NCBI GenBank assembly: GCA_963724455.1
Contig: CAVRUV010000024.1
Location: forward strand, 19 to 64,018
Origin: an uncultured Candidatus Woesearchaeota archaeon
GTDB taxonomy: Archaea; Nanobdellota; Nanobdellia; Woesearchaeales; UBA525
Direction of reading: 5' to 3'
Length of the DNA stretch: 64,000 nt
The notes under the pieces were generated by a model that saw nothing but the letters and a program-made list of their open reading frames with translations, was not told the origin of the DNA and ran no database searches. The translations under genes and the position numbers were made by a program. Of the stretch, positions 1 to 64,000 are shown piece after piece (positions within the stretch are counted from its first letter, which is position 1; each line of letters starts with the position of its first letter).

Positions 1-559
1 AAACTTCGGTGCACTCGCGAGGAAACACCTGGCCGAAGATCGCGTCCGAGTACGGCAGCGTCATCACGAACAGGGCCACTTTGGTCAGTTCGCCGTCGAG
101 CCACACGTCAGCGAATCCGAAGTCGACTTGCGCTTCGCCAGGATGATGCGACAGCGGCAGAAAGACTTCCTTGTTGCGCTGCTTCAGTCTCGCACTGCGT
201 CCTTGACGATCGTCTCACCGCCGTCATAGCCGTGCTCGTCCCGCAGTCGCTCGAAGATTCGCTTGGCCGTGTGCCGCTGCTTGCGATGCACCTGCCGATC
301 ACTTTTGAGGATCTCGTCAATGATCGGCAGGAACGGCTCCAGCTTCGATGGCCGCCGCTTCTGAGCCGATAACCCGGCGGCTCTCGTGCGTCAGGATCTT
401 CTTCAGCGTGTCCCAATGAATGTCGTACTCATCACACGCCGCCCGCTTGCTGATCTCACCGCCCAGTACGCGGCGGCGGATTTCAATCCACTTCTCCATA
501 TCCTGTAATACCTTCAACCTCGCTACTTCCTTGCCCGGCTGGTTAAGAAAACCAACCAT
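1..559 (-). pseudogene. istA: IS21-family transposase IstA remnant; runs off the window start and has multiple frameshifts
   Basis: ORF 317-559 encodes an IstA-like N-terminal HTH (MEKWIEIRRRVLGGEISKRAACDEYDIHWDTLKKILTHE). My own translation of the other two minus frames over 1-420 gives EPPGYRL, then KRRPSKLEPFLPIIDEILKSDRQVHRKQRHTAKRIFERLRDEHGYDGGETIVKDAVR, then KQRNKEVFLPLSHHPGEAQVDFGFADVWLDGELTKVALFVMTLPYSDAIF. The reading frame is therefore broken at least 3 times. Confidence 0.65.
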
Positions 560-953
560 TCTCCAAAGGAAGAAGCTGCGGTTAATCTGGCGCTATGTTT
601 TTATCCCGCCCGCCGATTTCCGCCGATAATGCTACGTTTTCTGGCCGCCGTTTACAAGAATTTGACGAATACCCTGCTCGTCGAATCCAATTGCTCGTAG
701 CGGTTGGTACAACGGGTCATCTGCAATCGCATGCTGCAGTCGCGTCGTCGCGTCGGGAGACGGTTTCTTAAAGTAAGGCCCCTCGTAAAAGACCGCAACG
801 TAAGAAGACTTGCCGTGTTTGATGAACAAGTCGAGGACGCTGGTGTGGCCGTGTCCCAAAGCAATCTATGCCGCGTTTTAGAAGTTTCTCGGATGCACGC
901 AATTAAAGAGGCTGTGGTGGTGGCGAGACCGCTGGACGAACGGGATATCCTGG

Positions 954-1283
954 ATGATATATTGGAAATCGGCGTGGTGGAGCGGGACGCCGCCAGCTTC
1001 GCTGGGCATGCAGGTGCGCAAATCCGGGCGTACCACCGGCTTAACCAGCGGCGAGATCACCGTCCTGGATGCGACCGTCTCGGTGAGCTACGGCTCGGGG
1101 CGGACAGCAACCTTTGACAACCAGATCGTCACCGGACCGATCTCCCAGGGTGGCGATTTGGGCTCGCTGGTAGTGGCTGCCAATGAGCTGAAGGCTGTGG
1201 GGCTGCTGTTTGCCGGGTCGGAGCAGAGCACCATTGTCAACCCGATCCAGGTGGTGCTGGACTGTCTGGATGTAAACATATGA
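954..1283 (+). pseudogene. C-terminal part of a chymotrypsin-fold serine-protease-like protein; the upstream part lies in another frame (704-1117)
   Basis: KSGRTTGLTSGEITVLDATVSV...FDNQIVTGPISQGGDLGSLVV resembles the S1-family substrate-pocket and GDSGS region, but the nucleophile position reads GDLGS. The plausible N-terminal continuation (ILDDILEIGVVERDAASFAG) is in the frame of ORF 704-1117. Confidence 0.3.
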
Positions 1284-1561
1284 GCGAGAATAACTCTGAA
1301 CCAACACGAGAAGATGCCACCCAGCGAGCCCAGGCGATCAAGCGAGCTTATACCAGCCAGCTGATGTCCAAAGCCAATGTGGTGGGCGTGGGCGTAGGCT
1401 TCTGCACCCGCCAGGGCCAGCGCACAGGCGATGTGGGCCTGGTGGTGATGGTCACCAGGAAGCTGCCTTCCGCACAATTGGACCCGGGGGCGGTGATTCC
1501 CCACGAGATCGAAGGCGTACCTGTGGATGTCCAGGAAGTCGGAGAGATCCGGGCGCAATGA
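1280..1561 (+). CDS. hypothetical protein, translationally coupled to the protease-like ORF
   Basis: 93-aa ORF. Its ATG overlaps the upstream stop (ATGA at 1280-1283). I recognise no motif. Confidence 0.4.
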   Translation: MSENNSEPTREDATQRAQAIKRAYTSQLMSKANVVGVGVGFCTRQGQRTGDVGLVVMVTRKLPSAQLDPGAVIPHEIEGVPVDVQEVGEIRAQ

Positions 1562-1577
1562 AAAGGAGAACAAAGCA

Positions 1578-1649
1578 ATGACCGAGAGCACATATAAAAT
1601 CATCACCCTGATTGGCACCAGCACTGAATCACTGGAGAACGGGATCCAG
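1578..1649 (+). pseudogene. dodecin-like protein, N-terminal ~24 codons only; truncated at junction 1
   Basis: MTESTYKIITLIGTSTESLENGIQ matches the dodecin N-terminal pattern (YKxxxLxGTSxxxxExAIQ). After ~1649 the frame reads antisense of the next gene. Confidence 0.4.
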
Positions 1650-2603
1650 TACCAGGGGGCGTATTTTGGTGCGCAGGAAGTGGTCCGGGCAACTCGTACC
1701 CAGTCGGGCCAGCCGGGGCAGGTCGTTGGAATTCACAAACTCCAGCACCCGCTCGTCGTCCGTGAAGTGGCCAATCATCTGCCGATGGCCGGAGGCCAGT
1801 CCCCGCAGGGTGGGCATTAGCGATGCCGCCTGCTCTTTCCGCGCCTGTACATCCAGGCTCTGACCAGCGGGACCACCGAAAACGGGGCGTTTCTTACCGA
1901 AATTGGCATTCAGGTATTCCGACGCCTGCTCGATCACTTCCAGCGTGTTCATGTAGGACTCGTAGGACGTGTCGCCCCAGGTGAACAGGCCGTGTCCGCC
2001 CAGAATAACGCCCCGCAGGTTGGGGTTGGCCCGTACGGTTTCTTCCAGTTTCAGGCCCAGGTCGAAGCCGGGACGCTGCCACGGAAGCCACGCCATGGTA
2101 TCCCCCCAGATCTCGTGCATGATGGCTTCCCCGTCCTTACTGGCGGCAATGGCAATTAGCGCATCGGGGTGGAGGTGGTCAATATGTTTAAAGGGTAGCA
2201 GACCGTGCAGCGGGGTATCAATGGACGGCGCGGCACACTTGGGGTCGAACAAAGTGTGGTTGAACAACTCCACCATTTCATCTTCATGCTCCAGCCCCCG
2301 GTACCGTTTTTTCAACGCCTGCAGCCGCTCCACGTACAGGTTGGCGCAGCCTTTTTTGGTGAGCGTACCAATGTCTCCCCCGGAGCCTTTTACCCACATC
2401 ACCTCCACGGGTTCGCCCGATACAGGGTTTGTTTCCATTACCTTCACCGAGGTATTTCCGCCGGCGTAGTTGGTCAACCGAAGGTCGGCACCGAGCAGGT
2501 TGGAGCGGTAGATAAACAGCGCGACTTCATCGCCCGCCAGTTCAGCGGCTTTTTTATCGTCCCAGAGGTAACTAACGTAGTTGAACGCCTGTGTCGTGTT
2601 CAT
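1644..2603 (-). CDS. bifunctional rhamnulose-1-phosphate aldolase/short-chain dehydrogenase, N-terminal aldolase half only (3' end cut at junction 1)
   Basis: The 324-aa ORF starts MNTTQAFNYVSYLWDDKKAAELAGDEVALFIYRSNLLGADLRLTNYAGGNTS and ends at ...SCPDHFLRTKIRPLVLD. Full-length members are about 700 aa with a C-terminal SDR domain that is absent here. It lies next to rhaT. Confidence 0.75.
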
Positions 2604-3005
2604 AGATAAGAAGTAAGTAGTATTCGTCTGATAACTTGTTTTGAAACAAAGTACATACCTGCCGTTTTCTCCTGCTTCATGTACTCTCCTGTTGTGTGAA
2701 CAAAATAACCGGGTGCTCCCGGCACGTGTACGTACAGGAGAGAACAGGTAAGTTCCAGCACCGGGTCAGGATAAATTTGTAAAAAATCTACCGGCAAGTG
2801 ACTGTACCCTTCGCTCAACCCCCAGCTTTACCTGACTTGGTCACAGTCAACGGACTGTCAAACGTATTTTCGCTCCCTCAACCGGTTTCTGAGCGTCTCA
2901 CCAACGACAAAGATTTGGCATTGAGTCGGTCAGAATCTGGACACATCAACCTACAGATCATACCGGTTACCAACGATTTAAAACAGTATCGTAATTGATT
3001 TCTTT

Positions 3006-4058
3006 ATGCAAGTTCTGATTGGCATCATTTACCACACGATTGGTGGTGGTTTTTCGGGTAGCTTTTACATGCCCTATAACAAAGTAAAAGGCTGGGCTTG
3101 GGAAAGCTTCTGGATTGTTGGGGGTCTTTTTTCCTGGCTCATTGTCCCTCCCCTGGCAGCCTACTTAACCATCCCCGATTTTGGGGCTATCATTGCCTCG
3201 GCGGCTATGAATGTGAAGATGCTCACCTTCGTATTTGGTTTGCTTTGGGGCATCGGCGGGCTGACGTATGGTCTGGGCGTTCGCTACCTGGGCATGTCGC
3301 TGGGGAACTCCGTCGTACTGGGATTCAGCTCGGCGTTCGGTGCCTTGGTACCGTCCATCTATTATAACATGAACCCGGTTGAAGGGAAAGTCTCGTTTAC
3401 CGATATGCTGGGCTCGAGCGGGGGGCAGTTGGTGTTGCTGGGCGTACTGTGTTGCCTCGTTGGTATTGCCATATCAGGTAAAGCCGGTATGATGAAGGAG
3501 AATGAGCTGTCGGAAGCCGAGAAGAAAGCGTCCGTCAAAGAGTTTAGCTTGGTGAAGGGTCTGATCATTGCCGTGATCTCCGGTATTCTGAGTGCCTTCT
3601 TCAACTATGGCATCGAAGCGGGCAAACCCCTGGCCGATCAGGCTGTGGTGCAGGGTAGTAATCCACTGTTTCAGAATAACGTAACCTACGTGGTGCTGTT
3701 ATGGGGAGGCCTGACCACCAATTTTTTGTGGTGCATGTACCTGAACGCCAAAAACAAAACTTTCTCCGATTACACCAACACCCGGACGCCCATTCTGGCC
3801 AATGTGCTTTTTTCGGCCACCGCTGGTACCATGTGGTTTCTCCAGTTTTTTTTCTACGGGATGGGTGAAAGTAAGCTGGGCAATGGGGCCAGTTCCTGGA
3901 TTACGCACATGGCTACTATCATTCTGACCGCTAATATGTGGGGCTTGTACCTGAAGGAATGGAAGGGGGTGTCGGCCGCTACCTTCCGCACGTTTATTAT
4001 CGGCATTATCGTGATTCTTGTTTCAATCGTTTTGGTGGGAATCGGCAATGCCCTTTGA
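3006..4058 (+). CDS. rhaT: L-rhamnose/H+ symporter RhaT family
   Basis: 350 aa, about 10 TM segments. The N-terminus MQVLIGIIYHTIGGGFSGSFYMPYNKVKGWAWESFW is typical of RhaT, and the gene is adjacent to the rhamnulose-1-P aldolase gene. Confidence 0.8.
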   Translation: MQVLIGIIYHTIGGGFSGSFYMPYNKVKGWAWESFWIVGGLFSWLIVPPLAAYLTIPDFGAIIASAAMNVKMLTFVFGLLWGIGGLTYGLGVRYLGMSLGNSVVLGFSSAFGALVPSIYYNMNPVEGKVSFTDMLGSSGGQLVLLGVLCCLVGIAISGKAGMMKENELSEAEKKASVKEFSLVKGLIIAVISGILSAFFNYGIEAGKPLADQAVVQGSNPLFQNNVTYVVLLWGGLTTNFLWCMYLNAKNKTFSDYTNTRTPILANVLFSATAGTMWFLQFFFYGMGESKLGNGASSWITHMATIILTANMWGLYLKEWKGVSAATFRTFIIGIIVILVSIVLVGIGNAL

Positions 4059-4116
4059 GCAGCGAATGAACTTATCAGCACCACTGACGCAACTAACCTC
4101 ATTTATCCTCAACCCA

Positions 4117-4584
4117 TTACCCTCTCCACAACCGGGGTTCTAACTGAATAGCCTGCTGACTATCAATCCGTACCTGACTGAACTGAGGATGGTTCGGGTG
4201 AATGAGGTAATTCCAGGAAACCGATAAAACAGCCGATGGAACGGCGAGAACAAGGTCAGCAGGGGTTTGTAGCCACTCCCAAAAATATGTTTGCGTAACG
4301 GGTATCTGCTCCGGCTGATCCCAGTTGTACGGTAGTTGTGTTGGGTCAACCCACCGGATAGCATCATCAGGCACGTAGAGATTAAATAGACGCATGGCTG
4401 GTAGGTCATCATACCGAACAGCCGGGAAATGCACCATGATTTCCAGGAGTGCCAGGGCCGGTGAAGAACTGGTATACAGAATGCCCAGTCCAGTAGGATT
4501 CCAGCGACCGGGTGCCTTTTCAGCCCCTATTACTGATAGGGGATCAGTCCAGTACGGTTCTTTCAGGATTCGGTAAACATCCAT
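4117..4584 (-). CDS. RES-domain toxin (NAD+-targeting type II TA toxin family)
   Basis: RES-domain-like sequence (GRWNPTGLGILYTSSSPALALLEIMVH...). The likely start is MDVYRIL at 4584, forming a TAATG overlap with the upstream antitoxin stop. Confidence 0.75.
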   Translation of the reverse strand: MDVYRILKEPYWTDPLSVIGAEKAPGRWNPTGLGILYTSSSPALALLEIMVHFPAVRYDDLPAMRLFNLYVPDDAIRWVDPTQLPYNWDQPEQIPVTQTYFWEWLQTPADLVLAVPSAVLSVSWNYLIHPNHPQFSQVRIDSQQAIQLEPRLWRG

Positions 4585-5144
4585 TAGCTGTACACACCTG
4601 CTTCGATGCGGATACACACATCATCCACTAACCCTATCCCCGTTGTCGTGTTAAGCAACGATATCGGAGTAGGGTACGGACGCGGTGGACTGGCGGGTTC
4701 AGCCTGGGGATTCTGTTCATTCCGTATCCGGGCAGCCTCCATCAAATCATACGGTCCAGCTTTGGTACTCATTTCAGCCAGAGGTTTGGGCGAAGCGGAC
4801 GGAGTTACAGGAAAATAACCCGTTTGGGAAGAGGCCAGTTCGGGCAGGGGCGTTCGGAGCCATTGCGTAAAGGCTTTTTTGTTTTGGTCAAAAACAGCCA
4901 GACCATGCTGAAACAATGCTCGCAACAAAATCAGATGCTCTGAAATCAGGATAGAGAACTCCCCCTTTGTCGTTTTGAAGATTGCCCTTTCGGTCAAACC
5001 GATGAGCGAGGCAATTTCTTTTTTACTCAACCCACTAAGAGACGCTACTTCATCCACCAGATCGCGGGACACTTTCTGCTGAGCTTGCCGTATAATATCG
5101 CCCCCGGCGTTCGCATGACTAGGTCTGTTTCGAGCCTGAACCAT
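4584..5144 (-). CDS. Xre/MbcA/ParS-type antitoxin (HTH plus DUF2384-like)
   Basis: LSKKEIASLIGLTERAIFKTTKGEFSILISEHLILLRALFQHGLAVFDQNKKAFTQWLRTP is the HTH/DUF2384 pattern. The gene is 1-nt overlap-coupled to the RES gene. Confidence 0.65.
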   Translation of the reverse strand: MVQARNRPSHANAGGDIIRQAQQKVSRDLVDEVASLSGLSKKEIASLIGLTERAIFKTTKGEFSILISEHLILLRALFQHGLAVFDQNKKAFTQWLRTPLPELASSQTGYFPVTPSASPKPLAEMSTKAGPYDLMEAARIRNEQNPQAEPASPPRPYPTPISLLNTTTGIGLVDDVCIRIEAGVYS

Positions 5145-5549
5145 ATAGATGACTTTATCACTGTAAATTAATACTGAACTTTTCCTCTAATTTACCACAA
5201 AAGTTCAGTAAGCAAAATCGTCAACCAATTTCGGCCCGGTACACTTTATTTCCGCTTCAAACGGCTTTGAGGCACTTTACCTGCCCGAATGGAACGAAAC
5301 AAGCAGTACGTAAGGGTAACCTTATCCTGTTGATCCCCCCTACACTGATCGTGGAAATTGGTAACTACGGGGCGAAGAAACGAAGATATTGTTTCTTCCG
5401 AAGCTGTTTTTTGGCGCATATTTCCCCTTAATTTGAGCCCTACAAACTGGGCTCAGGTCAATTGACAGCCACTTGAACGGCAGGTCAGTGTCAGTCTAAA
5501 AGCCTTTCATTACTTTCTTAATTTGGGTCAAGAATAACCAGCTTTTGCT

Positions 5550-6749
5550 ATGAATGCATCTCTGATAACACCACCGGCCGACGTGGTAAAGGCTCGTTCG
5601 GCTACTCAGTTGATTTTCCTGGTTTGCGGCTTAGGGATGGCTAGTTGGGCACCGATGGTTCCCTATGCCAAAGACCGGCTCGCCCTGAATGACGCCAACC
5701 TGGGCTTGTTGTTATTGTTGTTAGGCGCTGGAGCCATGGTGATGATGCCTACTTCGGGTTGGCTGGTAAGCCGGTTTGGCAGCCGTCTGGTCATGGGTTG
5801 TGCGGTGCTGATCATGGCGCTTGCGCTGCCGCTGCTGTTACTCCTCTCCTCCCCTGCGGCCATGGCCATAGCGCTCTTTATATTTGGTTCCGGCATCGGT
5901 GCTGTTGATGTGGCCATGAATGCGCACGGCGTACAGGTACAAAACCTGTTTGGGAGACCTATTATGTCGTCTTTACACGGACTCTTTAGTGTGGGAGGTC
6001 TGTTTGGCTCGCTGGGGTTAGGCTTTTTAATCAGGCTGGGCCTAAACCCCATTTATGCAATTGTTGGTATTGCCGTGTTGATGGTCATCATCACTTTAAG
6101 CCAGTACAGACATTTATTTGCTGCCGATGATGAGCGACAGATTATGGCTAAATTTTCTACGCTGCACGAAAAGCCAGCGGACGGTAAGCAGCCGTTTACC
6201 TGGATGCACAGCAGTGTACTGTTTCTGGGGCTGATGTGCTTTTCGGTTTTTTTAGCTGAAGGGGCCATTCTCGACTGGAGTGCCATCTTTTTGCGCGATA
6301 GCAAAGGCATTGACGTGGAGCTGGCCGGGGCTGGCTACGCAGCCTTTTCAGTCGCCATGGCAACCATGCGCTTAGTGGGCGATAAACTGGTGTCCCGGCT
6401 GAGTGGTAAACTGGTCGTAGTGGGGGGCAGTTTGCTGGGGGCAGCTGGTTTGTTAATCGCTATTCTGAGTCCCTGGGTATGGGGCGGACTAGCTGGCTTT
6501 GTGCTACTGGGCCTGGGAGCGGCCAATATTGTACCGGTATTTTTCAGCGCGGCTGGTACATTGCCCGGTATCTCGCCAACGGTAAGCATACCGGCCATCA
6601 CAACTATAGGCTATACTGGTCTACTGGCGGGTCCGGCTTTGCTCGGTTTTATTGCCTACCATTTTTCATTATCTATGGCTTTGGGGTTCACCGCTTTGCT
6701 GTTGGTGTTCGTGGCGATAGGGTATCAATTACGGGGCAAAGCGAATTAA
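5550..6749 (+). CDS. MFS transporter
   Basis: 399 aa, about 12 hydrophobic segments, two-halves architecture. Confidence 0.75.
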   Translation: MNASLITPPADVVKARSATQLIFLVCGLGMASWAPMVPYAKDRLALNDANLGLLLLLLGAGAMVMMPTSGWLVSRFGSRLVMGCAVLIMALALPLLLLLSSPAAMAIALFIFGSGIGAVDVAMNAHGVQVQNLFGRPIMSSLHGLFSVGGLFGSLGLGFLIRLGLNPIYAIVGIAVLMVIITLSQYRHLFAADDERQIMAKFSTLHEKPADGKQPFTWMHSSVLFLGLMCFSVFLAEGAILDWSAIFLRDSKGIDVELAGAGYAAFSVAMATMRLVGDKLVSRLSGKLVVVGGSLLGAAGLLIAILSPWVWGGLAGFVLLGLGAANIVPVFFSAAGTLPGISPTVSIPAITTIGYTGLLAGPALLGFIAYHFSLSMALGFTALLLVFVAIGYQLRGKAN

Positions 6750-6974
6750 GTTTAGCCCGGGAAATATCTCTTCATAACGGCGCAGTTGCCGGACCAGGCT
6801 ACAATAGCCCGGCTTTGCCAACTCCACCCCGCTCGGTCAATCCGGAACGTATTCGTAGACTATACCGTCTACAAACCACCATGCGTACCGTTTACCGGCA
6901 TTGCCTTCTTACAGAGCGAACAAAGTGTAGTTTTGCGGGGAAAGTGGTTAATCTATTTCGTCAATAAACGGCAC

Positions 6975-7661
6975 TCAGGCCGGTACGCTTATTAGCTGAT
7001 GGGCCAGGTCGGTCAACGTCTTACCCTGCAAATCGGGGGGGGAGGCAAGGGGGTATAGCGACTGTCCATTGCGGTGTATAAAGGCCGTTTTCATGCCCCC
7101 ATGAGCCGCACCGGCAATATCCCAGCCGTGGGCGGCTATCAGCATGGTCTGGTCCGGGAGTAGGTTCAGTTTGTGCAGCACCTGACCGTAGGTGTCGGGG
7201 TGTGGTTTGTAACGTTTTACGGCATTTACTGTCCAGGTTGCTTCGAAGTAAGAACCCAGCCCGGTGGCCTCCATCTGCTTTTTCAGCGTTTCGTCGGGGG
7301 AGTTAGTGAGGGTAAAAAGGCGGAATCCAGCCTCTTTCAACAGCGACAATCCCTCCTCTACATCCGGGTGAGGCTCCACCTTAAGCATCGTTTGCAGGAG
7401 GGCCGATTTCTTTTCTGCCGGCAGCGCGTGCCCGAAAAACTCCTCCGTCATGGATAAAACGGCTTCGCCAATCTGCTTGAAATCATGAAACTGACCGGTG
7501 AGCGTATCCACCAGTGAATACTGCAACAGCAATTGAAACCAGTACGTAAAGGCATAGTCGTTCCGGAAAGTCTGGTTAAAAGCGTCCCGGACCCTGCTCA
7601 GGTCCAGCAGGGTTTCATTCACGTCAAAAATGAGGGCTTCAGGGCGGGTTGTCAGTTTCAT
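6975..7661 (-). CDS. HAD-superfamily hydrolase, type II haloacid dehalogenase-like
   Basis: HAD motif I (LIFDVNETLLDL), motif II (TLTNS), and a C-terminal region (MLIAAHGWDIAGAAHGGMKTAFI). Confidence 0.75.
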   Translation of the reverse strand: MKLTTRPEALIFDVNETLLDLSRVRDAFNQTFRNDYAFTYWFQLLLQYSLVDTLTGQFHDFKQIGEAVLSMTEEFFGHALPAEKKSALLQTMLKVEPHPDVEEGLSLLKEAGFRLFTLTNSPDETLKKQMEATGLGSYFEATWTVNAVKRYKPHPDTYGQVLHKLNLLPDQTMLIAAHGWDIAGAAHGGMKTAFIHRNGQSLYPLASPPDLQGKTLTDLAHQLISVPA

Positions 7662-7890
7662 ATGCAGGCGAAGTGTTTGCTCAGGTAACCGGAGAAGGGG
7701 CCAAATTGATTAGAAAACAACGCATTTTCTGGATTTTAGCCGGAGTACCGATTAGTCAATAGAACACCCGGCACATCGTTTCCGGCACGCCCCCCCCTTC
7801 CGGCAAGCGAATGGAGGGCGTACCGGAACCAGTCAGGATTTAAACACTATAGGACGAAGTTCCGTTGTTTTTGTTTCGCTCCTCACGTAT

Positions 7891-9729
7891 ATGGAAACCA
7901 AGTACACCAACAACAGTTTTTCGGCCAGCCGCCCGGAAAAGGCCCCCATTGCCGAGTCGATCAACGAACTTCCCCGGGCGGTTCTTCGGCCAAACACCTA
8001 TATGCTGCTTGACGGAGAATGGCGGTTTATGATTGACCCCGACGATCGGGGAATTCACGACCAGTGGTACGTCGGCCATCCCTTTACCGAAACGGCTAAC
8101 TGGCCCGGCTCCATAGAAGCCCACATGGCGCAGGCCAAAGGACAGGCAGCACCTATGGGCTGGCAGGATAAAATTGTGGCCTGGTACGAACGGGAATTTC
8201 CCCACCCTCAGCGCAGTGAACCGGCTTCCCACTCCATCATTCAGCTCACGTTTGGTGCCTGTGGCTACGAAACCCGCGTGTGGCTCAACGGGCATCCACT
8301 CCGCACCATCGAAGATGAGGAAGTGCATTTAGGTGCATATACTTCCTTTTCGTACGAACTACCTGAAGAGTACCTGCACGAGCAAAACCGGCTTACCGTC
8401 CGGATTGCCGACACGATGGATGCCGAAACCACGCGGGGCAAACAGGAGTCGCACGTTTACAAACGCGGTGGCATCTGGTATCAGACCTACTCGGGAGCGG
8501 TGCGCAGCGTCTGGCTCGAATCGGTGGAGCGGAACCGGCTACGCTCGCGGGTGGGTGTCGTCAGCGTGGTGGAGGACCGGCTGGTTCGCTTTAGTCTAAC
8601 GACCCGCATCCATGACCCCGGCGACTATATACTGCGCCTGAAGGCCTATGATCATTATGGAACCGAACTGCTGGCCACATCCGACTACCCACTCCGGCTG
8701 GAAGCCGGGCAAAAGCAGCAACGCGTTGTACTCGATATAAACCAGGCAGAGCTGTGGTCGCCCGAAACCCCCACGCGCTACAAGCTCATTGCGCAACTCA
8801 TCGACTCCGGGGGCTATGCGGCCGAGATAGAAACGCAGTTTGGCCTGCGAAAAATTGAAGCCCGGGGTCGCTACATCTATCTGAACAACCAGTCGGTTTA
8901 CCTCGACGGCATTCTGTATCAGCCGGGTACGGCTACGTACGAAGAAATGAAGCGACACATGCAGGCCATGAAAGAGCTGGGCTGCAATCTGGTACGGGTT
9001 CACATTGCCGGGGTCGACCCCCGCATTTACAACCTGGCGGATAAGCTGGGTCTTATGCTCTGGGTTGAAGTTCCGAGTCCGCATAGTTCAACGACGCAAA
9101 GTCGTATAAACCACCAGGCCGAACTGCTGCGCATGGTATCATTGATCAGCTCCCACCCCTCCGTGGTGATCTGGAGCCTTTACAATGAAGACTGGGGCGC
9201 TCAGGACATAGCCACCAACCCGGAAACCAGGCAGTACATCATCGATATGTACCACTACATGCAGATTGCCTACCCGCAGTACCTGGTTGTTGATAATGAC
9301 GGGTGGCAACACGTTTCGTGGGAAGGCCGGCTTAAATCGGATCTGCTCACCGCTCATCTTTATACGCCGGACCTCAACCATTGGCGCGACCTTCTCCGCC
9401 GGCTGGAAGCGGGTGAACTGACGAACGTAGCCGCTTACCCGCTGGTAGTTGGCGATCCGTTTTTCTACCGGGGACAGGTACCACTCATCGTCAGTGAATG
9501 GGGTGGTTTCGGCTTTGCCAACTACGGCGGACCCGAAGAAGCCGAAGGGCGGGCCGAGCGCATCCAGCTCTTCAAACGGGAACTGCGACAGGGCTCCATT
9601 GCCGGCGATATCTACACGCAGGCAACCAACATTGAAGAAGAACGCAATGGGATAATCGACCCCCAAACGGGCGAACTAACCGTACCGGCGGGTTTATTGA
9701 ACTCCCGGGATACGGGCAATGTAGTGTAG
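7891..9729 (+). CDS. glycoside hydrolase family 2-like (beta-galactosidase/glucuronidase fold)
   Basis: 612 aa. It has a sugar-binding N-domain pattern (GYETRVWLNGHPL), a TIM-barrel region (NLVRVHIAG...WSLYNEDWG) and a later SEWGGFG. Confidence 0.65.
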   Translation: METKYTNNSFSASRPEKAPIAESINELPRAVLRPNTYMLLDGEWRFMIDPDDRGIHDQWYVGHPFTETANWPGSIEAHMAQAKGQAAPMGWQDKIVAWYEREFPHPQRSEPASHSIIQLTFGACGYETRVWLNGHPLRTIEDEEVHLGAYTSFSYELPEEYLHEQNRLTVRIADTMDAETTRGKQESHVYKRGGIWYQTYSGAVRSVWLESVERNRLRSRVGVVSVVEDRLVRFSLTTRIHDPGDYILRLKAYDHYGTELLATSDYPLRLEAGQKQQRVVLDINQAELWSPETPTRYKLIAQLIDSGGYAAEIETQFGLRKIEARGRYIYLNNQSVYLDGILYQPGTATYEEMKRHMQAMKELGCNLVRVHIAGVDPRIYNLADKLGLMLWVEVPSPHSSTTQSRINHQAELLRMVSLISSHPSVVIWSLYNEDWGAQDIATNPETRQYIIDMYHYMQIAYPQYLVVDNDGWQHVSWEGRLKSDLLTAHLYTPDLNHWRDLLRRLEAGELTNVAAYPLVVGDPFFYRGQVPLIVSEWGGFGFANYGGPEEAEGRAERIQLFKRELRQGSIAGDIYTQATNIEEERNGIIDPQTGELTVPAGLLNSRDTGNVV

Positions 9730-9763
9730 GCATCATTCACGGTTCTTACGAACGTAGTCAGTC

Positions 9764-9810
9764 AAAGGGGGTTGGTCCCACCACAACTCGTGGCGGGACC
9801 AACCCCCTTT
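9764..9810. terminator. bidirectional intrinsic terminator hairpin between convergent genes
   Basis: AAAGGGGGTTGGTCCC (9764-9779) is the exact reverse complement of GGGACCAACCCCCTTT (9795-9810). It sits between the stops of the GH2 gene (9729) and the dienelactone hydrolase gene (9837). Confidence 0.8.
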
Positions 9811-9836
9811 AGGTACCGGCATTGACCGGCCGCAAT

Positions 9837-10724
9837 TCAGGCCAGTTTCTGGCTGAAGAAGTCGATGGTGCGTTTCCAGGCCAGTTCAGCGGCCGCTTTA
9901 TCGTAGCGGGGCGTGGTATCGTTATGGAAACCGTGGTTAGCTTCAGCGTACATGTGCTCCGCGTAGGGTTTGTTGTTCGCTTTCAGCGCAGCTTCGTAGG
10001 CGGGCCACCCTTCGTTGACCCGGGTGTCGAGGGCGGCATAATGAATTAGTAGGGGGGCGTTGATCTTGGGTACGTCTTCGGCAGCGGGCTGGGCCCCATA
10101 AAACGGAACCGCAGCCGCCAGACCGGGTACCCGCACCGCCATCATGTTGGCAATCCAGCCCCCAAAACAGAACCCGACGACGCCGATATTGCCATTGCAG
10201 GCCGGGTTGCCTTTGAGGTAGTCGTAGGCCGCCATAAAGTCTTCCAGCATCTCGTTTCGGTTGCGCTTGCTTTGCATCTCCCGCCCCTGCTCGTCGTTGC
10301 CCGGATAACCACCCAGGGGGGTCAGAGCATCGGGTGCAATGGATACGAATCCGGTCAGTGCCGCCCGTCGGCCCACATCGGCGATGTACGGGTTAAGGCC
10401 CCGGTTTTCGTGGACGACGATGATGCCACCCAGTTTCTTTTTCGCGTTGGCAGGCATCGACAGTTGAGCCTTTATCGCCCCCCCTCCTTTGGGCGAGTTG
10501 TAGGTAATGTACTCGGTTTTCAGTCGCGGGTCATCGGCCTTCACCTGGATATTATCCTGGTAGTTGGGCATCAGAAAACTCATCAGCGACGTAACGGTCA
10601 GCCCACCCACGGCGTAGGCCGATAATTTCTGCACAAAGTCGCGCCGGTCGATGCGGCTGTGGGCAAAGTCGTCGTAGAGGTCAAATACCTCCTGGTTGAT
10701 ATCCTCTTTTCGCAGGTCACTCAT
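9837..10724 (-). CDS. dienelactone hydrolase family protein with a TAT-type signal
   Basis: RIDRRDFVQKLSAYAVGGL signal region. DLH motifs: IIVVHENRGLNPYI, and GVVGFCFGG with a nucleophile Cys. Confidence 0.8.
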   Translation of the reverse strand: MSDLRKEDINQEVFDLYDDFAHSRIDRRDFVQKLSAYAVGGLTVTSLMSFLMPNYQDNIQVKADDPRLKTEYITYNSPKGGGAIKAQLSMPANAKKKLGGIIVVHENRGLNPYIADVGRRAALTGFVSIAPDALTPLGGYPGNDEQGREMQSKRNRNEMLEDFMAAYDYLKGNPACNGNIGVVGFCFGGWIANMMAVRVPGLAAAVPFYGAQPAAEDVPKINAPLLIHYAALDTRVNEGWPAYEAALKANNKPYAEHMYAEANHGFHNDTTPRYDKAAAELAWKRTIDFFSQKLA

Positions 10725-11032
10725 ATCGATTGGGGAATAGTCCCGTTAAAACTACGCATTTAACTGGCACAAGAACTATGGTTTGCTAAAAGCCGTAACG
10801 TGGGTTTACCAATCGTCCACGTTGGCCGTACTTACCTTGACGCACCGTTATTTCTAGTAACGCCGGTCGAGATTCAGATCGTTTGACATTGGCCAGCACC
10901 AAGTCAATACCAACCAGCAGCCCCAGGCCGAAGATCGGGGTCTGACCAATACCATCATCGCAGCAATAGGGTGGTTTTTCTACCAGAAATTTAGTGGAAA
11001 CGCCTGACCGACTACCTGGCTCACTCCGAGCG

Positions 11033-12406
11033 TTACACTCCCCTGACTTCCCATCCCTTGCGGTACGTGCGACGCAGGTACTTATCCGCAGCAGGATAGT
11101 TAGTGAACTTCATCTGGGCGGAATTCCATTTTAATAATTGACCCGGTACTCGAATCGCCACCGTACCCAGCAAAACGGCCTCTGCCATCGGACCCGACTG
11201 GGCAAAATGAGAGTCTGTTTTTTCACCGCCCAGGCAGGCATCCACAAAATGATGGTAATGGTTTCGCTCAGTTAACGCAGGGTTGCTATGCGCTTTCACC
11301 TTACCCGTCGGGATAATCACGGGCATTTTTTGATGGGGAATCAGCAACGCCCCTTCGGTACCAATCAACATGGCCGATTCGGCCGGATATTCGCCATCGG
11401 TAAATAAATCCCTGATTTCCTGGGGTGGATAAAACTCCCCGTCGAACCACTCCAGCGGTAACGTATCAGACTCGGTCAGGTCGTTTCCCGGAAATACCCA
11501 GCTGATGTGGTTACCCTGGGCCAGGTATCGGCCCGACGTTCGGTTGACTCTTCCCACGATTTCTGTACTTCGGCCTGCACCGACAGGGGAGCTTTCAGGC
11601 CCAGGCCTTTCCAGACTGCGTCAAAAATATGGCAGCCGATATCCCCCGACCAGCCCGTACCGAAGTCCTGCCAGGTGCGCCAGATGGCGGGATGATAGAT
11701 GTCGGGGGCATAGGGTCGGACCGGGGCGGTGCCAATCCACTGATCCCAGTGCAAATACGCAGGAACCTCCTGACCCTGGGCCGGGCGAGGGCCAACGAGT
11801 CGGTACCTGGCCACCGCTCCGGGACGGTTCGAACATAAATAAGCATGCTTTACTTTACCGATAACTCCCTCCCTGATCCACTGTACGGCGGTTCGGTCGC
11901 CAAGGCTGGAAGCTACCTGAGTACCTAGTTGCGTGATTACGCCAGCTTTCACGGCCGCTTTGGTAAGGTCCCGCACTTCGGCTACATCATGACACATTGG
12001 TTTTTGACAGTACACGTGCTTTTTAAGCCGGATGGCCTGGTACGCAATGGGAAAGTGGTTGTGATCGGGCACCGTATACATTCACCGAGTCAAGGGCGTT
12101 CGCTTCGATCCGGAGCATTTCCCGCCAGTCGGTATACGTCCGGGCGCCGGGTACCAGCTCAGCTGCCCGTTTCAGGTTGTTTTCGTCCACATCGCAGAGT
12201 GCCACAATGTCTACCTGCGGATGTTTTTTAAACTGGTTCAGATCGCCCCACCCCATACCGCCTACGCCGATACAGGCGTGCCTGAGTTTAGCGGTACGGC
12301 CCGAAGCCTGTGCTGTTGTATTTAGTAAGAGTGGAGCAGCCATGGCGGCCGTGGCGGCCTTCACCAGAAATTCACGGCGGGTATCCTGATCAGGTTTGTT
12401 CTTCAT
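11033..12406 (-). pseudogene. Gfo/Idh/MocA-family oxidoreductase with TAT signal, split into three frames
   Basis: Three overlapping minus-strand ORFs (12023-12406, 11476-12081, 11033-11557) read as consecutive parts of one ~458-aa protein. The parts are the TAT signal RREFLVKAATAAMAAPLLL plus the Rossmann motif IGVGGMGWG, a middle domain, and a C-terminal domain. Confidence 0.7.
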
Positions 12407-12660
12407 TGCCCTTCAAGGTTTAGGTAAATCATTAATTACAGTATTACCCAAAAGGAAAAACGCCCGGCTTTATCCTTACTCCGATCTGATAATCAGTGAA
12501 TGTTGGTTATCCGGATATCGTACTAAGCTATGAGGGGTTAAACCGATCAAGGAGGGGACGTTTCCGGCTATTTGACCATAACGGACAAGAAAGTTACCGG
12601 TTGCCCCTATCCGGTAATCTGGCGCATTTACCCCAAATGGTTTAGCTTCCCATATACCTG

Positions 12661-13590
12661 TTATCCGGACGGTCTTTTGGTACCGGTGGTGACCTTATGA
12701 CCGGATGGCTGAGGAGTAGTCGCAAAACTCCCCATCTGCTGACGAAATGCTAAGGGTGTCTGTTGCGTGTACCGGCGAAATGTCTGCGCAAAATGCGAAA
12801 CGTTTTCGATACCTACCTGCTCAGCGATGATCGTTACGCTGGCACTGCTATTGGTCAGCAGTTCGCAGGCGTAGCGAATACGCAGGTCCGTAACGAACTG
12901 AGTCAGGGTCTGACCGGTTTGCGCCCGGAAGTACCGGCAGAAAGCCGCTGAATTCATGTTGGCTAAATTGGCTATCCGCCCCAGCTCTATGGGCTGGGTG
13001 AAGCATTCGTGCAGGTAGGCCATCACCTGGCTCATCCGGTCGCTTTGTTTTTGCCACTGCTGGCTGGGCAAATAGCGGGGCGACAGCGTTATCATATTAC
13101 TCATGTCGGCTATCTGCTGCAAAAGCGTCAACAACGCCATCAATTGCTTAAACCCGCTGAGTTCGGTCAATTGGGTTAGCTGCCCGGCCAGTTCACCGGT
13201 CATTGATTCATGAATTTTCAGCCCCTCCGCTGCCCGATCGAACAGGTGTTGAATAGCGCGGGTTTCGGGTAAGGCGAAAAACGTGTTTCCTAAAAAATCG
13301 GGGGCAAAACGAACTACAATAGCTTCGGCCACTAACTTATTTTCAGGTTGGTAATACGCTGGGTGGCACCGCCAATAGTGCGGCAGATGGCTACCCAGCA
13401 AGATGATATCACCCGGCCAAAATTGCCCAACGTGATGGCCAATGAAACGTGTTCCCGCACCGGCCAGAATATAATTGAGCTCCAGCTCCGGATGAAAATG
13501 CCAGGGATTGGCAAAATAGGGGACCTGCTCGCGCCGGGTATCAAAGGATATAGCCGGTCTATGCGGCACGGTCAGGAGGTTGGGGCGCAT
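12661..13590 (-). CDS. AraC-family transcriptional regulator (cupin N-domain plus HTH)
   Basis: C-terminal AraC HTH (LANMNSAAFCRYFRAQTGQTLTQFVTDLRIRYACELL...IAEQVGIENVSHFAQTFRRYTQQTPLAFR). Confidence 0.8.
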   Translation of the reverse strand: MRPNLLTVPHRPAISFDTRREQVPYFANPWHFHPELELNYILAGAGTRFIGHHVGQFWPGDIILLGSHLPHYWRCHPAYYQPENKLVAEAIVVRFAPDFLGNTFFALPETRAIQHLFDRAAEGLKIHESMTGELAGQLTQLTELSGFKQLMALLTLLQQIADMSNMITLSPRYLPSQQWQKQSDRMSQVMAYLHECFTQPIELGRIANLANMNSAAFCRYFRAQTGQTLTQFVTDLRIRYACELLTNSSASVTIIAEQVGIENVSHFAQTFRRYTQQTPLAFRQQMGSFATTPQPSGHKVTTGTKRPSG

Positions 13591-13684
13591 ACGTACTCAA
13601 CAAGGAAAAGAAAGACATTATTTGCTAAAACAGAGATTTATCAACTGCAAAAGCAAATTAAACAACAAAACTGGCAAAAACAGT

Positions 13685-14464
13685 ATGAAAATAATGCTGG
13701 ACAATACTCGAATTTTGCTAAAAAAAATAGCAGAGCGGATGCGTTTTACTGTATTGATTTGCCTCCTTTGGTTTCAGCAAACCGCCGTGGCCCAAACGTC
13801 TAACACGCTGACAGCCCAGGAAAAACGGCAGGGCTGGCAATTACTCTTCGACGGTAAAACCACGGCAAACTGGCGCGGAGCCTATGCCGATGCCTTCCCC
13901 GATAAAGGCTGGGTGGTGCGCGACGGCGAACTGCGGGGCGAACTCCACGACGGAGCCGAATCGGGCGACGCAGGCGACATTGTGACGCTTAAGACCTATA
14001 CAAACTTCGAACTTCGCTTCGACTGGAAACTGGGCGAAGGCGGCAACAGTGGCGTGAAGTACTTCATTGAGGAGCGACAGCCCAAACCCGACAAAGGGTC
14101 GCAGGCGGGTTATGAATACCAGCTTATCGACGATGCCACCTACATCTATAACGGTGAACGCCTGCCTGCCGACCTCAAAACCGCGTCTATCTATGACGTG
14201 GTAGCCGCCAATAAACCCGATGCGGCCATGAACCGCTGGCATTCGTCGCGGATAGTAGTCAATAACAATCACATCGAACACTGGCTCGATGGCCGGAAGG
14301 TGGTTGACACAAACCGCCGGACTAATGCCTTCCGGCAGGGCGTCACCAACAGTAAGTATAAAGACTACCCCGGTTTTGCTGACATTCCCAAAGGCCGGAT
14401 TCTGTTGCAGGATCACGGCCATAGTGTAGCCTTCAAAAACATTAAAATCAAAACCCTGCCATGA
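13685..14464 (+). CDS. DUF1080 (3-keto-disaccharide hydrolase-like) secreted protein
   Basis: GWQLLFDGKTTANWRG...WVVRDGEL...SGVKYFI...EYQLIDD...ILLQDHGHSVAFKNIKIK. The signal peptide MRFTVLICLLWFQQTAVAQ suggests the true start may be 13739. The stop overlaps the next start. Confidence 0.75.
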   Translation: MKIMLDNTRILLKKIAERMRFTVLICLLWFQQTAVAQTSNTLTAQEKRQGWQLLFDGKTTANWRGAYADAFPDKGWVVRDGELRGELHDGAESGDAGDIVTLKTYTNFELRFDWKLGEGGNSGVKYFIEERQPKPDKGSQAGYEYQLIDDATYIYNGERLPADLKTASIYDVVAANKPDAAMNRWHSSRIVVNNNHIEHWLDGRKVVDTNRRTNAFRQGVTNSKYKDYPGFADIPKGRILLQDHGHSVAFKNIKIKTLP

Positions 14465-15732
14465 ACCGTCGTTATTTTCTTAAAAAAACTACCGTCGCTG
14501 CGTCGTCCGTTGGAGCGGTTTGCGTTGGAATGCCGACAATTATCCCGGCTTCGGTGCTGGGGCGCACTGCGGGCGCAGGCCGACCGGCTCCCTCCGACCG
14601 CATTACGGTAGGGATGATTGGTGCCGGACGGCAGGGATACGGTCAGAATTTGCAGGGTGCCGACCATAAAGATACCGGAGCGCGGGTACCCGGTTTACTC
14701 GAACTGCCCGACGCGCAGGTGGTGGCCGTCTCGGACGTGGATAGCTGGCGGATGAACAAAGCCAAAACAACCATTGAGCAGTATTACGCCCGGAAAACAC
14801 CTAACGGTACCTATAAAGGCTGCGCTGCATACACCGATTTTCGGGAAATTATCAACCGGAAAGACATCGACGCGGTCATGATTTCGACCCCCGATTATTG
14901 GCACGTGCCCATGGGTATTCTGGCCGCCAAAGCCAACAAAGCAGTTAGTTGCGAAAAACCGCTTAGCATGAGCGTACAGCAGGGCCGCATGCTCGTGGAT
15001 GCCCTGATGAACCATGGTAAGGCGGGCCGGGCCGCCGGTTCGGTGCCCATCGTGAACCGAACCGACAGCGAATTTCGCTCTGTACGGCCCCAAAATCTGG
15101 CCGTCGAACTAGTCAGAAACGGGCGCATTGGCCAGTTGCAGCGCATCGATATTTCCTTTCCGTCGGACCCTGCACCCGTGCCACCACAGCCCGATATGGC
15201 CGTTCCGAAAGAACTCAACTACGACCTGTGGCTCGGACCCATGCCCTATGTGCCCTATACCGATATGCGGGTGCATACTCCGTTCAACCTCACAAACCGC
15301 CCCAACTGGATGCGGGTGGACACCTACGCTCAGGGTATGATTGCCAACTGGGGAGCGCATTATTTTGATATGGCCCAGTGGGCTAACGACAGCGAATATT
15401 CGGGACCGGTGGCCGTGAAAGGGACGGGGCAATTTCCCCATAGCCTATGGAATTCGATGATCAACTTTGAGGTCACCTACCGGTACGCCAACGGCGTTGA
15501 GATGACCTGCCAGCAGACACCCACCAGCCAGCCCGGCATCAAATACACTGGGTCAACGGGCTGGATTGAGGTAAAAAACTATCCCGGTGTCGTTAAGGCC
15601 AGCAATCCCGCCATCCTGACGTCGAAACCTGGCCCCGAAGAACTCGACCTGTCGAAAACGCTTTGGGACAAACCCGATTTTATCCAAGCCGTTAAAACAG
15701 GACGCAAAACCCTCGAGCCTATTGAAGTGGCT
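14461..15732 (+). CDS. Gfo/Idh/MocA-family oxidoreductase with TAT signal; 3' end truncated at junction 2
   Basis: MNRRYFLKKTTVAASSVGAV signal, then the Rossmann motif VGMIGAGRQG. The native sequence seems to end near ...KTLEPIEVA (15732). The remaining 33 codons of the ORF are AT-rich read-through into foreign sequence. Confidence 0.75.
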
Positions 15733-16625
15733 ATGCTTATTGCAAATGTGGTATTAGATTCTTTTTCAGAAGGGCTTCCATATAGGAGGACATTGTATCT
15801 TTCAGAGAGTGTTTCGATAGTTTTTACATAATTTTCAAAAGGCCATAATCTATAATCATTCATTCCTTTGTATTGCCCGGGATTTTTTCCACCGGCAGGA
15901 CATATCGCAATCCATTTTTTTCCTGTACTCTTTTGTATATCATAGAATTTTGTTCTCTTAAGATATGCATCTACGTGTTTTTCTTCTTTGCTATCAGGGT
16001 ACATTGTTGGCCTGAACAAAAGATCTTTTTTCAAGTCTTTACTCGCGAATGTAAAACCGAATGGAGCTAGTAAGTCAAGATAATACAATATTTCGTGTTG
16101 CGTACCCCGGTATTGCACATTGTATGTGTTCATATTTGGCAAGACTTTGGCTAATAATCCTGGTTCTTTTGCTCTAGTAAATCCGACTCTTATTTTTGCT
16201 ATAGGACGAGCAAACCATGAAGCAAGAGGAGTCTTATCCAGAACAAAGACGAGATCATATCTTGCACGCGTAAGCTCTCTTCTTATTTTTAATAATGCCA
16301 ATGTGTTACTAACACTTTTTTGAAACAATATTGCATCATCTACAAATATTGCTTTGTCAATTGCAGGGTTATTGATAATAGGGTCTTTAGACCATTTTCC
16401 GACAAAATAATCTATTTCTGCATCCTTGAATATTTCTTTTAATTGACGCACAAATGGTGTTGTAAAGATGACATCTCCTATTGCGCCAGCTTTTATGATG
16501 AGAATTTTTTTAATATGTTTATGAGGTATTTGTATTGCTTGTTTTTTTATGATAGCTTTTGTGTTATTTGTTTTTGTTACATTACTTCTTTTGCTTGTTT
16601 TGTTTTGCTTGTTTTGTTTTGCCAT
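15733..16625 (-). CDS. glycosyltransferase family 9 (heptosyltransferase-like); 3' end truncated at junction 2
   Basis: KKILIIKAGAIGDVIFTTPFVRQLKEIFKDAEIDYFV is the GT9 N-terminal signature. After about aa 297 (...LLYGSPSEKESNTTFAIS) the ORF reads antisense of the Gfo gene. Confidence 0.7.
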
Positions 16626-16710
16626 GTTCTCATACGTCGGTATATATGTCTCATGTTCATATTATATTTAGGTTATTATATTTATACTAATTTATACTGT
16701 TATAGTTATA

Positions 16711-17055
16711 TCAGATTGCAATTAAAATAATTCCGAAAATAATTAAGCCGATACCAGTCCAGCGCCACACATCAACCTTTTCTCCAAGATATTTTGCAGA
16801 TAATCCTGCCGCCCAGACATAATTTAGGCTAGTTAATGGGTATGCTATTGATATTGGTAAATATTTTAGTATGATTACATACAATGCAAGGCTTAATGCG
16901 TAGAGTAATCCTGCAAGCAAGAACTGCCAGTTCTTAATAATCCTAATAGGGTGCAGCTTGAATGTTGCAGCACTAAGTTTTAGAAAGAACATGCCTGTAG
17001 CAGATAGTAATGTCGCGATGATTAAAAGCCCGATGAGAAAGAATGTGTTTGCCAT
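16711..17055 (-). CDS. half-size EamA/DMT (ArnE/ArnF-like) membrane protein
   Basis: 114 aa, 4 TM segments. The C-terminal pattern YPLTSLNYVWAAGLSAKYLGEKVDVWRWTGIGLIIFGIILI is typical of a single EamA domain. Confidence 0.6.
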   Translation of the reverse strand: MANTFFLIGLLIIATLLSATGMFFLKLSAATFKLHPIRIIKNWQFLLAGLLYALSLALYVIILKYLPISIAYPLTSLNYVWAAGLSAKYLGEKVDVWRWTGIGLIIFGIILIAI

Positions 17056-17066
17056 GTTCTCCTCAA

Positions 17067-17564
17067 TTATTTTCTCCTCGATTTTTTATTGAGAGTCTGT
17101 TTTTTTATGTTGAGAATTTGTTTTTGTTGCGTTTGTTTACTTTGTGGTTGTTTTTGCTTTTGTTTTTTTACAGGAGGCAGTACTATCTTTTTAGGGCTGT
17201 GTGAACGTGTTCCACTATGTCCAATAAGCGATACGCCGACAATAACAACAATCATTCCTATAATTTGCATCGTAGATAAAGTCTCATTGAGAAAAAATAC
17301 GCTTATTAATGCTACCCAAACAAAGCCTAATGCGATGATAGGATAAAGAACTGAGAGTTCTCCGTGCTTTAGCGCAAAAATAAGTAATACGCCTGCCACA
17401 AGACTCAATATTACTCCTAGCCACAGCATTGGTTGCAGGAGTATGTTGCCTTGAGCAGTAGCTGCTTGCTTGAAGATAATCTGCGTTGCAGCAATAATCA
17501 ATGTGCATACAAGTACAAGACCTATTGCCCACAATGGGGTTTTAGGTTTTGCATTTCTCGTCAT
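17067..17564 (-). CDS. half-size EamA/DMT (ArnE/ArnF-like) membrane protein with a Lys/Gln-rich tail
   Basis: LSVLYPIIALGFVWVALISVFFLNETLSTMQIIGMIVVIVGVSLI. A 45-aa basic tail follows (KKQKQKQPQSKQTQQKQ...). Only 11 nt separate it from the second EamA gene. Confidence 0.6.
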   Translation of the reverse strand: MTRNAKPKTPLWAIGLVLVCTLIIAATQIIFKQAATAQGNILLQPMLWLGVILSLVAGVLLIFALKHGELSVLYPIIALGFVWVALISVFFLNETLSTMQIIGMIVVIVGVSLIGHSGTRSHSPKKIVLPPVKKQKQKQPQSKQTQQKQILNIKKQTLNKKSRRK

Positions 17565-17618
17565 GTGATCACAATTGCTTTTTTCTTCGTTTATTTTTTT
17601 CTGTTTTGTCTGTTAATT

Positions 17619-20600
17619 CTAGTTTACTACAACAGTTTTGTTACCGGAAGTTATTTTATTTGTTGTTGTGTTTTGTGTTGCATTCAGGCGTGAAGCTTTT
17701 CCATCCCAATCAACTTTCCAAATAAGTACTCTTGTTCCGGTAAAGCTAGTTCTGTCATCAAATTTGATGAAATGGTCACTATATCTTCCATCTAAATAGA
17801 AGAGTTGTGTGAACATGCTCTTAGCGAGCAACGGATCTGTTATCAGAACACGCTTATTTACAGAATCATAAACTACAGCAACGCTGCTTGTTTGCTCTTT
17901 GAAGTTTATATCTTGCATTTTTTCAGGTCCTGCAATTACTAATAGCGCCGGAGTTCCATTTGTGATGCCGCCGACTTTTTGTCCATTCTGGTATAACCCA
18001 TAACTAATAGTGCTCTTTTCAGGAGCGCTTTTGTTGTAGACAAATGCTTCCATTGTAGTAATTGATGTTCCTTGCTGTCCGATACGTATATTGAGTGGAC
18101 ATTTTGAAGTATAATTATTTTCAGAACAAGACAACCATGATTGTGTTACATAACCTGGCCATGGTGCTGCAAATGAATTAATCTCTGCTTCTGATGTGAG
18201 TGATTTTGCTTCAAAGTAAATTTGTTCTGCTTGATCAGCAGTCATATTAAATCTCTTGGTAAAATCATTAACAGCATCTTCTCTACTGAGTTCTTTTGAT
18301 TTTGTTGCAATATATGCTCTTGAGAAATTCCAGAGCCCAAAGTGTGCCCATACACCTGATTTTCCAACCATATCGCCGCTTGTTATGAAGTAGTCTTCAG
18401 GTGGGTTGCAATGGGTCGCATTTATTATTTTCAATTGCTCTTCTGCATTATATCCGCGCTGAATCAAGTATTCTTTTACTTGTTCTTTGTTAAGAACAAT
18501 AATTTCGCGCACCATCTGTTGTGATAAAAGCGGATCATTATTCTTTTTGAGGAACATACCGTATGCCCCATAATCTCCAGATGAATCAGGGTATACATCT
18601 GAACCGCAAGTGAGCATGCGCAAAGTTCCCATTGCTTCATCTTCATTTGTGGTAACAAGCGATAATCCAAGCCATCTAGGTACGTGAGTGTGCTGTGATG
18701 TTCCATCAGCAGTAACTCTTCGATCTGCTACGTACTTGAACCAGTGTCCAAAGTCCCACCATGAATTGATTATAGCATCTGGTGCGGATTCTTTCTCGAC
18801 TTTTGTAAGTGAGTCCCACCACGCATCATCGATACTTGGAACGAATGTTCTTGCAGTTTGATATCCTGCACGTACTGGCTGAATAAGCAATAGCGCAATG
18901 ATGAAGAATACTCCAACATTAATGATGTACTCATGTATCTTGGTTTCTTTTTGTAAGTATACAGTTGTCCATTCATAGATTCTGCCAGCAAGTACTGCAA
19001 AGCCGATACCGAATGCAGGTACCATGAGTAAAATGAAACGTACACCACTATATACTGCAAATGTCGTTGCCATAAACCATATTAGGATTATTAGTGCCGC
19101 TGCAATATCTGCATCCTCATCTTCAAACAAGTAAGTAACTAATATTATTCCAATCGGCAATGCGATTAGTAATATTGTAGTTATCCTTCCTGCATTTGAG
19201 TTGAGTGCGTAAATTGATAGCATCGCGCCGATTGCAAGTAGCACATATTGCTTCCATCCCCATTTGCTTCGTGGAAGAACGAGAAGCAGCATTCCAATCA
19301 TGCAACCAAAGAAAAGAAGTGTACCGCCCATAGTAGCGACTGCGTCTGCAAATGATGATTTGTTCAGTTCAGCTACTGTTGTTAGTACGTTTGGCCAATA
19401 ATTACTTGTGATTGCATTATCTAGCAATGCGCTATGTGCTAATGGTTTTATCGGTAATGATATGTAATCTATAGCGCTCATTCCACCTATGCTGTTATAC
19501 GAGGAAGTTATGGTTGTTACAATGAATGTACCGACATAGAATATTGCTAGAACAATTACTGTAGCAATTACTTTGCTATCTTTCCAGAATTTTGGATCTT
19601 TTTCACGTATAACAGTAGTTAGTATTCTAAAGATTATGTATGATGCAACTGCAAAGAGGATGATGAGATAACTGAACCACCAAGCATCCCATGTTGCTGC
19701 TTGCACACCAATTACTATAACTGAAAGTATGCTGTAAATTATGCGGGACTTGAGTGTTTTTGCTTCAAGTGCTTCTATTATCATCCATATGAGGAATAAT
19801 GGTATAACGACGTTCCATATGTCGTTATCGCTTCCCATACTTCTTGAGAGCACCAGTGGATTGATTGCAATTAGTATTGCTGCAAATACTCCGCCGATAT
19901 TTCCCGCAAGTCGTCTTCCGATAAAGAATGCAGGAATAACTCCTAGAATCCCAACAATTACAGGAACTAAGAATGATGCTGCAGGTAGCGGGTAATTACT
20001 ATTGAATAATGTTATGAACTTGTATACGCCCAGTATTGCAAATACGTGCAGGCTTGGATTATAACTTCCGGGGGTACCATATGGCGCAATGGTATGATCG
20101 TCGCGGCATTCGCCATTGACTATTACGTCGCAGGTATTACCGTGACGTAGAATATTTCTAGTATATCTTAACCAAAAATAACTATCAAGATCGCCTAAGT
20201 ATGTGTATTGTTTTCCATCATCGCCAGTGTAGCGCATGTATGTTTTGAACTCTTGAGATAGCTGTTCTTTTGCTTGAGTATATTGAGCGGCATTTGTTGT
20301 GAGGAAATCTTTTGTTCGTTTATCTATTAGTGCATTTCTATTCTGGTCAGGAAGAGCGGGGAACTCTGCATCGACTTGAGCGCTGATCTGGCTTCGGATA
20401 TTTTGTTGAATAGTATTATCTGCCCAATCATCTGTTACGGGGAGCGCAGTAGGAAGCATTCTGATATACAGTACGAGGAGCATGCATGCAAGTATGAGCA
20501 CTGTTACTGTTACTGCTCCCACATTGAAGCGTTTGAAGAATTTGCTGACGCCACTGAAGTTGATTTTCAAATCGTCTTCTGTTTGCGTCTCTTGCGCTGC

Positions 20601-28548: not shown

Positions 28549-29310
28549 ATGGATAACGAACTAGAAGACTCACAGAATCTTTCTTCCCTATTATGGTTCG
28601 ATCCTATTCTTATTGCGGGAAATATTGGAAGCGGCGGCATTAGAGGGCGCATTCCTTCAGCATTTAGAGGATATCTTAGTAAAGAGCTTGAGCAAAGACA
28701 CTGTTTAGGAAATCTTGATTTTATCGACGATGTTGTGAAAGCATCCATCATATTTCCTTCTACAAAAGAGTTTCAGAAATTCAAAGATAAACAAAATGGC
28801 ATCAATGCTCAGGTGGATATGTATGCATATTTTATTGATCAGATTTGCACTCGTATGCGTAATGTTGTAAATTCTGATGAATTGGCAGCGTTATATGTTG
28901 AAAATAGAGCTGAATTACGTATTTATGTGCGTAAAGAAATTAAAAAACTTCGAGCGAAACTTGAAAAAAGCAATGAATCTTCTAATTTCATTAAATCCTG
29001 TTATTCAAAAGCAAAAATTGAATTTGATACCCCTAAAGATTTGTTTTCTGAACTTGAACAATCGATAAGGGTAGCAGCTCTTAAGTTGGGATGTATGGAT
29101 GCTTCAACTAATTTAGAAACTACAGAACTTCCGATTTTTGTCTCTTATGCTATTGATAGAAATTTTGATATTGGGCACACAGTTAAGAGCTCTTTAAGCG
29201 AGTTAATGAGGGTTATGAAGATAAAAACTCTCGATGATTATACAACCGATCGTCTTGAAGTAGCTCTTGTTACTGCTGTTGAAGCATGGAAATATGATAC
29301 TCCTAATTGA
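28549..29310 (+). CDS. hypothetical protein
   Basis: 253-aa ORF with compositional fit to neighbouring genes. No recognisable motif. Confidence 0.4.
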   Translation: MDNELEDSQNLSSLLWFDPILIAGNIGSGGIRGRIPSAFRGYLSKELEQRHCLGNLDFIDDVVKASIIFPSTKEFQKFKDKQNGINAQVDMYAYFIDQICTRMRNVVNSDELAALYVENRAELRIYVRKEIKKLRAKLEKSNESSNFIKSCYSKAKIEFDTPKDLFSELEQSIRVAALKLGCMDASTNLETTELPIFVSYAIDRNFDIGHTVKSSLSELMRVMKIKTLDDYTTDRLEVALVTAVEAWKYDTPN

Positions 29311-29362
29311 ATGTTTAGCTGAAAACTGTGCTGAATAGACACACAAAATATATTTCTTTCGT

Positions 29363-32300
29363 CTAACTGCAACCAGTTGTTGTTCCGCAATCTAAGCACA
29401 CTGAACAACTACCATTTTGTTTTACTTTCATGCTAGCGCATTGGCTACAGCTTTCTCCAGTATATCCTTGCTGTTTTGCATTGCTGATTATAGTCGATCT
29501 TGTATCAACTTTTTTCGCTGTCGTTTGAGCAGAGGGTATTGTGTGCGAATTGTTTGTATCTTGTGCAGAATTGTGCACAACATCATGCGCAACCGAGGTG
29601 TTGGCATTTTTTGCGCGAACACTTACGTTTAACGTAGTCTGATTTTTTGGTTTTGTTTTCACATGAACAAGATCATCACGATCAAGGTATTCATGACCTA
29701 GCACTCTGAATATATAATCAAGTACTGATGTCGCTTGCTTTATGTGATGGTCTCCAGTGACTACTCCAGCTGGCTCGAATCTTGTGAATGTGAATTTCTC
29801 CACATACTCTTCAAGAGGCACGCCATATTGAAGACCAAGACTGACTGAAGTTGCAAAGCCATTCATGAGGCTACGAAATGCTACTCCTTCCTTGTACATC
29901 TCAACGTGCAATTCTCCTAGTGCACCATCTTCGTATTCACCAGTTTTGATGACTACACGATGTCCACCAACGTCAGCTTCCTGAGTAAATCCTGCACGAC
30001 GTGCTGGCATTTTGTTGTGGGCTGCAGCTGCAGCAAGAGCTTCTTGCACAACTTCTGGCGTTACTGTCTCGTCGATATCATCGTTGCTTTCAAGCTTTAG
30101 CAATTCAGCATCAAGATCGTTTGTCGTAGAGTTTAGCGGCTGGCTTAGTTTGCATCCATCACGGTAGAGCGCAACAGCCTTTACCATTAGTTTCCATGAT
30201 AGCGTGTATGCATTGCTGATATCAGTTATTGTTGCTTCTTTAGACATGTTGATTGTCTTGCTAATTGCGCCCGAAATGAAAGGTTGCACTGCAGACATCA
30301 TCTTGATGTGAGCTTCATACGCAATATATCTTGTTCCGTATCGACCACACTTGTTTGCACAATCAAAAATCGAATAATACTCTTTTTCTAGGTGCGGAGC
30401 TCCTTCAATAGTCATGCGTCCACAAACATAATCGTTAGCTTCAGAAATATCTTCTCTGTTAAAGCCGAGTGCTTCAAGTACATTGAGTTGTGGATCATTG
30501 ACTTGTTCATCGGAAAGTCCGATATTCTTTAGCACATCTTGGCCTAATGCATATGAATTGATCGCAAAATTAAGTTGGAATGCTGTTGGCAATTGTGTTT
30601 CTATTGCATTAATTTTTTCTTGCGGAATTCCTTTTGCTATCAATGTTTCATGATTGATTGCGGGTGCGTTCTTTAATGTACCATGACCAATTGCATATTC
30701 TACGATATCCTTTATTTGCGCATCATTGTATTTTAGATTCTTCAATGCAAGCGGAACACTGCTGTTTACAATTTTTAGATAACCGCCGCCTGCAAGTTTT
30801 TTGTATTTTACGAGTGCAAAATCTGGTTCAACTCCAGTAGTATCGCAGTCCATAACTAAACCGATAGTTCCCGTCGGAGCAATTACTGTGACTTGAGCAT
30901 TACGATAGCCGTATTTTTCTCCGTAATCTAGGGCACGATCCCAGCATTCTTTAGCTGCGTTAAGAAGTTGAGATGGACACAATTCTTGATTAATCGCTTG
31001 CGGCTTGATAGTGAGTCCGTCATATTCATTTTCTTTAGCGTGGTGCGCTGCACGCTTATGATTGCGTATAACTCGAAGCATTTCGTTCTTATTATTTTCA
31101 TAACGTTTGAATGGGCCGATGTGTGAAGCTATCTCAGCAGATGTTGCATATGCTTCTCCGCCCATGATTGCGCTAATTGCGCCAGCAATTGTTCTTGCTT
31201 TGTCGCTATCGTATGCAATACCTTGGCGCATCAGGATGGTTCCGAGGTTAGCATAACCAAGACCGAGCGTTCTATACTCGTAGCTTCGTTTTGCAATTTC
31301 CTTGCTTGGGAATTGCGCCATGAGTACGCTGATTTCGAGTACTGTTGTCCATATTCTGCAGACGTGCTTGAATCCATCAACATCAAATTCATTTTTGTTG
31401 TTTAGGAACTTTGATAAGTTTATGCTTGCAAGGTTGCACGCAGTATCATCTAAGAACATGTATTCAGAGCAAGGATTGCTCGCATTGATTCTGCCATCTT
31501 TTGGGCAGGTGTGCCATTCGTTGATTGTATCATCGTATTGCACGCCTGGATCAGCTGAAGCCCATGCTGCAAAACAGATTCTATCCCAAAGTGCGCGTGC
31601 TTGCAATGTCTTTGAAACTTTTCTATCTGTTCTATTGATTAATTCCCATTGCATGTTTTTTTCAAGAGCAAAGAAGAATCTGTTTGGAATGCGGATGCTG
31701 TTGTTGCTATTCTGTCCGCTCACTGTATTGTATGCATCACTCTCGAAATGCGTGTTGTATACTGGAAGCGAGATGTCGGTGATTCCCATTTTTGCAAGCT
31801 GCAATGTCTTGCTAATTGAAGCGAGTGGAACATTGAGACTCATTGCGTGTTTTATTGCGCCTCTGAGTTCATCATTTGTTGTAAGATCAAAATTCTTTGT
31901 TCTTTTTGCAATTTCAATAATTGGTTTTATTCCATCGTGAATTGATTTGCTACCTGCGACAAGGTCTGCAACTTTTTGTTCTTCTATCATTTTCCAGTCA
32001 ATGAATGATTCAATTTCTGGATGATCAAGGTCTAAACAAACCATCTTTGCTGCACGTCTGGTTGTACCGCCGCTCTTGACCGAGCCTGCTGCACAATCAT
32101 TAATTTTTAGAAATGACATGATTCCTGAACTTTTTCCTCCACCGGAGAGTGATTCGCCCGAACCACGTAAAGCTGAAAAATTTGTTCCTGTCCCTGAACC
32201 GTATTTGAAAATTCTTGCTTCTCTAGTTATCAGATCGAAGATGCCTCCTTCATTGACAAGATCGTCTCTAATACCTTGAATAAAACATGCGTGCGGTTGC

Positions 32301-32869
32301 GGTCTTGTATATGCATCAGCACTGAGTTTTAGTTCGCCGGTTATTGGATCGGCATACCAGTGTCCTTGCGCAGTACCTACGATGCCGTATTTATGTGCGA
32401 GACCAGTATTGAACCATTGCGGAGAATTTGGTGCTGCGATTTGATCTACTATAGTAAATGTGATTTCGTCTTCGAATGCTTGTGCATCTTCTTTGCTTGC
32501 AAAATAACCGAACTGTTCGCCCCAATGACGCCAACATCCACTCATGCGATTTGCAACTTGCCTAATGCTTGTTTCTCTACCTAGAATTTGTTTTCCTTCT
32601 TCATCTTTTAATGGGTGTCCGCTTATATCTGTTTGTGGGACTCCTGCTTTTCTAAAATATTTCTGCGCAAGGATATCGGTGGCGACCTGGCTCCAGAAAG
32701 TTGGGACTTCAATATCTTTTATTTCAAAGACTTTTGTACCATCAGGATTTTTTATTATAGAGAGTCTTTTTTCGTAATTGAATACTGCTAGAGGATCTTG
32801 ACCTGCCTTAGTATATCTTCTTTGAATCTTGAGTCCCTTGCCTGGGTTTGTTGCCACCATAATTACCAC
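29363..32869 (-). CDS. nrdJ: class II adenosylcobalamin-dependent ribonucleotide reductase, long form with a C-terminal Cys cluster
   Basis: 1168 aa. Motifs: [65 protein letters not shown]-terminal [28 protein letters not shown]. No ATP-cone. Confidence 0.85.
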
Positions 32870-33303
32870 CCTATATACTATCTATTTACTAATAAACACT
32901 ATCTGTAGTGCTTTTTATTTTTTGACACGCAATGCGTAGTTATTATTGGGGTGATGGTACTTTATATTATTGGTTGGTGGCGGAGATATAGTTTGCGATA
33001 TGTATGCGCTAAACGTTGAAAAAATTTAGAAGGTTTTAGATTGGCGAATTCAACGGTTTTAAGGGTTATTTTTATTAGGTTTATTTAGTATTTTTTGTTT
33101 GATTTTGTGTCATGTTGGTATTATTTGATGGTTTTCTTTATTTGGTATTGTTGCTTATGTTGTATTTTCCCTAGTGTCTTCTAATTTGACAATTTTCTTG
33201 CTTTGCTCATGATTTTAGGAAGAAATGGCTGTTTTTGAGTACTATAAGTAATTTTATAATGAATGGACGACTCCTATTATTATAGGGGTGTGGGGGGACT
33301 ATT

Positions 33304-33816
33304 ATGAATACTGTAGCAGACTCTATACTTCCTGATGTGAACACTTTAGAAGGTTATATTCTTGGTGTGCAAACTTGTATAGGGAGTTTTCCAGGTAGAA
33401 TAGAAACTACAGATTCTCGTCATACTTGCAAAGAAGATTCTTTTTTACGAGCAAGAAGATTATTTCCTGATTTAGACACAAGACGATACGCAGAATCTCA
33501 TTTTGATGTTGTATATGTGAATATACAAACTAATGGTGGCGTAGTGTCTATTGATGTTCCTGTTTATTGGCGAGGAGAATTCTATAAAGACGAGTCTTGT
33601 ATAGGTGAAAAATTTTTAGAAAAAATGGTTGGAAAATTTGTGCGATGCAAAATTAATTATGATGATTGGCATGAAACACATTTAACAGAGTCTTCAAAAC
33701 GAGAGTATGTATTACGATTCTTTGATGTACCCGTGGGAGTTGATGCAATGAAGCATATTTCTTCATCAAAACAAAAGCCTTTTTTCGAACTGCGATCAAG
33801 CATAGTTAGCTATTAG
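33304..33816 (+). CDS. hypothetical protein
   Basis: 170-aa ORF preceded by GGGGTGTGGGGGG. No recognisable motif. Confidence 0.4.
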   Translation: MNTVADSILPDVNTLEGYILGVQTCIGSFPGRIETTDSRHTCKEDSFLRARRLFPDLDTRRYAESHFDVVYVNIQTNGGVVSIDVPVYWRGEFYKDESCIGEKFLEKMVGKFVRCKINYDDWHETHLTESSKREYVLRFFDVPVGVDAMKHISSSKQKPFFELRSSIVSY

Positions 33817-33875
33817 ATGCTTCTTTATTTTTTTTATCTCCACTATCTTTATAATAGCTAATGAGTTCTTAGCTT

Positions 33876-34146
33876 TGTGCTAGACTGGGGCGTTAGCCGT
33901 GCCTTGTAACTACAAACCGGCTTCATGGTAGAGTCGAAGCCCGTGCTGAGGCGTTTAGCTTCTTAGCATAAGTCGCAGTGTGACCGTCGATCCTGTGTCC
34001 GTACTGATGTGTCCTTAGCTGAAAATTGTCAGGCGAGGAATCGAGCAGCAATAAGGCAATTGATGCGTGTAGTACGGGTTGCATAGAGGAGGAAATACTG
34101 TGTCCCTTATGTTAAGCGAGCGGCATCCAAGTGCGGGCGTGCACAC
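33876..34146 (+). ncRNA. signal recognition particle RNA (archaeal 7S-type)
   Basis: An ORF-free GC-rich island in AT-rich DNA. The helix 8 region GTCAGGCGAGGAATCGAGCAGCAATAAGGCAATTGATGCGTGTAGTACGGG parallels E. coli 4.5S GUCAGGUCCGGAAGGAAGCAGCCAAGGCAGAUGACGCGUGUGCCGGG. The 5' TGTGC pairs with the 3' GCACA. A TTTATAAT box lies about 25 nt upstream and a T7 run follows directly. The ends are approximate. Confidence 0.8.
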
Positions 34147-34223
34147 TTTTTTTATCTTCAAATAACGACTTTTTCTCGATAAAAAACGAAAGATTTATAA
34201 ACTAAAATTACTACTATTAAGTA

Positions 34224-34964
34224 ATGACATATTCGCGTTCAAGGGCAGTTGTTCCAGAGCGAACATTACTAGTATACGACCTTGATGGTACGCTATTAGA
34301 TTCTAAACAAAAAATAATCAACGATTGGAAAAGCGCAGCACACCTATTGATTAGCGAGTCATATCCATCAGGTATGAACCCAGATGAAATCAATACTGCA
34401 GAATTTGATGTTATATCAAAACAATGCGGTATTCCAGTAAATATTGCACTCAAAATTGTTTCAACGCACAGAAGGTGCATAGGCAGAACTTGGACGAACG
34501 CATTTTTGAATAATGAAGTGCAACTATTTCCAGATGTATTGCCGAATTTAGAATCGTTAACGCAATTCGGGTATGATTATAACGCTCTTGTTACAAGAAG
34601 CGATGTTCTTGCAACTGCAGAAAAACTAAGTTTTCTTCCAGAAATGATGAACTATTTTATGTCACCGCACTATGTCACTCCATTGAACGCAGAAAATAAA
34701 ATCCACGAAATTGAACAAGCAGTGTTTCACACACAACAAATCGGTATGAATTTACAACGCGTCTTTATTATTGACGATCGCGATGATGGCATTAAAGGAG
34801 TAGATAATTTGCGCGCAAAATATAACTCAAAAAATAAAGAAGAAACAATAGAGTTTATATCTGTGCATATGAGACGAGGTTCTACTCCTACAATAAAAGG
34901 ATTTAATTGTTCAGTAGATTCAATGGACAAATTATGTGAATTATTAAAATCATATCAATCGTGA
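34224..34964 (+). CDS. HAD-superfamily hydrolase
   Basis: Motif I LLVYDLDGTLLDS and a late IIDDRDDGIKG motif. The GTGA overlap with the next gene suggests an operon. Confidence 0.65.
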   Translation: MTYSRSRAVVPERTLLVYDLDGTLLDSKQKIINDWKSAAHLLISESYPSGMNPDEINTAEFDVISKQCGIPVNIALKIVSTHRRCIGRTWTNAFLNNEVQLFPDVLPNLESLTQFGYDYNALVTRSDVLATAEKLSFLPEMMNYFMSPHYVTPLNAENKIHEIEQAVFHTQQIGMNLQRVFIIDDRDDGIKGVDNLRAKYNSKNKEETIEFISVHMRRGSTPTIKGFNCSVDSMDKLCELLKSYQS

Positions 34965-35938
34965 AGAGAATGGAAATAAACGATAGTATTGTACAAGATG
35001 TTGCAAAAGCTGCATTCCCTCATGATGCACTAATTTCATGTTCTAGAATCCCAGAAGGATATTCTCATTACATGTATAGATGCAAGTTCACTCAACACGG
35101 CGATCTAATCTTGCGCATTGCAAGACCTGACCAAAAAGAAGAGACGAATTTAGATAAAGAATTATGGGTTATGAAAGCTTTTGAGAACGCTGGAGTTATT
35201 GTTCCAAAGATTATACTGCATGATTTTTCCGAAAAAAAGTTTCCATTCCATTATTTATTTATGACACAGCTACGTGGAAAACCTCTCGATACATTATTGC
35301 CATCGATGTCTGAACACGATAAAAAAATAATCTTGCACGATGTTGGAGTAATGCTTGCAAAGATGCATTCAATTACCATGCCAGACTTTGGCGATGTGCT
35401 AGCTGGTGGAATCATTAAGCAGCAAAAATCATTCCAGTTCAGGCAAATCGATAAAGCTCCACCACGTTCAACATGGGTTGCATATTTTTTCGAAGAAGTT
35501 GGAGAACAATTATCTGAACTATTATCTTATGGAGTTATTACTTCGCAAGAAGCAAGTAAAATCATCACGTTTGTTTATAGTAAATTAGATTTAATAAAAG
35601 AATCTCGCCCAGTTCTAGCACATCTTGACTTGATGACAAGCCACATCTTTATTGAGGATGGAAAGATTATGGGCATTATTGATTTCGAGTTTTCGCAGAG
35701 CTATCCTGCAGAATTTGATTTTGTCAAGTTTTCTCGTGAAGGATTATTGGATGATCCTCTTGCTAAAAAAGCATTGCTTGATGGTTATGGAAGAGAGAAA
35801 TTATCTTCGCACTTTGATGAACTCGTTGTAGTATATCGCATTGTTCGTGATCTGGGATTATCAAGGTATACTGCAAAAAGCGGCGATCTTGATAAATGTC
35901 ATAAGACATTGCAAAGAATATTATCAGTTATAGAATGA
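34961..35938 (+). CDS. aminoglycoside/choline-kinase-type phosphotransferase (APH family)
   Basis: Catalytic loop LAHLDLMTSHIFIEDGKIMGIIDFEFS (HxD...DFE). The N-terminal lobe has LILRIARP. Confidence 0.7.
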   Translation: MKRMEINDSIVQDVAKAAFPHDALISCSRIPEGYSHYMYRCKFTQHGDLILRIARPDQKEETNLDKELWVMKAFENAGVIVPKIILHDFSEKKFPFHYLFMTQLRGKPLDTLLPSMSEHDKKIILHDVGVMLAKMHSITMPDFGDVLAGGIIKQQKSFQFRQIDKAPPRSTWVAYFFEEVGEQLSELLSYGVITSQEASKIITFVYSKLDLIKESRPVLAHLDLMTSHIFIEDGKIMGIIDFEFSQSYPAEFDFVKFSREGLLDDPLAKKALLDGYGREKLSSHFDELVVVYRIVRDLGLSRYTAKSGDLDKCHKTLQRILSVIE

Positions 35939-35975
35939 ATAATCGTACTTTTTTAATTTGTTATATTTCTAATAT

Positions 35976-36584
35976 TCAACTCTTTAGTTCAGAAAAATAA
36001 GTACTTAGCAAGTCATTTCTTTCGTATCGCGTGCGTTTTGGTAAGTTTTGTTTTCCTAAAGGTCTGAATTTATTTGTTAATTCAACCATATGAACTGGTA
36101 TTCCGTCGAATCTTGAAAATGCGCCCATTTGCGCATATCCTTCTTCTACTGCTCGTGCGATATCGTTATCTGATACTCTATTCCATCTATTGCGCACCAC
36201 ATCATCATATGGCAGTGCAAAAAAGTAACCGACCTTTTTTGCTTGTTCTGAAAATAAATCTACAACTCTTTCTATGTCAGGAGATCCGCTAAGGAATGAT
36301 TTTGCGCTTATGAGATTCTTTTGGACTTTTTCTGGAACAGGTAAGATTATTTGCCCCTTCAATCCTTTAGTAGGACAGCCATCAACTTCTAAGATCATAT
36401 GGGCTATATCTAGGTCTTTTTCAGTATAAACTCCATATTTGGTAATCATTTTAATATAATCAAGCCCGAATAATTTATCTAATTTTTTAGACATAAATGT
36501 AGTAGCAAAGAATGCGTAATCAGTATCGGGTAATCTTCCGAATCTAAGTACTTCGAGCTCTTTTAGTACAATTTCGTCAACCAT
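35976..36584 (-). CDS. hypothetical protein
   Basis: 202-aa ORF downstream of, and co-directional with, the pilin-like gene. No motif recognised. Confidence 0.4.
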   Translation of the reverse strand: MVDEIVLKELEVLRFGRLPDTDYAFFATTFMSKKLDKLFGLDYIKMITKYGVYTEKDLDIAHMILEVDGCPTKGLKGQIILPVPEKVQKNLISAKSFLSGSPDIERVVDLFSEQAKKVGYFFALPYDDVVRNRWNRVSDNDIARAVEEGYAQMGAFSRFDGIPVHMVELTNKFRPLGKQNLPKRTRYERNDLLSTYFSELKS

Positions 36585-36635
36585 ACTACTCGTAAATAGT
36601 GATTATTTTATAAAGTTTATTGTGTTTAGAATAAC

Positions 36636-37085
36636 TTACTGGGTTTTGATGTTGATTTCACCAGTAGTTGTATGATTGTAGTCGCCAGTCACTTTAGAAT
36701 AGACGATGGATCCTTGCAGTTTTATTTGTTTTTTATTGAAAGCATTGAACTGGCATTGGAACGCCGTTTGGTTTTCAATTGCCATTTCAGTGGGTGTTGG
36801 TGTGCAACTGGTTTTTTGGCCTTCTCCAGTTACATTGAATGTATAAACAGTAATTCCTTCTCCTAAATTATTTTTTAAATAGAGCATGACATTATCTTTT
36901 GCGCCAGCATTTATTACTGTGAACTGCGTGCAATCAAGACCTTGTGAGAATAAGCACTTTTCCGGAATCGTATTGCTTAACGAGAATACACCAAAATAAG
37001 CGAGTGCGCCAATAGCAGCTAAAGCAGCAATAAGAGCCCAACCATAAGTCATTAGGAATTCAATTGCAGCTTGAGCGCGACGCAT
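36636..37085 (-). CDS. archaeal class III (type IV pilin-like) signal-peptide protein
   Basis: N-terminus MRRAQAAIEFLMTYGWALIAALAAIGALAYF is the archaeal prepilin/DUF361-type signal: a basic segment, then the QAAIEF cleavage region, then a hydrophobic helix. Confidence 0.75.
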   Translation of the reverse strand: MRRAQAAIEFLMTYGWALIAALAAIGALAYFGVFSLSNTIPEKCLFSQGLDCTQFTVINAGAKDNVMLYLKNNLGEGITVYTFNVTGEGQKTSCTPTPTEMAIENQTAFQCQFNAFNKKQIKLQGSIVYSKVTGDYNHTTTGEINIKTQ

Positions 37086-37199
37086 AAGAATACTTCTTGA
37101 TGTATTTGTTTATAAGAGTTGTTAGAATCGGAATTATTATTTGTTTAGGATTTCGTTATGTTTTTAACTAAGTAGATAATTCTGTATTTGGGGCATAAA

Positions 37200-37643
37200 A
37201 TGAATTATATCATTAAGGATTTTGAGTTTCACAGCTTTGGACTCGGACAACAGTTGTATGCTAGTGGAAATACATGTACCTGCAATCATGATCCAAACAT
37301 TATCTTAATGGTTCATACCTCTAAAAATTATTGGAGTCCTAAATTATCTGACGAACAATTGTTAGATAGTATTGCTTTAGTTTATCCGGATTTAGACGAG
37401 ATTCATCGTTGGGCTTTTGATGGTGTTAATCTTTGTAGGTCACACGGAGAATGGATTGTTGCAAGTCAAGGAACTTTTAGTGAAAATCTATTAGGGTCTC
37501 TTGATCAAAACCTTAAGCGATTATATTCTGAACGCGAGTTTCTAAAAACTGTTTTGTCTAAAGGATTGGAGAAAGATTCATTCCCATCATCTCGTACGCA
37601 TAAATTATTAGAGTTTATAGTGCGACAGAGCGGTTATTTTTAG
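37200..37643 (+). CDS. hypothetical protein
   Basis: ORF starting MNYIIKDF (ATG 37200, preferred over TTG 37188). No motif recognised. Confidence 0.35.
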   Translation: MNYIIKDFEFHSFGLGQQLYASGNTCTCNHDPNIILMVHTSKNYWSPKLSDEQLLDSIALVYPDLDEIHRWAFDGVNLCRSHGEWIVASQGTFSENLLGSLDQNLKRLYSEREFLKTVLSKGLEKDSFPSSRTHKLLEFIVRQSGYF

Positions 37644-37742
37644 TTCATCGTCGCACAAACCTTTATAAACGTCTTATGACTCCAGAAATTAACCGGTCAC
37701 AGACGGTGTAGAGTTTCTTCTCAGCGTTTGTGATACTACGAT

Positions 37743-37838
37743 AGTTGGTATAGTCTAATGGTAGGACGGGGGACTGTGGTGTTCAGCAATGGACACAGAA
37801 ATCCCCAGGCCCGGGTTCGATTCCCGGTACCGACTCCA
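37743..37838 (+). tRNA. tRNA-His (GUG) with a ~21-nt intron after position 37 and an encoded CCA
   Basis: Manual fold: acceptor GTTGGTA/TACCGAC, U8, D-stem GTCT/GGAC with loop AATGGTA, anticodon stem GGGGA/TCCCC, loop CT-GTG-G...A. The intron (~37780-37800) has CTGTG/CACAG pairing (helix-bulge-helix-like). T-arm CCGGG-TTCGATT-CCCGG, then T73 and CCA. Base -1 (37743) is A and can pair with T73. Confidence 0.8.
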
Positions 37839-37870
37839 TTTTTTGTTTCATCAAATACATCACTTTTTTT

Positions 37871-38947
37871 CTAATTATTGATGTGCGGACAAGGGAATCT
37901 ATCTAAATCTTCTACTGTTGCAATAGCACCATTTGGTTGTCTTGCACCTTGCGAAAATTTAACAAACGTACTGATGCCTAAATTTCTACGAATAAATGTA
38001 GCGCTATTGGTCAGTTCATTTCCTACTAAAATACCTACCTCTATATCGCTACTTTTAATGTAATCTTGTACTGCAACAGAAAATCCTTGCGCACCTACGA
38101 ATAGTACCGGGTCTGCACCAGACATTATGCCTGCGTCTATGAATTCTCCATTTGTTAGAATGATTTGTTTTGTTGCTTTGATTGAACGGTATTTCTTCAC
38201 CATTTCTATATTATCATCATAGTAATTACCATGATTTATCAATTCTGGATTGAATGGAGCTAGTGCGGTTTTGACTTCGTCTGTTACTTGTCCCAAAACA
38301 ATTATTTTTTCTGGTTTTTTTGTAGTTAGTAATCCTACGATATCGTTGATATTATTTTTATTAGCAAAAAGAATATATGATCTGTCTACCATTGCAAATG
38401 GAGCGGCGCTGATTGCATCGTAAGCATATGTGTCATTTACAATGATATATCTGTTTATGTTCGGAAGGCGTCTTGCCAATTCGAAATTCAAGTTAGATGA
38501 TTGTATTTCTATTGGATTATCATAGCCTCTGCTTCTTAGAATATCGGTATACCCAACTACAAAAGGTCTTTCTCGACTTGATAATACAAGAATATTCTTG
38601 TCAGTAGTAGGAATGGAATATAGTAAAATCGTAGAGTGTTTTGTACTAACAAGGAAATTATTAGGAGTACCTAATAAATTCGCATATAACATTCCACTAT
38701 ATACATCACGCCAATCTGCAGAATTTATGATAATGCGGTCTCCGCCAATTGCAGGAAGTTCAGTGATTGTAGGTATTTGCGGCACTTGTGGTTGAAGAGT
38801 AGTATTTGTAGGAATATTTCCTTGTACTATTTGTGGTTCTCCTACGCCATCATTATTTATTATCGTGTTTGTATTCTGACCACAACCCGTTATAAATAAG
38901 CAGAAAATAAATAATATAGTAAAAATTATCGTTGTTTTGTCTTTCAC
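37871..38947 (-). CDS. secreted lipoprotein-like protein
   Basis: N-terminus MKDKTTIIFTILFIFCLFITGCGQ is a lipobox-like LFITGC. A Pro/Gln/Thr linker and an alpha/beta-looking body follow. Confidence 0.5.
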   Translation of the reverse strand: MKDKTTIIFTILFIFCLFITGCGQNTNTIINNDGVGEPQIVQGNIPTNTTLQPQVPQIPTITELPAIGGDRIIINSADWRDVYSGMLYANLLGTPNNFLVSTKHSTILLYSIPTTDKNILVLSSRERPFVVGYTDILRSRGYDNPIEIQSSNLNFELARRLPNINRYIIVNDTYAYDAISAAPFAMVDRSYILFANKNNINDIVGLLTTKKPEKIIVLGQVTDEVKTALAPFNPELINHGNYYDDNIEMVKKYRSIKATKQIILTNGEFIDAGIMSGADPVLFVGAQGFSVAVQDYIKSSDIEVGILVGNELTNSATFIRRNLGISTFVKFSQGARQPNGAIATVEDLDRFPCPHINN

Positions 38948-39031
38948 AAGCTATTGAGTCCGTTAATAAGTATTTATAGATTACTTATTTTTTCCAGAAA
39001 CAATTATATAGTGATTTTTTAGTATGAGAGC

Positions 39032-40840
39032 ATGGGGTTAAAGCAGTTAGTTATTCTCATAATATGTATTCTATGTATACTGCCAGTGCTATCATTTGCA
39101 GATGAATGTAGTTATAAATTTCCAGTAACAAGAACTGTTGCAAAAGAACATCTTATTTGTCAAGGAACTGTAATAGATGATGCATTAGAACTAAGAAATA
39201 TTCAGCAAATAAATCAAACTAATCCTTGTTGGTTGAGCTTTGAAATATACAATAAAGAACAATATGCTGTAAAAGCCACAATTAGATATTCTGTTTTAAT
39301 AACAAATTCATCAGGCACATCTACAAAAGAAGATGTATACTATGGGAATGTAATAGAGTCTCAGAAAGCTAAACGTTTGAATGTATATGAAGATACTGCA
39401 ACTAGTTGTGAACTTATCAATAACAGTGTAACGTTCATTTATCAAAGTTATCAGAATACATCATTATCTACTAAGAAAGAACCTGAAACTACGTTAGAAT
39501 GTATTCCTTGTAATTCTATAGAATGTTCTTCAAAATTATGTTATCAAGGATATTGTATACAGACTTGTCCAGATGGAATGGCATCTTGTAATGGGATTTG
39601 TGTTTCAGTAGGCACTATAAAACAAAATCAACCATATACTTGTGACTTCGAATGTAAAACACACATAGGTGATGGAAAGACTTGTGTCGATTGTAAGAGT
39701 AATCAAGATTGCAATACAGGATTGTGCAATACAGATACTGGAACGTGTACTGAATGTTTCAATGGAATTTGCAAATGTGATTATTTGGGACCTAACTATT
39801 CTCCTTGTAATAATAATCAAAGCTGTGTTGTACCATCTACAAAACAAAATGGTGTGGCAGCTTTGTGTCAAGAAGAGTGTATTTCAGATACAATGGAAAA
39901 TAATGTTTGCAAACCTTCGAATAAAGAAAAATTGATTTCTTGGGGAATAATAGCACTTATCTTTGTAGTCGTAGTACTTATAGTATATTTGTTGTATAAG
40001 AATAATAGTTTACAAAAAGAGATAAATAAAAAACAAAAAAAGAAAACAGAACTTGATAATACAATAAATGATATTGTTACAAACTTAACTCAAGTCGTTG
40101 CTTCAAGAACAAAAGAAAAAGAAGATAAAATTACTAGCGAATCAAACAAGAAAATAGAAAAAGCACTTGCACAAATGAAAGAAGTCAGTGCACAACATCA
40201 ACAAATTATAGAAGATAAAAAACAAGCAATAATTGAAAAAGAAGAAGCAGAGAATCTTGCAAAAGAAGCAAAAAAGAATCTAGATAATGAACGTAAAAAA
40301 TTAAAAAAACAAGAAGAAGACCTTATAGAACAAAGACAAGAAAATAAAAAACTTGAAATCGATATAAAAAATCAACAAACAGATATACAAAAATTACGCA
40401 CAGAATTAGAAGATGCTAATAGAGAATATCTTGATAAAAATAAAGAATATGTACAGGATTGTTTAGTTCCTAGACCTAGTCAGTATGCAAATGGACATCA
40501 AGTAATAAGAAACCCAAAATATTCATTTTATGATTGTTTCTATCATCCTGAAATAAAACGCTTTGAAGATTATCCTCCAAAACATTTAGTTCATAGATGG
40601 CGTGCTGAAAAATATCTGTGGGAAAAACACAGAGACTTCTATGAAAAAACCTACGGAGATATAGATTTTGAGAGTATGCAAGTACATCACATCGATGGAG
40701 ACAAATACAATAACTCTACTGAAAATCTTGCAATTATATCGAAAGAAGAACACAGATTGCTTCATAGAAAACATAAAATTTATGATTTGAAATCTGGACA
40801 ACTTGCATTAGAAGATGAAGGTATAGAATTACCTAATTAA
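39032..40840 (+). CDS. single-pass membrane protein: signal peptide, Cys-rich ectodomain, TM, long Lys/Glu coiled coil, C-terminal HNH nuclease domain
   Basis: Signal LVILIICILCILPVLSFA. About 30 Cys fall between aa ~155 and 290 (e.g. CVDCKSNQDCNTGLCNTDTGTCTEC). TM WGIIALIFVVVVLIVYLLY is followed by KNNSLQKEINKKQKKK (positive-inside). An EK-rich heptad-like region of about 140 aa follows. HNH: MQVHHIDGDKYNNSTENLAIISKEEHRLLH. Confidence 0.7.
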   Translation: MGLKQLVILIICILCILPVLSFADECSYKFPVTRTVAKEHLICQGTVIDDALELRNIQQINQTNPCWLSFEIYNKEQYAVKATIRYSVLITNSSGTSTKEDVYYGNVIESQKAKRLNVYEDTATSCELINNSVTFIYQSYQNTSLSTKKEPETTLECIPCNSIECSSKLCYQGYCIQTCPDGMASCNGICVSVGTIKQNQPYTCDFECKTHIGDGKTCVDCKSNQDCNTGLCNTDTGTCTECFNGICKCDYLGPNYSPCNNNQSCVVPSTKQNGVAALCQEECISDTMENNVCKPSNKEKLISWGIIALIFVVVVLIVYLLYKNNSLQKEINKKQKKKTELDNTINDIVTNLTQVVASRTKEKEDKITSESNKKIEKALAQMKEVSAQHQQIIEDKKQAIIEKEEAENLAKEAKKNLDNERKKLKKQEEDLIEQRQENKKLEIDIKNQQTDIQKLRTELEDANREYLDKNKEYVQDCLVPRPSQYANGHQVIRNPKYSFYDCFYHPEIKRFEDYPPKHLVHRWRAEKYLWEKHRDFYEKTYGDIDFESMQVHHIDGDKYNNSTENLAIISKEEHRLLHRKHKIYDLKSGQLALEDEGIELPN

Positions 40841-40864
40841 AATTAATTATGTGTTGAGATACTC

Positions 40865-41380
40865 ATGAATCAAAAAGAAAAACTCATAAGTATTATAGGA
40901 GATAATTCATTTAGAGAATTAGATTCTAAAATTCCTGTCAGAGTTATACAAGATATGTCCTTAAATTACTCTGATTATTGGTTAACAAAATCCGAACAAG
41001 AAATATTAGATTCTTATTCTGAATTAATAAATAACACACAACAATGGACAATTCCTAAACAAGTTGGGGGTATAATAATATTAACAAATTTTATGCATGA
41101 TTTATTGAAGAGAATTGTGAAAGAAAGAGAAACTGATACTAGTATAATTAAAGATGTAATGGATTTTGATTTGCATTTTCTTATTATATTTTGTTGTGCT
41201 AGATATGACATTCCTGATGAGTATTTTATAGCTATGATGGAATTGAAACAATTTAGAAATATGATATCTCACGATTTTAATTCTGTGATGGACACTAGCT
41301 TTCATGAGAGTATAACTGCCATATCTAAAGGAAGTTTATTAATGGTAGTATTGGTTCAAATTTTACGAAACGAACACTAA
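40865..41380 (+). CDS. hypothetical protein with an Rx4H motif (HEPN-like candidate RNase)
   Basis: 171 aa. ELKQFRNMISHDF matches the HEPN Rx4-6H signature in a helical context. It begins 24 nt after the HNH gene stop. Confidence 0.45.
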   Translation: MNQKEKLISIIGDNSFRELDSKIPVRVIQDMSLNYSDYWLTKSEQEILDSYSELINNTQQWTIPKQVGGIIILTNFMHDLLKRIVKERETDTSIIKDVMDFDLHFLIIFCCARYDIPDEYFIAMMELKQFRNMISHDFNSVMDTSFHESITAISKGSLLMVVLVQILRNEH

Positions 41381-41422
41381 AACACAAGCTTTTTCTTCTA
41401 GAACATATTTCTTTATGAATAT

Positions 41423-41866
41423 ATGGATAGACAAGGAAAAGAGAAAGAAGCCGGAATAATAATTACAATTATTTTAGTAGTTGCATTTGCAATAAAATTA
41501 GCACAATTCTTATTTCCAGTATTCATTATTTTAGGAATAATATGTTTAATGTTATTGATTGCATCTTTTGTTTGGTTTGAAGACGCATCAGTATACATCG
41601 CAATAGCATTAGGAATCTGTTTATTAGGTGGAACTATTTGCTGGGGGGTCGGATATGAGTTTGGTGAGAGTGCATTCGGAGTAGCGTTTACTACGTCAGC
41701 CGATGCTATTAATCAAGTGCGTGGTGTTGAGAAACAAGTAGCAATAACTATGTTGAATGAGACTCAAAAGATAAACAAAGACTTAAACCAAAATACTTCT
41801 CCAGACTCATCAAAAGCAATTGATACATCTATAGAATTAACTAAAGTAGCAATAAAAGTAAGTTAA
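41423..41866 (+). CDS. small membrane protein (3 TM) with a polar C-terminal tail
   Basis: Hydrophobic segments IIITIILVVAFAIKLAQFLFPVFIILGIICLMLLIASFVWF and VYIAIALGICLLGGTICWGVGY. Confidence 0.45.
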   Translation: MDRQGKEKEAGIIITIILVVAFAIKLAQFLFPVFIILGIICLMLLIASFVWFEDASVYIAIALGICLLGGTICWGVGYEFGESAFGVAFTTSADAINQVRGVEKQVAITMLNETQKINKDLNQNTSPDSSKAIDTSIELTKVAIKVS

Positions 41867-43048
41867 TTATTTAGTATTTATTTCTGAATATAGACTATTT
41901 TTTATATCTTCTAATTCTTGGCATAATTGTTTTTGTTCTTTTTTAAGCGATTTAACTGATTCAAGTTTATTTATTTGTGGTGTTAGTTCTATTTTTAATT
42001 CTTCAAGTGAGTTATACTTTATAGTGTAATTTTTTTTCATTTGTGCGAACCATACCGGCGCACTATATGAATATTCTGCTGAGCCATCAGTTAACAAATA
42101 CATTGATATTTCGCTTAGATATTCAGGTAGTAAATTTGGATCAGTTATTTTTATGTTGCATTTTTCTGATATGAGGTTGATAGTTTCTTTATCTGCAGCA
42201 TTAATTCCGGAAATGAAGAAATTATGTATTTTTGAATTATATATTTTTTTTAATTTTTTTAATAACTCTGGCTGTTCGATAAAATGTATTAAATGTTTAT
42301 TTTTAAGATTATTCCACTCTGATGTACTTTGATATCTTGAATAACTAGAGCATTGTGTCTGTAATTCAATTATTTCATCATATAATGGCGCATATATTTC
42401 TCTATTAAGTTGTTTTTTTTCTTTTTTTCTTTCAATTTTTGACATAACGATGTATGTTGCTAGTGCGCCAATTATTGCTGCAAAAAATGAACTTATTATT
42501 GATATCCATGTTTGCATTTGCGATTTCTGTGCCGACAAAATGTTCTGTGCCTCTGCCATTGATAACACATGAACAGTTTTTGTATATACTAATATGTGAC
42601 TATTATAATAATAAGATTTCACATTTATGTTGTTGAGTTCTGTAAAGTTAACAATAGTATACTGCACTTTCCACAGTCCTGGAACATCAAAGTTATAGTT
42701 TTGATTTGTAATGTATTCTTTACCTCTTGTATATGGTCCATCTGGTAATTTACTAACTCCATAGTTTTTCATCTCGCTATCAGGAGAAAATATGTAATAT
42801 ACAATCCAGTAAGAATCTGTTATATTTTCTTCAAAACTTGATTTTGTCGTGAAAACTATGGTGGCTTGTTCACCTTCTACTGGTAATAGTATTGATTCTG
42901 AAGTTTCTATATATGAGTTCAAATCTACGCGATTAACTAGTGGTATTTCTGATAAATTAACAACATTTGAACTATTATATTCTGTAGCAACAGCCATTTT
43001 AAGACAGATTATAGAGATACAAATAATCAATAATGTTTTTTTAAACAT
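41867..43048 (-). CDS. single-pass membrane protein (signal peptide, ~165-aa ectodomain, TM, ~190-aa cytoplasmic helical domain)
   Basis: Signal MFKKTLLIICISIICLKMAVA. TM WISIISSFFAAIIGALATYIVM is followed by SKIERKKEKKQ. No catalytic motif recognised. Confidence 0.45.
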   Translation of the reverse strand: MFKKTLLIICISIICLKMAVATEYNSSNVVNLSEIPLVNRVDLNSYIETSESILLPVEGEQATIVFTTKSSFEENITDSYWIVYYIFSPDSEMKNYGVSKLPDGPYTRGKEYITNQNYNFDVPGLWKVQYTIVNFTELNNINVKSYYYNSHILVYTKTVHVLSMAEAQNILSAQKSQMQTWISIISSFFAAIIGALATYIVMSKIERKKEKKQLNREIYAPLYDEIIELQTQCSSYSRYQSTSEWNNLKNKHLIHFIEQPELLKKLKKIYNSKIHNFFISGINAADKETINLISEKCNIKITDPNLLPEYLSEISMYLLTDGSAEYSYSAPVWFAQMKKNYTIKYNSLEELKIELTPQINKLESVKSLKKEQKQLCQELEDIKNSLYSEINTK

Positions 43049-43148
43049 TTTAGCCTCACATATCTAAATTTATGATGGTTTGTTTATGTTTCTATTTATT
43101 GATTTGTATCCTGATATTGTGTAACAACCTTAAAAGTCCTCCCTTTAT

Positions 43149-43343
43149 TTAACGACAATCAAACAATTCTTCAATATGTTTCTTCTTCAAGACCTTTGTA
43201 ATATTGTAAGCTTGTTGAAGAGAAGGATTGTATTTGTCTTGCTCAAGAGCGACGATGATCTGCCGCGTTACATCTACTTTTCTAGCCAGTTCTTCTTGAG
43301 TCATTCCTAGCTCTTTTCTAGCTTCAGCAATCGATGTTTTCAT
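43149..43343 (-). CDS. XRE-family HTH transcriptional regulator (64 aa)
   Basis: [52 protein letters not shown] is a canonical Cro/C1 HTH. The short start at 43343 is preferred because the long ORF version overlaps the divergent gene at 43449. Confidence 0.75.
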
Positions 43344-43448
43344 GCAGTGCGCGCCAAATATATGTTTGATATAATTTTTGCAATAAGACCGCCGACTCCA
43401 TTTTTCTACAGTAATCTTTATCAATGCAATATTTGATGATAGGTAGTT

Positions 43449-44384
43449 ATGGGTATCTTCGATCATCTTTTTGGAACTAAGAAGAGCATTGCGCATGAAC
43501 TCTTAGAAAAGACCAAAAATCCGCAAGCGATATGGAAAGAACTAGAAAATATGATTTTGGCTTTTAAGGGTCGTTCATATGTATCATTATGTTATTCTGA
43601 AGTGGATCGTACGGTGGCAAATTTTTCAAGAGCAGAAAACTTGTTGAATGACATGGAGACCCAGTTATTAGAGCAGATAGTTGATGTGGATGAAGAGGTT
43701 GCAATCGAAGAAGAGGTATCTGTAGAGTTAACCGATTTTATTAAATTGTCTCATTATAAACGTGATGAAAAACTTTGGGATATTGTAGAAACCGAAAAAC
43801 ATTTTTTAATGTTATTTAAATCAATAAAATATATTTGCAGACAAATGATTGATGTTATTAGATTGATACGTCAAGATGAAAGTAATCGTAGGGCGAATAT
43901 TATTGCACTTTTTGAATATATAAAAAAATTAGAGGAATTATATATTCCATTGACTGAACATCTGCATTCAAATCCTGAAAATTATAAAGAAATAATTAGA
44001 GTGGCAACAGCAGTACTACGTCAAGAAGAGATAAAAGAACGCTTTAAGAAGAAAGAAAAAGCGGTAGAAGATAAATTTGTCACAAAAATGGTAACACAAA
44101 TGTCTGGTTTATACGAATCGCACCGTAGTCATCGTAAACTTGCAGAGAGTATTTTTCTACAACTTATTGATGATACCGGATTTCCTTCCACAGATTCTGA
44201 AGAGCTTCTCAAACATGTTGATAGGATGGAAAAGCTTTTAGATGAAAATGCACATATGTATGCCCTTGTAAAACGTTTACGGCCACGTTACGATGACGAA
44301 AAAATCAGAATTGTCATTGAAGCATTTAGAATTGCGTATGCAGAAGGTAATTTTGATAATCTTGGGTCTGCATTTGCGACGTAA
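43449..44384 (+). CDS. hypothetical all-helical protein, divergent from the XRE gene
   Basis: 311-aa ORF. No motif recognised. Confidence 0.4.
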
Positions 44385-44450
44385 TATTTTTTAATTCTGT
44401 AAAACACTTTTAAACTTCAGATTATTATTTGTATGTATTGAGGTGTTTTC

Positions 44451-44873
44451 ATGGATCCTGTTGTACATTTTGAGTTTTCATATGATGATAGAAAGAGAAT
44501 ACAAAAATTCTATCAAAAAGCATTTGATTGGGAAACTATTGAGCTTGATGATAAAGGAAGATATGTTCTTGCGTCAAGCGCAAAAGGCGACGAGCATAAT
44601 TGGTCTAAAGAAGCAGGAAAAATCAATGGCGGTTTTTATCCAAGAAATAAAGATTCACAAATGCAATACCCATTAGTTATTATTTCAGTCAAAGACTTGA
44701 ACGCGTCCATGAAAAAAGTAGTTGCTGCTGGCGGAAAAGTCCTCGGTAAACCAATGGATATCAAAGGATTTGGATTGTACATATCAGTTTTTGATACTGA
44801 AGGCAATCGTGTCAGTATGATGCAGATGTATCCGGTAAAAAGTGTTGTGAAGAAGAGTGTTAAGAAGAAATAA
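44451..44873 (+). CDS. VOC/glyoxalase-family protein
   Basis: PVVHFEFSYDDRKRIQKFYQKAFDWE...GGFY...ISVKDLNASMKKVVAAGGKVLGKPMDIKGFGLYISVFDTEGNRVSMMQ is the typical glyoxalase-fold pattern. Confidence 0.65.
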   Translation: MDPVVHFEFSYDDRKRIQKFYQKAFDWETIELDDKGRYVLASSAKGDEHNWSKEAGKINGGFYPRNKDSQMQYPLVIISVKDLNASMKKVVAAGGKVLGKPMDIKGFGLYISVFDTEGNRVSMMQMYPVKSVVKKSVKKK

Positions 44874-44880
44874 TAGTTTT

Positions 44881-45585
44881 TTATTTCCTAACTCCTAGAT
44901 AAACTCCATCAATTACAGAAAGTGGAGTAAGAAGTAATCTATTTTCAACAAATACACCAACATGTTCTCGCTTCATGTAGTTCTCGTATGATGGAACAAT
45001 AAAAAACACATCTTGTTTAGCTTCGTCTTCTAGCATATTAAAAATAAATTCTGATTGTGTTGGCCAGGCCCAACAATATATTATATCTGCTGTAGCTATA
45101 GAAATAGGCAGTCGTGAATAAGAGTCTTCTACCATCGCGCCTGTTGGCATGTTGCCTTTTTGTTTTTCGTGCAATTCTCGAAACTTCATATATGATGTAT
45201 TGAAGCGTAGTGGTATCATGTCGCCGACAATCCAAGAGCATGGTGTAGCAGCATCAATAAATCCTGCAGCAATTCCTAGTTCGTAATTCTTTTGTGCGTG
45301 TTCAATTAAGAAAGGATTCAATTCTACACCGTATGATGCAAAGCCGGCTGCAGCTGCAATTAGCATCCACCCACCGTTGCCACATCCTAGATCTATAGAG
45401 ACCTTATCAAAATCAGCATGTTTCATTAATTCTAGTATTGAATCAGCGAGTATTTCTGGCGGTACTGCAACAAATCCGGTTTTAACGGATAGAGGGGATT
45501 CTATTTCCATGTTGGATTCAGCTAGAATCTTGACCATTCCATTTATTCTTTCTTCTACGCTTAGCATTATATGTGGTCTTTTCAA
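44881..45585 (-). CDS. class I SAM-dependent methyltransferase
   Basis: Motif I VSIDLGCGNGGWMLIAAAAG, then YGVELNP. Confidence 0.65.
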   Translation of the reverse strand: MKRPHIMLSVEERINGMVKILAESNMEIESPLSVKTGFVAVPPEILADSILELMKHADFDKVSIDLGCGNGGWMLIAAAAGFASYGVELNPFLIEHAQKNYELGIAAGFIDAATPCSWIVGDMIPLRFNTSYMKFRELHEKQKGNMPTGAMVEDSYSRLPISIATADIIYCWAWPTQSEFIFNMLEDEAKQDVFFIVPSYENYMKREHVGVFVENRLLLTPLSVIDGVYLGVRK

Positions 45586-45665
45586 GGCTATATGATGCTA
45601 TGTAATAAATAAATAACCACTTAATAGTAGTAATATTTATATACTAAGAAGCATCTCACGTGCAT

Positions 45666-46370
45666 ATGACAACTGTGCAGCAGGTTCATTATCCTGCAAC
45701 AAATGAAGGGCTACTAGGCATTATCGAAGGCTTAAAACCAACTAAAAACGATAACATCCTATCAATTTGCGGATCAGGAGATCAAGCATTTGCACTATTA
45801 GAATACGCACGCACCGTTCTAGCTGTTGATATATCTTTACCACAACTTGCGTATACAAGAAAACGCATGGAATATCTTAAGGAACGCAAGTTTGATGATT
45901 TTCTTTATCCTCCTGGGCATAAATCAGTTTTTGCAGATAAGAAAGAAAAGCACGATCTTATTGCAAGAGCGCAGTATTTTACACCAGAACGTTTAGAGCG
46001 CATTGCACAAAATCTAGATAGATTAACATTAACGGCAAAATGTATCTATGATCATGTTATTGAAAACGAAGAGCAGTTCACAAAAATATATCTTTCAAAC
46101 GCTCTTGAGCATATTGTCCGGTCAATTCCTGAATCATTGCATCTAGAATATCAAGCAGATGTATTGAATCAATTTGCAGAAGCTCTCAAATATGAAGGTA
46201 ATCTCTTCATTTCCGGTAGAGAAAATGGAGTGCAAGCCTTCTTAGAACAAAACCCCCAAGCAACACCAAAATTACGTATAGATCAAAACCGTACAATTGC
46301 AGCAAGAAAAACAATTCCATTCCATAGAGGAATACAGTTTGTTCCAACAATTTTCAGAAAAGCTGCTTGA
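45666..46370 (+). CDS. SAM-dependent methyltransferase-like protein (DUF3419/BtaA-like pattern)
   Basis: ILSICGSGDQAFALLEYARTVLAVDISLPQLAY. ATG 45666 is preferred over GTG 45660. Confidence 0.45.
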   Translation: MTTVQQVHYPATNEGLLGIIEGLKPTKNDNILSICGSGDQAFALLEYARTVLAVDISLPQLAYTRKRMEYLKERKFDDFLYPPGHKSVFADKKEKHDLIARAQYFTPERLERIAQNLDRLTLTAKCIYDHVIENEEQFTKIYLSNALEHIVRSIPESLHLEYQADVLNQFAEALKYEGNLFISGRENGVQAFLEQNPQATPKLRIDQNRTIAARKTIPFHRGIQFVPTIFRKAA

Positions 46371-46374
46371 TATC

Positions 46375-47493
46375 TTACTCTTTTTTCACAACAATATATT
46401 TTTCTCCCAAGTGATACAGTGCTAAAACAAACAGGCTCTCTGCCCAACCAAGAGGAGTATTTTCATTGTGTTCAGTGGTGTGGGAAAAATATAATTCTGG
46501 AACTTCACCACTATCAGTTACTGTAGATAACATCTGTTGAATGTAATGGTCGCGTTTTTGTTTATACTCGCGTTTTTTCTCTTCATCATATGGTAATTTA
46601 GACAATTCTTCATAGATGATTGCAAGCCAGCTTATTCCAAAGCACCATTCTGCTTCTTCGCTATATCCATCAGTATTCTTGTTGTAGTAATAATCATTCT
46701 TGAATCTGATGACGCCGTGTTCGCGAAGAAGATGGTATTCAACATTCTTTAGTATGGCATCGCGCTGCTCTGTTGTCACGATGTGATATGGCCAGATAAG
46801 TGATAGCTCTGCTAAATCCGCAAATTTTGTTGCACTCTCTCTAGGGAGCAGCTTTAGGATTGTTTCTTCTCCTTTAACAATAAGTTCATCCGGCACTTCA
46901 ATAAGAGGAATTCTTGTGACACTGCGTAAGCCTGCAACGCACGCTCCAACTGATGACGCATGAACTTCTTCATTCATTTCCCAAACGCCATTATCTTTGT
47001 CATGCCAGTACTCCACACTTTTCAAGTACCAAACCAGTTTTTGTACGAGCTCGCGTTCTTTATCTGTTTTGACGACAGAAACGCCATTAAACTCTAGTTC
47101 GCCAAGCAAGAATAGTATTGCGCCGATGCTGTCATTTTGTTTATTGCCCCAATCTTCCCAGAACTCATCGAATGTTTCAGGATGGAATCTTGCGTGAATA
47201 TACTCATATTTTTCTTGCGGTCTTTGAGCAATTGCAATATCTATTTTGTTCTCGTGCTTTTCGAATATTTTTAAGATTGCAGACATTGTTTTTGCAATAG
47301 TATCCCAGTCATCTATTGCTTGGAATGCTAAGCATTCGTAGAAATTATCGCGCAACCAGCTCTTGTTATATCCAGTTGGAGCATCTAGTCTGCTGGCTGC
47401 AAAGAGTCCTGATTTATACTGCAAGCTTTTCAGAATTTTTAAGTGCTGAACTATAACTTGCTGTGTATTTATCTTCTCCTTTTTGAAAAACAA
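46375..47493 (-). CDS. glycoside hydrolase family 15-like (glucoamylase/phosphorylase-kinase alpha-beta fold)
   Basis: SWLRDNFYECLAF, WGNKQNDSIGAILF, WEMNEEVHASSVGACVAGL and GWAESLFVLAL fit (alpha/alpha)6-barrel GH15 motifs. TTG start preceded by GAGGTGAGGAG. Confidence 0.65.
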   Translation of the reverse strand: MFFKKEKINTQQVIVQHLKILKSLQYKSGLFAASRLDAPTGYNKSWLRDNFYECLAFQAIDDWDTIAKTMSAILKIFEKHENKIDIAIAQRPQEKYEYIHARFHPETFDEFWEDWGNKQNDSIGAILFLLGELEFNGVSVVKTDKERELVQKLVWYLKSVEYWHDKDNGVWEMNEEVHASSVGACVAGLRSVTRIPLIEVPDELIVKGEETILKLLPRESATKFADLAELSLIWPYHIVTTEQRDAILKNVEYHLLREHGVIRFKNDYYYNKNTDGYSEEAEWCFGISWLAIIYEELSKLPYDEEKKREYKQKRDHYIQQMLSTVTDSGEVPELYFSHTTEHNENTPLGWAESLFVLALYHLGEKYIVVKKE

Positions 47494-47593
47494 CTCCTCA
47501 CCTCTTTTACAATATAGGTGCAGTCATTTATATATTCATTTGTATATTCATTTGTGTATCTTGTATGTCTATAGATGTTTAGTGATTATACGA

Positions 47594-47654
47594 CTTTAGA
47601 AATAAATCCGACTACTGCTTTAGAAATAAATCCGACTACGATTTAAGAAATAAA
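47594..47654. repeat. 24-bp tandem direct repeat, about 2.6 copies
   Basis: ctttagaaataaatccgactac occurs at 47594-47615 and 47618-47639, then a degenerate tttaagaaataaa. A separate 12-bp duplication (tatattcatttg x2) lies at ~47531-47554. Confidence 0.8.
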
Positions 47655-47746
47655 CGAGTTGTTTAGGTAACCTAGAATAATATCTGCAAAAGTAGTACTT
47701 ACAAAATCATCTACAAAACGATATCATCTATAAAATAAAATTATTT

Positions 47747-48889
47747 TTATTTTTTCTGTAATGCTTGCGCGTATTGTGTTGTTAGTGCAATTATGAGTTC
47801 TTGTTTTGCTTGAGGATCTTCTTGTACTATTGCTTCAATTTTTGTTTCCAATTCACCAAGCGAAGGAGTTACTGAATTCTCATAACCGAGTCTGAGGCTT
47901 TTTATGAGTGCTAAGCGTTCAGGTGGTAAAAGATGCTCTTTGAATACTGAGAGCAACACAGGTACTGGTGGAACGTTGTATTGTAAATGAGCATTTAGAT
48001 TGGCATCTAATTGTACTTCTGCAACTTTTTGTACTTCAGCCATTTCTGTGGCTAATTGCATTTTTTGTGTTTTAAGCTCCAAATCTGGTGCTAGCTTTGT
48101 CGGGATGCTGACGAATCGTCCCGGATTTAATAGACTCTGTGTACTATCAATACCGATTCGTGGTGGTAGAAGATACAATAGATTGAAATGCGGCTGCGCG
48201 TGGATGTTGAAATAGCCTGGTGTATCTAGTGCGTGTGTGTTTCCATATTTGTTGTTTTTTTTAGCGAGATACTCTAAGTATTTTTGAGCAAGCGGTAAGT
48301 TGCCGATTCTTGCAATGAAATGTTTATTTTTTCCTAGCGCCGATATGCTACTAATGCCTGAAGGATGTATGTCCTCTTCGTATAAGACGATACCGAATGG
48401 TTCTATTGGTATGATTCCAGATAAGATCTCATTCATAGAATACATAACGGTGTTGTTTTTCATTGGTTTGGACATGAATTCATTGAATTCTTCCGAAGCA
48501 ATTTTTCCTGCACCAATGTATTGTATTAACCCTCTATTTACTGCTGTAGTAATATCTTCAGGATCATTGAACGAACTGCACCCGTGCAGTATGACTATGA
48601 GTTGTTTTCTATCGCTTTTGCCTATTATTTCTCTGCTGGTTGTAGCATATCCTCTGGCATTTATCATGTCATTATCCGGAGCATCAATTTTTAGTTGTAT
48701 GAATTCTGGCATGGATGTTGCATGATGATTGTCTGCTTGAGCTAAGTCTAGTGCAGCACTAATATTAGAACTATAATATGCAGTATGTCCACCGTGGACT
48801 TTCAATCTTTCTTCCTCTTTTGGGTTATGCATTGTATCGACTATTGCGGTGATGGAACGGCTTTTATAAAGCTTTTCGTCTGTTATCAT
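47747..48889 (-). CDS. hypothetical protein
   Basis: 380-aa ORF. No motif recognised. Confidence 0.4.
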   Translation of the reverse strand: MITDEKLYKSRSITAIVDTMHNPKEEERLKVHGGHTAYYSSNISAALDLAQADNHHATSMPEFIQLKIDAPDNDMINARGYATTSREIIGKSDRKQLIVILHGCSSFNDPEDITTAVNRGLIQYIGAGKIASEEFNEFMSKPMKNNTVMYSMNEILSGIIPIEPFGIVLYEEDIHPSGISSISALGKNKHFIARIGNLPLAQKYLEYLAKKNNKYGNTHALDTPGYFNIHAQPHFNLLYLLPPRIGIDSTQSLLNPGRFVSIPTKLAPDLELKTQKMQLATEMAEVQKVAEVQLDANLNAHLQYNVPPVPVLLSVFKEHLLPPERLALIKSLRLGYENSVTPSLGELETKIEAIVQEDPQAKQELIIALTTQYAQALQKK

Positions 48890-49022
48890 CTACGAGTAGT
48901 TAATTAATATTCTAAGATCTGCAAGATTCTGTCCATTTTCTGTCTATTATATCATATTTTCTTTAACGAATTTTAGACGAGACTGCACAAACTATTTAAA
49001 TCAAGCATTGTCCGACGATACT

Positions 49023-49481
49023 ATGGATGTGAAGGCTGAAAAACTCGAAAAAAGAGCTAGAACTAGAGAAGAAAAAGATTCTCAGAACAAGATTCAGAAA
49101 GAAGAATACGCTAAACGCATGCGCAATAAACGAATATTCAACTATATTATTGTAGTATTGATTGTAATTGTTATAGGCTATGCCTTTGTATTGAAATTCT
49201 GGCCTCGCGGCGCAGGATCGCATGACTCTCTTGCAATGTGCCTTACTGAAAAGGGTGTTGTAATGTATGGCACTGACTGGTGCACGCATTGTCAAGACCA
49301 GAAACAGAAATTTGATATTTCATTCAAATATGTGAACTTCATCAATTGTGATCTCAATAAAGATGCTTGTGATGCTGTAAATATTACAACTTTCCCAACT
49401 TGGGTATTTACTAAAGATTCAAGAGTATCGGGTTCACAAGAGCTTTCTTATCTTGCTGAACGAACCGGTTGCAAGGAGTGA
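49023..49481 (+). CDS. membrane-anchored thioredoxin-like protein (VKOR-associated-type Trx domain), CTHC active site
   Basis: Basic tail then TM (IFNYIIVVLIVIVIGYAFVL). VMYGTDWCTHCQDQKQKF...ITTFPTWVF. Confidence 0.7.
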   Translation: MDVKAEKLEKRARTREEKDSQNKIQKEEYAKRMRNKRIFNYIIVVLIVIVIGYAFVLKFWPRGAGSHDSLAMCLTEKGVVMYGTDWCTHCQDQKQKFDISFKYVNFINCDLNKDACDAVNITTFPTWVFTKDSRVSGSQELSYLAERTGCKE

Positions 49482-49483
49482 AT

Positions 49484-50401
49484 ATGGCGAATAACCGCAA
49501 TATTATACTATTCTTAAGCGCCATTGTCTTGTTGAATATTATTGCTATTCTTCTAATAAACAACAAACTTGCAAATGATAAGTTATCTGAATTATCTGCA
49601 TCATCAGGGTCATCTCAACAGAATGCTAATGCTCAGCAAGGAACTAAAGGAAGCATTCAAGATCCTTCAATAGCACAAGGCTCACAAGCATCAGATGCTG
49701 CAACAAACGATATTCCCGCAAGAGCAGTCATTCGCGTTCAGCCATTAGTAAAAACATATGTTATGAAAGCAACCTGCAAGAATTGCGATGATTTGTATGA
49801 TATTACAAAATATCTTAGCGCATTAAATGAGACTATCAATATGGATATATCTTATGTTACTCCTCAAGAGATCGGTATAACTCCTGCAAGATTGCCCGCA
49901 CTTTTATTCAACGAATCAATTGAACAATATCCTCCAATTATAGCTGGCTGGGAAAATAATGGCATCATTGCACCAAGTACGAAATCAACATATCCTGGAA
50001 AATGGTATGTTCTTCCTGTGTTGCACGCACCGTTTTATGATACTGCAGCAGATACTGTGCGTGGCAGAGTCAGCGTGACGTACTTGATGATGGGTTCATG
50101 CAAACAATGTTTCGATGTTCCTGGCCTACGTAGCGAATTAGAAAAAATAAATATTAAACCATATCATGAAGAGATTGTGGATGTAAGTTCTGAACGAGGA
50201 AAAACTCTTATTAGAAAATACAATATTACCGCAGTACCGACCATACTCTTAGACAATCAAGCCACATTCCATATAGAGATATTTCCAGGTTGGTATGTTG
50301 CAGGCACTGTCGAAGATGATGGCACATTAGTTTTGCGCAAGCTTGATCGAATGCATATAACATATTACGATCTTAAACACGAGCAATTAATGACTCCATA
50401 G
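49484..50401 (+). CDS. membrane-anchored protein with two CxxC-containing thioredoxin-fold-like halves
   Basis: TM IILFLSAIVLLNIIAILLI, CKNC and CKQC motifs, and the cis-Pro-type element ITAVPTILL. AGGAGTG lies 5 nt upstream of ATG 49484. Confidence 0.5.
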   Translation: MANNRNIILFLSAIVLLNIIAILLINNKLANDKLSELSASSGSSQQNANAQQGTKGSIQDPSIAQGSQASDAATNDIPARAVIRVQPLVKTYVMKATCKNCDDLYDITKYLSALNETINMDISYVTPQEIGITPARLPALLFNESIEQYPPIIAGWENNGIIAPSTKSTYPGKWYVLPVLHAPFYDTAADTVRGRVSVTYLMMGSCKQCFDVPGLRSELEKINIKPYHEEIVDVSSERGKTLIRKYNITAVPTILLDNQATFHIEIFPGWYVAGTVEDDGTLVLRKLDRMHITYYDLKHEQLMTP

Positions 50402-50480
50402 ATATAGATAAAATGTAATACAATATGATACAATATAATAAAATATGATACAATATATATGAACTGTAAATAGGTGCATT

Positions 50481-51236
50481 ATGTCAGAAAAATTACCCGA
50501 TACTAAAAAAGAATCAAAAAATGAAACAAAAGAGCAGAAACTGCACAAAGAAAAAAAAGAACATAAAGGATTAAGCGATGAGCATTGGGAAAATATTATT
50601 GCTGTACTAGTGGTTCTTTTATTAGTGAGTGGTGCAGGTTGGTGGGTATATGGTAGATTGCATCCAACTGCACCAGTAGATGCTGTTGTTCGCGTTGATA
50701 TTCCTCTAGGATTATCACCTACAATGAGTGCTGCTGATAATGGAATCATTAATGGAAGCACCAGCGTAATCGTAGTTCAATTTAGCGATTTTGAATGTTC
50801 TTATTGCGGTAAATTTGCACGCGACGATTTTCCAACAATAAAAAAAGATCTTATTGATACTGGAAAAGTAAAATTCGTTTACAAGCAGTTCCCACTATCA
50901 TCTCATCAGCAAGCAGAACTCGCAGCTGAAGCATCTGTTTGCGCAAACGATCAGGGAAAATTCTGGGAATATCACGACATGCTTTATGCACACCAGGACA
51001 AGCTTGCTTCTGAAGATCTTGAGCGTTATGCGACAGATTTGAAATTGGATGCTGTAAAATTCCACAGCTGCTTATCTACTAGGTTGCGAAGCGGTGATGT
51101 GCAGCAGGATTCAACCCTTGGAAGAAAGCTCGGGGTTACAGGAACACCAACGTTCTTCTTCAACGGAAGACCGGTGGTTGGTGCATTATCTGCTGACGAG
51201 TTTGCAGTAGAAGTAGGCAAAGAATCAGCACAATAA
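50481..51236 (+). CDS. DsbA-family thiol:disulfide oxidoreductase, membrane-anchored
   Basis: VVQFSDFECSYCGKF, QFPLSSHQQAELAAEASVCANDQGKFWEYHD, GVTGTPTFFFNG. Confidence 0.8.
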   Translation: MSEKLPDTKKESKNETKEQKLHKEKKEHKGLSDEHWENIIAVLVVLLLVSGAGWWVYGRLHPTAPVDAVVRVDIPLGLSPTMSAADNGIINGSTSVIVVQFSDFECSYCGKFARDDFPTIKKDLIDTGKVKFVYKQFPLSSHQQAELAAEASVCANDQGKFWEYHDMLYAHQDKLASEDLERYATDLKLDAVKFHSCLSTRLRSGDVQQDSTLGRKLGVTGTPTFFFNGRPVVGALSADEFAVEVGKESAQ

Positions 51237-51370
51237 ATTTGAGAAAATTGAATTAATAATTTATTTTTTATTTTATAATTTTTTATTTATAATTTTTTAT
51301 TTTAGAACATATTTTTTTAATCTATTATTTTTTTATAATTCATTTTTTAATTCTATACTTTTTTTCTAGT

Positions 51371-52702
51371 TCATTTCACCTTTGCATCTTGTTCTTGCTT
51401 TAGTTTTTGATAGAGCCATATTCTGAATTGCACCATCTCCAGTTGATCTGGATTGTTCAAGTCAGGATATTCTGGGAATATTCTCGATTGGCCAATTACT
51501 ATGCTTAATGCTTGAGAGTTTTTTATCAAAGCTCTTGCGTTAGTCATGTGATTGTCGAGAAATGCTGGTCTGAAAATTGGAAATGCAAGGTACATATCGT
51601 CCAATGTTATTTTTCCAAATATGTTATTATCATTTATTTCGCTCAACATATTGTCTGAAGATAAGTTTTTGTAAAGCTCCATATCAACAATATTCATTTT
51701 GCTCACTTGCTTGTATACTTTAAATTCCGCATAATAGGTAGTAATTTCCATAACATGTTTTGTAAGAACCATTCTTTCTATACGATTCATATTTTCAGTC
51801 ATGAAACTTTCAATGAGTCTGTCATTAAAGAAATCTTCTCGCACTCCTTTCTTCTCGTATCTAGTTATCTTCATTTCTTGTATGCTTTTTGTTTCAATAA
51901 GAAGTTTTTCTCGAAGATATGCATTCGGCAATAACGTATTTTCTTCTTGCAGGCTTACTAGTTGTGCAGTGAGCTCGGAATCTATCTTATCGAACTCCTG
52001 CAGTTTATCTCCTGCATAAGTAGTTGCTATTTGTTCAGCATAATATACTATTCCTGTAAGCAGAATAAATGAGATTATTGCAGCGCATCCAGCAATGATG
52101 AATGCGCGTTTGATGTGAGGATCTTTTTTATCAAATAGCGAGCGAAGATTTGTGTAGATCAGTTCAATTGTCATAAGATATATGCCAAAGCTAATGCTCA
52201 TGATTATGATCATCGTGCTGATATATATCGAAGGTCCCGTGATTATTCTTATTGCAAGCAAGAACCAAGCGACAATTCCTACTGCAGTAATGCTTGCAAT
52301 TACCAGATAGAAAATTGCGTGCAGTTTTGGATGGTGATGTTTGATTGCGAGCTGATAGAGTATGACCACAAATAATATTATTGCACCTATGATGCATAGG
52401 CTTGGTATAATTATGTTTGATAATATAGTGCTAGTACTTGCTTTGCTGTAATCAAATGCAATGCCGATTTTGTTGTTTAGTACGTTTGGTGTAGAAATAA
52501 TTAGCAAAAATAATCCTAATACTGCTGTAATGAACAAATTAATGTATGTTATTGGCAGTTTGTTTATTGTCGGAGGATTACGTGCGCTTGCAATTGCTTT
52601 TTTCGCATCATTTGCAGTCCATCCGTCTTCAATAAGATTTTTTTCTATATCACTATCTTTTTTGCCAGCCTCTATTTGCCGCATGACCCAACCATCTTTC
52701 AT
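51371..52702 (-). CDS. polytopic membrane protein of unknown function
   Basis: 443 aa: a soluble N-terminal ~50 aa, about 6 TM segments, then a ~200-aa soluble C-terminal region. Confidence 0.45.
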   Translation of the reverse strand: MKDGWVMRQIEAGKKDSDIEKNLIEDGWTANDAKKAIASARNPPTINKLPITYINLFITAVLGLFLLIISTPNVLNNKIGIAFDYSKASTSTILSNIIIPSLCIIGAIILFVVILYQLAIKHHHPKLHAIFYLVIASITAVGIVAWFLLAIRIITGPSIYISTMIIIMSISFGIYLMTIELIYTNLRSLFDKKDPHIKRAFIIAGCAAIISFILLTGIVYYAEQIATTYAGDKLQEFDKIDSELTAQLVSLQEENTLLPNAYLREKLLIETKSIQEMKITRYEKKGVREDFFNDRLIESFMTENMNRIERMVLTKHVMEITTYYAEFKVYKQVSKMNIVDMELYKNLSSDNMLSEINDNNIFGKITLDDMYLAFPIFRPAFLDNHMTNARALIKNSQALSIVIGQSRIFPEYPDLNNPDQLEMVQFRIWLYQKLKQEQDAKVK

Positions 52703-52753
52703 AATGGTTTTTTGATGAGAGGATATTTAAAGTCTTCTTGCCAGGTTGTTCTT

Positions 52754-53635
52754 ATGAGAGAGGTGGGCGGCGTCGTAATAGGCGTCGATATAGGCGGAAC
52801 GAAAATGGCCGCAGGCATTGTTCGCAATGGTGAAGTTCTTCGTAAGATGCAAGTAAAGACTGGTGCTAATGAAGGACAGAATTATGTCGTCGGCCAATTG
52901 CGTGCATTGATTGTTGGTGTTGCAGCTGGCGATCCAATTGAAAAAGTCTGCATTGGCGTTCCAGGACAATTTTTTGGCACCAAAATAATTAATCTTCCAA
53001 ATATTCCTTGCCTAACCGGTCTTGATATGAAACAAGCATTGTTGCCGGTTATCGAAGATGCAGATGTCATAATTGAAAATGATGCACGTTGTTTTACTCT
53101 TGCTGAACACGCGTGTGGTGCAGGAAAAAATTGTAAGAATATTATCGGCATAACTCTCGGCACCGGTGTTGGTGCAGGTATCATAATCAATAATTCTCTT
53201 TATTGCGGATCTCATGGTTTTGCTGGAGAAATAGGGCATGAAATAATCGATATTTCAATTGATTCATTCAAGTCTGGTGCTGGTGATTGGGAACGTATAG
53301 TGAGCGGTAGTGCGATTGCAAGTGAGTATCAAGCAGCAGGAGGAAAACCTGAATTGGTGTCAGAATTATGGGGCGAACAATCAGCTCTTGCAAAAGCTGT
53401 TCGTCAGGATATAGTAAAAAAACTTGCAATATTCTCGGCAAACATAATTATAATATTCGATCCTGATGTTATAGTCTTTGGCGGCGGTGCAGCGAATGCA
53501 GAGATGATAGATGCAGTGAATGCATTGCTTCCGCAGTATGGTGCGCGTCCAATTGTAAAACTCTGCGTGTTGCGCTCGGATGCGGGCATTTTAGGTGCAT
53601 GCATTGCTGGTGGAGAAATTGTAGATAATTGTTGA
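52754..53635 (+). CDS. ROK-family sugar kinase (glucokinase-like)
   Basis: VIGVDIGGTKMAAGIV, ENDARCFTLAE, GTGVGAGIIINNSLYCGSHGFAGEIGHE. ATG 52754 is preferred because the longer ORF overlaps the convergent gene. Confidence 0.75.
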   Translation: MREVGGVVIGVDIGGTKMAAGIVRNGEVLRKMQVKTGANEGQNYVVGQLRALIVGVAAGDPIEKVCIGVPGQFFGTKIINLPNIPCLTGLDMKQALLPVIEDADVIIENDARCFTLAEHACGAGKNCKNIIGITLGTGVGAGIIINNSLYCGSHGFAGEIGHEIIDISIDSFKSGAGDWERIVSGSAIASEYQAAGGKPELVSELWGEQSALAKAVRQDIVKKLAIFSANIIIIFDPDVIVFGGGAANAEMIDAVNALLPQYGARPIVKLCVLRSDAGILGACIAGGEIVDNC

Positions 53636-54023
53636 TGAACAGTTCATAGTTTGTTATTGTCAGTTTTTTTGTCGTTAGAATAATTGTTGTTAGAATAATT
53701 TTTGTGTTGCGTTGTTGTCTATTTCTCAGAAAGTTAGTTAGGATTTAATTATTAGTTTTAGTTTAGTTGTTTTAGTTTAGTTATTAGTTTTTATGTGTAG
53801 ATGATTTTTAGGTTTAGGATTTTCATTTTTTCGAGTGATATTCTACTTTTTGCGCGGAGCATTGTTCATCGTCCCTCTGAAGTTTTATAAAAAATTGTCT
53901 GCATCAATCGACAATTTTTTCGGGTTTTGCTCCAAGGCGCTCACTATTACTCCATTAACCATATGTTTCTTCCACTAGATTTATAAACCGATGCTCGGAA
54001 AATAGTATTGGTGGATTAGTATC

Positions 54024-55985
54024 ATGGTGTTCCTTCCTGGAATGTTTGGCCCTAGCGGATTTTTATCAAGCTTTTTCCTAAAGCCGGAAAACATTTTAGT
54101 AGCTCTAGCTCTTATCATTCCACTTATCCTGTTATATCTAATACGGCCTAAGCCAAAGAATGTAGCAATTCCTAGTTTGATGTTCGTCATGAAGGATCTT
54201 GGCAGGAGCCACATCAGAAGGTTCTTTCACACAATATTCAGAGATATTCTATTATTATTGCAAGTATTAATCATTTTATTGATTGGCGCGGCTTTAGCTA
54301 AGCCATTCATCAATGTCAGTCAAGAATCTCTTGTACATCAAGCCATTGTTGTAGTCGATGTTAGTGCGAGTGCGCGAGCATTTAACGATGCGCGATTTGA
54401 TGAGATTATATCGAGTGCAAAAGATAGTCTTTCTTCAGAAAACGTAATCATAGTGGCAAGAACATCCCCTGTCGCTCTTGAAGTGAGCGGGGACCCGAAG
54501 CTTAGCGCTAGCAGAGCTAAAGGCCTTCTTAACGATCTTACTCCGACAGACATGGATGGCGATTTGCCAAGTGCATTAGATCTTGCAGCACAATATGTAG
54601 GTCCTCAGACAAAAGTCACTATCATTAGCGATTTCGTTTTGTCGAGAGCAGAAAGCAAGGAATTAATCGAAGCAAAGATTAAAGTCTTGCGAAGCAAGGG
54701 CGCAATCGTTGAAGTAAAGACAATAGGAAAACCTGGAAAGAACATTGGAATTGTTGACGCTGCAGTGAGTGCGCAGAACGCAACAGTTGCTCTTAAGATA
54801 CAAAATTTCAATTCCGGTCCTGAAGAATTCAGCTTGGAATACAACGGCGACAAGATATCGTTGCCAAAAAATATCCTTGCAAAATACGGTGATCCAGGAA
54901 GTCTTATTGTAGTCAATGTCCCATTGGTGCACGGTAAATCAGAGATTCGCCTAAAGCCAGATGATGATTTCATGACTGATAATCATTATTATATTAGCTT
55001 GCCAGATGAAAGTGCAATAAACATTTTGCTGATTTCAAATGATCCTGCTGTCGAGCAGAGCAGACTAATTCCTGCAATCAAAGCAGCAGGCGATCAGTTC
55101 ACGACAGTTAATATCGAATATGCCGCCCCGCCAAAGATTCCCGATTTAAACCATCGAGTCTACATACTAAAAGATATCAATACCGATTTTATCTTGCCGG
55201 GCGTTATTCGTGATTTGCAAGAAAAAGTATCTAATGGCGCAGTCCTTGTTGTTTATGGACAACCAAATCTCTTTGCAGTAAATTTCCAAGGCATACTTCC
55301 TGTTGCGCCAAAAGATATCCCTCCACTAGGTGGACGTCAGGAAATCCTGGTCAATTCAAGCCTTGGTTTATTTAGGGGCATTCAAGATGTCGGACAAGTC
55401 GATGGTTCGCAATTGCAACGCGTGCGTCTAGCTGAAGATTCGGTAATGCAAGCGTATGTTCAAACAAACGATGGTCTTGAACCGGTAATTGCACATAAGC
55501 GCATCGGCAAAGGAGTTGTTATTTATTACGGTATCAAGGATCAAAAGGCAGCAGATATTGATACGAATGCATATGTTATATTGTGGGGAAGAATAATCGA
55601 TTACAGCATTCCCGATGTAAGAGCAATAAATATTGCAACAGGCAATGTTCTTAATGTACCGGGGAAAACTATTTCTACACCATTCGGAAAGCACGCATCA
55701 CCTGTTATGGCGTCGCAATCAGGATTTTATTATACTCCGCTCGCAATTGCTGCAAATCTATATTCTTTGCGCATGGATGGAACTCAAGATACAAAAGATA
55801 TCTCGATAAATTATGAGAGTGCAATAAATGATCCTGCAATAATATTGACGGGCGATGGTATTTTGGCTTCATCTACAAAAGAAGAAGTTAAATTACCATA
55901 CGAACTTACTACAATAATAATTATTCTTGCTGGTGTTCTACTATTATTCGAATTATTGTATATCAAGCTCAGAGGTGATCTCTGA
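54024..55985 (+). CDS. BatA-type N-terminal double-TM protein with a VWA-like region and a C-terminal TM
   Basis: ILVALALIIPLILLYLIRPKPKNVAIPSLMFV fits the aerotolerance-regulator N-terminal domain pattern. IVVVDVSASARAF is MIDAS-like. C-terminal TM IIIILAGVLLLFELLYI. Confidence 0.55.
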   Translation: MVFLPGMFGPSGFLSSFFLKPENILVALALIIPLILLYLIRPKPKNVAIPSLMFVMKDLGRSHIRRFFHTIFRDILLLLQVLIILLIGAALAKPFINVSQESLVHQAIVVVDVSASARAFNDARFDEIISSAKDSLSSENVIIVARTSPVALEVSGDPKLSASRAKGLLNDLTPTDMDGDLPSALDLAAQYVGPQTKVTIISDFVLSRAESKELIEAKIKVLRSKGAIVEVKTIGKPGKNIGIVDAAVSAQNATVALKIQNFNSGPEEFSLEYNGDKISLPKNILAKYGDPGSLIVVNVPLVHGKSEIRLKPDDDFMTDNHYYISLPDESAINILLISNDPAVEQSRLIPAIKAAGDQFTTVNIEYAAPPKIPDLNHRVYILKDINTDFILPGVIRDLQEKVSNGAVLVVYGQPNLFAVNFQGILPVAPKDIPPLGGRQEILVNSSLGLFRGIQDVGQVDGSQLQRVRLAEDSVMQAYVQTNDGLEPVIAHKRIGKGVVIYYGIKDQKAADIDTNAYVILWGRIIDYSIPDVRAINIATGNVLNVPGKTISTPFGKHASPVMASQSGFYYTPLAIAANLYSLRMDGTQDTKDISINYESAINDPAIILTGDGILASSTKEEVKLPYELTTIIIILAGVLLLFELLYIKLRGDL

Positions 55986-58546
55986 TGCAAATAATTGATT
56001 ATATCAGTTCACAATGGCAATCCTTTGCCGCAGGATTTAAGCATCCAGTTTTCTTATGGGCAATTCCTATATTGTTCCTATTTATTTTAATCCTAATAAC
56101 AAGAAATTTTGTTCGCTACAGCATGGATGAGCAGAGTAGAGCTAGACTACGAAAAATGCGTGTCTTTGTGTTCTTCATGCGTTTTATTGCAATCAGCCTA
56201 ATTTGCATTGCGCTTGCAGCACCATTTACTGAAATAACAAAAGAGCAAGATGGTGATCCGCATGCAACAATTTTAGTGGACAAAAGTGGCAGCATGAGTG
56301 CGTACGATATGGGTTTTGTAAAAAAATTAAGTTCAGACCTTAACGCACAATTACCGACGAGCATAAAAGAGTTCGGAAGCGAACAAGAAAGCCCTGTCGG
56401 CGATGCAATTTTAGGACAAGATACGCACGTGCTAATAATTTCCGATGGACACCCAACTACTGGTGTTAGCCTGTTAGATGTTGCGCAAGTGATGCGCGAG
56501 AACAATCGCAGTTTGAGCATGATATCAATGCGTCCATTGCATGATGATACTGCAGTCTATATCGATGCACCAGAAACAGTGCCCATAGGATATCCAACAA
56601 CTATTACTGTAGATGTTACAGGCATTATTCCTAAAGCAGTTCCTCTTGTTGTAGAAATCGACGGTAAAGTTGTATATAGCGCTGCAGCAATAGGAAAACT
56701 AGAATTCAAACCAGTATTTGGTACTGGATACCATAAAATCTCTGCAAAAATAAATAGCCCTGATGCTAATCAAGAAAATAACGAATTCTATCGTGTTATT
56801 CAAGTCCTTGACAAACCAAAAATCCTTGTGCTTGCTAAGCAAAACGGTCAATTTGAACAAGCGCTTTCAGGAATATTTGATGTTACAGTAGCACCATCAT
56901 TACCTGATAATATCGATTCTCTTTCACAATACTATGCAATAGTTATTGATGATACTCCTGCTAACAAGATAGGCAATACAAAACTGCTTACTGAATTCTT
57001 GCGTGATGAACGCGGCGGAAAGTACGGTGCAGGCCTTGTTGTTGTCGGTGGATTCAATAGTTTTGATCGCGGTGGTTATGGTGGAACGCAGCTTGAAGCA
57101 TTGCTTCCAGTAAAAACCGGAAAGGCAAAAAGATCGCTTGGCGACAACAACATAGTATTCATAATCCAAGTATCCGGAAGTACTTCCGGTAAGCGCATCG
57201 AGTTGAATGCTGATGGAACACAACGCGAAGTTGTTGATACTGTCGCAACGATTGATGTCATCAAGGCACAAGCAGTCTCTGCAATCAATAGCCTTAATTT
57301 GAAAAATAATGTCGGTGTCGTTGCGTTCGGTATTAAGACTGGCGGCGATGTAACGAGCGCGCAACAAGCGCTTGGCGACAGTGTTGTTATTATTTCCGAT
57401 GTAAAACCTCTTTATAGCAATAAACAAGATTTGACAGATAAGATTCCTAGAATTACGGGTGGCGGAACAACAGCGCCGGATATAGCAATCAAGACTGCAG
57501 TTGATATGTTAAAAGATAAAGAGGGTGATAAGACAATTATCTTGTTAACAAACGGCAGGTTCAGCGCAGGCCTTACTGGTGGCGACGATGTTCCTACAAA
57601 AGCAAATACTTTAGCCCTTATTGATAATGCAAAGAAACGCTACAATATCAAGACGCAAACACTCGGTGTTGGGTCAGCTGACGATAAAGTGTTTGCTTCA
57701 AAAGTAGATGAGGAATTCCTAAGAAAAGCAGCAACCATCGGCGATTCAACTTATGATCGCGCAACAAACATGATGAGCCTCATCGTAAAGTATGGTGATC
57801 CAAAAGAAAAAGGCTTTGGCGAGAACTTTGTATTAGTTCCTCTAAGTCTTACGCACTTTATTACAAAAGATGTTGTGCTGGATGCTATTCTCAACGGATA
57901 CAATGAAGTTGCTCCAAAAGAAGGATCTCGCATGTTAGTATCTACTGACAGCGGAACTCCAGCAGTTACTGTATGGAATTACTTCAACGGTAGAGTCGCA
58001 ACAGTAACTGTCTTTACAGCAAACGGTCTTGGGCCATTGCTTGAAGGCAACAATAGCGATCTGTTGCGAAATACTGTTTTGTGGGCAGTAGGAGATCCGA
58101 CGAGAAAACAAGAAGTATCTATTCGCATTCCTGCGGCAATTGTGAGAAGACCTGCTGAAGCAGTCTTTGTTAGTAAACAGCCAGTAAATGGCGATTGCAA
58201 AGATACACCATTGCAGTTTGAACGTTCAAGTGCAGATTCATACTTATTCAGTTTCACACCTAAGACAGTTGGCTTTGGTACTGCTTGCGGTGTACCTTAT
58301 GCAGTTAATATTGCGCCGGAGCAATGGCGCGTAGGCATTAACGAAGACTTGAAAACTGCCGTTGGTGTAACAAATGGCGGTGTTTTTGAACCAGAGCAAG
58401 TCGATTTGATAACTGAGCGCATTAAGACGGTAAGCAAGAAGGTTACTGTAGAAAAGACAGAACTTCGAAATCCATTCCTGCTCATTGCAGTTTTATTATT
58501 CCTCCTTGAGATATTCGTCAGAAGACTGGTGCAGTATCAGAGATGA
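55985..58546 (+). CDS. large VWA-domain membrane protein (BatB-like)
   Basis: N-terminal double TM. MIDAS ILVDKSGSMS...ISDG, and a second VWA-like block (IIQVSGSTSG ... GGGTTAPD ... ILLTNG). C-terminal TM. The start overlaps the upstream stop (TGATG). Confidence 0.65.
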   Translation: MQIIDYISSQWQSFAAGFKHPVFLWAIPILFLFILILITRNFVRYSMDEQSRARLRKMRVFVFFMRFIAISLICIALAAPFTEITKEQDGDPHATILVDKSGSMSAYDMGFVKKLSSDLNAQLPTSIKEFGSEQESPVGDAILGQDTHVLIISDGHPTTGVSLLDVAQVMRENNRSLSMISMRPLHDDTAVYIDAPETVPIGYPTTITVDVTGIIPKAVPLVVEIDGKVVYSAAAIGKLEFKPVFGTGYHKISAKINSPDANQENNEFYRVIQVLDKPKILVLAKQNGQFEQALSGIFDVTVAPSLPDNIDSLSQYYAIVIDDTPANKIGNTKLLTEFLRDERGGKYGAGLVVVGGFNSFDRGGYGGTQLEALLPVKTGKAKRSLGDNNIVFIIQVSGSTSGKRIELNADGTQREVVDTVATIDVIKAQAVSAINSLNLKNNVGVVAFGIKTGGDVTSAQQALGDSVVIISDVKPLYSNKQDLTDKIPRITGGGTTAPDIAIKTAVDMLKDKEGDKTIILLTNGRFSAGLTGGDDVPTKANTLALIDNAKKRYNIKTQTLGVGSADDKVFASKVDEEFLRKAATIGDSTYDRATNMMSLIVKYGDPKEKGFGENFVLVPLSLTHFITKDVVLDAILNGYNEVAPKEGSRMLVSTDSGTPAVTVWNYFNGRVATVTVFTANGLGPLLEGNNSDLLRNTVLWAVGDPTRKQEVSIRIPAAIVRRPAEAVFVSKQPVNGDCKDTPLQFERSSADSYLFSFTPKTVGFGTACGVPYAVNIAPEQWRVGINEDLKTAVGVTNGGVFEPEQVDLITERIKTVSKKVTVEKTELRNPFLLIAVLLFLLEIFVRRLVQYQR

Positions 58547-58558
58547 AATAGAACAATT

Positions 58559-58612
58559 CAAATATTAAACAAATATTAACAGATATTAAACAAATATTAA
58601 ACAAATATTAGA
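58559..58612. repeat. about five tandem copies of an ~11-bp unit CAAATATTAAA
   Basis: caaatattaaa caaatattaaca gatattaaa caaatattaaa caaatattaga, directly upstream of the ORF at 58631. Confidence 0.8.
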
Positions 58613-58630
58613 TAAAAAGAAGTGAATATT

Positions 58631-59125
58631 ATGGCATCCTACCTAGGTCGAAACGTAAATCTCGCATTGCTCGTTATCATAATCGGCGTTATTGTAGCGC
58701 TTGTTGGAACAACAGTGTTTTTTCAAAGAAGCTTGCAGAATAGAACGCAAGAGTATGAAAGTACTACTGGAACACTATCAGAGTGCCAAGTAGCGCTCGC
58801 CAACTACCAAGATAAGTTTACACAAGCAACGCAGCAAGTCAATAAGACTGCGCAGGATATTAGAAAGTATGATCAGTTGTATGAACAGCGTACTGGCGAA
58901 CTAAAGGATACTCAGACACAATTAGATAATGCACAAAAACAATCCATTGTAGAGCGTCAACGAGGAGATAGCCTGCAGACTAGTTTGACTCAGGAGATGG
59001 ATTCGAATAGACAGCTTAATTCAACAGTAAATAGTTTAACTCAGCAATTGAGCTCTTTAGATAGTAAATTAAGAAACATCTGTCGACAATGTAGTTCAAG
59101 CGGTGGAGCCTGTTCGTCTTGTTGA
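58631..59125 (+). CDS. single-TM coiled-coil protein with a C-terminal Cys cluster
   Basis: TM LALLVIIIGVIVALVGTTVFF, a Gln-rich heptad-like region, and C-terminal CRQCSSSGGACSSC. Confidence 0.5.
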   Translation: MASYLGRNVNLALLVIIIGVIVALVGTTVFFQRSLQNRTQEYESTTGTLSECQVALANYQDKFTQATQQVNKTAQDIRKYDQLYEQRTGELKDTQTQLDNAQKQSIVERQRGDSLQTSLTQEMDSNRQLNSTVNSLTQQLSSLDSKLRNICRQCSSSGGACSSC

Positions 59126-59218
59126 CGATAGTTAAGCAGTGATCTAAAATAATAAACAAAATAAAATAATAAACTAAACCAAAAAAATAAAATAAAACAA
59201 AAAAGAGGATAAAGAGAT

Positions 59219-60007
59219 ATGCAACCGATTCGCAACATGTTCAATGAGATCCAGTTTGAACTAGTAAAATTAATACTCTTGAATGTTTTCTTATCCTCCA
59301 TCATTGTATTTCTGATAGCAGATTTTGTGGCTCTTATTTTTTCTATGCCAATATTATATGTAATAATACTCGCCAGTATATATTTTTTAATTACATTCAT
59401 CATGGAAGTGCGTAAGATCAGCGTGCATTATGTCGAGGAGAAAAATCCTGAATTACGAGAAATATTACGAACTGCAAAAGATAATATGGGCGAAGATACT
59501 ATAATGGCTCACGCACTTTTTTATGAAGTGCTTGAGAAGATGAAGCGTGTATCTAGCGGAACATTCCTCGATTTTAAGAAGCTTGTTTTGAAAATTAGTG
59601 CAATCTTTATTTTAGCAATCGTGCTTGTGAGTTTAGCATTTTTCAATATTAACATTGCTAAATTTGAAGACCCGTTGAGTGTGCCTCTTCGAGCAATTAG
59701 CGATTTCTTTGGCAAATTGGCTGGACAAGATGTGCAAGCTGCCGATCAAGCAAACGCTGATGTCTTTGGCGATCCAAGCATGGCAAAATTAGGTAATAAT
59801 CAGCTTGTTGCAACAGTAAACCCTTCGCTTTCCTCTCCTGACTTCAATAATATAGATCCTTCTGCACCGAGCAATAATCCACTAGCAGATATTGGTGCAG
59901 CAGGTCAAGTAGGATTTAATACGCCAGGATCTGGCGCAGCATCAACATTATCAGATAAGGAATTACAGCGCGTTGACAATTATTGGACGAGTACGCAAAA
60001 GAAATGA
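59219..60007 (+). CDS. membrane protein of unknown function
   Basis: 262 aa, 3 hydrophobic segments, low-complexity C-terminus. Sits within the MoxR/VWA block. Confidence 0.45.
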   Translation: MQPIRNMFNEIQFELVKLILLNVFLSSIIVFLIADFVALIFSMPILYVIILASIYFLITFIMEVRKISVHYVEEKNPELREILRTAKDNMGEDTIMAHALFYEVLEKMKRVSSGTFLDFKKLVLKISAIFILAIVLVSLAFFNINIAKFEDPLSVPLRAISDFFGKLAGQDVQAADQANADVFGDPSMAKLGNNQLVATVNPSLSSPDFNNIDPSAPSNNPLADIGAAGQVGFNTPGSGAASTLSDKELQRVDNYWTSTQKK

Positions 60008-60145
60008 AAATATGGGGATAATCATCAGATAATTATATTGCAGATAATTATATTACAATCATAGTAGTTGTGCAGAGTATACAAAACACTTAAAACAACA
60101 AATAATTAAAACAAATAGACATGGTACATTCACTGGAGGAATAAT

Positions 60146-61099
60146 ATGGCAACCGAAGACGCGGTCAAGAACATCGAAAAGCTCAAAGCAACATTCACCA
60201 ACGTACGTTCAGAGATCGGAAAAAAGATTGTGGGACAAGAAGACGTAATTGAACAGATAGTAATCAGCATTCTTTGCGACAGCAACGCACTGCTTGAGAG
60301 CTATCCTGGACTGGGAAAAACAAGCATGGTAAAAGCAGTAGCTGAAACAATGAACATGCACTTCTCAAGAATTCAAGGAACCCCTGATCTTATGCCATCC
60401 GATATCACTGGTACATATGTTATCGAGGAGAAAGACGGCAAGAAAGTCTTCAAGTTCCAACGCGGACCATTGTTTGCAAACATCGTGCTTGTTGATGAGA
60501 TAAATAGAGCAACTCCAAAAACACAAGCAGCACTACTTGAAGCAATGCAGGAAAAGCAAGTGACTGTTGGCAATCAGACCTTTGAATTAGAAAAACCATT
60601 TTTCGTACTTGCAACACAAAACCCAATTGATCAAGAAGGAACATATCCTCTGCCGGAAGCACAAACTGACCGTTTTTTGCTTAAGATATTGGTTAAGTAT
60701 CCGAACGTTGATCAGGAAGTAGAAATCGTTGATCGCTACACAAAGCCGCAAGAAAACGAGCAGCTGCAACAGTTATTGTCCGGCGAGAGCGTAATGCTAC
60801 TACAGAAATTGACAAGACAGGTTCCTATTGCAAATGACATTAAGCGTCGCGCAGTAGAAATTGTTGTAAAAACAAGAAATATGCCGGAGCTCATTGAGTA
60901 CGGCGCAAGCCCTCGTGCAAGCATCGGAATAATTCTAGCTGCAAAAGCAAAAGCACTCATGGATGGCCGCAAGTTCGTCTCAGTTAAAGACATTGAAGAT
61001 ATGGCTCTACCAGTACTTCGCCACAGAATCGTGCTCAGCTTCAAAGCAGAACGCGCAGGTAAGAGTGCAGACGATGTCATCAGAGATTTATTAAAATAG
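60146..61099 (+). CDS. MoxR-family AAA+ ATPase
   Basis: Walker A ESYPGLGKTSMV, Walker B VLVDEINRATPKTQAALLEAMQE, then ATQNPIDQEGTYPLPEAQTDRF. GGAGG SD. Confidence 0.85.
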   Translation: MATEDAVKNIEKLKATFTNVRSEIGKKIVGQEDVIEQIVISILCDSNALLESYPGLGKTSMVKAVAETMNMHFSRIQGTPDLMPSDITGTYVIEEKDGKKVFKFQRGPLFANIVLVDEINRATPKTQAALLEAMQEKQVTVGNQTFELEKPFFVLATQNPIDQEGTYPLPEAQTDRFLLKILVKYPNVDQEVEIVDRYTKPQENEQLQQLLSGESVMLLQKLTRQVPIANDIKRRAVEIVVKTRNMPELIEYGASPRASIGIILAAKAKALMDGRKFVSVKDIEDMALPVLRHRIVLSFKAERAGKSADDVIRDLLK

Positions 61100-61210
61100 A
61101 ATTAGATGATGAATTACTTTTTTTATTATTTACATTTTCAATTCCTATTTTTTATTTAACTATTATTAGTAAATCAATCATTCGTTAGTAAACGATGTTA
61201 GTAAACAATA

Positions 61211-61306
61211 GTGCTGCCTTGGCGCAGAACAGAAAATACATCGATTATTGCAGATGTGTTTTCGTAGAACCCCGGACCGGATGGGAGGATAGATGCGCCG
61301 CAGCAC
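61211..61306. other. GC-rich ~96-nt hairpin region between the MoxR and DUF58 genes
   Basis: GTGCTGCCTTGGCGCA (61211-61226) pairs with TGCGCC-GCAGCAC (61294-61306). An inner ACATC/GATGT hairpin is present. The 3' arm contains GGGAGG plus ATG of a 7-codon ORF (MRRSTKNE). Confidence 0.35.
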
Positions 61307-61328
61307 AAAAAACGAATAGAGAAGAACA

Positions 61329-62180
61329 ATGGTTATCGATACTGAATTCCTAAAGAGCCTTGACCGATTGCAGGTTATTCTTAAGAAGAGAATCTATGCT
61401 GATAAGCAAGGGGCTCACCAGGCTGCGCATGGCGGTCAAGGTTTGGTCTTTCAGGATTTCAAAGCGTATGTACCAGGCGATGACTTTAGGCATATCGATT
61501 GGAAGATCTACGCAAGAACTGATAAGTTCTATATCAAGCGCTTTGAAGCAGAAAGAAATCTTGTTGTACATGTGCTTGTTGATTCTAGTGCAAGCATGAA
61601 TTTCGGTAATAAGACAACGAAGTTCGAGTACGCCGCACAAATTGGTCTTGGCGTATCATATATTGCTCTACGCAACAACGAGAAGTTCAATCTTAGTACT
61701 TTTACTGAGCACGTTCAAGCGTTCAAAGCTAAAAAGGGCGCATCAAATCTTGCATACTTGTTTGATTACATGGGCGTCATGCGCGTTGATGGCAAGAGTA
61801 ACTTCTTGCAAAGCATGGATGAGTACCGTAAGCACATCACTTCAAGAAGCATGATTGTTCTTATCAGCGACTTCTTGTACGACCTTGATGAAGTAGAAGA
61901 AGTAATAAGCAGATATCATAAGAGTCAAGTCATAGTCATACAGGTGCTCGATGTAGAAGAGCGCGATCTTTCTTTGATAGGCGATGTTATTCTCGAGGAT
62001 GCTGAAACCCAAGATAAGATGCATACTTTCATCAGCATGCGCATGAAGAACACTTATCAGCAGAAACTAGATGAGCATATAGCAAAACTTAAGGTCATAT
62101 GCGAGCGACACAATGCAAGCTTCATCAGTCTTAGCACTAACACTCCAATTTTCGAAGCATTCTATCATATGTTTAGATAA
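61329..62180 (+). CDS. DUF58-family protein (MoxR partner)
   Basis: DDFRHIDWKIYARTDKFYIKRFEAERNLVVHVLVDSSASMNFG is the DUF58 signature. Confidence 0.8.
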   Translation: MVIDTEFLKSLDRLQVILKKRIYADKQGAHQAAHGGQGLVFQDFKAYVPGDDFRHIDWKIYARTDKFYIKRFEAERNLVVHVLVDSSASMNFGNKTTKFEYAAQIGLGVSYIALRNNEKFNLSTFTEHVQAFKAKKGASNLAYLFDYMGVMRVDGKSNFLQSMDEYRKHITSRSMIVLISDFLYDLDEVEEVISRYHKSQVIVIQVLDVEERDLSLIGDVILEDAETQDKMHTFISMRMKNTYQQKLDEHIAKLKVICERHNASFISLSTNTPIFEAFYHMFR

Positions 62181-62586
62181 TCTATCACGTGTTCAGATGA
62201 TTGTCTAATGATTCTAAGATTTTTTATTTTGTTTTGATAGTTCTTAGTGATTTCTAAAAAATGTCCCTGTATGTTGACAATAAATAGTTTTTTTTATTTT
62301 CCAAACTCTCTTTTTATGAACTTTTCATCATTTTTAATTCAGTTTTCATATTTTTTTCATTCAAATTCTTTCAAAACGCATTTTTTGGTGCAAAAACCAT
62401 TTTTAGCAAAAAGTTTTAAGCATTTTTGATGTAAAATTTGTATTTTTTTCATTTTGTCGACGATAAAATTGTGTGTTATCATTGCATTGGAGCACTTTTG
62501 TTTTTTTATATGTTTTATTTTATCGACGACAAAAAAATATTCCTAAAATTTTTTTAAATCGTAATACAGATTTCAAAAAGTGAAAG

Positions 62587-62594
62587 TTTAAATA
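62587..62594 (+). promoter_or_regulatory. archaeal TATA-box-like element upstream of the mini-ORF
   Basis: TTTAAATA preceded by purine-rich GTGAAAG (BRE-like), 46 nt upstream of ATG 62640. Confidence 0.35.
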
Positions 62595-62639
62595 CACCTA
62601 AATACGTAAATACAATATTAAAATCACGGAGGCGAATCC

Positions 62640-62681
62640 ATGGCAGCAAAGAAGAAAGCAGCAGCAAAGAAGAAGAGATAA
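62640..62681 (+). CDS. 13-codon Lys/Ala mini-ORF (MAAKKKAAAKKKR)
   Basis: GGAGG (62628-62632) lies 7 nt upstream of the ATG. A T-rich tract follows the stop (ctttttctttttttatttttt). It is isolated within a 730-bp non-coding region. Confidence 0.35.
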   Translation: MAAKKKAAAKKKR

Positions 62682-62909
62682 GTCCTAGGGATTTATCCAG
62701 TAAAAACTTTTTCTTTTTTTATTTTTTCTCAGCATTTCTCGACGAAGAATTTTTCAAACGCAGTTTTTGTACTGTTTATAGCACAGTTCATACTATCTTT
62801 TCATTGTTTTTTCAAATTTTTGCAAGACTTTCTTGTTACTTTCTTATTTTTTTAGAAATTTTATAAAATTTGATGCGCTTGATGCAATTTTAGGCATGAA
62901 ACATGCTTT

Positions 62910-63947
62910 CTAACCTAATTTTACGCCACCAAATGAAGATTTTGGTTTTGCAGCTGAAGAAAACTCATCAAAGAAGGGAATTATGATTGGTAGCGCAAAG
63001 GGAACAAAAGTACTAGTAACAATAGCTTCTCCTTTGTCTAAACTAGCAATTGCTCGATCATCTGTAGATAAATCCTGGCTTGCGCTTTCAATCATTGCTT
63101 GACGTTCAGCTTTCATCTCAAGACCAAGGATGATTTTTGTATTCATGTTAGCGAGTATCTCTCTTGGGATGAGTGATGGCAGTTGTGTTATTGCGCATAA
63201 GCCAATTTTGAACTTTCTACCTTCTCTAGCTATTGTTGAAAATATATTCGGTCCTTGTTCAAGGACTTCTTTACCTATGACTCTTGGCGCTTCTTCTAAA
63301 ATAATGCTAACAACTGGTTTTTGCGCCAGTGTTCCATGAAGCTTTGCTTGCTTATATCTGCGCAAGATATCGTTTGCAATAATGCTTCCGACGAGAATTT
63401 CTGTTGCTCCATCAAAGCTTGAAGTATCGATTATGACCATCTCTCCTGCTTCAAGAGAGTTGCAGATATCTTGGATAGTTGTTGTTGCGCCAGATGTTAC
63501 AAAAACTCCATCGGTTTCTATGGTTGTATCGTGTACTTCTAGTCCGAGTACTTGTAAAAGCCGTCGTTTAATTACTGCAAGGGTTCCTTCATTGAAGTTT
63601 ACGCTTAGTTTTTTTTCAAGAAGGATTGCTTCAATCCAGTTCGTGTCGAATTCTTTGTAGTAGTGGGAGAGTGCTTGGCGTTGCGGATCACTCCAGTCGA
63701 CTGCGCCATAGAAATGCTGCGGTTTTAGAAGCGTTAAGTTGAACCTTAAAGTATTGCCGCCAGGTGATGGACTGATGCTATAATGATGGATGCTTTTTGC
63801 ATTTATGTGCTTTGAAAGGACTCCTCTATAGTATTCGTCATGAGGATCAAGAACTAGCATGCCGCAATACTTTTCGTTAGCAAGTTCCCAGAGCAAGCAT
63901 TTTAGCAGATTGGATTTTCCTCTTCCGGTAGTTGCAGCAATAAGCAT
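62910..63947 (-). CDS. HerA/FtsK-like P-loop ATPase (DUF87-type); N-terminal region missing or interrupted
   Basis: Walker [16 protein letters not shown] lies at the extreme N-terminus. Walker [11 protein letters not shown], then [20 protein letters not shown]. The upstream in-frame sequence still looks coding ([10 protein letters not shown]) but an in-frame TAG lies ~14 codons upstream (~63988-63990), and the window ends at 64000. Confidence 0.65.
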
Positions 63948-64000
63948 GTGGTGTGATAATGAGCAATACGTAAACGTAGTCGAAGAGCACTAACATAACA

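What the first reader, a model, noticed from the sequence alone, without database searches (positions are those of the whole stretch)
39032..44384. tRNA-adjacent block: membrane-tethered Cys-rich-ectodomain HNH nuclease, Rx4H (HEPN-like) protein, more single-pass membrane proteins and an XRE regulator
ORF 39032-40840 combines domains I do not know as a described architecture.
- It has a cleavable signal peptide and a ~290-aa ectodomain with about 30 cysteines in CxxxxDC/GxC-type repeats.
- One TM follows, with a strongly basic inner flank, then a ~140-aa Lys/Glu coiled coil.
- A cytoplasmic HNH nuclease motif closes the protein (HHIDGDKYNNSTENLAIISKEEHRLLH).

Twenty-four nt downstream is a 171-aa protein carrying FRNMISH, the Rx4H HEPN RNase signature. 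A 3-TM protein follows. A convergent second protein has the layout signal peptide, ectodomain, TM, cytoplasmic helical domain. Last comes a divergent pair of a 64-aa XRE repressor and a 311-aa unknown.

The block starts about 1.2 kb downstream of an intron-containing tRNA-His, separated from it only by the lipoprotein-like gene at 37871-38947; tRNA genes are classic island integration sites. By eye it looks even more AT-rich than its flanks, but I did not compute this.

An outside-sensing receptor wired through a coiled coil to an intracellular DNase, with an RNase partner, would fit two roles. One is a surface-triggered abortive-infection or defence module. The other is a host-contact-triggered nucleic-acid processing module in an episymbiotic archaeon. 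Neither role is established.
Basis: partly seen in the sequence, partly recalled or inferred. Interest (0 to 1): 0.78.

Follow-up and report, generated by a model that had tools for sequence, protein, structure and literature searches.

The report
Membrane-tethered HNH nuclease family in archaea
The 602-residue protein is real but not a one-off: it belongs to a large, unnamed family of archaeal surface-receptor-like proteins that carry a DNA-cutting enzyme on the inside of the membrane, usually sit among defence genes, and are not specifically paired with the neighbouring HEPN-like gene.

Summary
The 602-aa ORF has:
- a signal-like N-terminus;
- an ectodomain with 27 Cys;
- one TM helix with a K-rich inner flank;
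- a K/E coiled coil of about 150 aa;
- a C-terminal HNH_3 domain (Pfam E=8e-11) with the catalytic residues intact.

The block has lower GC (0.30) than the contig background (0.38) and lies 1.2 kb from an intron-containing tRNA with a GTG anticodon.

The protein is not an orphan. An exhaustive HMMER search found 256 related clusters. Of the best 150, 66 share the complete plan. Public sources call them "hypothetical" or mis-name them "ATP synthase b", and Pfam covers only the HNH.

The 171-aa neighbour is probably a divergent HEPN protein: RNxxxH is invariant in 9 members, but the profile and fold hits are weak. Its family follows many different upstream genes. None of seven other HNH-family loci carries it, so the proposed two-gene HNH+HEPN system is not supported.

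Family members lie next to R-M, toxin-antitoxin, Abi, MazG or mobile-element genes in 8 of 8 contexts.

Best reading (inferred): a single-chain transmembrane sensor-nuclease acting in defence. It resembles Zorya II in logic but is not a member.

The parts
37744..37838 (+). tRNA with GTG anticodon (His), intron at 37/38, encoded CCA
   Evidence: ARAGORN; Rfam tRNA 56.7 bits; sequence read
37830..37843 (+). Copy 1 of an exact 14-nt direct repeat, CCGACTCCATTTTT, covering the tRNA 3' end; possible attL
   Evidence: A match of at least 14 nt to the tRNA 3' region within +/-15 kb occurred in 12 of 1000 local Markov shuffles.
43392..43405 (+). Copy 2 of the 14-nt repeat, in the XRE/p311 intergenic region; possible attR
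   Evidence: Identity does not extend beyond the 14 nt.
37871..38947 (-). 358-aa lipoprotein-like protein; GC typical of the flanks (0.346)
   Evidence: weak CW_binding_2 hit, E=5e-4
39032..40840 (+). p602: member of the membrane-tethered HNH family
39032..39100 (+). Signal-peptide-like N-terminus (aa 1-23, ...VLSFA|DE)
   Evidence: Hydropathy; helix 2-20 in the model. Present in most family members.
39107..39499 (+). Extracellular Ig-like beta-sandwich (aa 26-156); the most variable globular part of the family
   Evidence: AF2 pLDDT above 90. Foldseek matches to ApaG, DUF1425 and the TMEM106B luminal domain, E about 1e-4. Mean pairwise identity 0.19.
39500..39916 (+). Extracellular Cys-rich region (aa 157-295) with 12 cysteines conserved in at least 90% of the family and one (C265) invariant
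   Evidence: No Pfam family covers it.
39926..39994 (+). Single TM helix (aa ~299-321) followed by a K-rich flank
   Evidence: Family-wide flank charge, K+R within 15 aa: 3.0 outside, 5.0 inside.
40004..40462 (+). Cytoplasmic K/E-rich coiled-coil linker (aa ~325-477)
   Evidence: AF2 helices 297-361 and 373-477. Across the family the segment from the TM to the HNH motif measures 85-342 aa.
40469..40837 (+). Cytoplasmic HNH_3 (beta-beta-alpha-Me) nuclease domain (aa 480-602); H552 H553 D555 N560 N565 H574
   Evidence: Pfam; PHROGs HNH families; AF2 pLDDT 94-98 with E550-553, E566-569, H571-580. Catalytic residues kept in 70-71 of 74 sequences.
40865..41380 (+). p171: all-helical protein, probable divergent HEPN; RNxxxH motif at aa 131-136 (nt 41255-41272)
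41423..41866 (+). p147: small membrane protein with 2-3 TM segments; no relatives found in the fetched loci
41867..43048 (-). p393: signal-like N-terminus, ectodomain, TM at aa 184-202, cytoplasmic helical part; unrelated to the p602 family
43149..43343 (-). 64-aa XRE-type HTH regulator
   Evidence: HTH_3, E=1.9e-13; PHROGs repressors
43449..44384 (+). p311: unknown protein with no family hit; GC 0.335, close to the flanks

Best explanation
**Shown.** ORF 39032-40840 encodes one member of a large, unannotated family of type-I membrane proteins found in DPANN-type archaeal metagenome contigs. The shared plan is:
- a Sec-type signal;
- an extracellular Ig-like beta-sandwich plus a disulfide-rich region;
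- one TM helix;
- a long cytoplasmic coiled coil;
- a C-terminal HNH_3 nuclease with all catalytic residues conserved.

In this window the gene lies in a small low-GC islet next to a tRNA-His gene. A probable HEPN-family gene and other unrelated membrane-protein genes lie in the same islet.

**Inferred.** The protein is a self-contained transmembrane sensor-effector.
1. The variable outer domain registers an event at the cell surface, such as virus attachment or another cell contact.
2. The coiled coil transmits or permits dimerisation.
3. The HNH domain, held just under the membrane, nicks or cuts DNA there. The target would be incoming foreign DNA or, in an abortive mode, the cell's own DNA.

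The HEPN-like gene and the XRE gene are independent residents of the same variable or defence islet. They are not obligate partners of the HNH protein.
For: **Family and architecture**
- 256 hits at E<=1e-3, with full-length matches.
- tblastn matches over aa 3-602 at E 1e-67 to 1e-72.
- 66 of the top 150 representatives have the complete plan. The median is 17 Cys outside and 1 inside.
- AF2 model pLDDT 85.9, with a beta-beta-alpha-Me domain at pLDDT 94-98.
- H552, H553, N565 and H574 are kept in 70-71 of 74 sequences.

**Topology**
- A signal-like N-terminus, Cys confined to the N-terminal side, and a more basic flank on the C-terminal side of the TM. This holds in p602 and across the family.

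**Variable sensor, conserved effector**
- Mean pairwise identity is 0.19 for the beta-sandwich and 0.40 for the HNH core.
- Many hits share only the coiled coil plus HNH.

**Defence or mobile neighbourhoods in 8 of 8 contexts**
- MNT plus a 141-aa gene.
- MazG.
- Eco57I/N6_Mtase plus TaqI_C.
- MazG-like, SLFN-type helicase and PemK/MazE.
- NOV_C/DUF3883.
- AbiEi/AbiEii and PIN/RHH.
- TraC-like ATPase, DUF2779, C5 methylase and ORF6N.
- This window: HEPN-like gene and XRE.

**Islet**
- GC trough and a 14-nt repeat of the tRNA 3' end.
Against: - No experiment and no dedicated topology predictor was run.
- PADLOC calls no system.
- The neighbourhood enrichment rests on 8 contexts with no background rate for these genomes, where TA genes may be common.
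- No conserved operon partner exists that could point to a trigger.
- The ectodomain fold is generic, so no ligand can be suggested.
- HNH_3 domains are also typical of selfish homing endonucleases.
- The 14-nt repeat is short (P about 0.01) and no integrase is present, so the island status is only suggestive.
Confidence: 0.45

Rival explanations
1. p602 and p171 form a dedicated two-gene module: a surface-triggered receptor-DNase with a HEPN RNase partner, acting as an abortive-infection system.
For: - The genes are 24 nt apart on the same strand.
- p171 keeps an invariant RNxxxH motif.
- Weak hits converge on the HEPN clan.
- One p171 homolog (L002) has a small HNH_3 gene two genes upstream.
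- HEPN-HNH associations are known in R-M contexts (PMC3710099).
Against: - None of 7 other family loci has a p171 relative.
- p171 homologs abut at least 6 unrelated kinds of upstream gene.
- The L002 HNH is soluble, 80 aa long and only 29% identical over 41 aa.
Confidence: 0.08
2. A nutritional or host-contact role. In an episymbiotic DPANN archaeon the ectodomain binds the host surface. The submembrane HNH then processes host nucleic acid entering at the contact site, to salvage nucleotides.
For: - p171 relatives come from Nanoarchaeota and Woesearchaeota MAGs, and the window is archaeal.
- The ectodomain is an adhesin-like Ig fold with a disulfide-rich region.
- The nuclease residues are conserved.
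- From general knowledge: DPANN archaea commonly lack nucleotide biosynthesis.
Against: - Neighbours are R-M, TA, Abi and MGE genes, not transport or salvage genes.
- There is no associated channel or DNA translocase, apart from one TraC-like ATPase.
- HNH_3 enzymes are nickases or endonucleases, not processive degraders.
Confidence: 0.17
3. A polymorphic-toxin-like arrangement. p602 is an exported C-terminal HNH toxin and p171 is its immunity protein.
For: - A signal peptide, a C-terminal HNH and a small gene immediately downstream.
- HNH toxins are common in polymorphic toxin systems (PMC3482391, listed).
Against: - The TM and its basic inner flank place the HNH in the cytoplasm.
- In this family the C-terminus is the conserved part and the N-terminus the variable part, the reverse of polymorphic toxins.
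- p171 does not co-vary with HNH partners.
Confidence: 0.04
4. Non-defence structural roles. One option is that the HNH domain serves mainly as a DNA-binding anchor, tethering the chromosome or a plasmid to the membrane. Another is that it is a domesticated or selfish homing-endonuclease module fused to a surface protein, with no signalling.
For: - HNH_3 is the homing-endonuclease type, and viral contigs carry many close HNH cores.
- A long coiled coil is a typical tether. Public sources mis-annotate members as ATP synthase b or similar.
Against: - Catalytic residues are under strong conservation in 70-71 of 74 members, which argues for activity.
- The fusion is stable across more than 250 clusters, so it is not a sporadic insertion.
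Confidence: 0.12

Closest known systems
Zorya type II anti-phage system (ZorA/ZorB membrane complex with a long cytoplasmic tail, plus the ZorE HNH nickase)
   Same: - A membrane-embedded part that faces the envelope.
- A long helical cytoplasmic extension.
- An HNH nuclease effector acting at the membrane or infection site (PMC11890865; PMC11946911).
   Different: - Zorya is a multi-protein bacterial system built on a MotAB-like ion-driven 5:2 motor. Here everything is one archaeal polypeptide with a single TM and no MotA/MotB domain.
- The only similarity PADLOC finds is a weak coiled-coil match to ZorA (E=0.0046).
HNH_3 (PF13392) / His-Me finger endonucleases of the I-HmuI type: phage and homing endonucleases
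   Same: The C-terminal domain is a bona fide member, with Pfam score above the cut-off, a beta-beta-alpha-Me fold and the catalytic H/N/H residues.
   Different: - Known HNH_3 proteins are small and soluble, or are fused to DNA-binding modules.
- The superfamily survey lists TM segments only for extracellular nucleases, polymorphic toxins and ENPPs (PMC5714182). It lists no signal peptide-ectodomain-TM-coiled coil-cytoplasmic HNH architecture.
Ire1-type receptors (lumenal sensor, TM, cytoplasmic KEN/HEPN RNase)
   Same: The same logic: a single-pass receptor whose outer domain controls an intracellular nuclease, probably through oligomerisation. Ire1 and C6orf70 are discussed as membrane-anchored HEPN proteins in PMC3710099.
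   Different: No homology. The effector here is an HNH DNase, not a kinase-RNase. This is an archaeal protein and the trigger is unknown.
HEPN superfamily (HepT/DUF86, DUF4145, Csm6-HEPN), for the 171-aa neighbour
   Same: - An invariant R-N-x-x-x-H in a C-terminal helix, and an all-helical fold.
- Weak hits to five HEPN-clan Pfam families across members.
- The best-probability Foldseek targets are HepT toxins.
- It is found next to R-M genes, as many HEPN proteins are.
   Different: - No profile hit reaches a curated threshold.
- No MNT partner.
- It has an extra N-terminal region of about 60 aa.
- It forms its own small family, with about a dozen loci found, all from archaeal MAGs or metagenomes.

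Membership tests
HNH_3 / His-Me finger nuclease (p602 C-terminus) | Profile match above Pfam's gathering score | tested here: met
   41.8 bits against a cut-off of 24.8, E=8.4e-11. 29 of 33 family members also match.
HNH_3 / His-Me finger nuclease (p602 C-terminus) | Beta-beta-alpha-Me fold with the catalytic His at the end of strand 1, the Asn, and the metal-binding His in the helix | tested here: met
   AF2 gives E550-553, E566-569 and H571-580 at pLDDT 94-98. H553, N565 and H574 are kept in 70-71 of 74 sequences.
HNH_3 / His-Me finger nuclease (p602 C-terminus) | Metal-dependent DNA cleavage or nicking | not testable with these tools
   Needs biochemistry on aa ~325-602, with H553A as control.
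HEPN superfamily (p171) | Rx4-6H motif at the conserved position | tested here: met
   FRNM[IV][SAG]H is invariant for R131, N132 and H136 in 9 members. It aligns to the motif region of the HepT-like profile, positions 73-106 of 120.
HEPN superfamily (p171) | Significant profile match to a HEPN family | tested here: not met
   Best hits are 14.7-15 bits (E 0.003-0.06), below cut-offs of 23-28 bits. The hits do recur in five HEPN-clan families: DUF4145, Csm6_HEPN, Cthe2314, HepT and RiboL-PSP.
HEPN superfamily (p171) | Four-helix up-down HEPN fold | tested here: inconclusive
   The model is all-helical with pLDDT 78. Foldseek E-values are above 1, but the highest-probability targets are HepT/HEPN structures: 1wwp 0.63, 7bxo 0.60, 6m6u 0.44, with TM by target 0.50-0.55.
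HEPN-MNT toxin-antitoxin pair | Adjacent minimal nucleotidyltransferase gene | tested here: not met
   There is no NTP_transf_2 gene in the block or beside the p171 homologs.
Zorya II | ZorA/ZorB (MotA/MotB-like) membrane motor genes | tested here: not met
   PADLOC gives only a coiled-coil-level ZorA hit, E=0.0046, aa 328-461. p602 has a single TM.
Polymorphic toxin / immunity system | Exported, variable C-terminal toxin with a co-varying downstream immunity gene | tested here: not met
   The HNH is predicted to be cytoplasmic. The C-terminus is the conserved part. p171 is not linked to HNH partners.
tRNA-integrated mobile element | Direct repeat of the tRNA 3' end bounding the element | tested here: inconclusive
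   An exact 14-nt repeat at 37830-37843 and 43392-43405. It occurred in 12 of 1000 shuffles, and there is no extension beyond 14 nt.
tRNA-integrated mobile element | Integrase or recombinase gene | tested here: not met
   No integrase-type hit for any block protein in Pfam, NCBIfam or PHROGs.
Known anti-phage systems (PADLOC-DB v2) | Significant match of the block proteins to system models | tested here: not met
   Only generic HTH and coiled-coil hits.

The most novel reading that the evidence does not exclude
The family is a previously unrecognised class of single-polypeptide transmembrane immune receptors in ultra-small (DPANN-type) archaea.
- A fast-evolving extracellular Ig-like/Cys-rich domain detects virus docking or a foreign-cell contact.
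- A coiled coil then switches on an HNH DNase parked under the membrane, which cuts DNA at the point of entry.

This would be a one-protein counterpart of multi-component envelope-sensing systems such as Zorya.
Probability: 0.3. Interest if true: 0.8.

Novelty: new variant of a known kind. Interest (0 to 1): 0.62.

Why it matters
Defence in DPANN and other ultra-small archaea is poorly charted. Standard catalogues such as PADLOC and Pfam see nothing here except a generic HNH domain.

A family of more than 250 clusters that wires an extracellular, diversifying domain directly to an intracellular DNase would be a compact model for how a prokaryotic cell couples surface events to nucleic-acid cleavage. 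The prediction is directly testable: one gene, one catalytic histidine.

There is also a practical point. The family was invisible to word-indexed homology search, and public sources annotate it as "hypothetical" or "ATP synthase b". It is therefore likely to be missed in defensome surveys.

Tried and rejected
- **Word-indexed homology searches for p602.** Both the single sequence and the 33-sequence profile found only the protein itself. Coiled-coil words swamped the candidate list. The exhaustive HMMER search was needed.
- **PDB sequence searches.** Searches with the HNH region and with the p171 profile gave only noise.
- **BFVD fold search of p171.** Nothing found.
- **Viral contig scans.** No p171 relatives. 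For the p602 profile, only ordinary phage HNH_3 cores matching aa ~530-580. There is therefore no evidence that the family is viral.
- **Shared Cys-rich module.** I tested whether the Cys-rich proteins upstream of other p171 homologs share p602's extracellular module. BLASTP gave E=0.004 in a 5-sequence database, and hhalign gave probability 30% and 0.2%. Homology is not demonstrable. Those proteins instead carry Dicty_CTDC repeats.
- **p393 as a paralog of p602.** Only the TM aligns.
- **p311 against the L006 ORF with a similar N-terminus.** Only 18 aa match, so I rejected it.
- **Bacterial promoter/terminator scan.** Uninformative for an archaeon.

Full report
**1. Observation check**

p602 (39032-40840) has these features:
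- a hydrophobic N-terminal segment at aa 5-23, ending VLSFA|DE;
- 27 cysteines between aa 24 and 300, and only two after aa 330;
- one TM helix at aa 301-319;
- a lysine-rich flank after the TM (LLYKNNSLQKEINKKQKKK);
- a K/E/Q-rich stretch at aa 335-475.

Pfam places HNH_3 at aa 532-575 (E=8.4e-11, 41.8 bits, cut-off 24.8). PHROGs HNH families agree.

The other genes are also as described:
- The 171-aa ORF starts 24 nt downstream and contains FRNMISH.
- p147 has 2-3 hydrophobic segments.
- p393 has a signal-like N-terminus, a TM at aa 184-202 and a basic inner flank.
- The 64-aa ORF is an XRE-type HTH (E=1.9e-13).
- p311 hits nothing.

The window is archaeal from about 16 kb onward. It carries an archaeal SRP RNA and an intron-containing tRNA at 37744-37838 with a GTG anticodon.

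Block GC is 0.302 against 0.379 on both flanks. p602, p171 and p393 are the lowest, at 0.267-0.299.

**2. The 602-aa protein belongs to a large family**

Word-indexed searches found nothing but the protein itself. The exhaustive HMMER search against 1.84 billion cluster representatives gave 256 proteins at E<=1e-3, 37 at E<=1e-10 and 7 at E<=1e-30.

Several hits align over almost the whole length: P0018, P0023, P0040 and P0094. tblastn against two fetched loci covers aa 3-602 at E 1e-67 to 1e-72.

Of the best 150 representatives, 66 show the complete plan:
- a signal-like N-terminus;
- a Cys-rich ectodomain, with a median of 17 Cys outside and 1 inside;
- one TM;
- 85-342 aa, mostly K/E-rich linker, between the TM and the HNH motif;
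- a C-terminal HNH.

The remaining hits are fragments or small soluble HNH_3 proteins.

In a 74-sequence alignment (A5), the nuclease residues are kept in 70-71 of 74 sequences: H521, H552, H553, D555, N560, N565, L566 and H574. The exceptions are C-terminally truncated entries. Thirteen ectodomain cysteines are conserved at 90% or more, one of them (C265) invariant.

AlphaFold2 with this alignment gives mean pLDDT 85.9:

| Residues | Predicted structure |
|---|---|
| 29-157 | beta-sandwich, pLDDT above 90 |
| 157-295 | strand-poor Cys-rich region |
| 297-361 | helix that includes the TM |
| 373-477 | second long helix |
| 480-600 | beta-beta-alpha-Me domain, pLDDT 94-98 |

H553 sits at the end of strand 1, N565 before strand 2 and H574 in the helix.

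Foldseek identifies the N-terminal domain only as a generic Ig-like sandwich of the ApaG, DUF1425 or TMEM106B-luminal type, at E about 1e-4.

Pfam covers only the HNH part in all 33 members scanned. NCBIfam and PADLOC give only coiled-coil noise. Public sources call members "hypothetical protein" or, wrongly, "ATP synthase subunit b".

I found no description of this architecture in the papers searched. The His-Me finger superfamily survey mentions TM segments only for extracellular nucleases, polymorphic toxins and ENPPs.

**3. The 171-aa protein**

It has a small family of its own. About a dozen loci were found, including Nanoarchaeota and Woesearchaeota MAGs. None is in viral contigs.

R131, N132 and H136 are invariant in nine members. 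The remaining evidence for HEPN is weak but consistent:
- Profile hits are sub-threshold, but they fall in five HEPN-clan families: DUF4145, Csm6_HEPN, Cthe2314, HepT-like and RiboL-PSP. DUF4145 is a HEPN family according to PMC3710099.
- The AF2 model is all-helical (pLDDT 78).
- No Foldseek hit is significant. The only targets with appreciable probability are HepT toxins, at 0.44-0.63.

I rate HEPN membership as probable (about 0.7), not established.

**4. Is HNH + HEPN a system? No.**

p171 homologs start within a few bases of the stop codon of the upstream gene, but that gene differs from locus to locus:

| Locus | Upstream gene |
|---|---|
| L006, L008, L012 | multi-TM protein with Dicty_CTDC Cys repeats |
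| L009 | 504-aa TM protein |
| L007 | 369-aa lipoprotein |
| L013, L015 | type I R-M S subunit |
| L005 | DUF6577 protein |
| L002 | a 157-aa gene; a soluble 80-aa HNH_3 gene lies one gene further upstream |

Four MAG loci have a Bro-N protein downstream.

Conversely, none of seven other p602-family loci has a relative of p171, p147, p393 or p311.

**5. What the family's neighbourhoods say**

The eight contexts available are listed below.

| Family member | Neighbouring genes |
|---|---|
| P0011 | NTP_transf_2 (MNT) plus a 141-aa gene |
| P0012 | MazG |
| P0016 | Eco57I/N6_Mtase plus TaqI_C |
| P0018 | MazG-like, SLFN-type helicase, PemK/MazE |
| P0013 | NOV_C (DUF3883, a predicted REase-like domain per PMC3710099) |
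| P0023 | AbiEi/AbiEii, then PIN/RHH |
| P0024 | TraC-like ATPase, DUF2779, C5 methylase, ORF6N |
| p602 (this window) | HEPN-like gene and XRE |

There is no constant partner, but defence, TA or mobile-element genes lie close by in every case. This is the signature of a defence-island resident. With only eight contexts and no background rate, it remains an inference.

**6. Island status in this window**

An exact 14-nt direct repeat of the tRNA 3' end (CCGACTCCATTTTT) lies at 37830-37843 and at 43392-43405. A match that long to the tRNA 3' region appeared in 12 of 1000 local shuffles.

The pair brackets p358, p602, p171, p147, p393 and the XRE gene. Against island status:
- there is no integrase;
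- the repeat does not extend beyond 14 nt;
- the GC trough covers only 39.0-43.0 kb.

Acquisition by insertion at the tRNA is plausible but unproven.

**7. Mechanism**

*Shown:* the architecture, the conservation pattern and the intact catalytic motif.

*Supported by rules, not by a dedicated predictor:* the N-out/C-in topology. The supporting features are the signal-like N-terminus, the restriction of Cys to the N-terminal side, and the more basic C-terminal flank of the TM (family means 5.0 against 3.0 K+R).

*Inferred:*
- The distal beta-sandwich is the most variable globular part, with mean pairwise identity 0.19 against 0.40 for the HNH core. It would act as a sensor.
- The coiled coil of variable length would tether or dimerise the HNH under the membrane.
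- DNA would be nicked or cut there.

The closest working analogy is Zorya II. There a membrane complex with a long cytoplasmic tail recruits the ZorE HNH nickase to the infection site (PMC11890865). Membership in Zorya fails, because there is no MotAB-like component.

Rival readings are scored separately:
- nucleic-acid salvage at a host contact site;
- a polymorphic toxin with an immunity gene;
- a DNA tether or a domesticated homing endonuclease.

**8. Verdict**

The interesting object is not a unique six-gene block. It is an unannotated, widespread family of membrane-tethered HNH nucleases. I rate it a new variant of a known kind, namely envelope-linked nuclease defence or receptor-nuclease proteins.

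Interest is 0.62. The novel reading, a single-chain transmembrane immune receptor, has probability about 0.3.

Noticed in passing
window 1-15600: The first ~15.5 kb has GC ~0.55 and bacterial-type genes: RhaT, an AraC regulator, GH2, DLH/YqhI and GFO_IDH_MocA. The rest has GC ~0.37 and archaeal markers: AglB/STT3, archaeal SRP RNA and an intron-containing tRNA. ORFs 14461-15831 (+) and 15579-16625 (-) overlap by ~250 nt at the junction. This looks like an assembly chimera or a large transfer.
   Followed up: partly
L006 10001-11361; L007 8102-9468; L008 10001-10795; L009 10001-10732: In four MAGs the p171-like gene is followed directly by a Bro-N/DinD-like gene of ~282 aa whose N-terminal sequences are visibly very similar between MAGs. 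The gene upstream differs in each. This suggests a two-gene cassette that moves between genomes.
   Followed up: partly
L002 579-1052: A 157-aa ORF lies between a small HNH_3 gene and the p171 homolog. It carries its own Rx4H-like motif (FWRCPLIHQGY) and has no Pfam hit. It may be a second HEPN-like gene.
   Followed up: no
L008 9091-9999 (also L006 9268-9999, L012 211-1116): Archaeal multi-TM proteins end in a Cys-rich module. In the L008 copy, the one scanned, the module matches the Dictyostelium CTDC repeat (PF00526, E=2.7e-11), which is an unexpected family for DPANN archaea. These are the genes that abut p171 homologs.
   Followed up: partly
window 37743-37838: The GTG-anticodon tRNA has A at position -1, T as discriminator and a genomically encoded CCA. 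ARAGORN could not name the isotype. Whether a G-1 is added post-transcriptionally was not examined.
   Followed up: no
window 58616-59122: A 169-aa ORF gives a weak hit (E=3e-7) to the TM plus coiled-coil part of the family HMM. It has no HNH, so this is probably generic coiled-coil similarity.
   Followed up: no
protein P0163 (NCBI OGX06464.1): One full-length family member is deposited under an Omnitrophica (bacterial) MAG, on a 6.4-kb contig. Either it is mis-binned or the family extends beyond archaea.
   Followed up: no
L019 6245-7209: The closest homolog of p602 (P0011) is followed by an MNT gene and a 141-aa gene. That gene has RVRNEITY, a HEPN-like motif with Tyr in place of His, and no Pfam hit.
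   Followed up: partly
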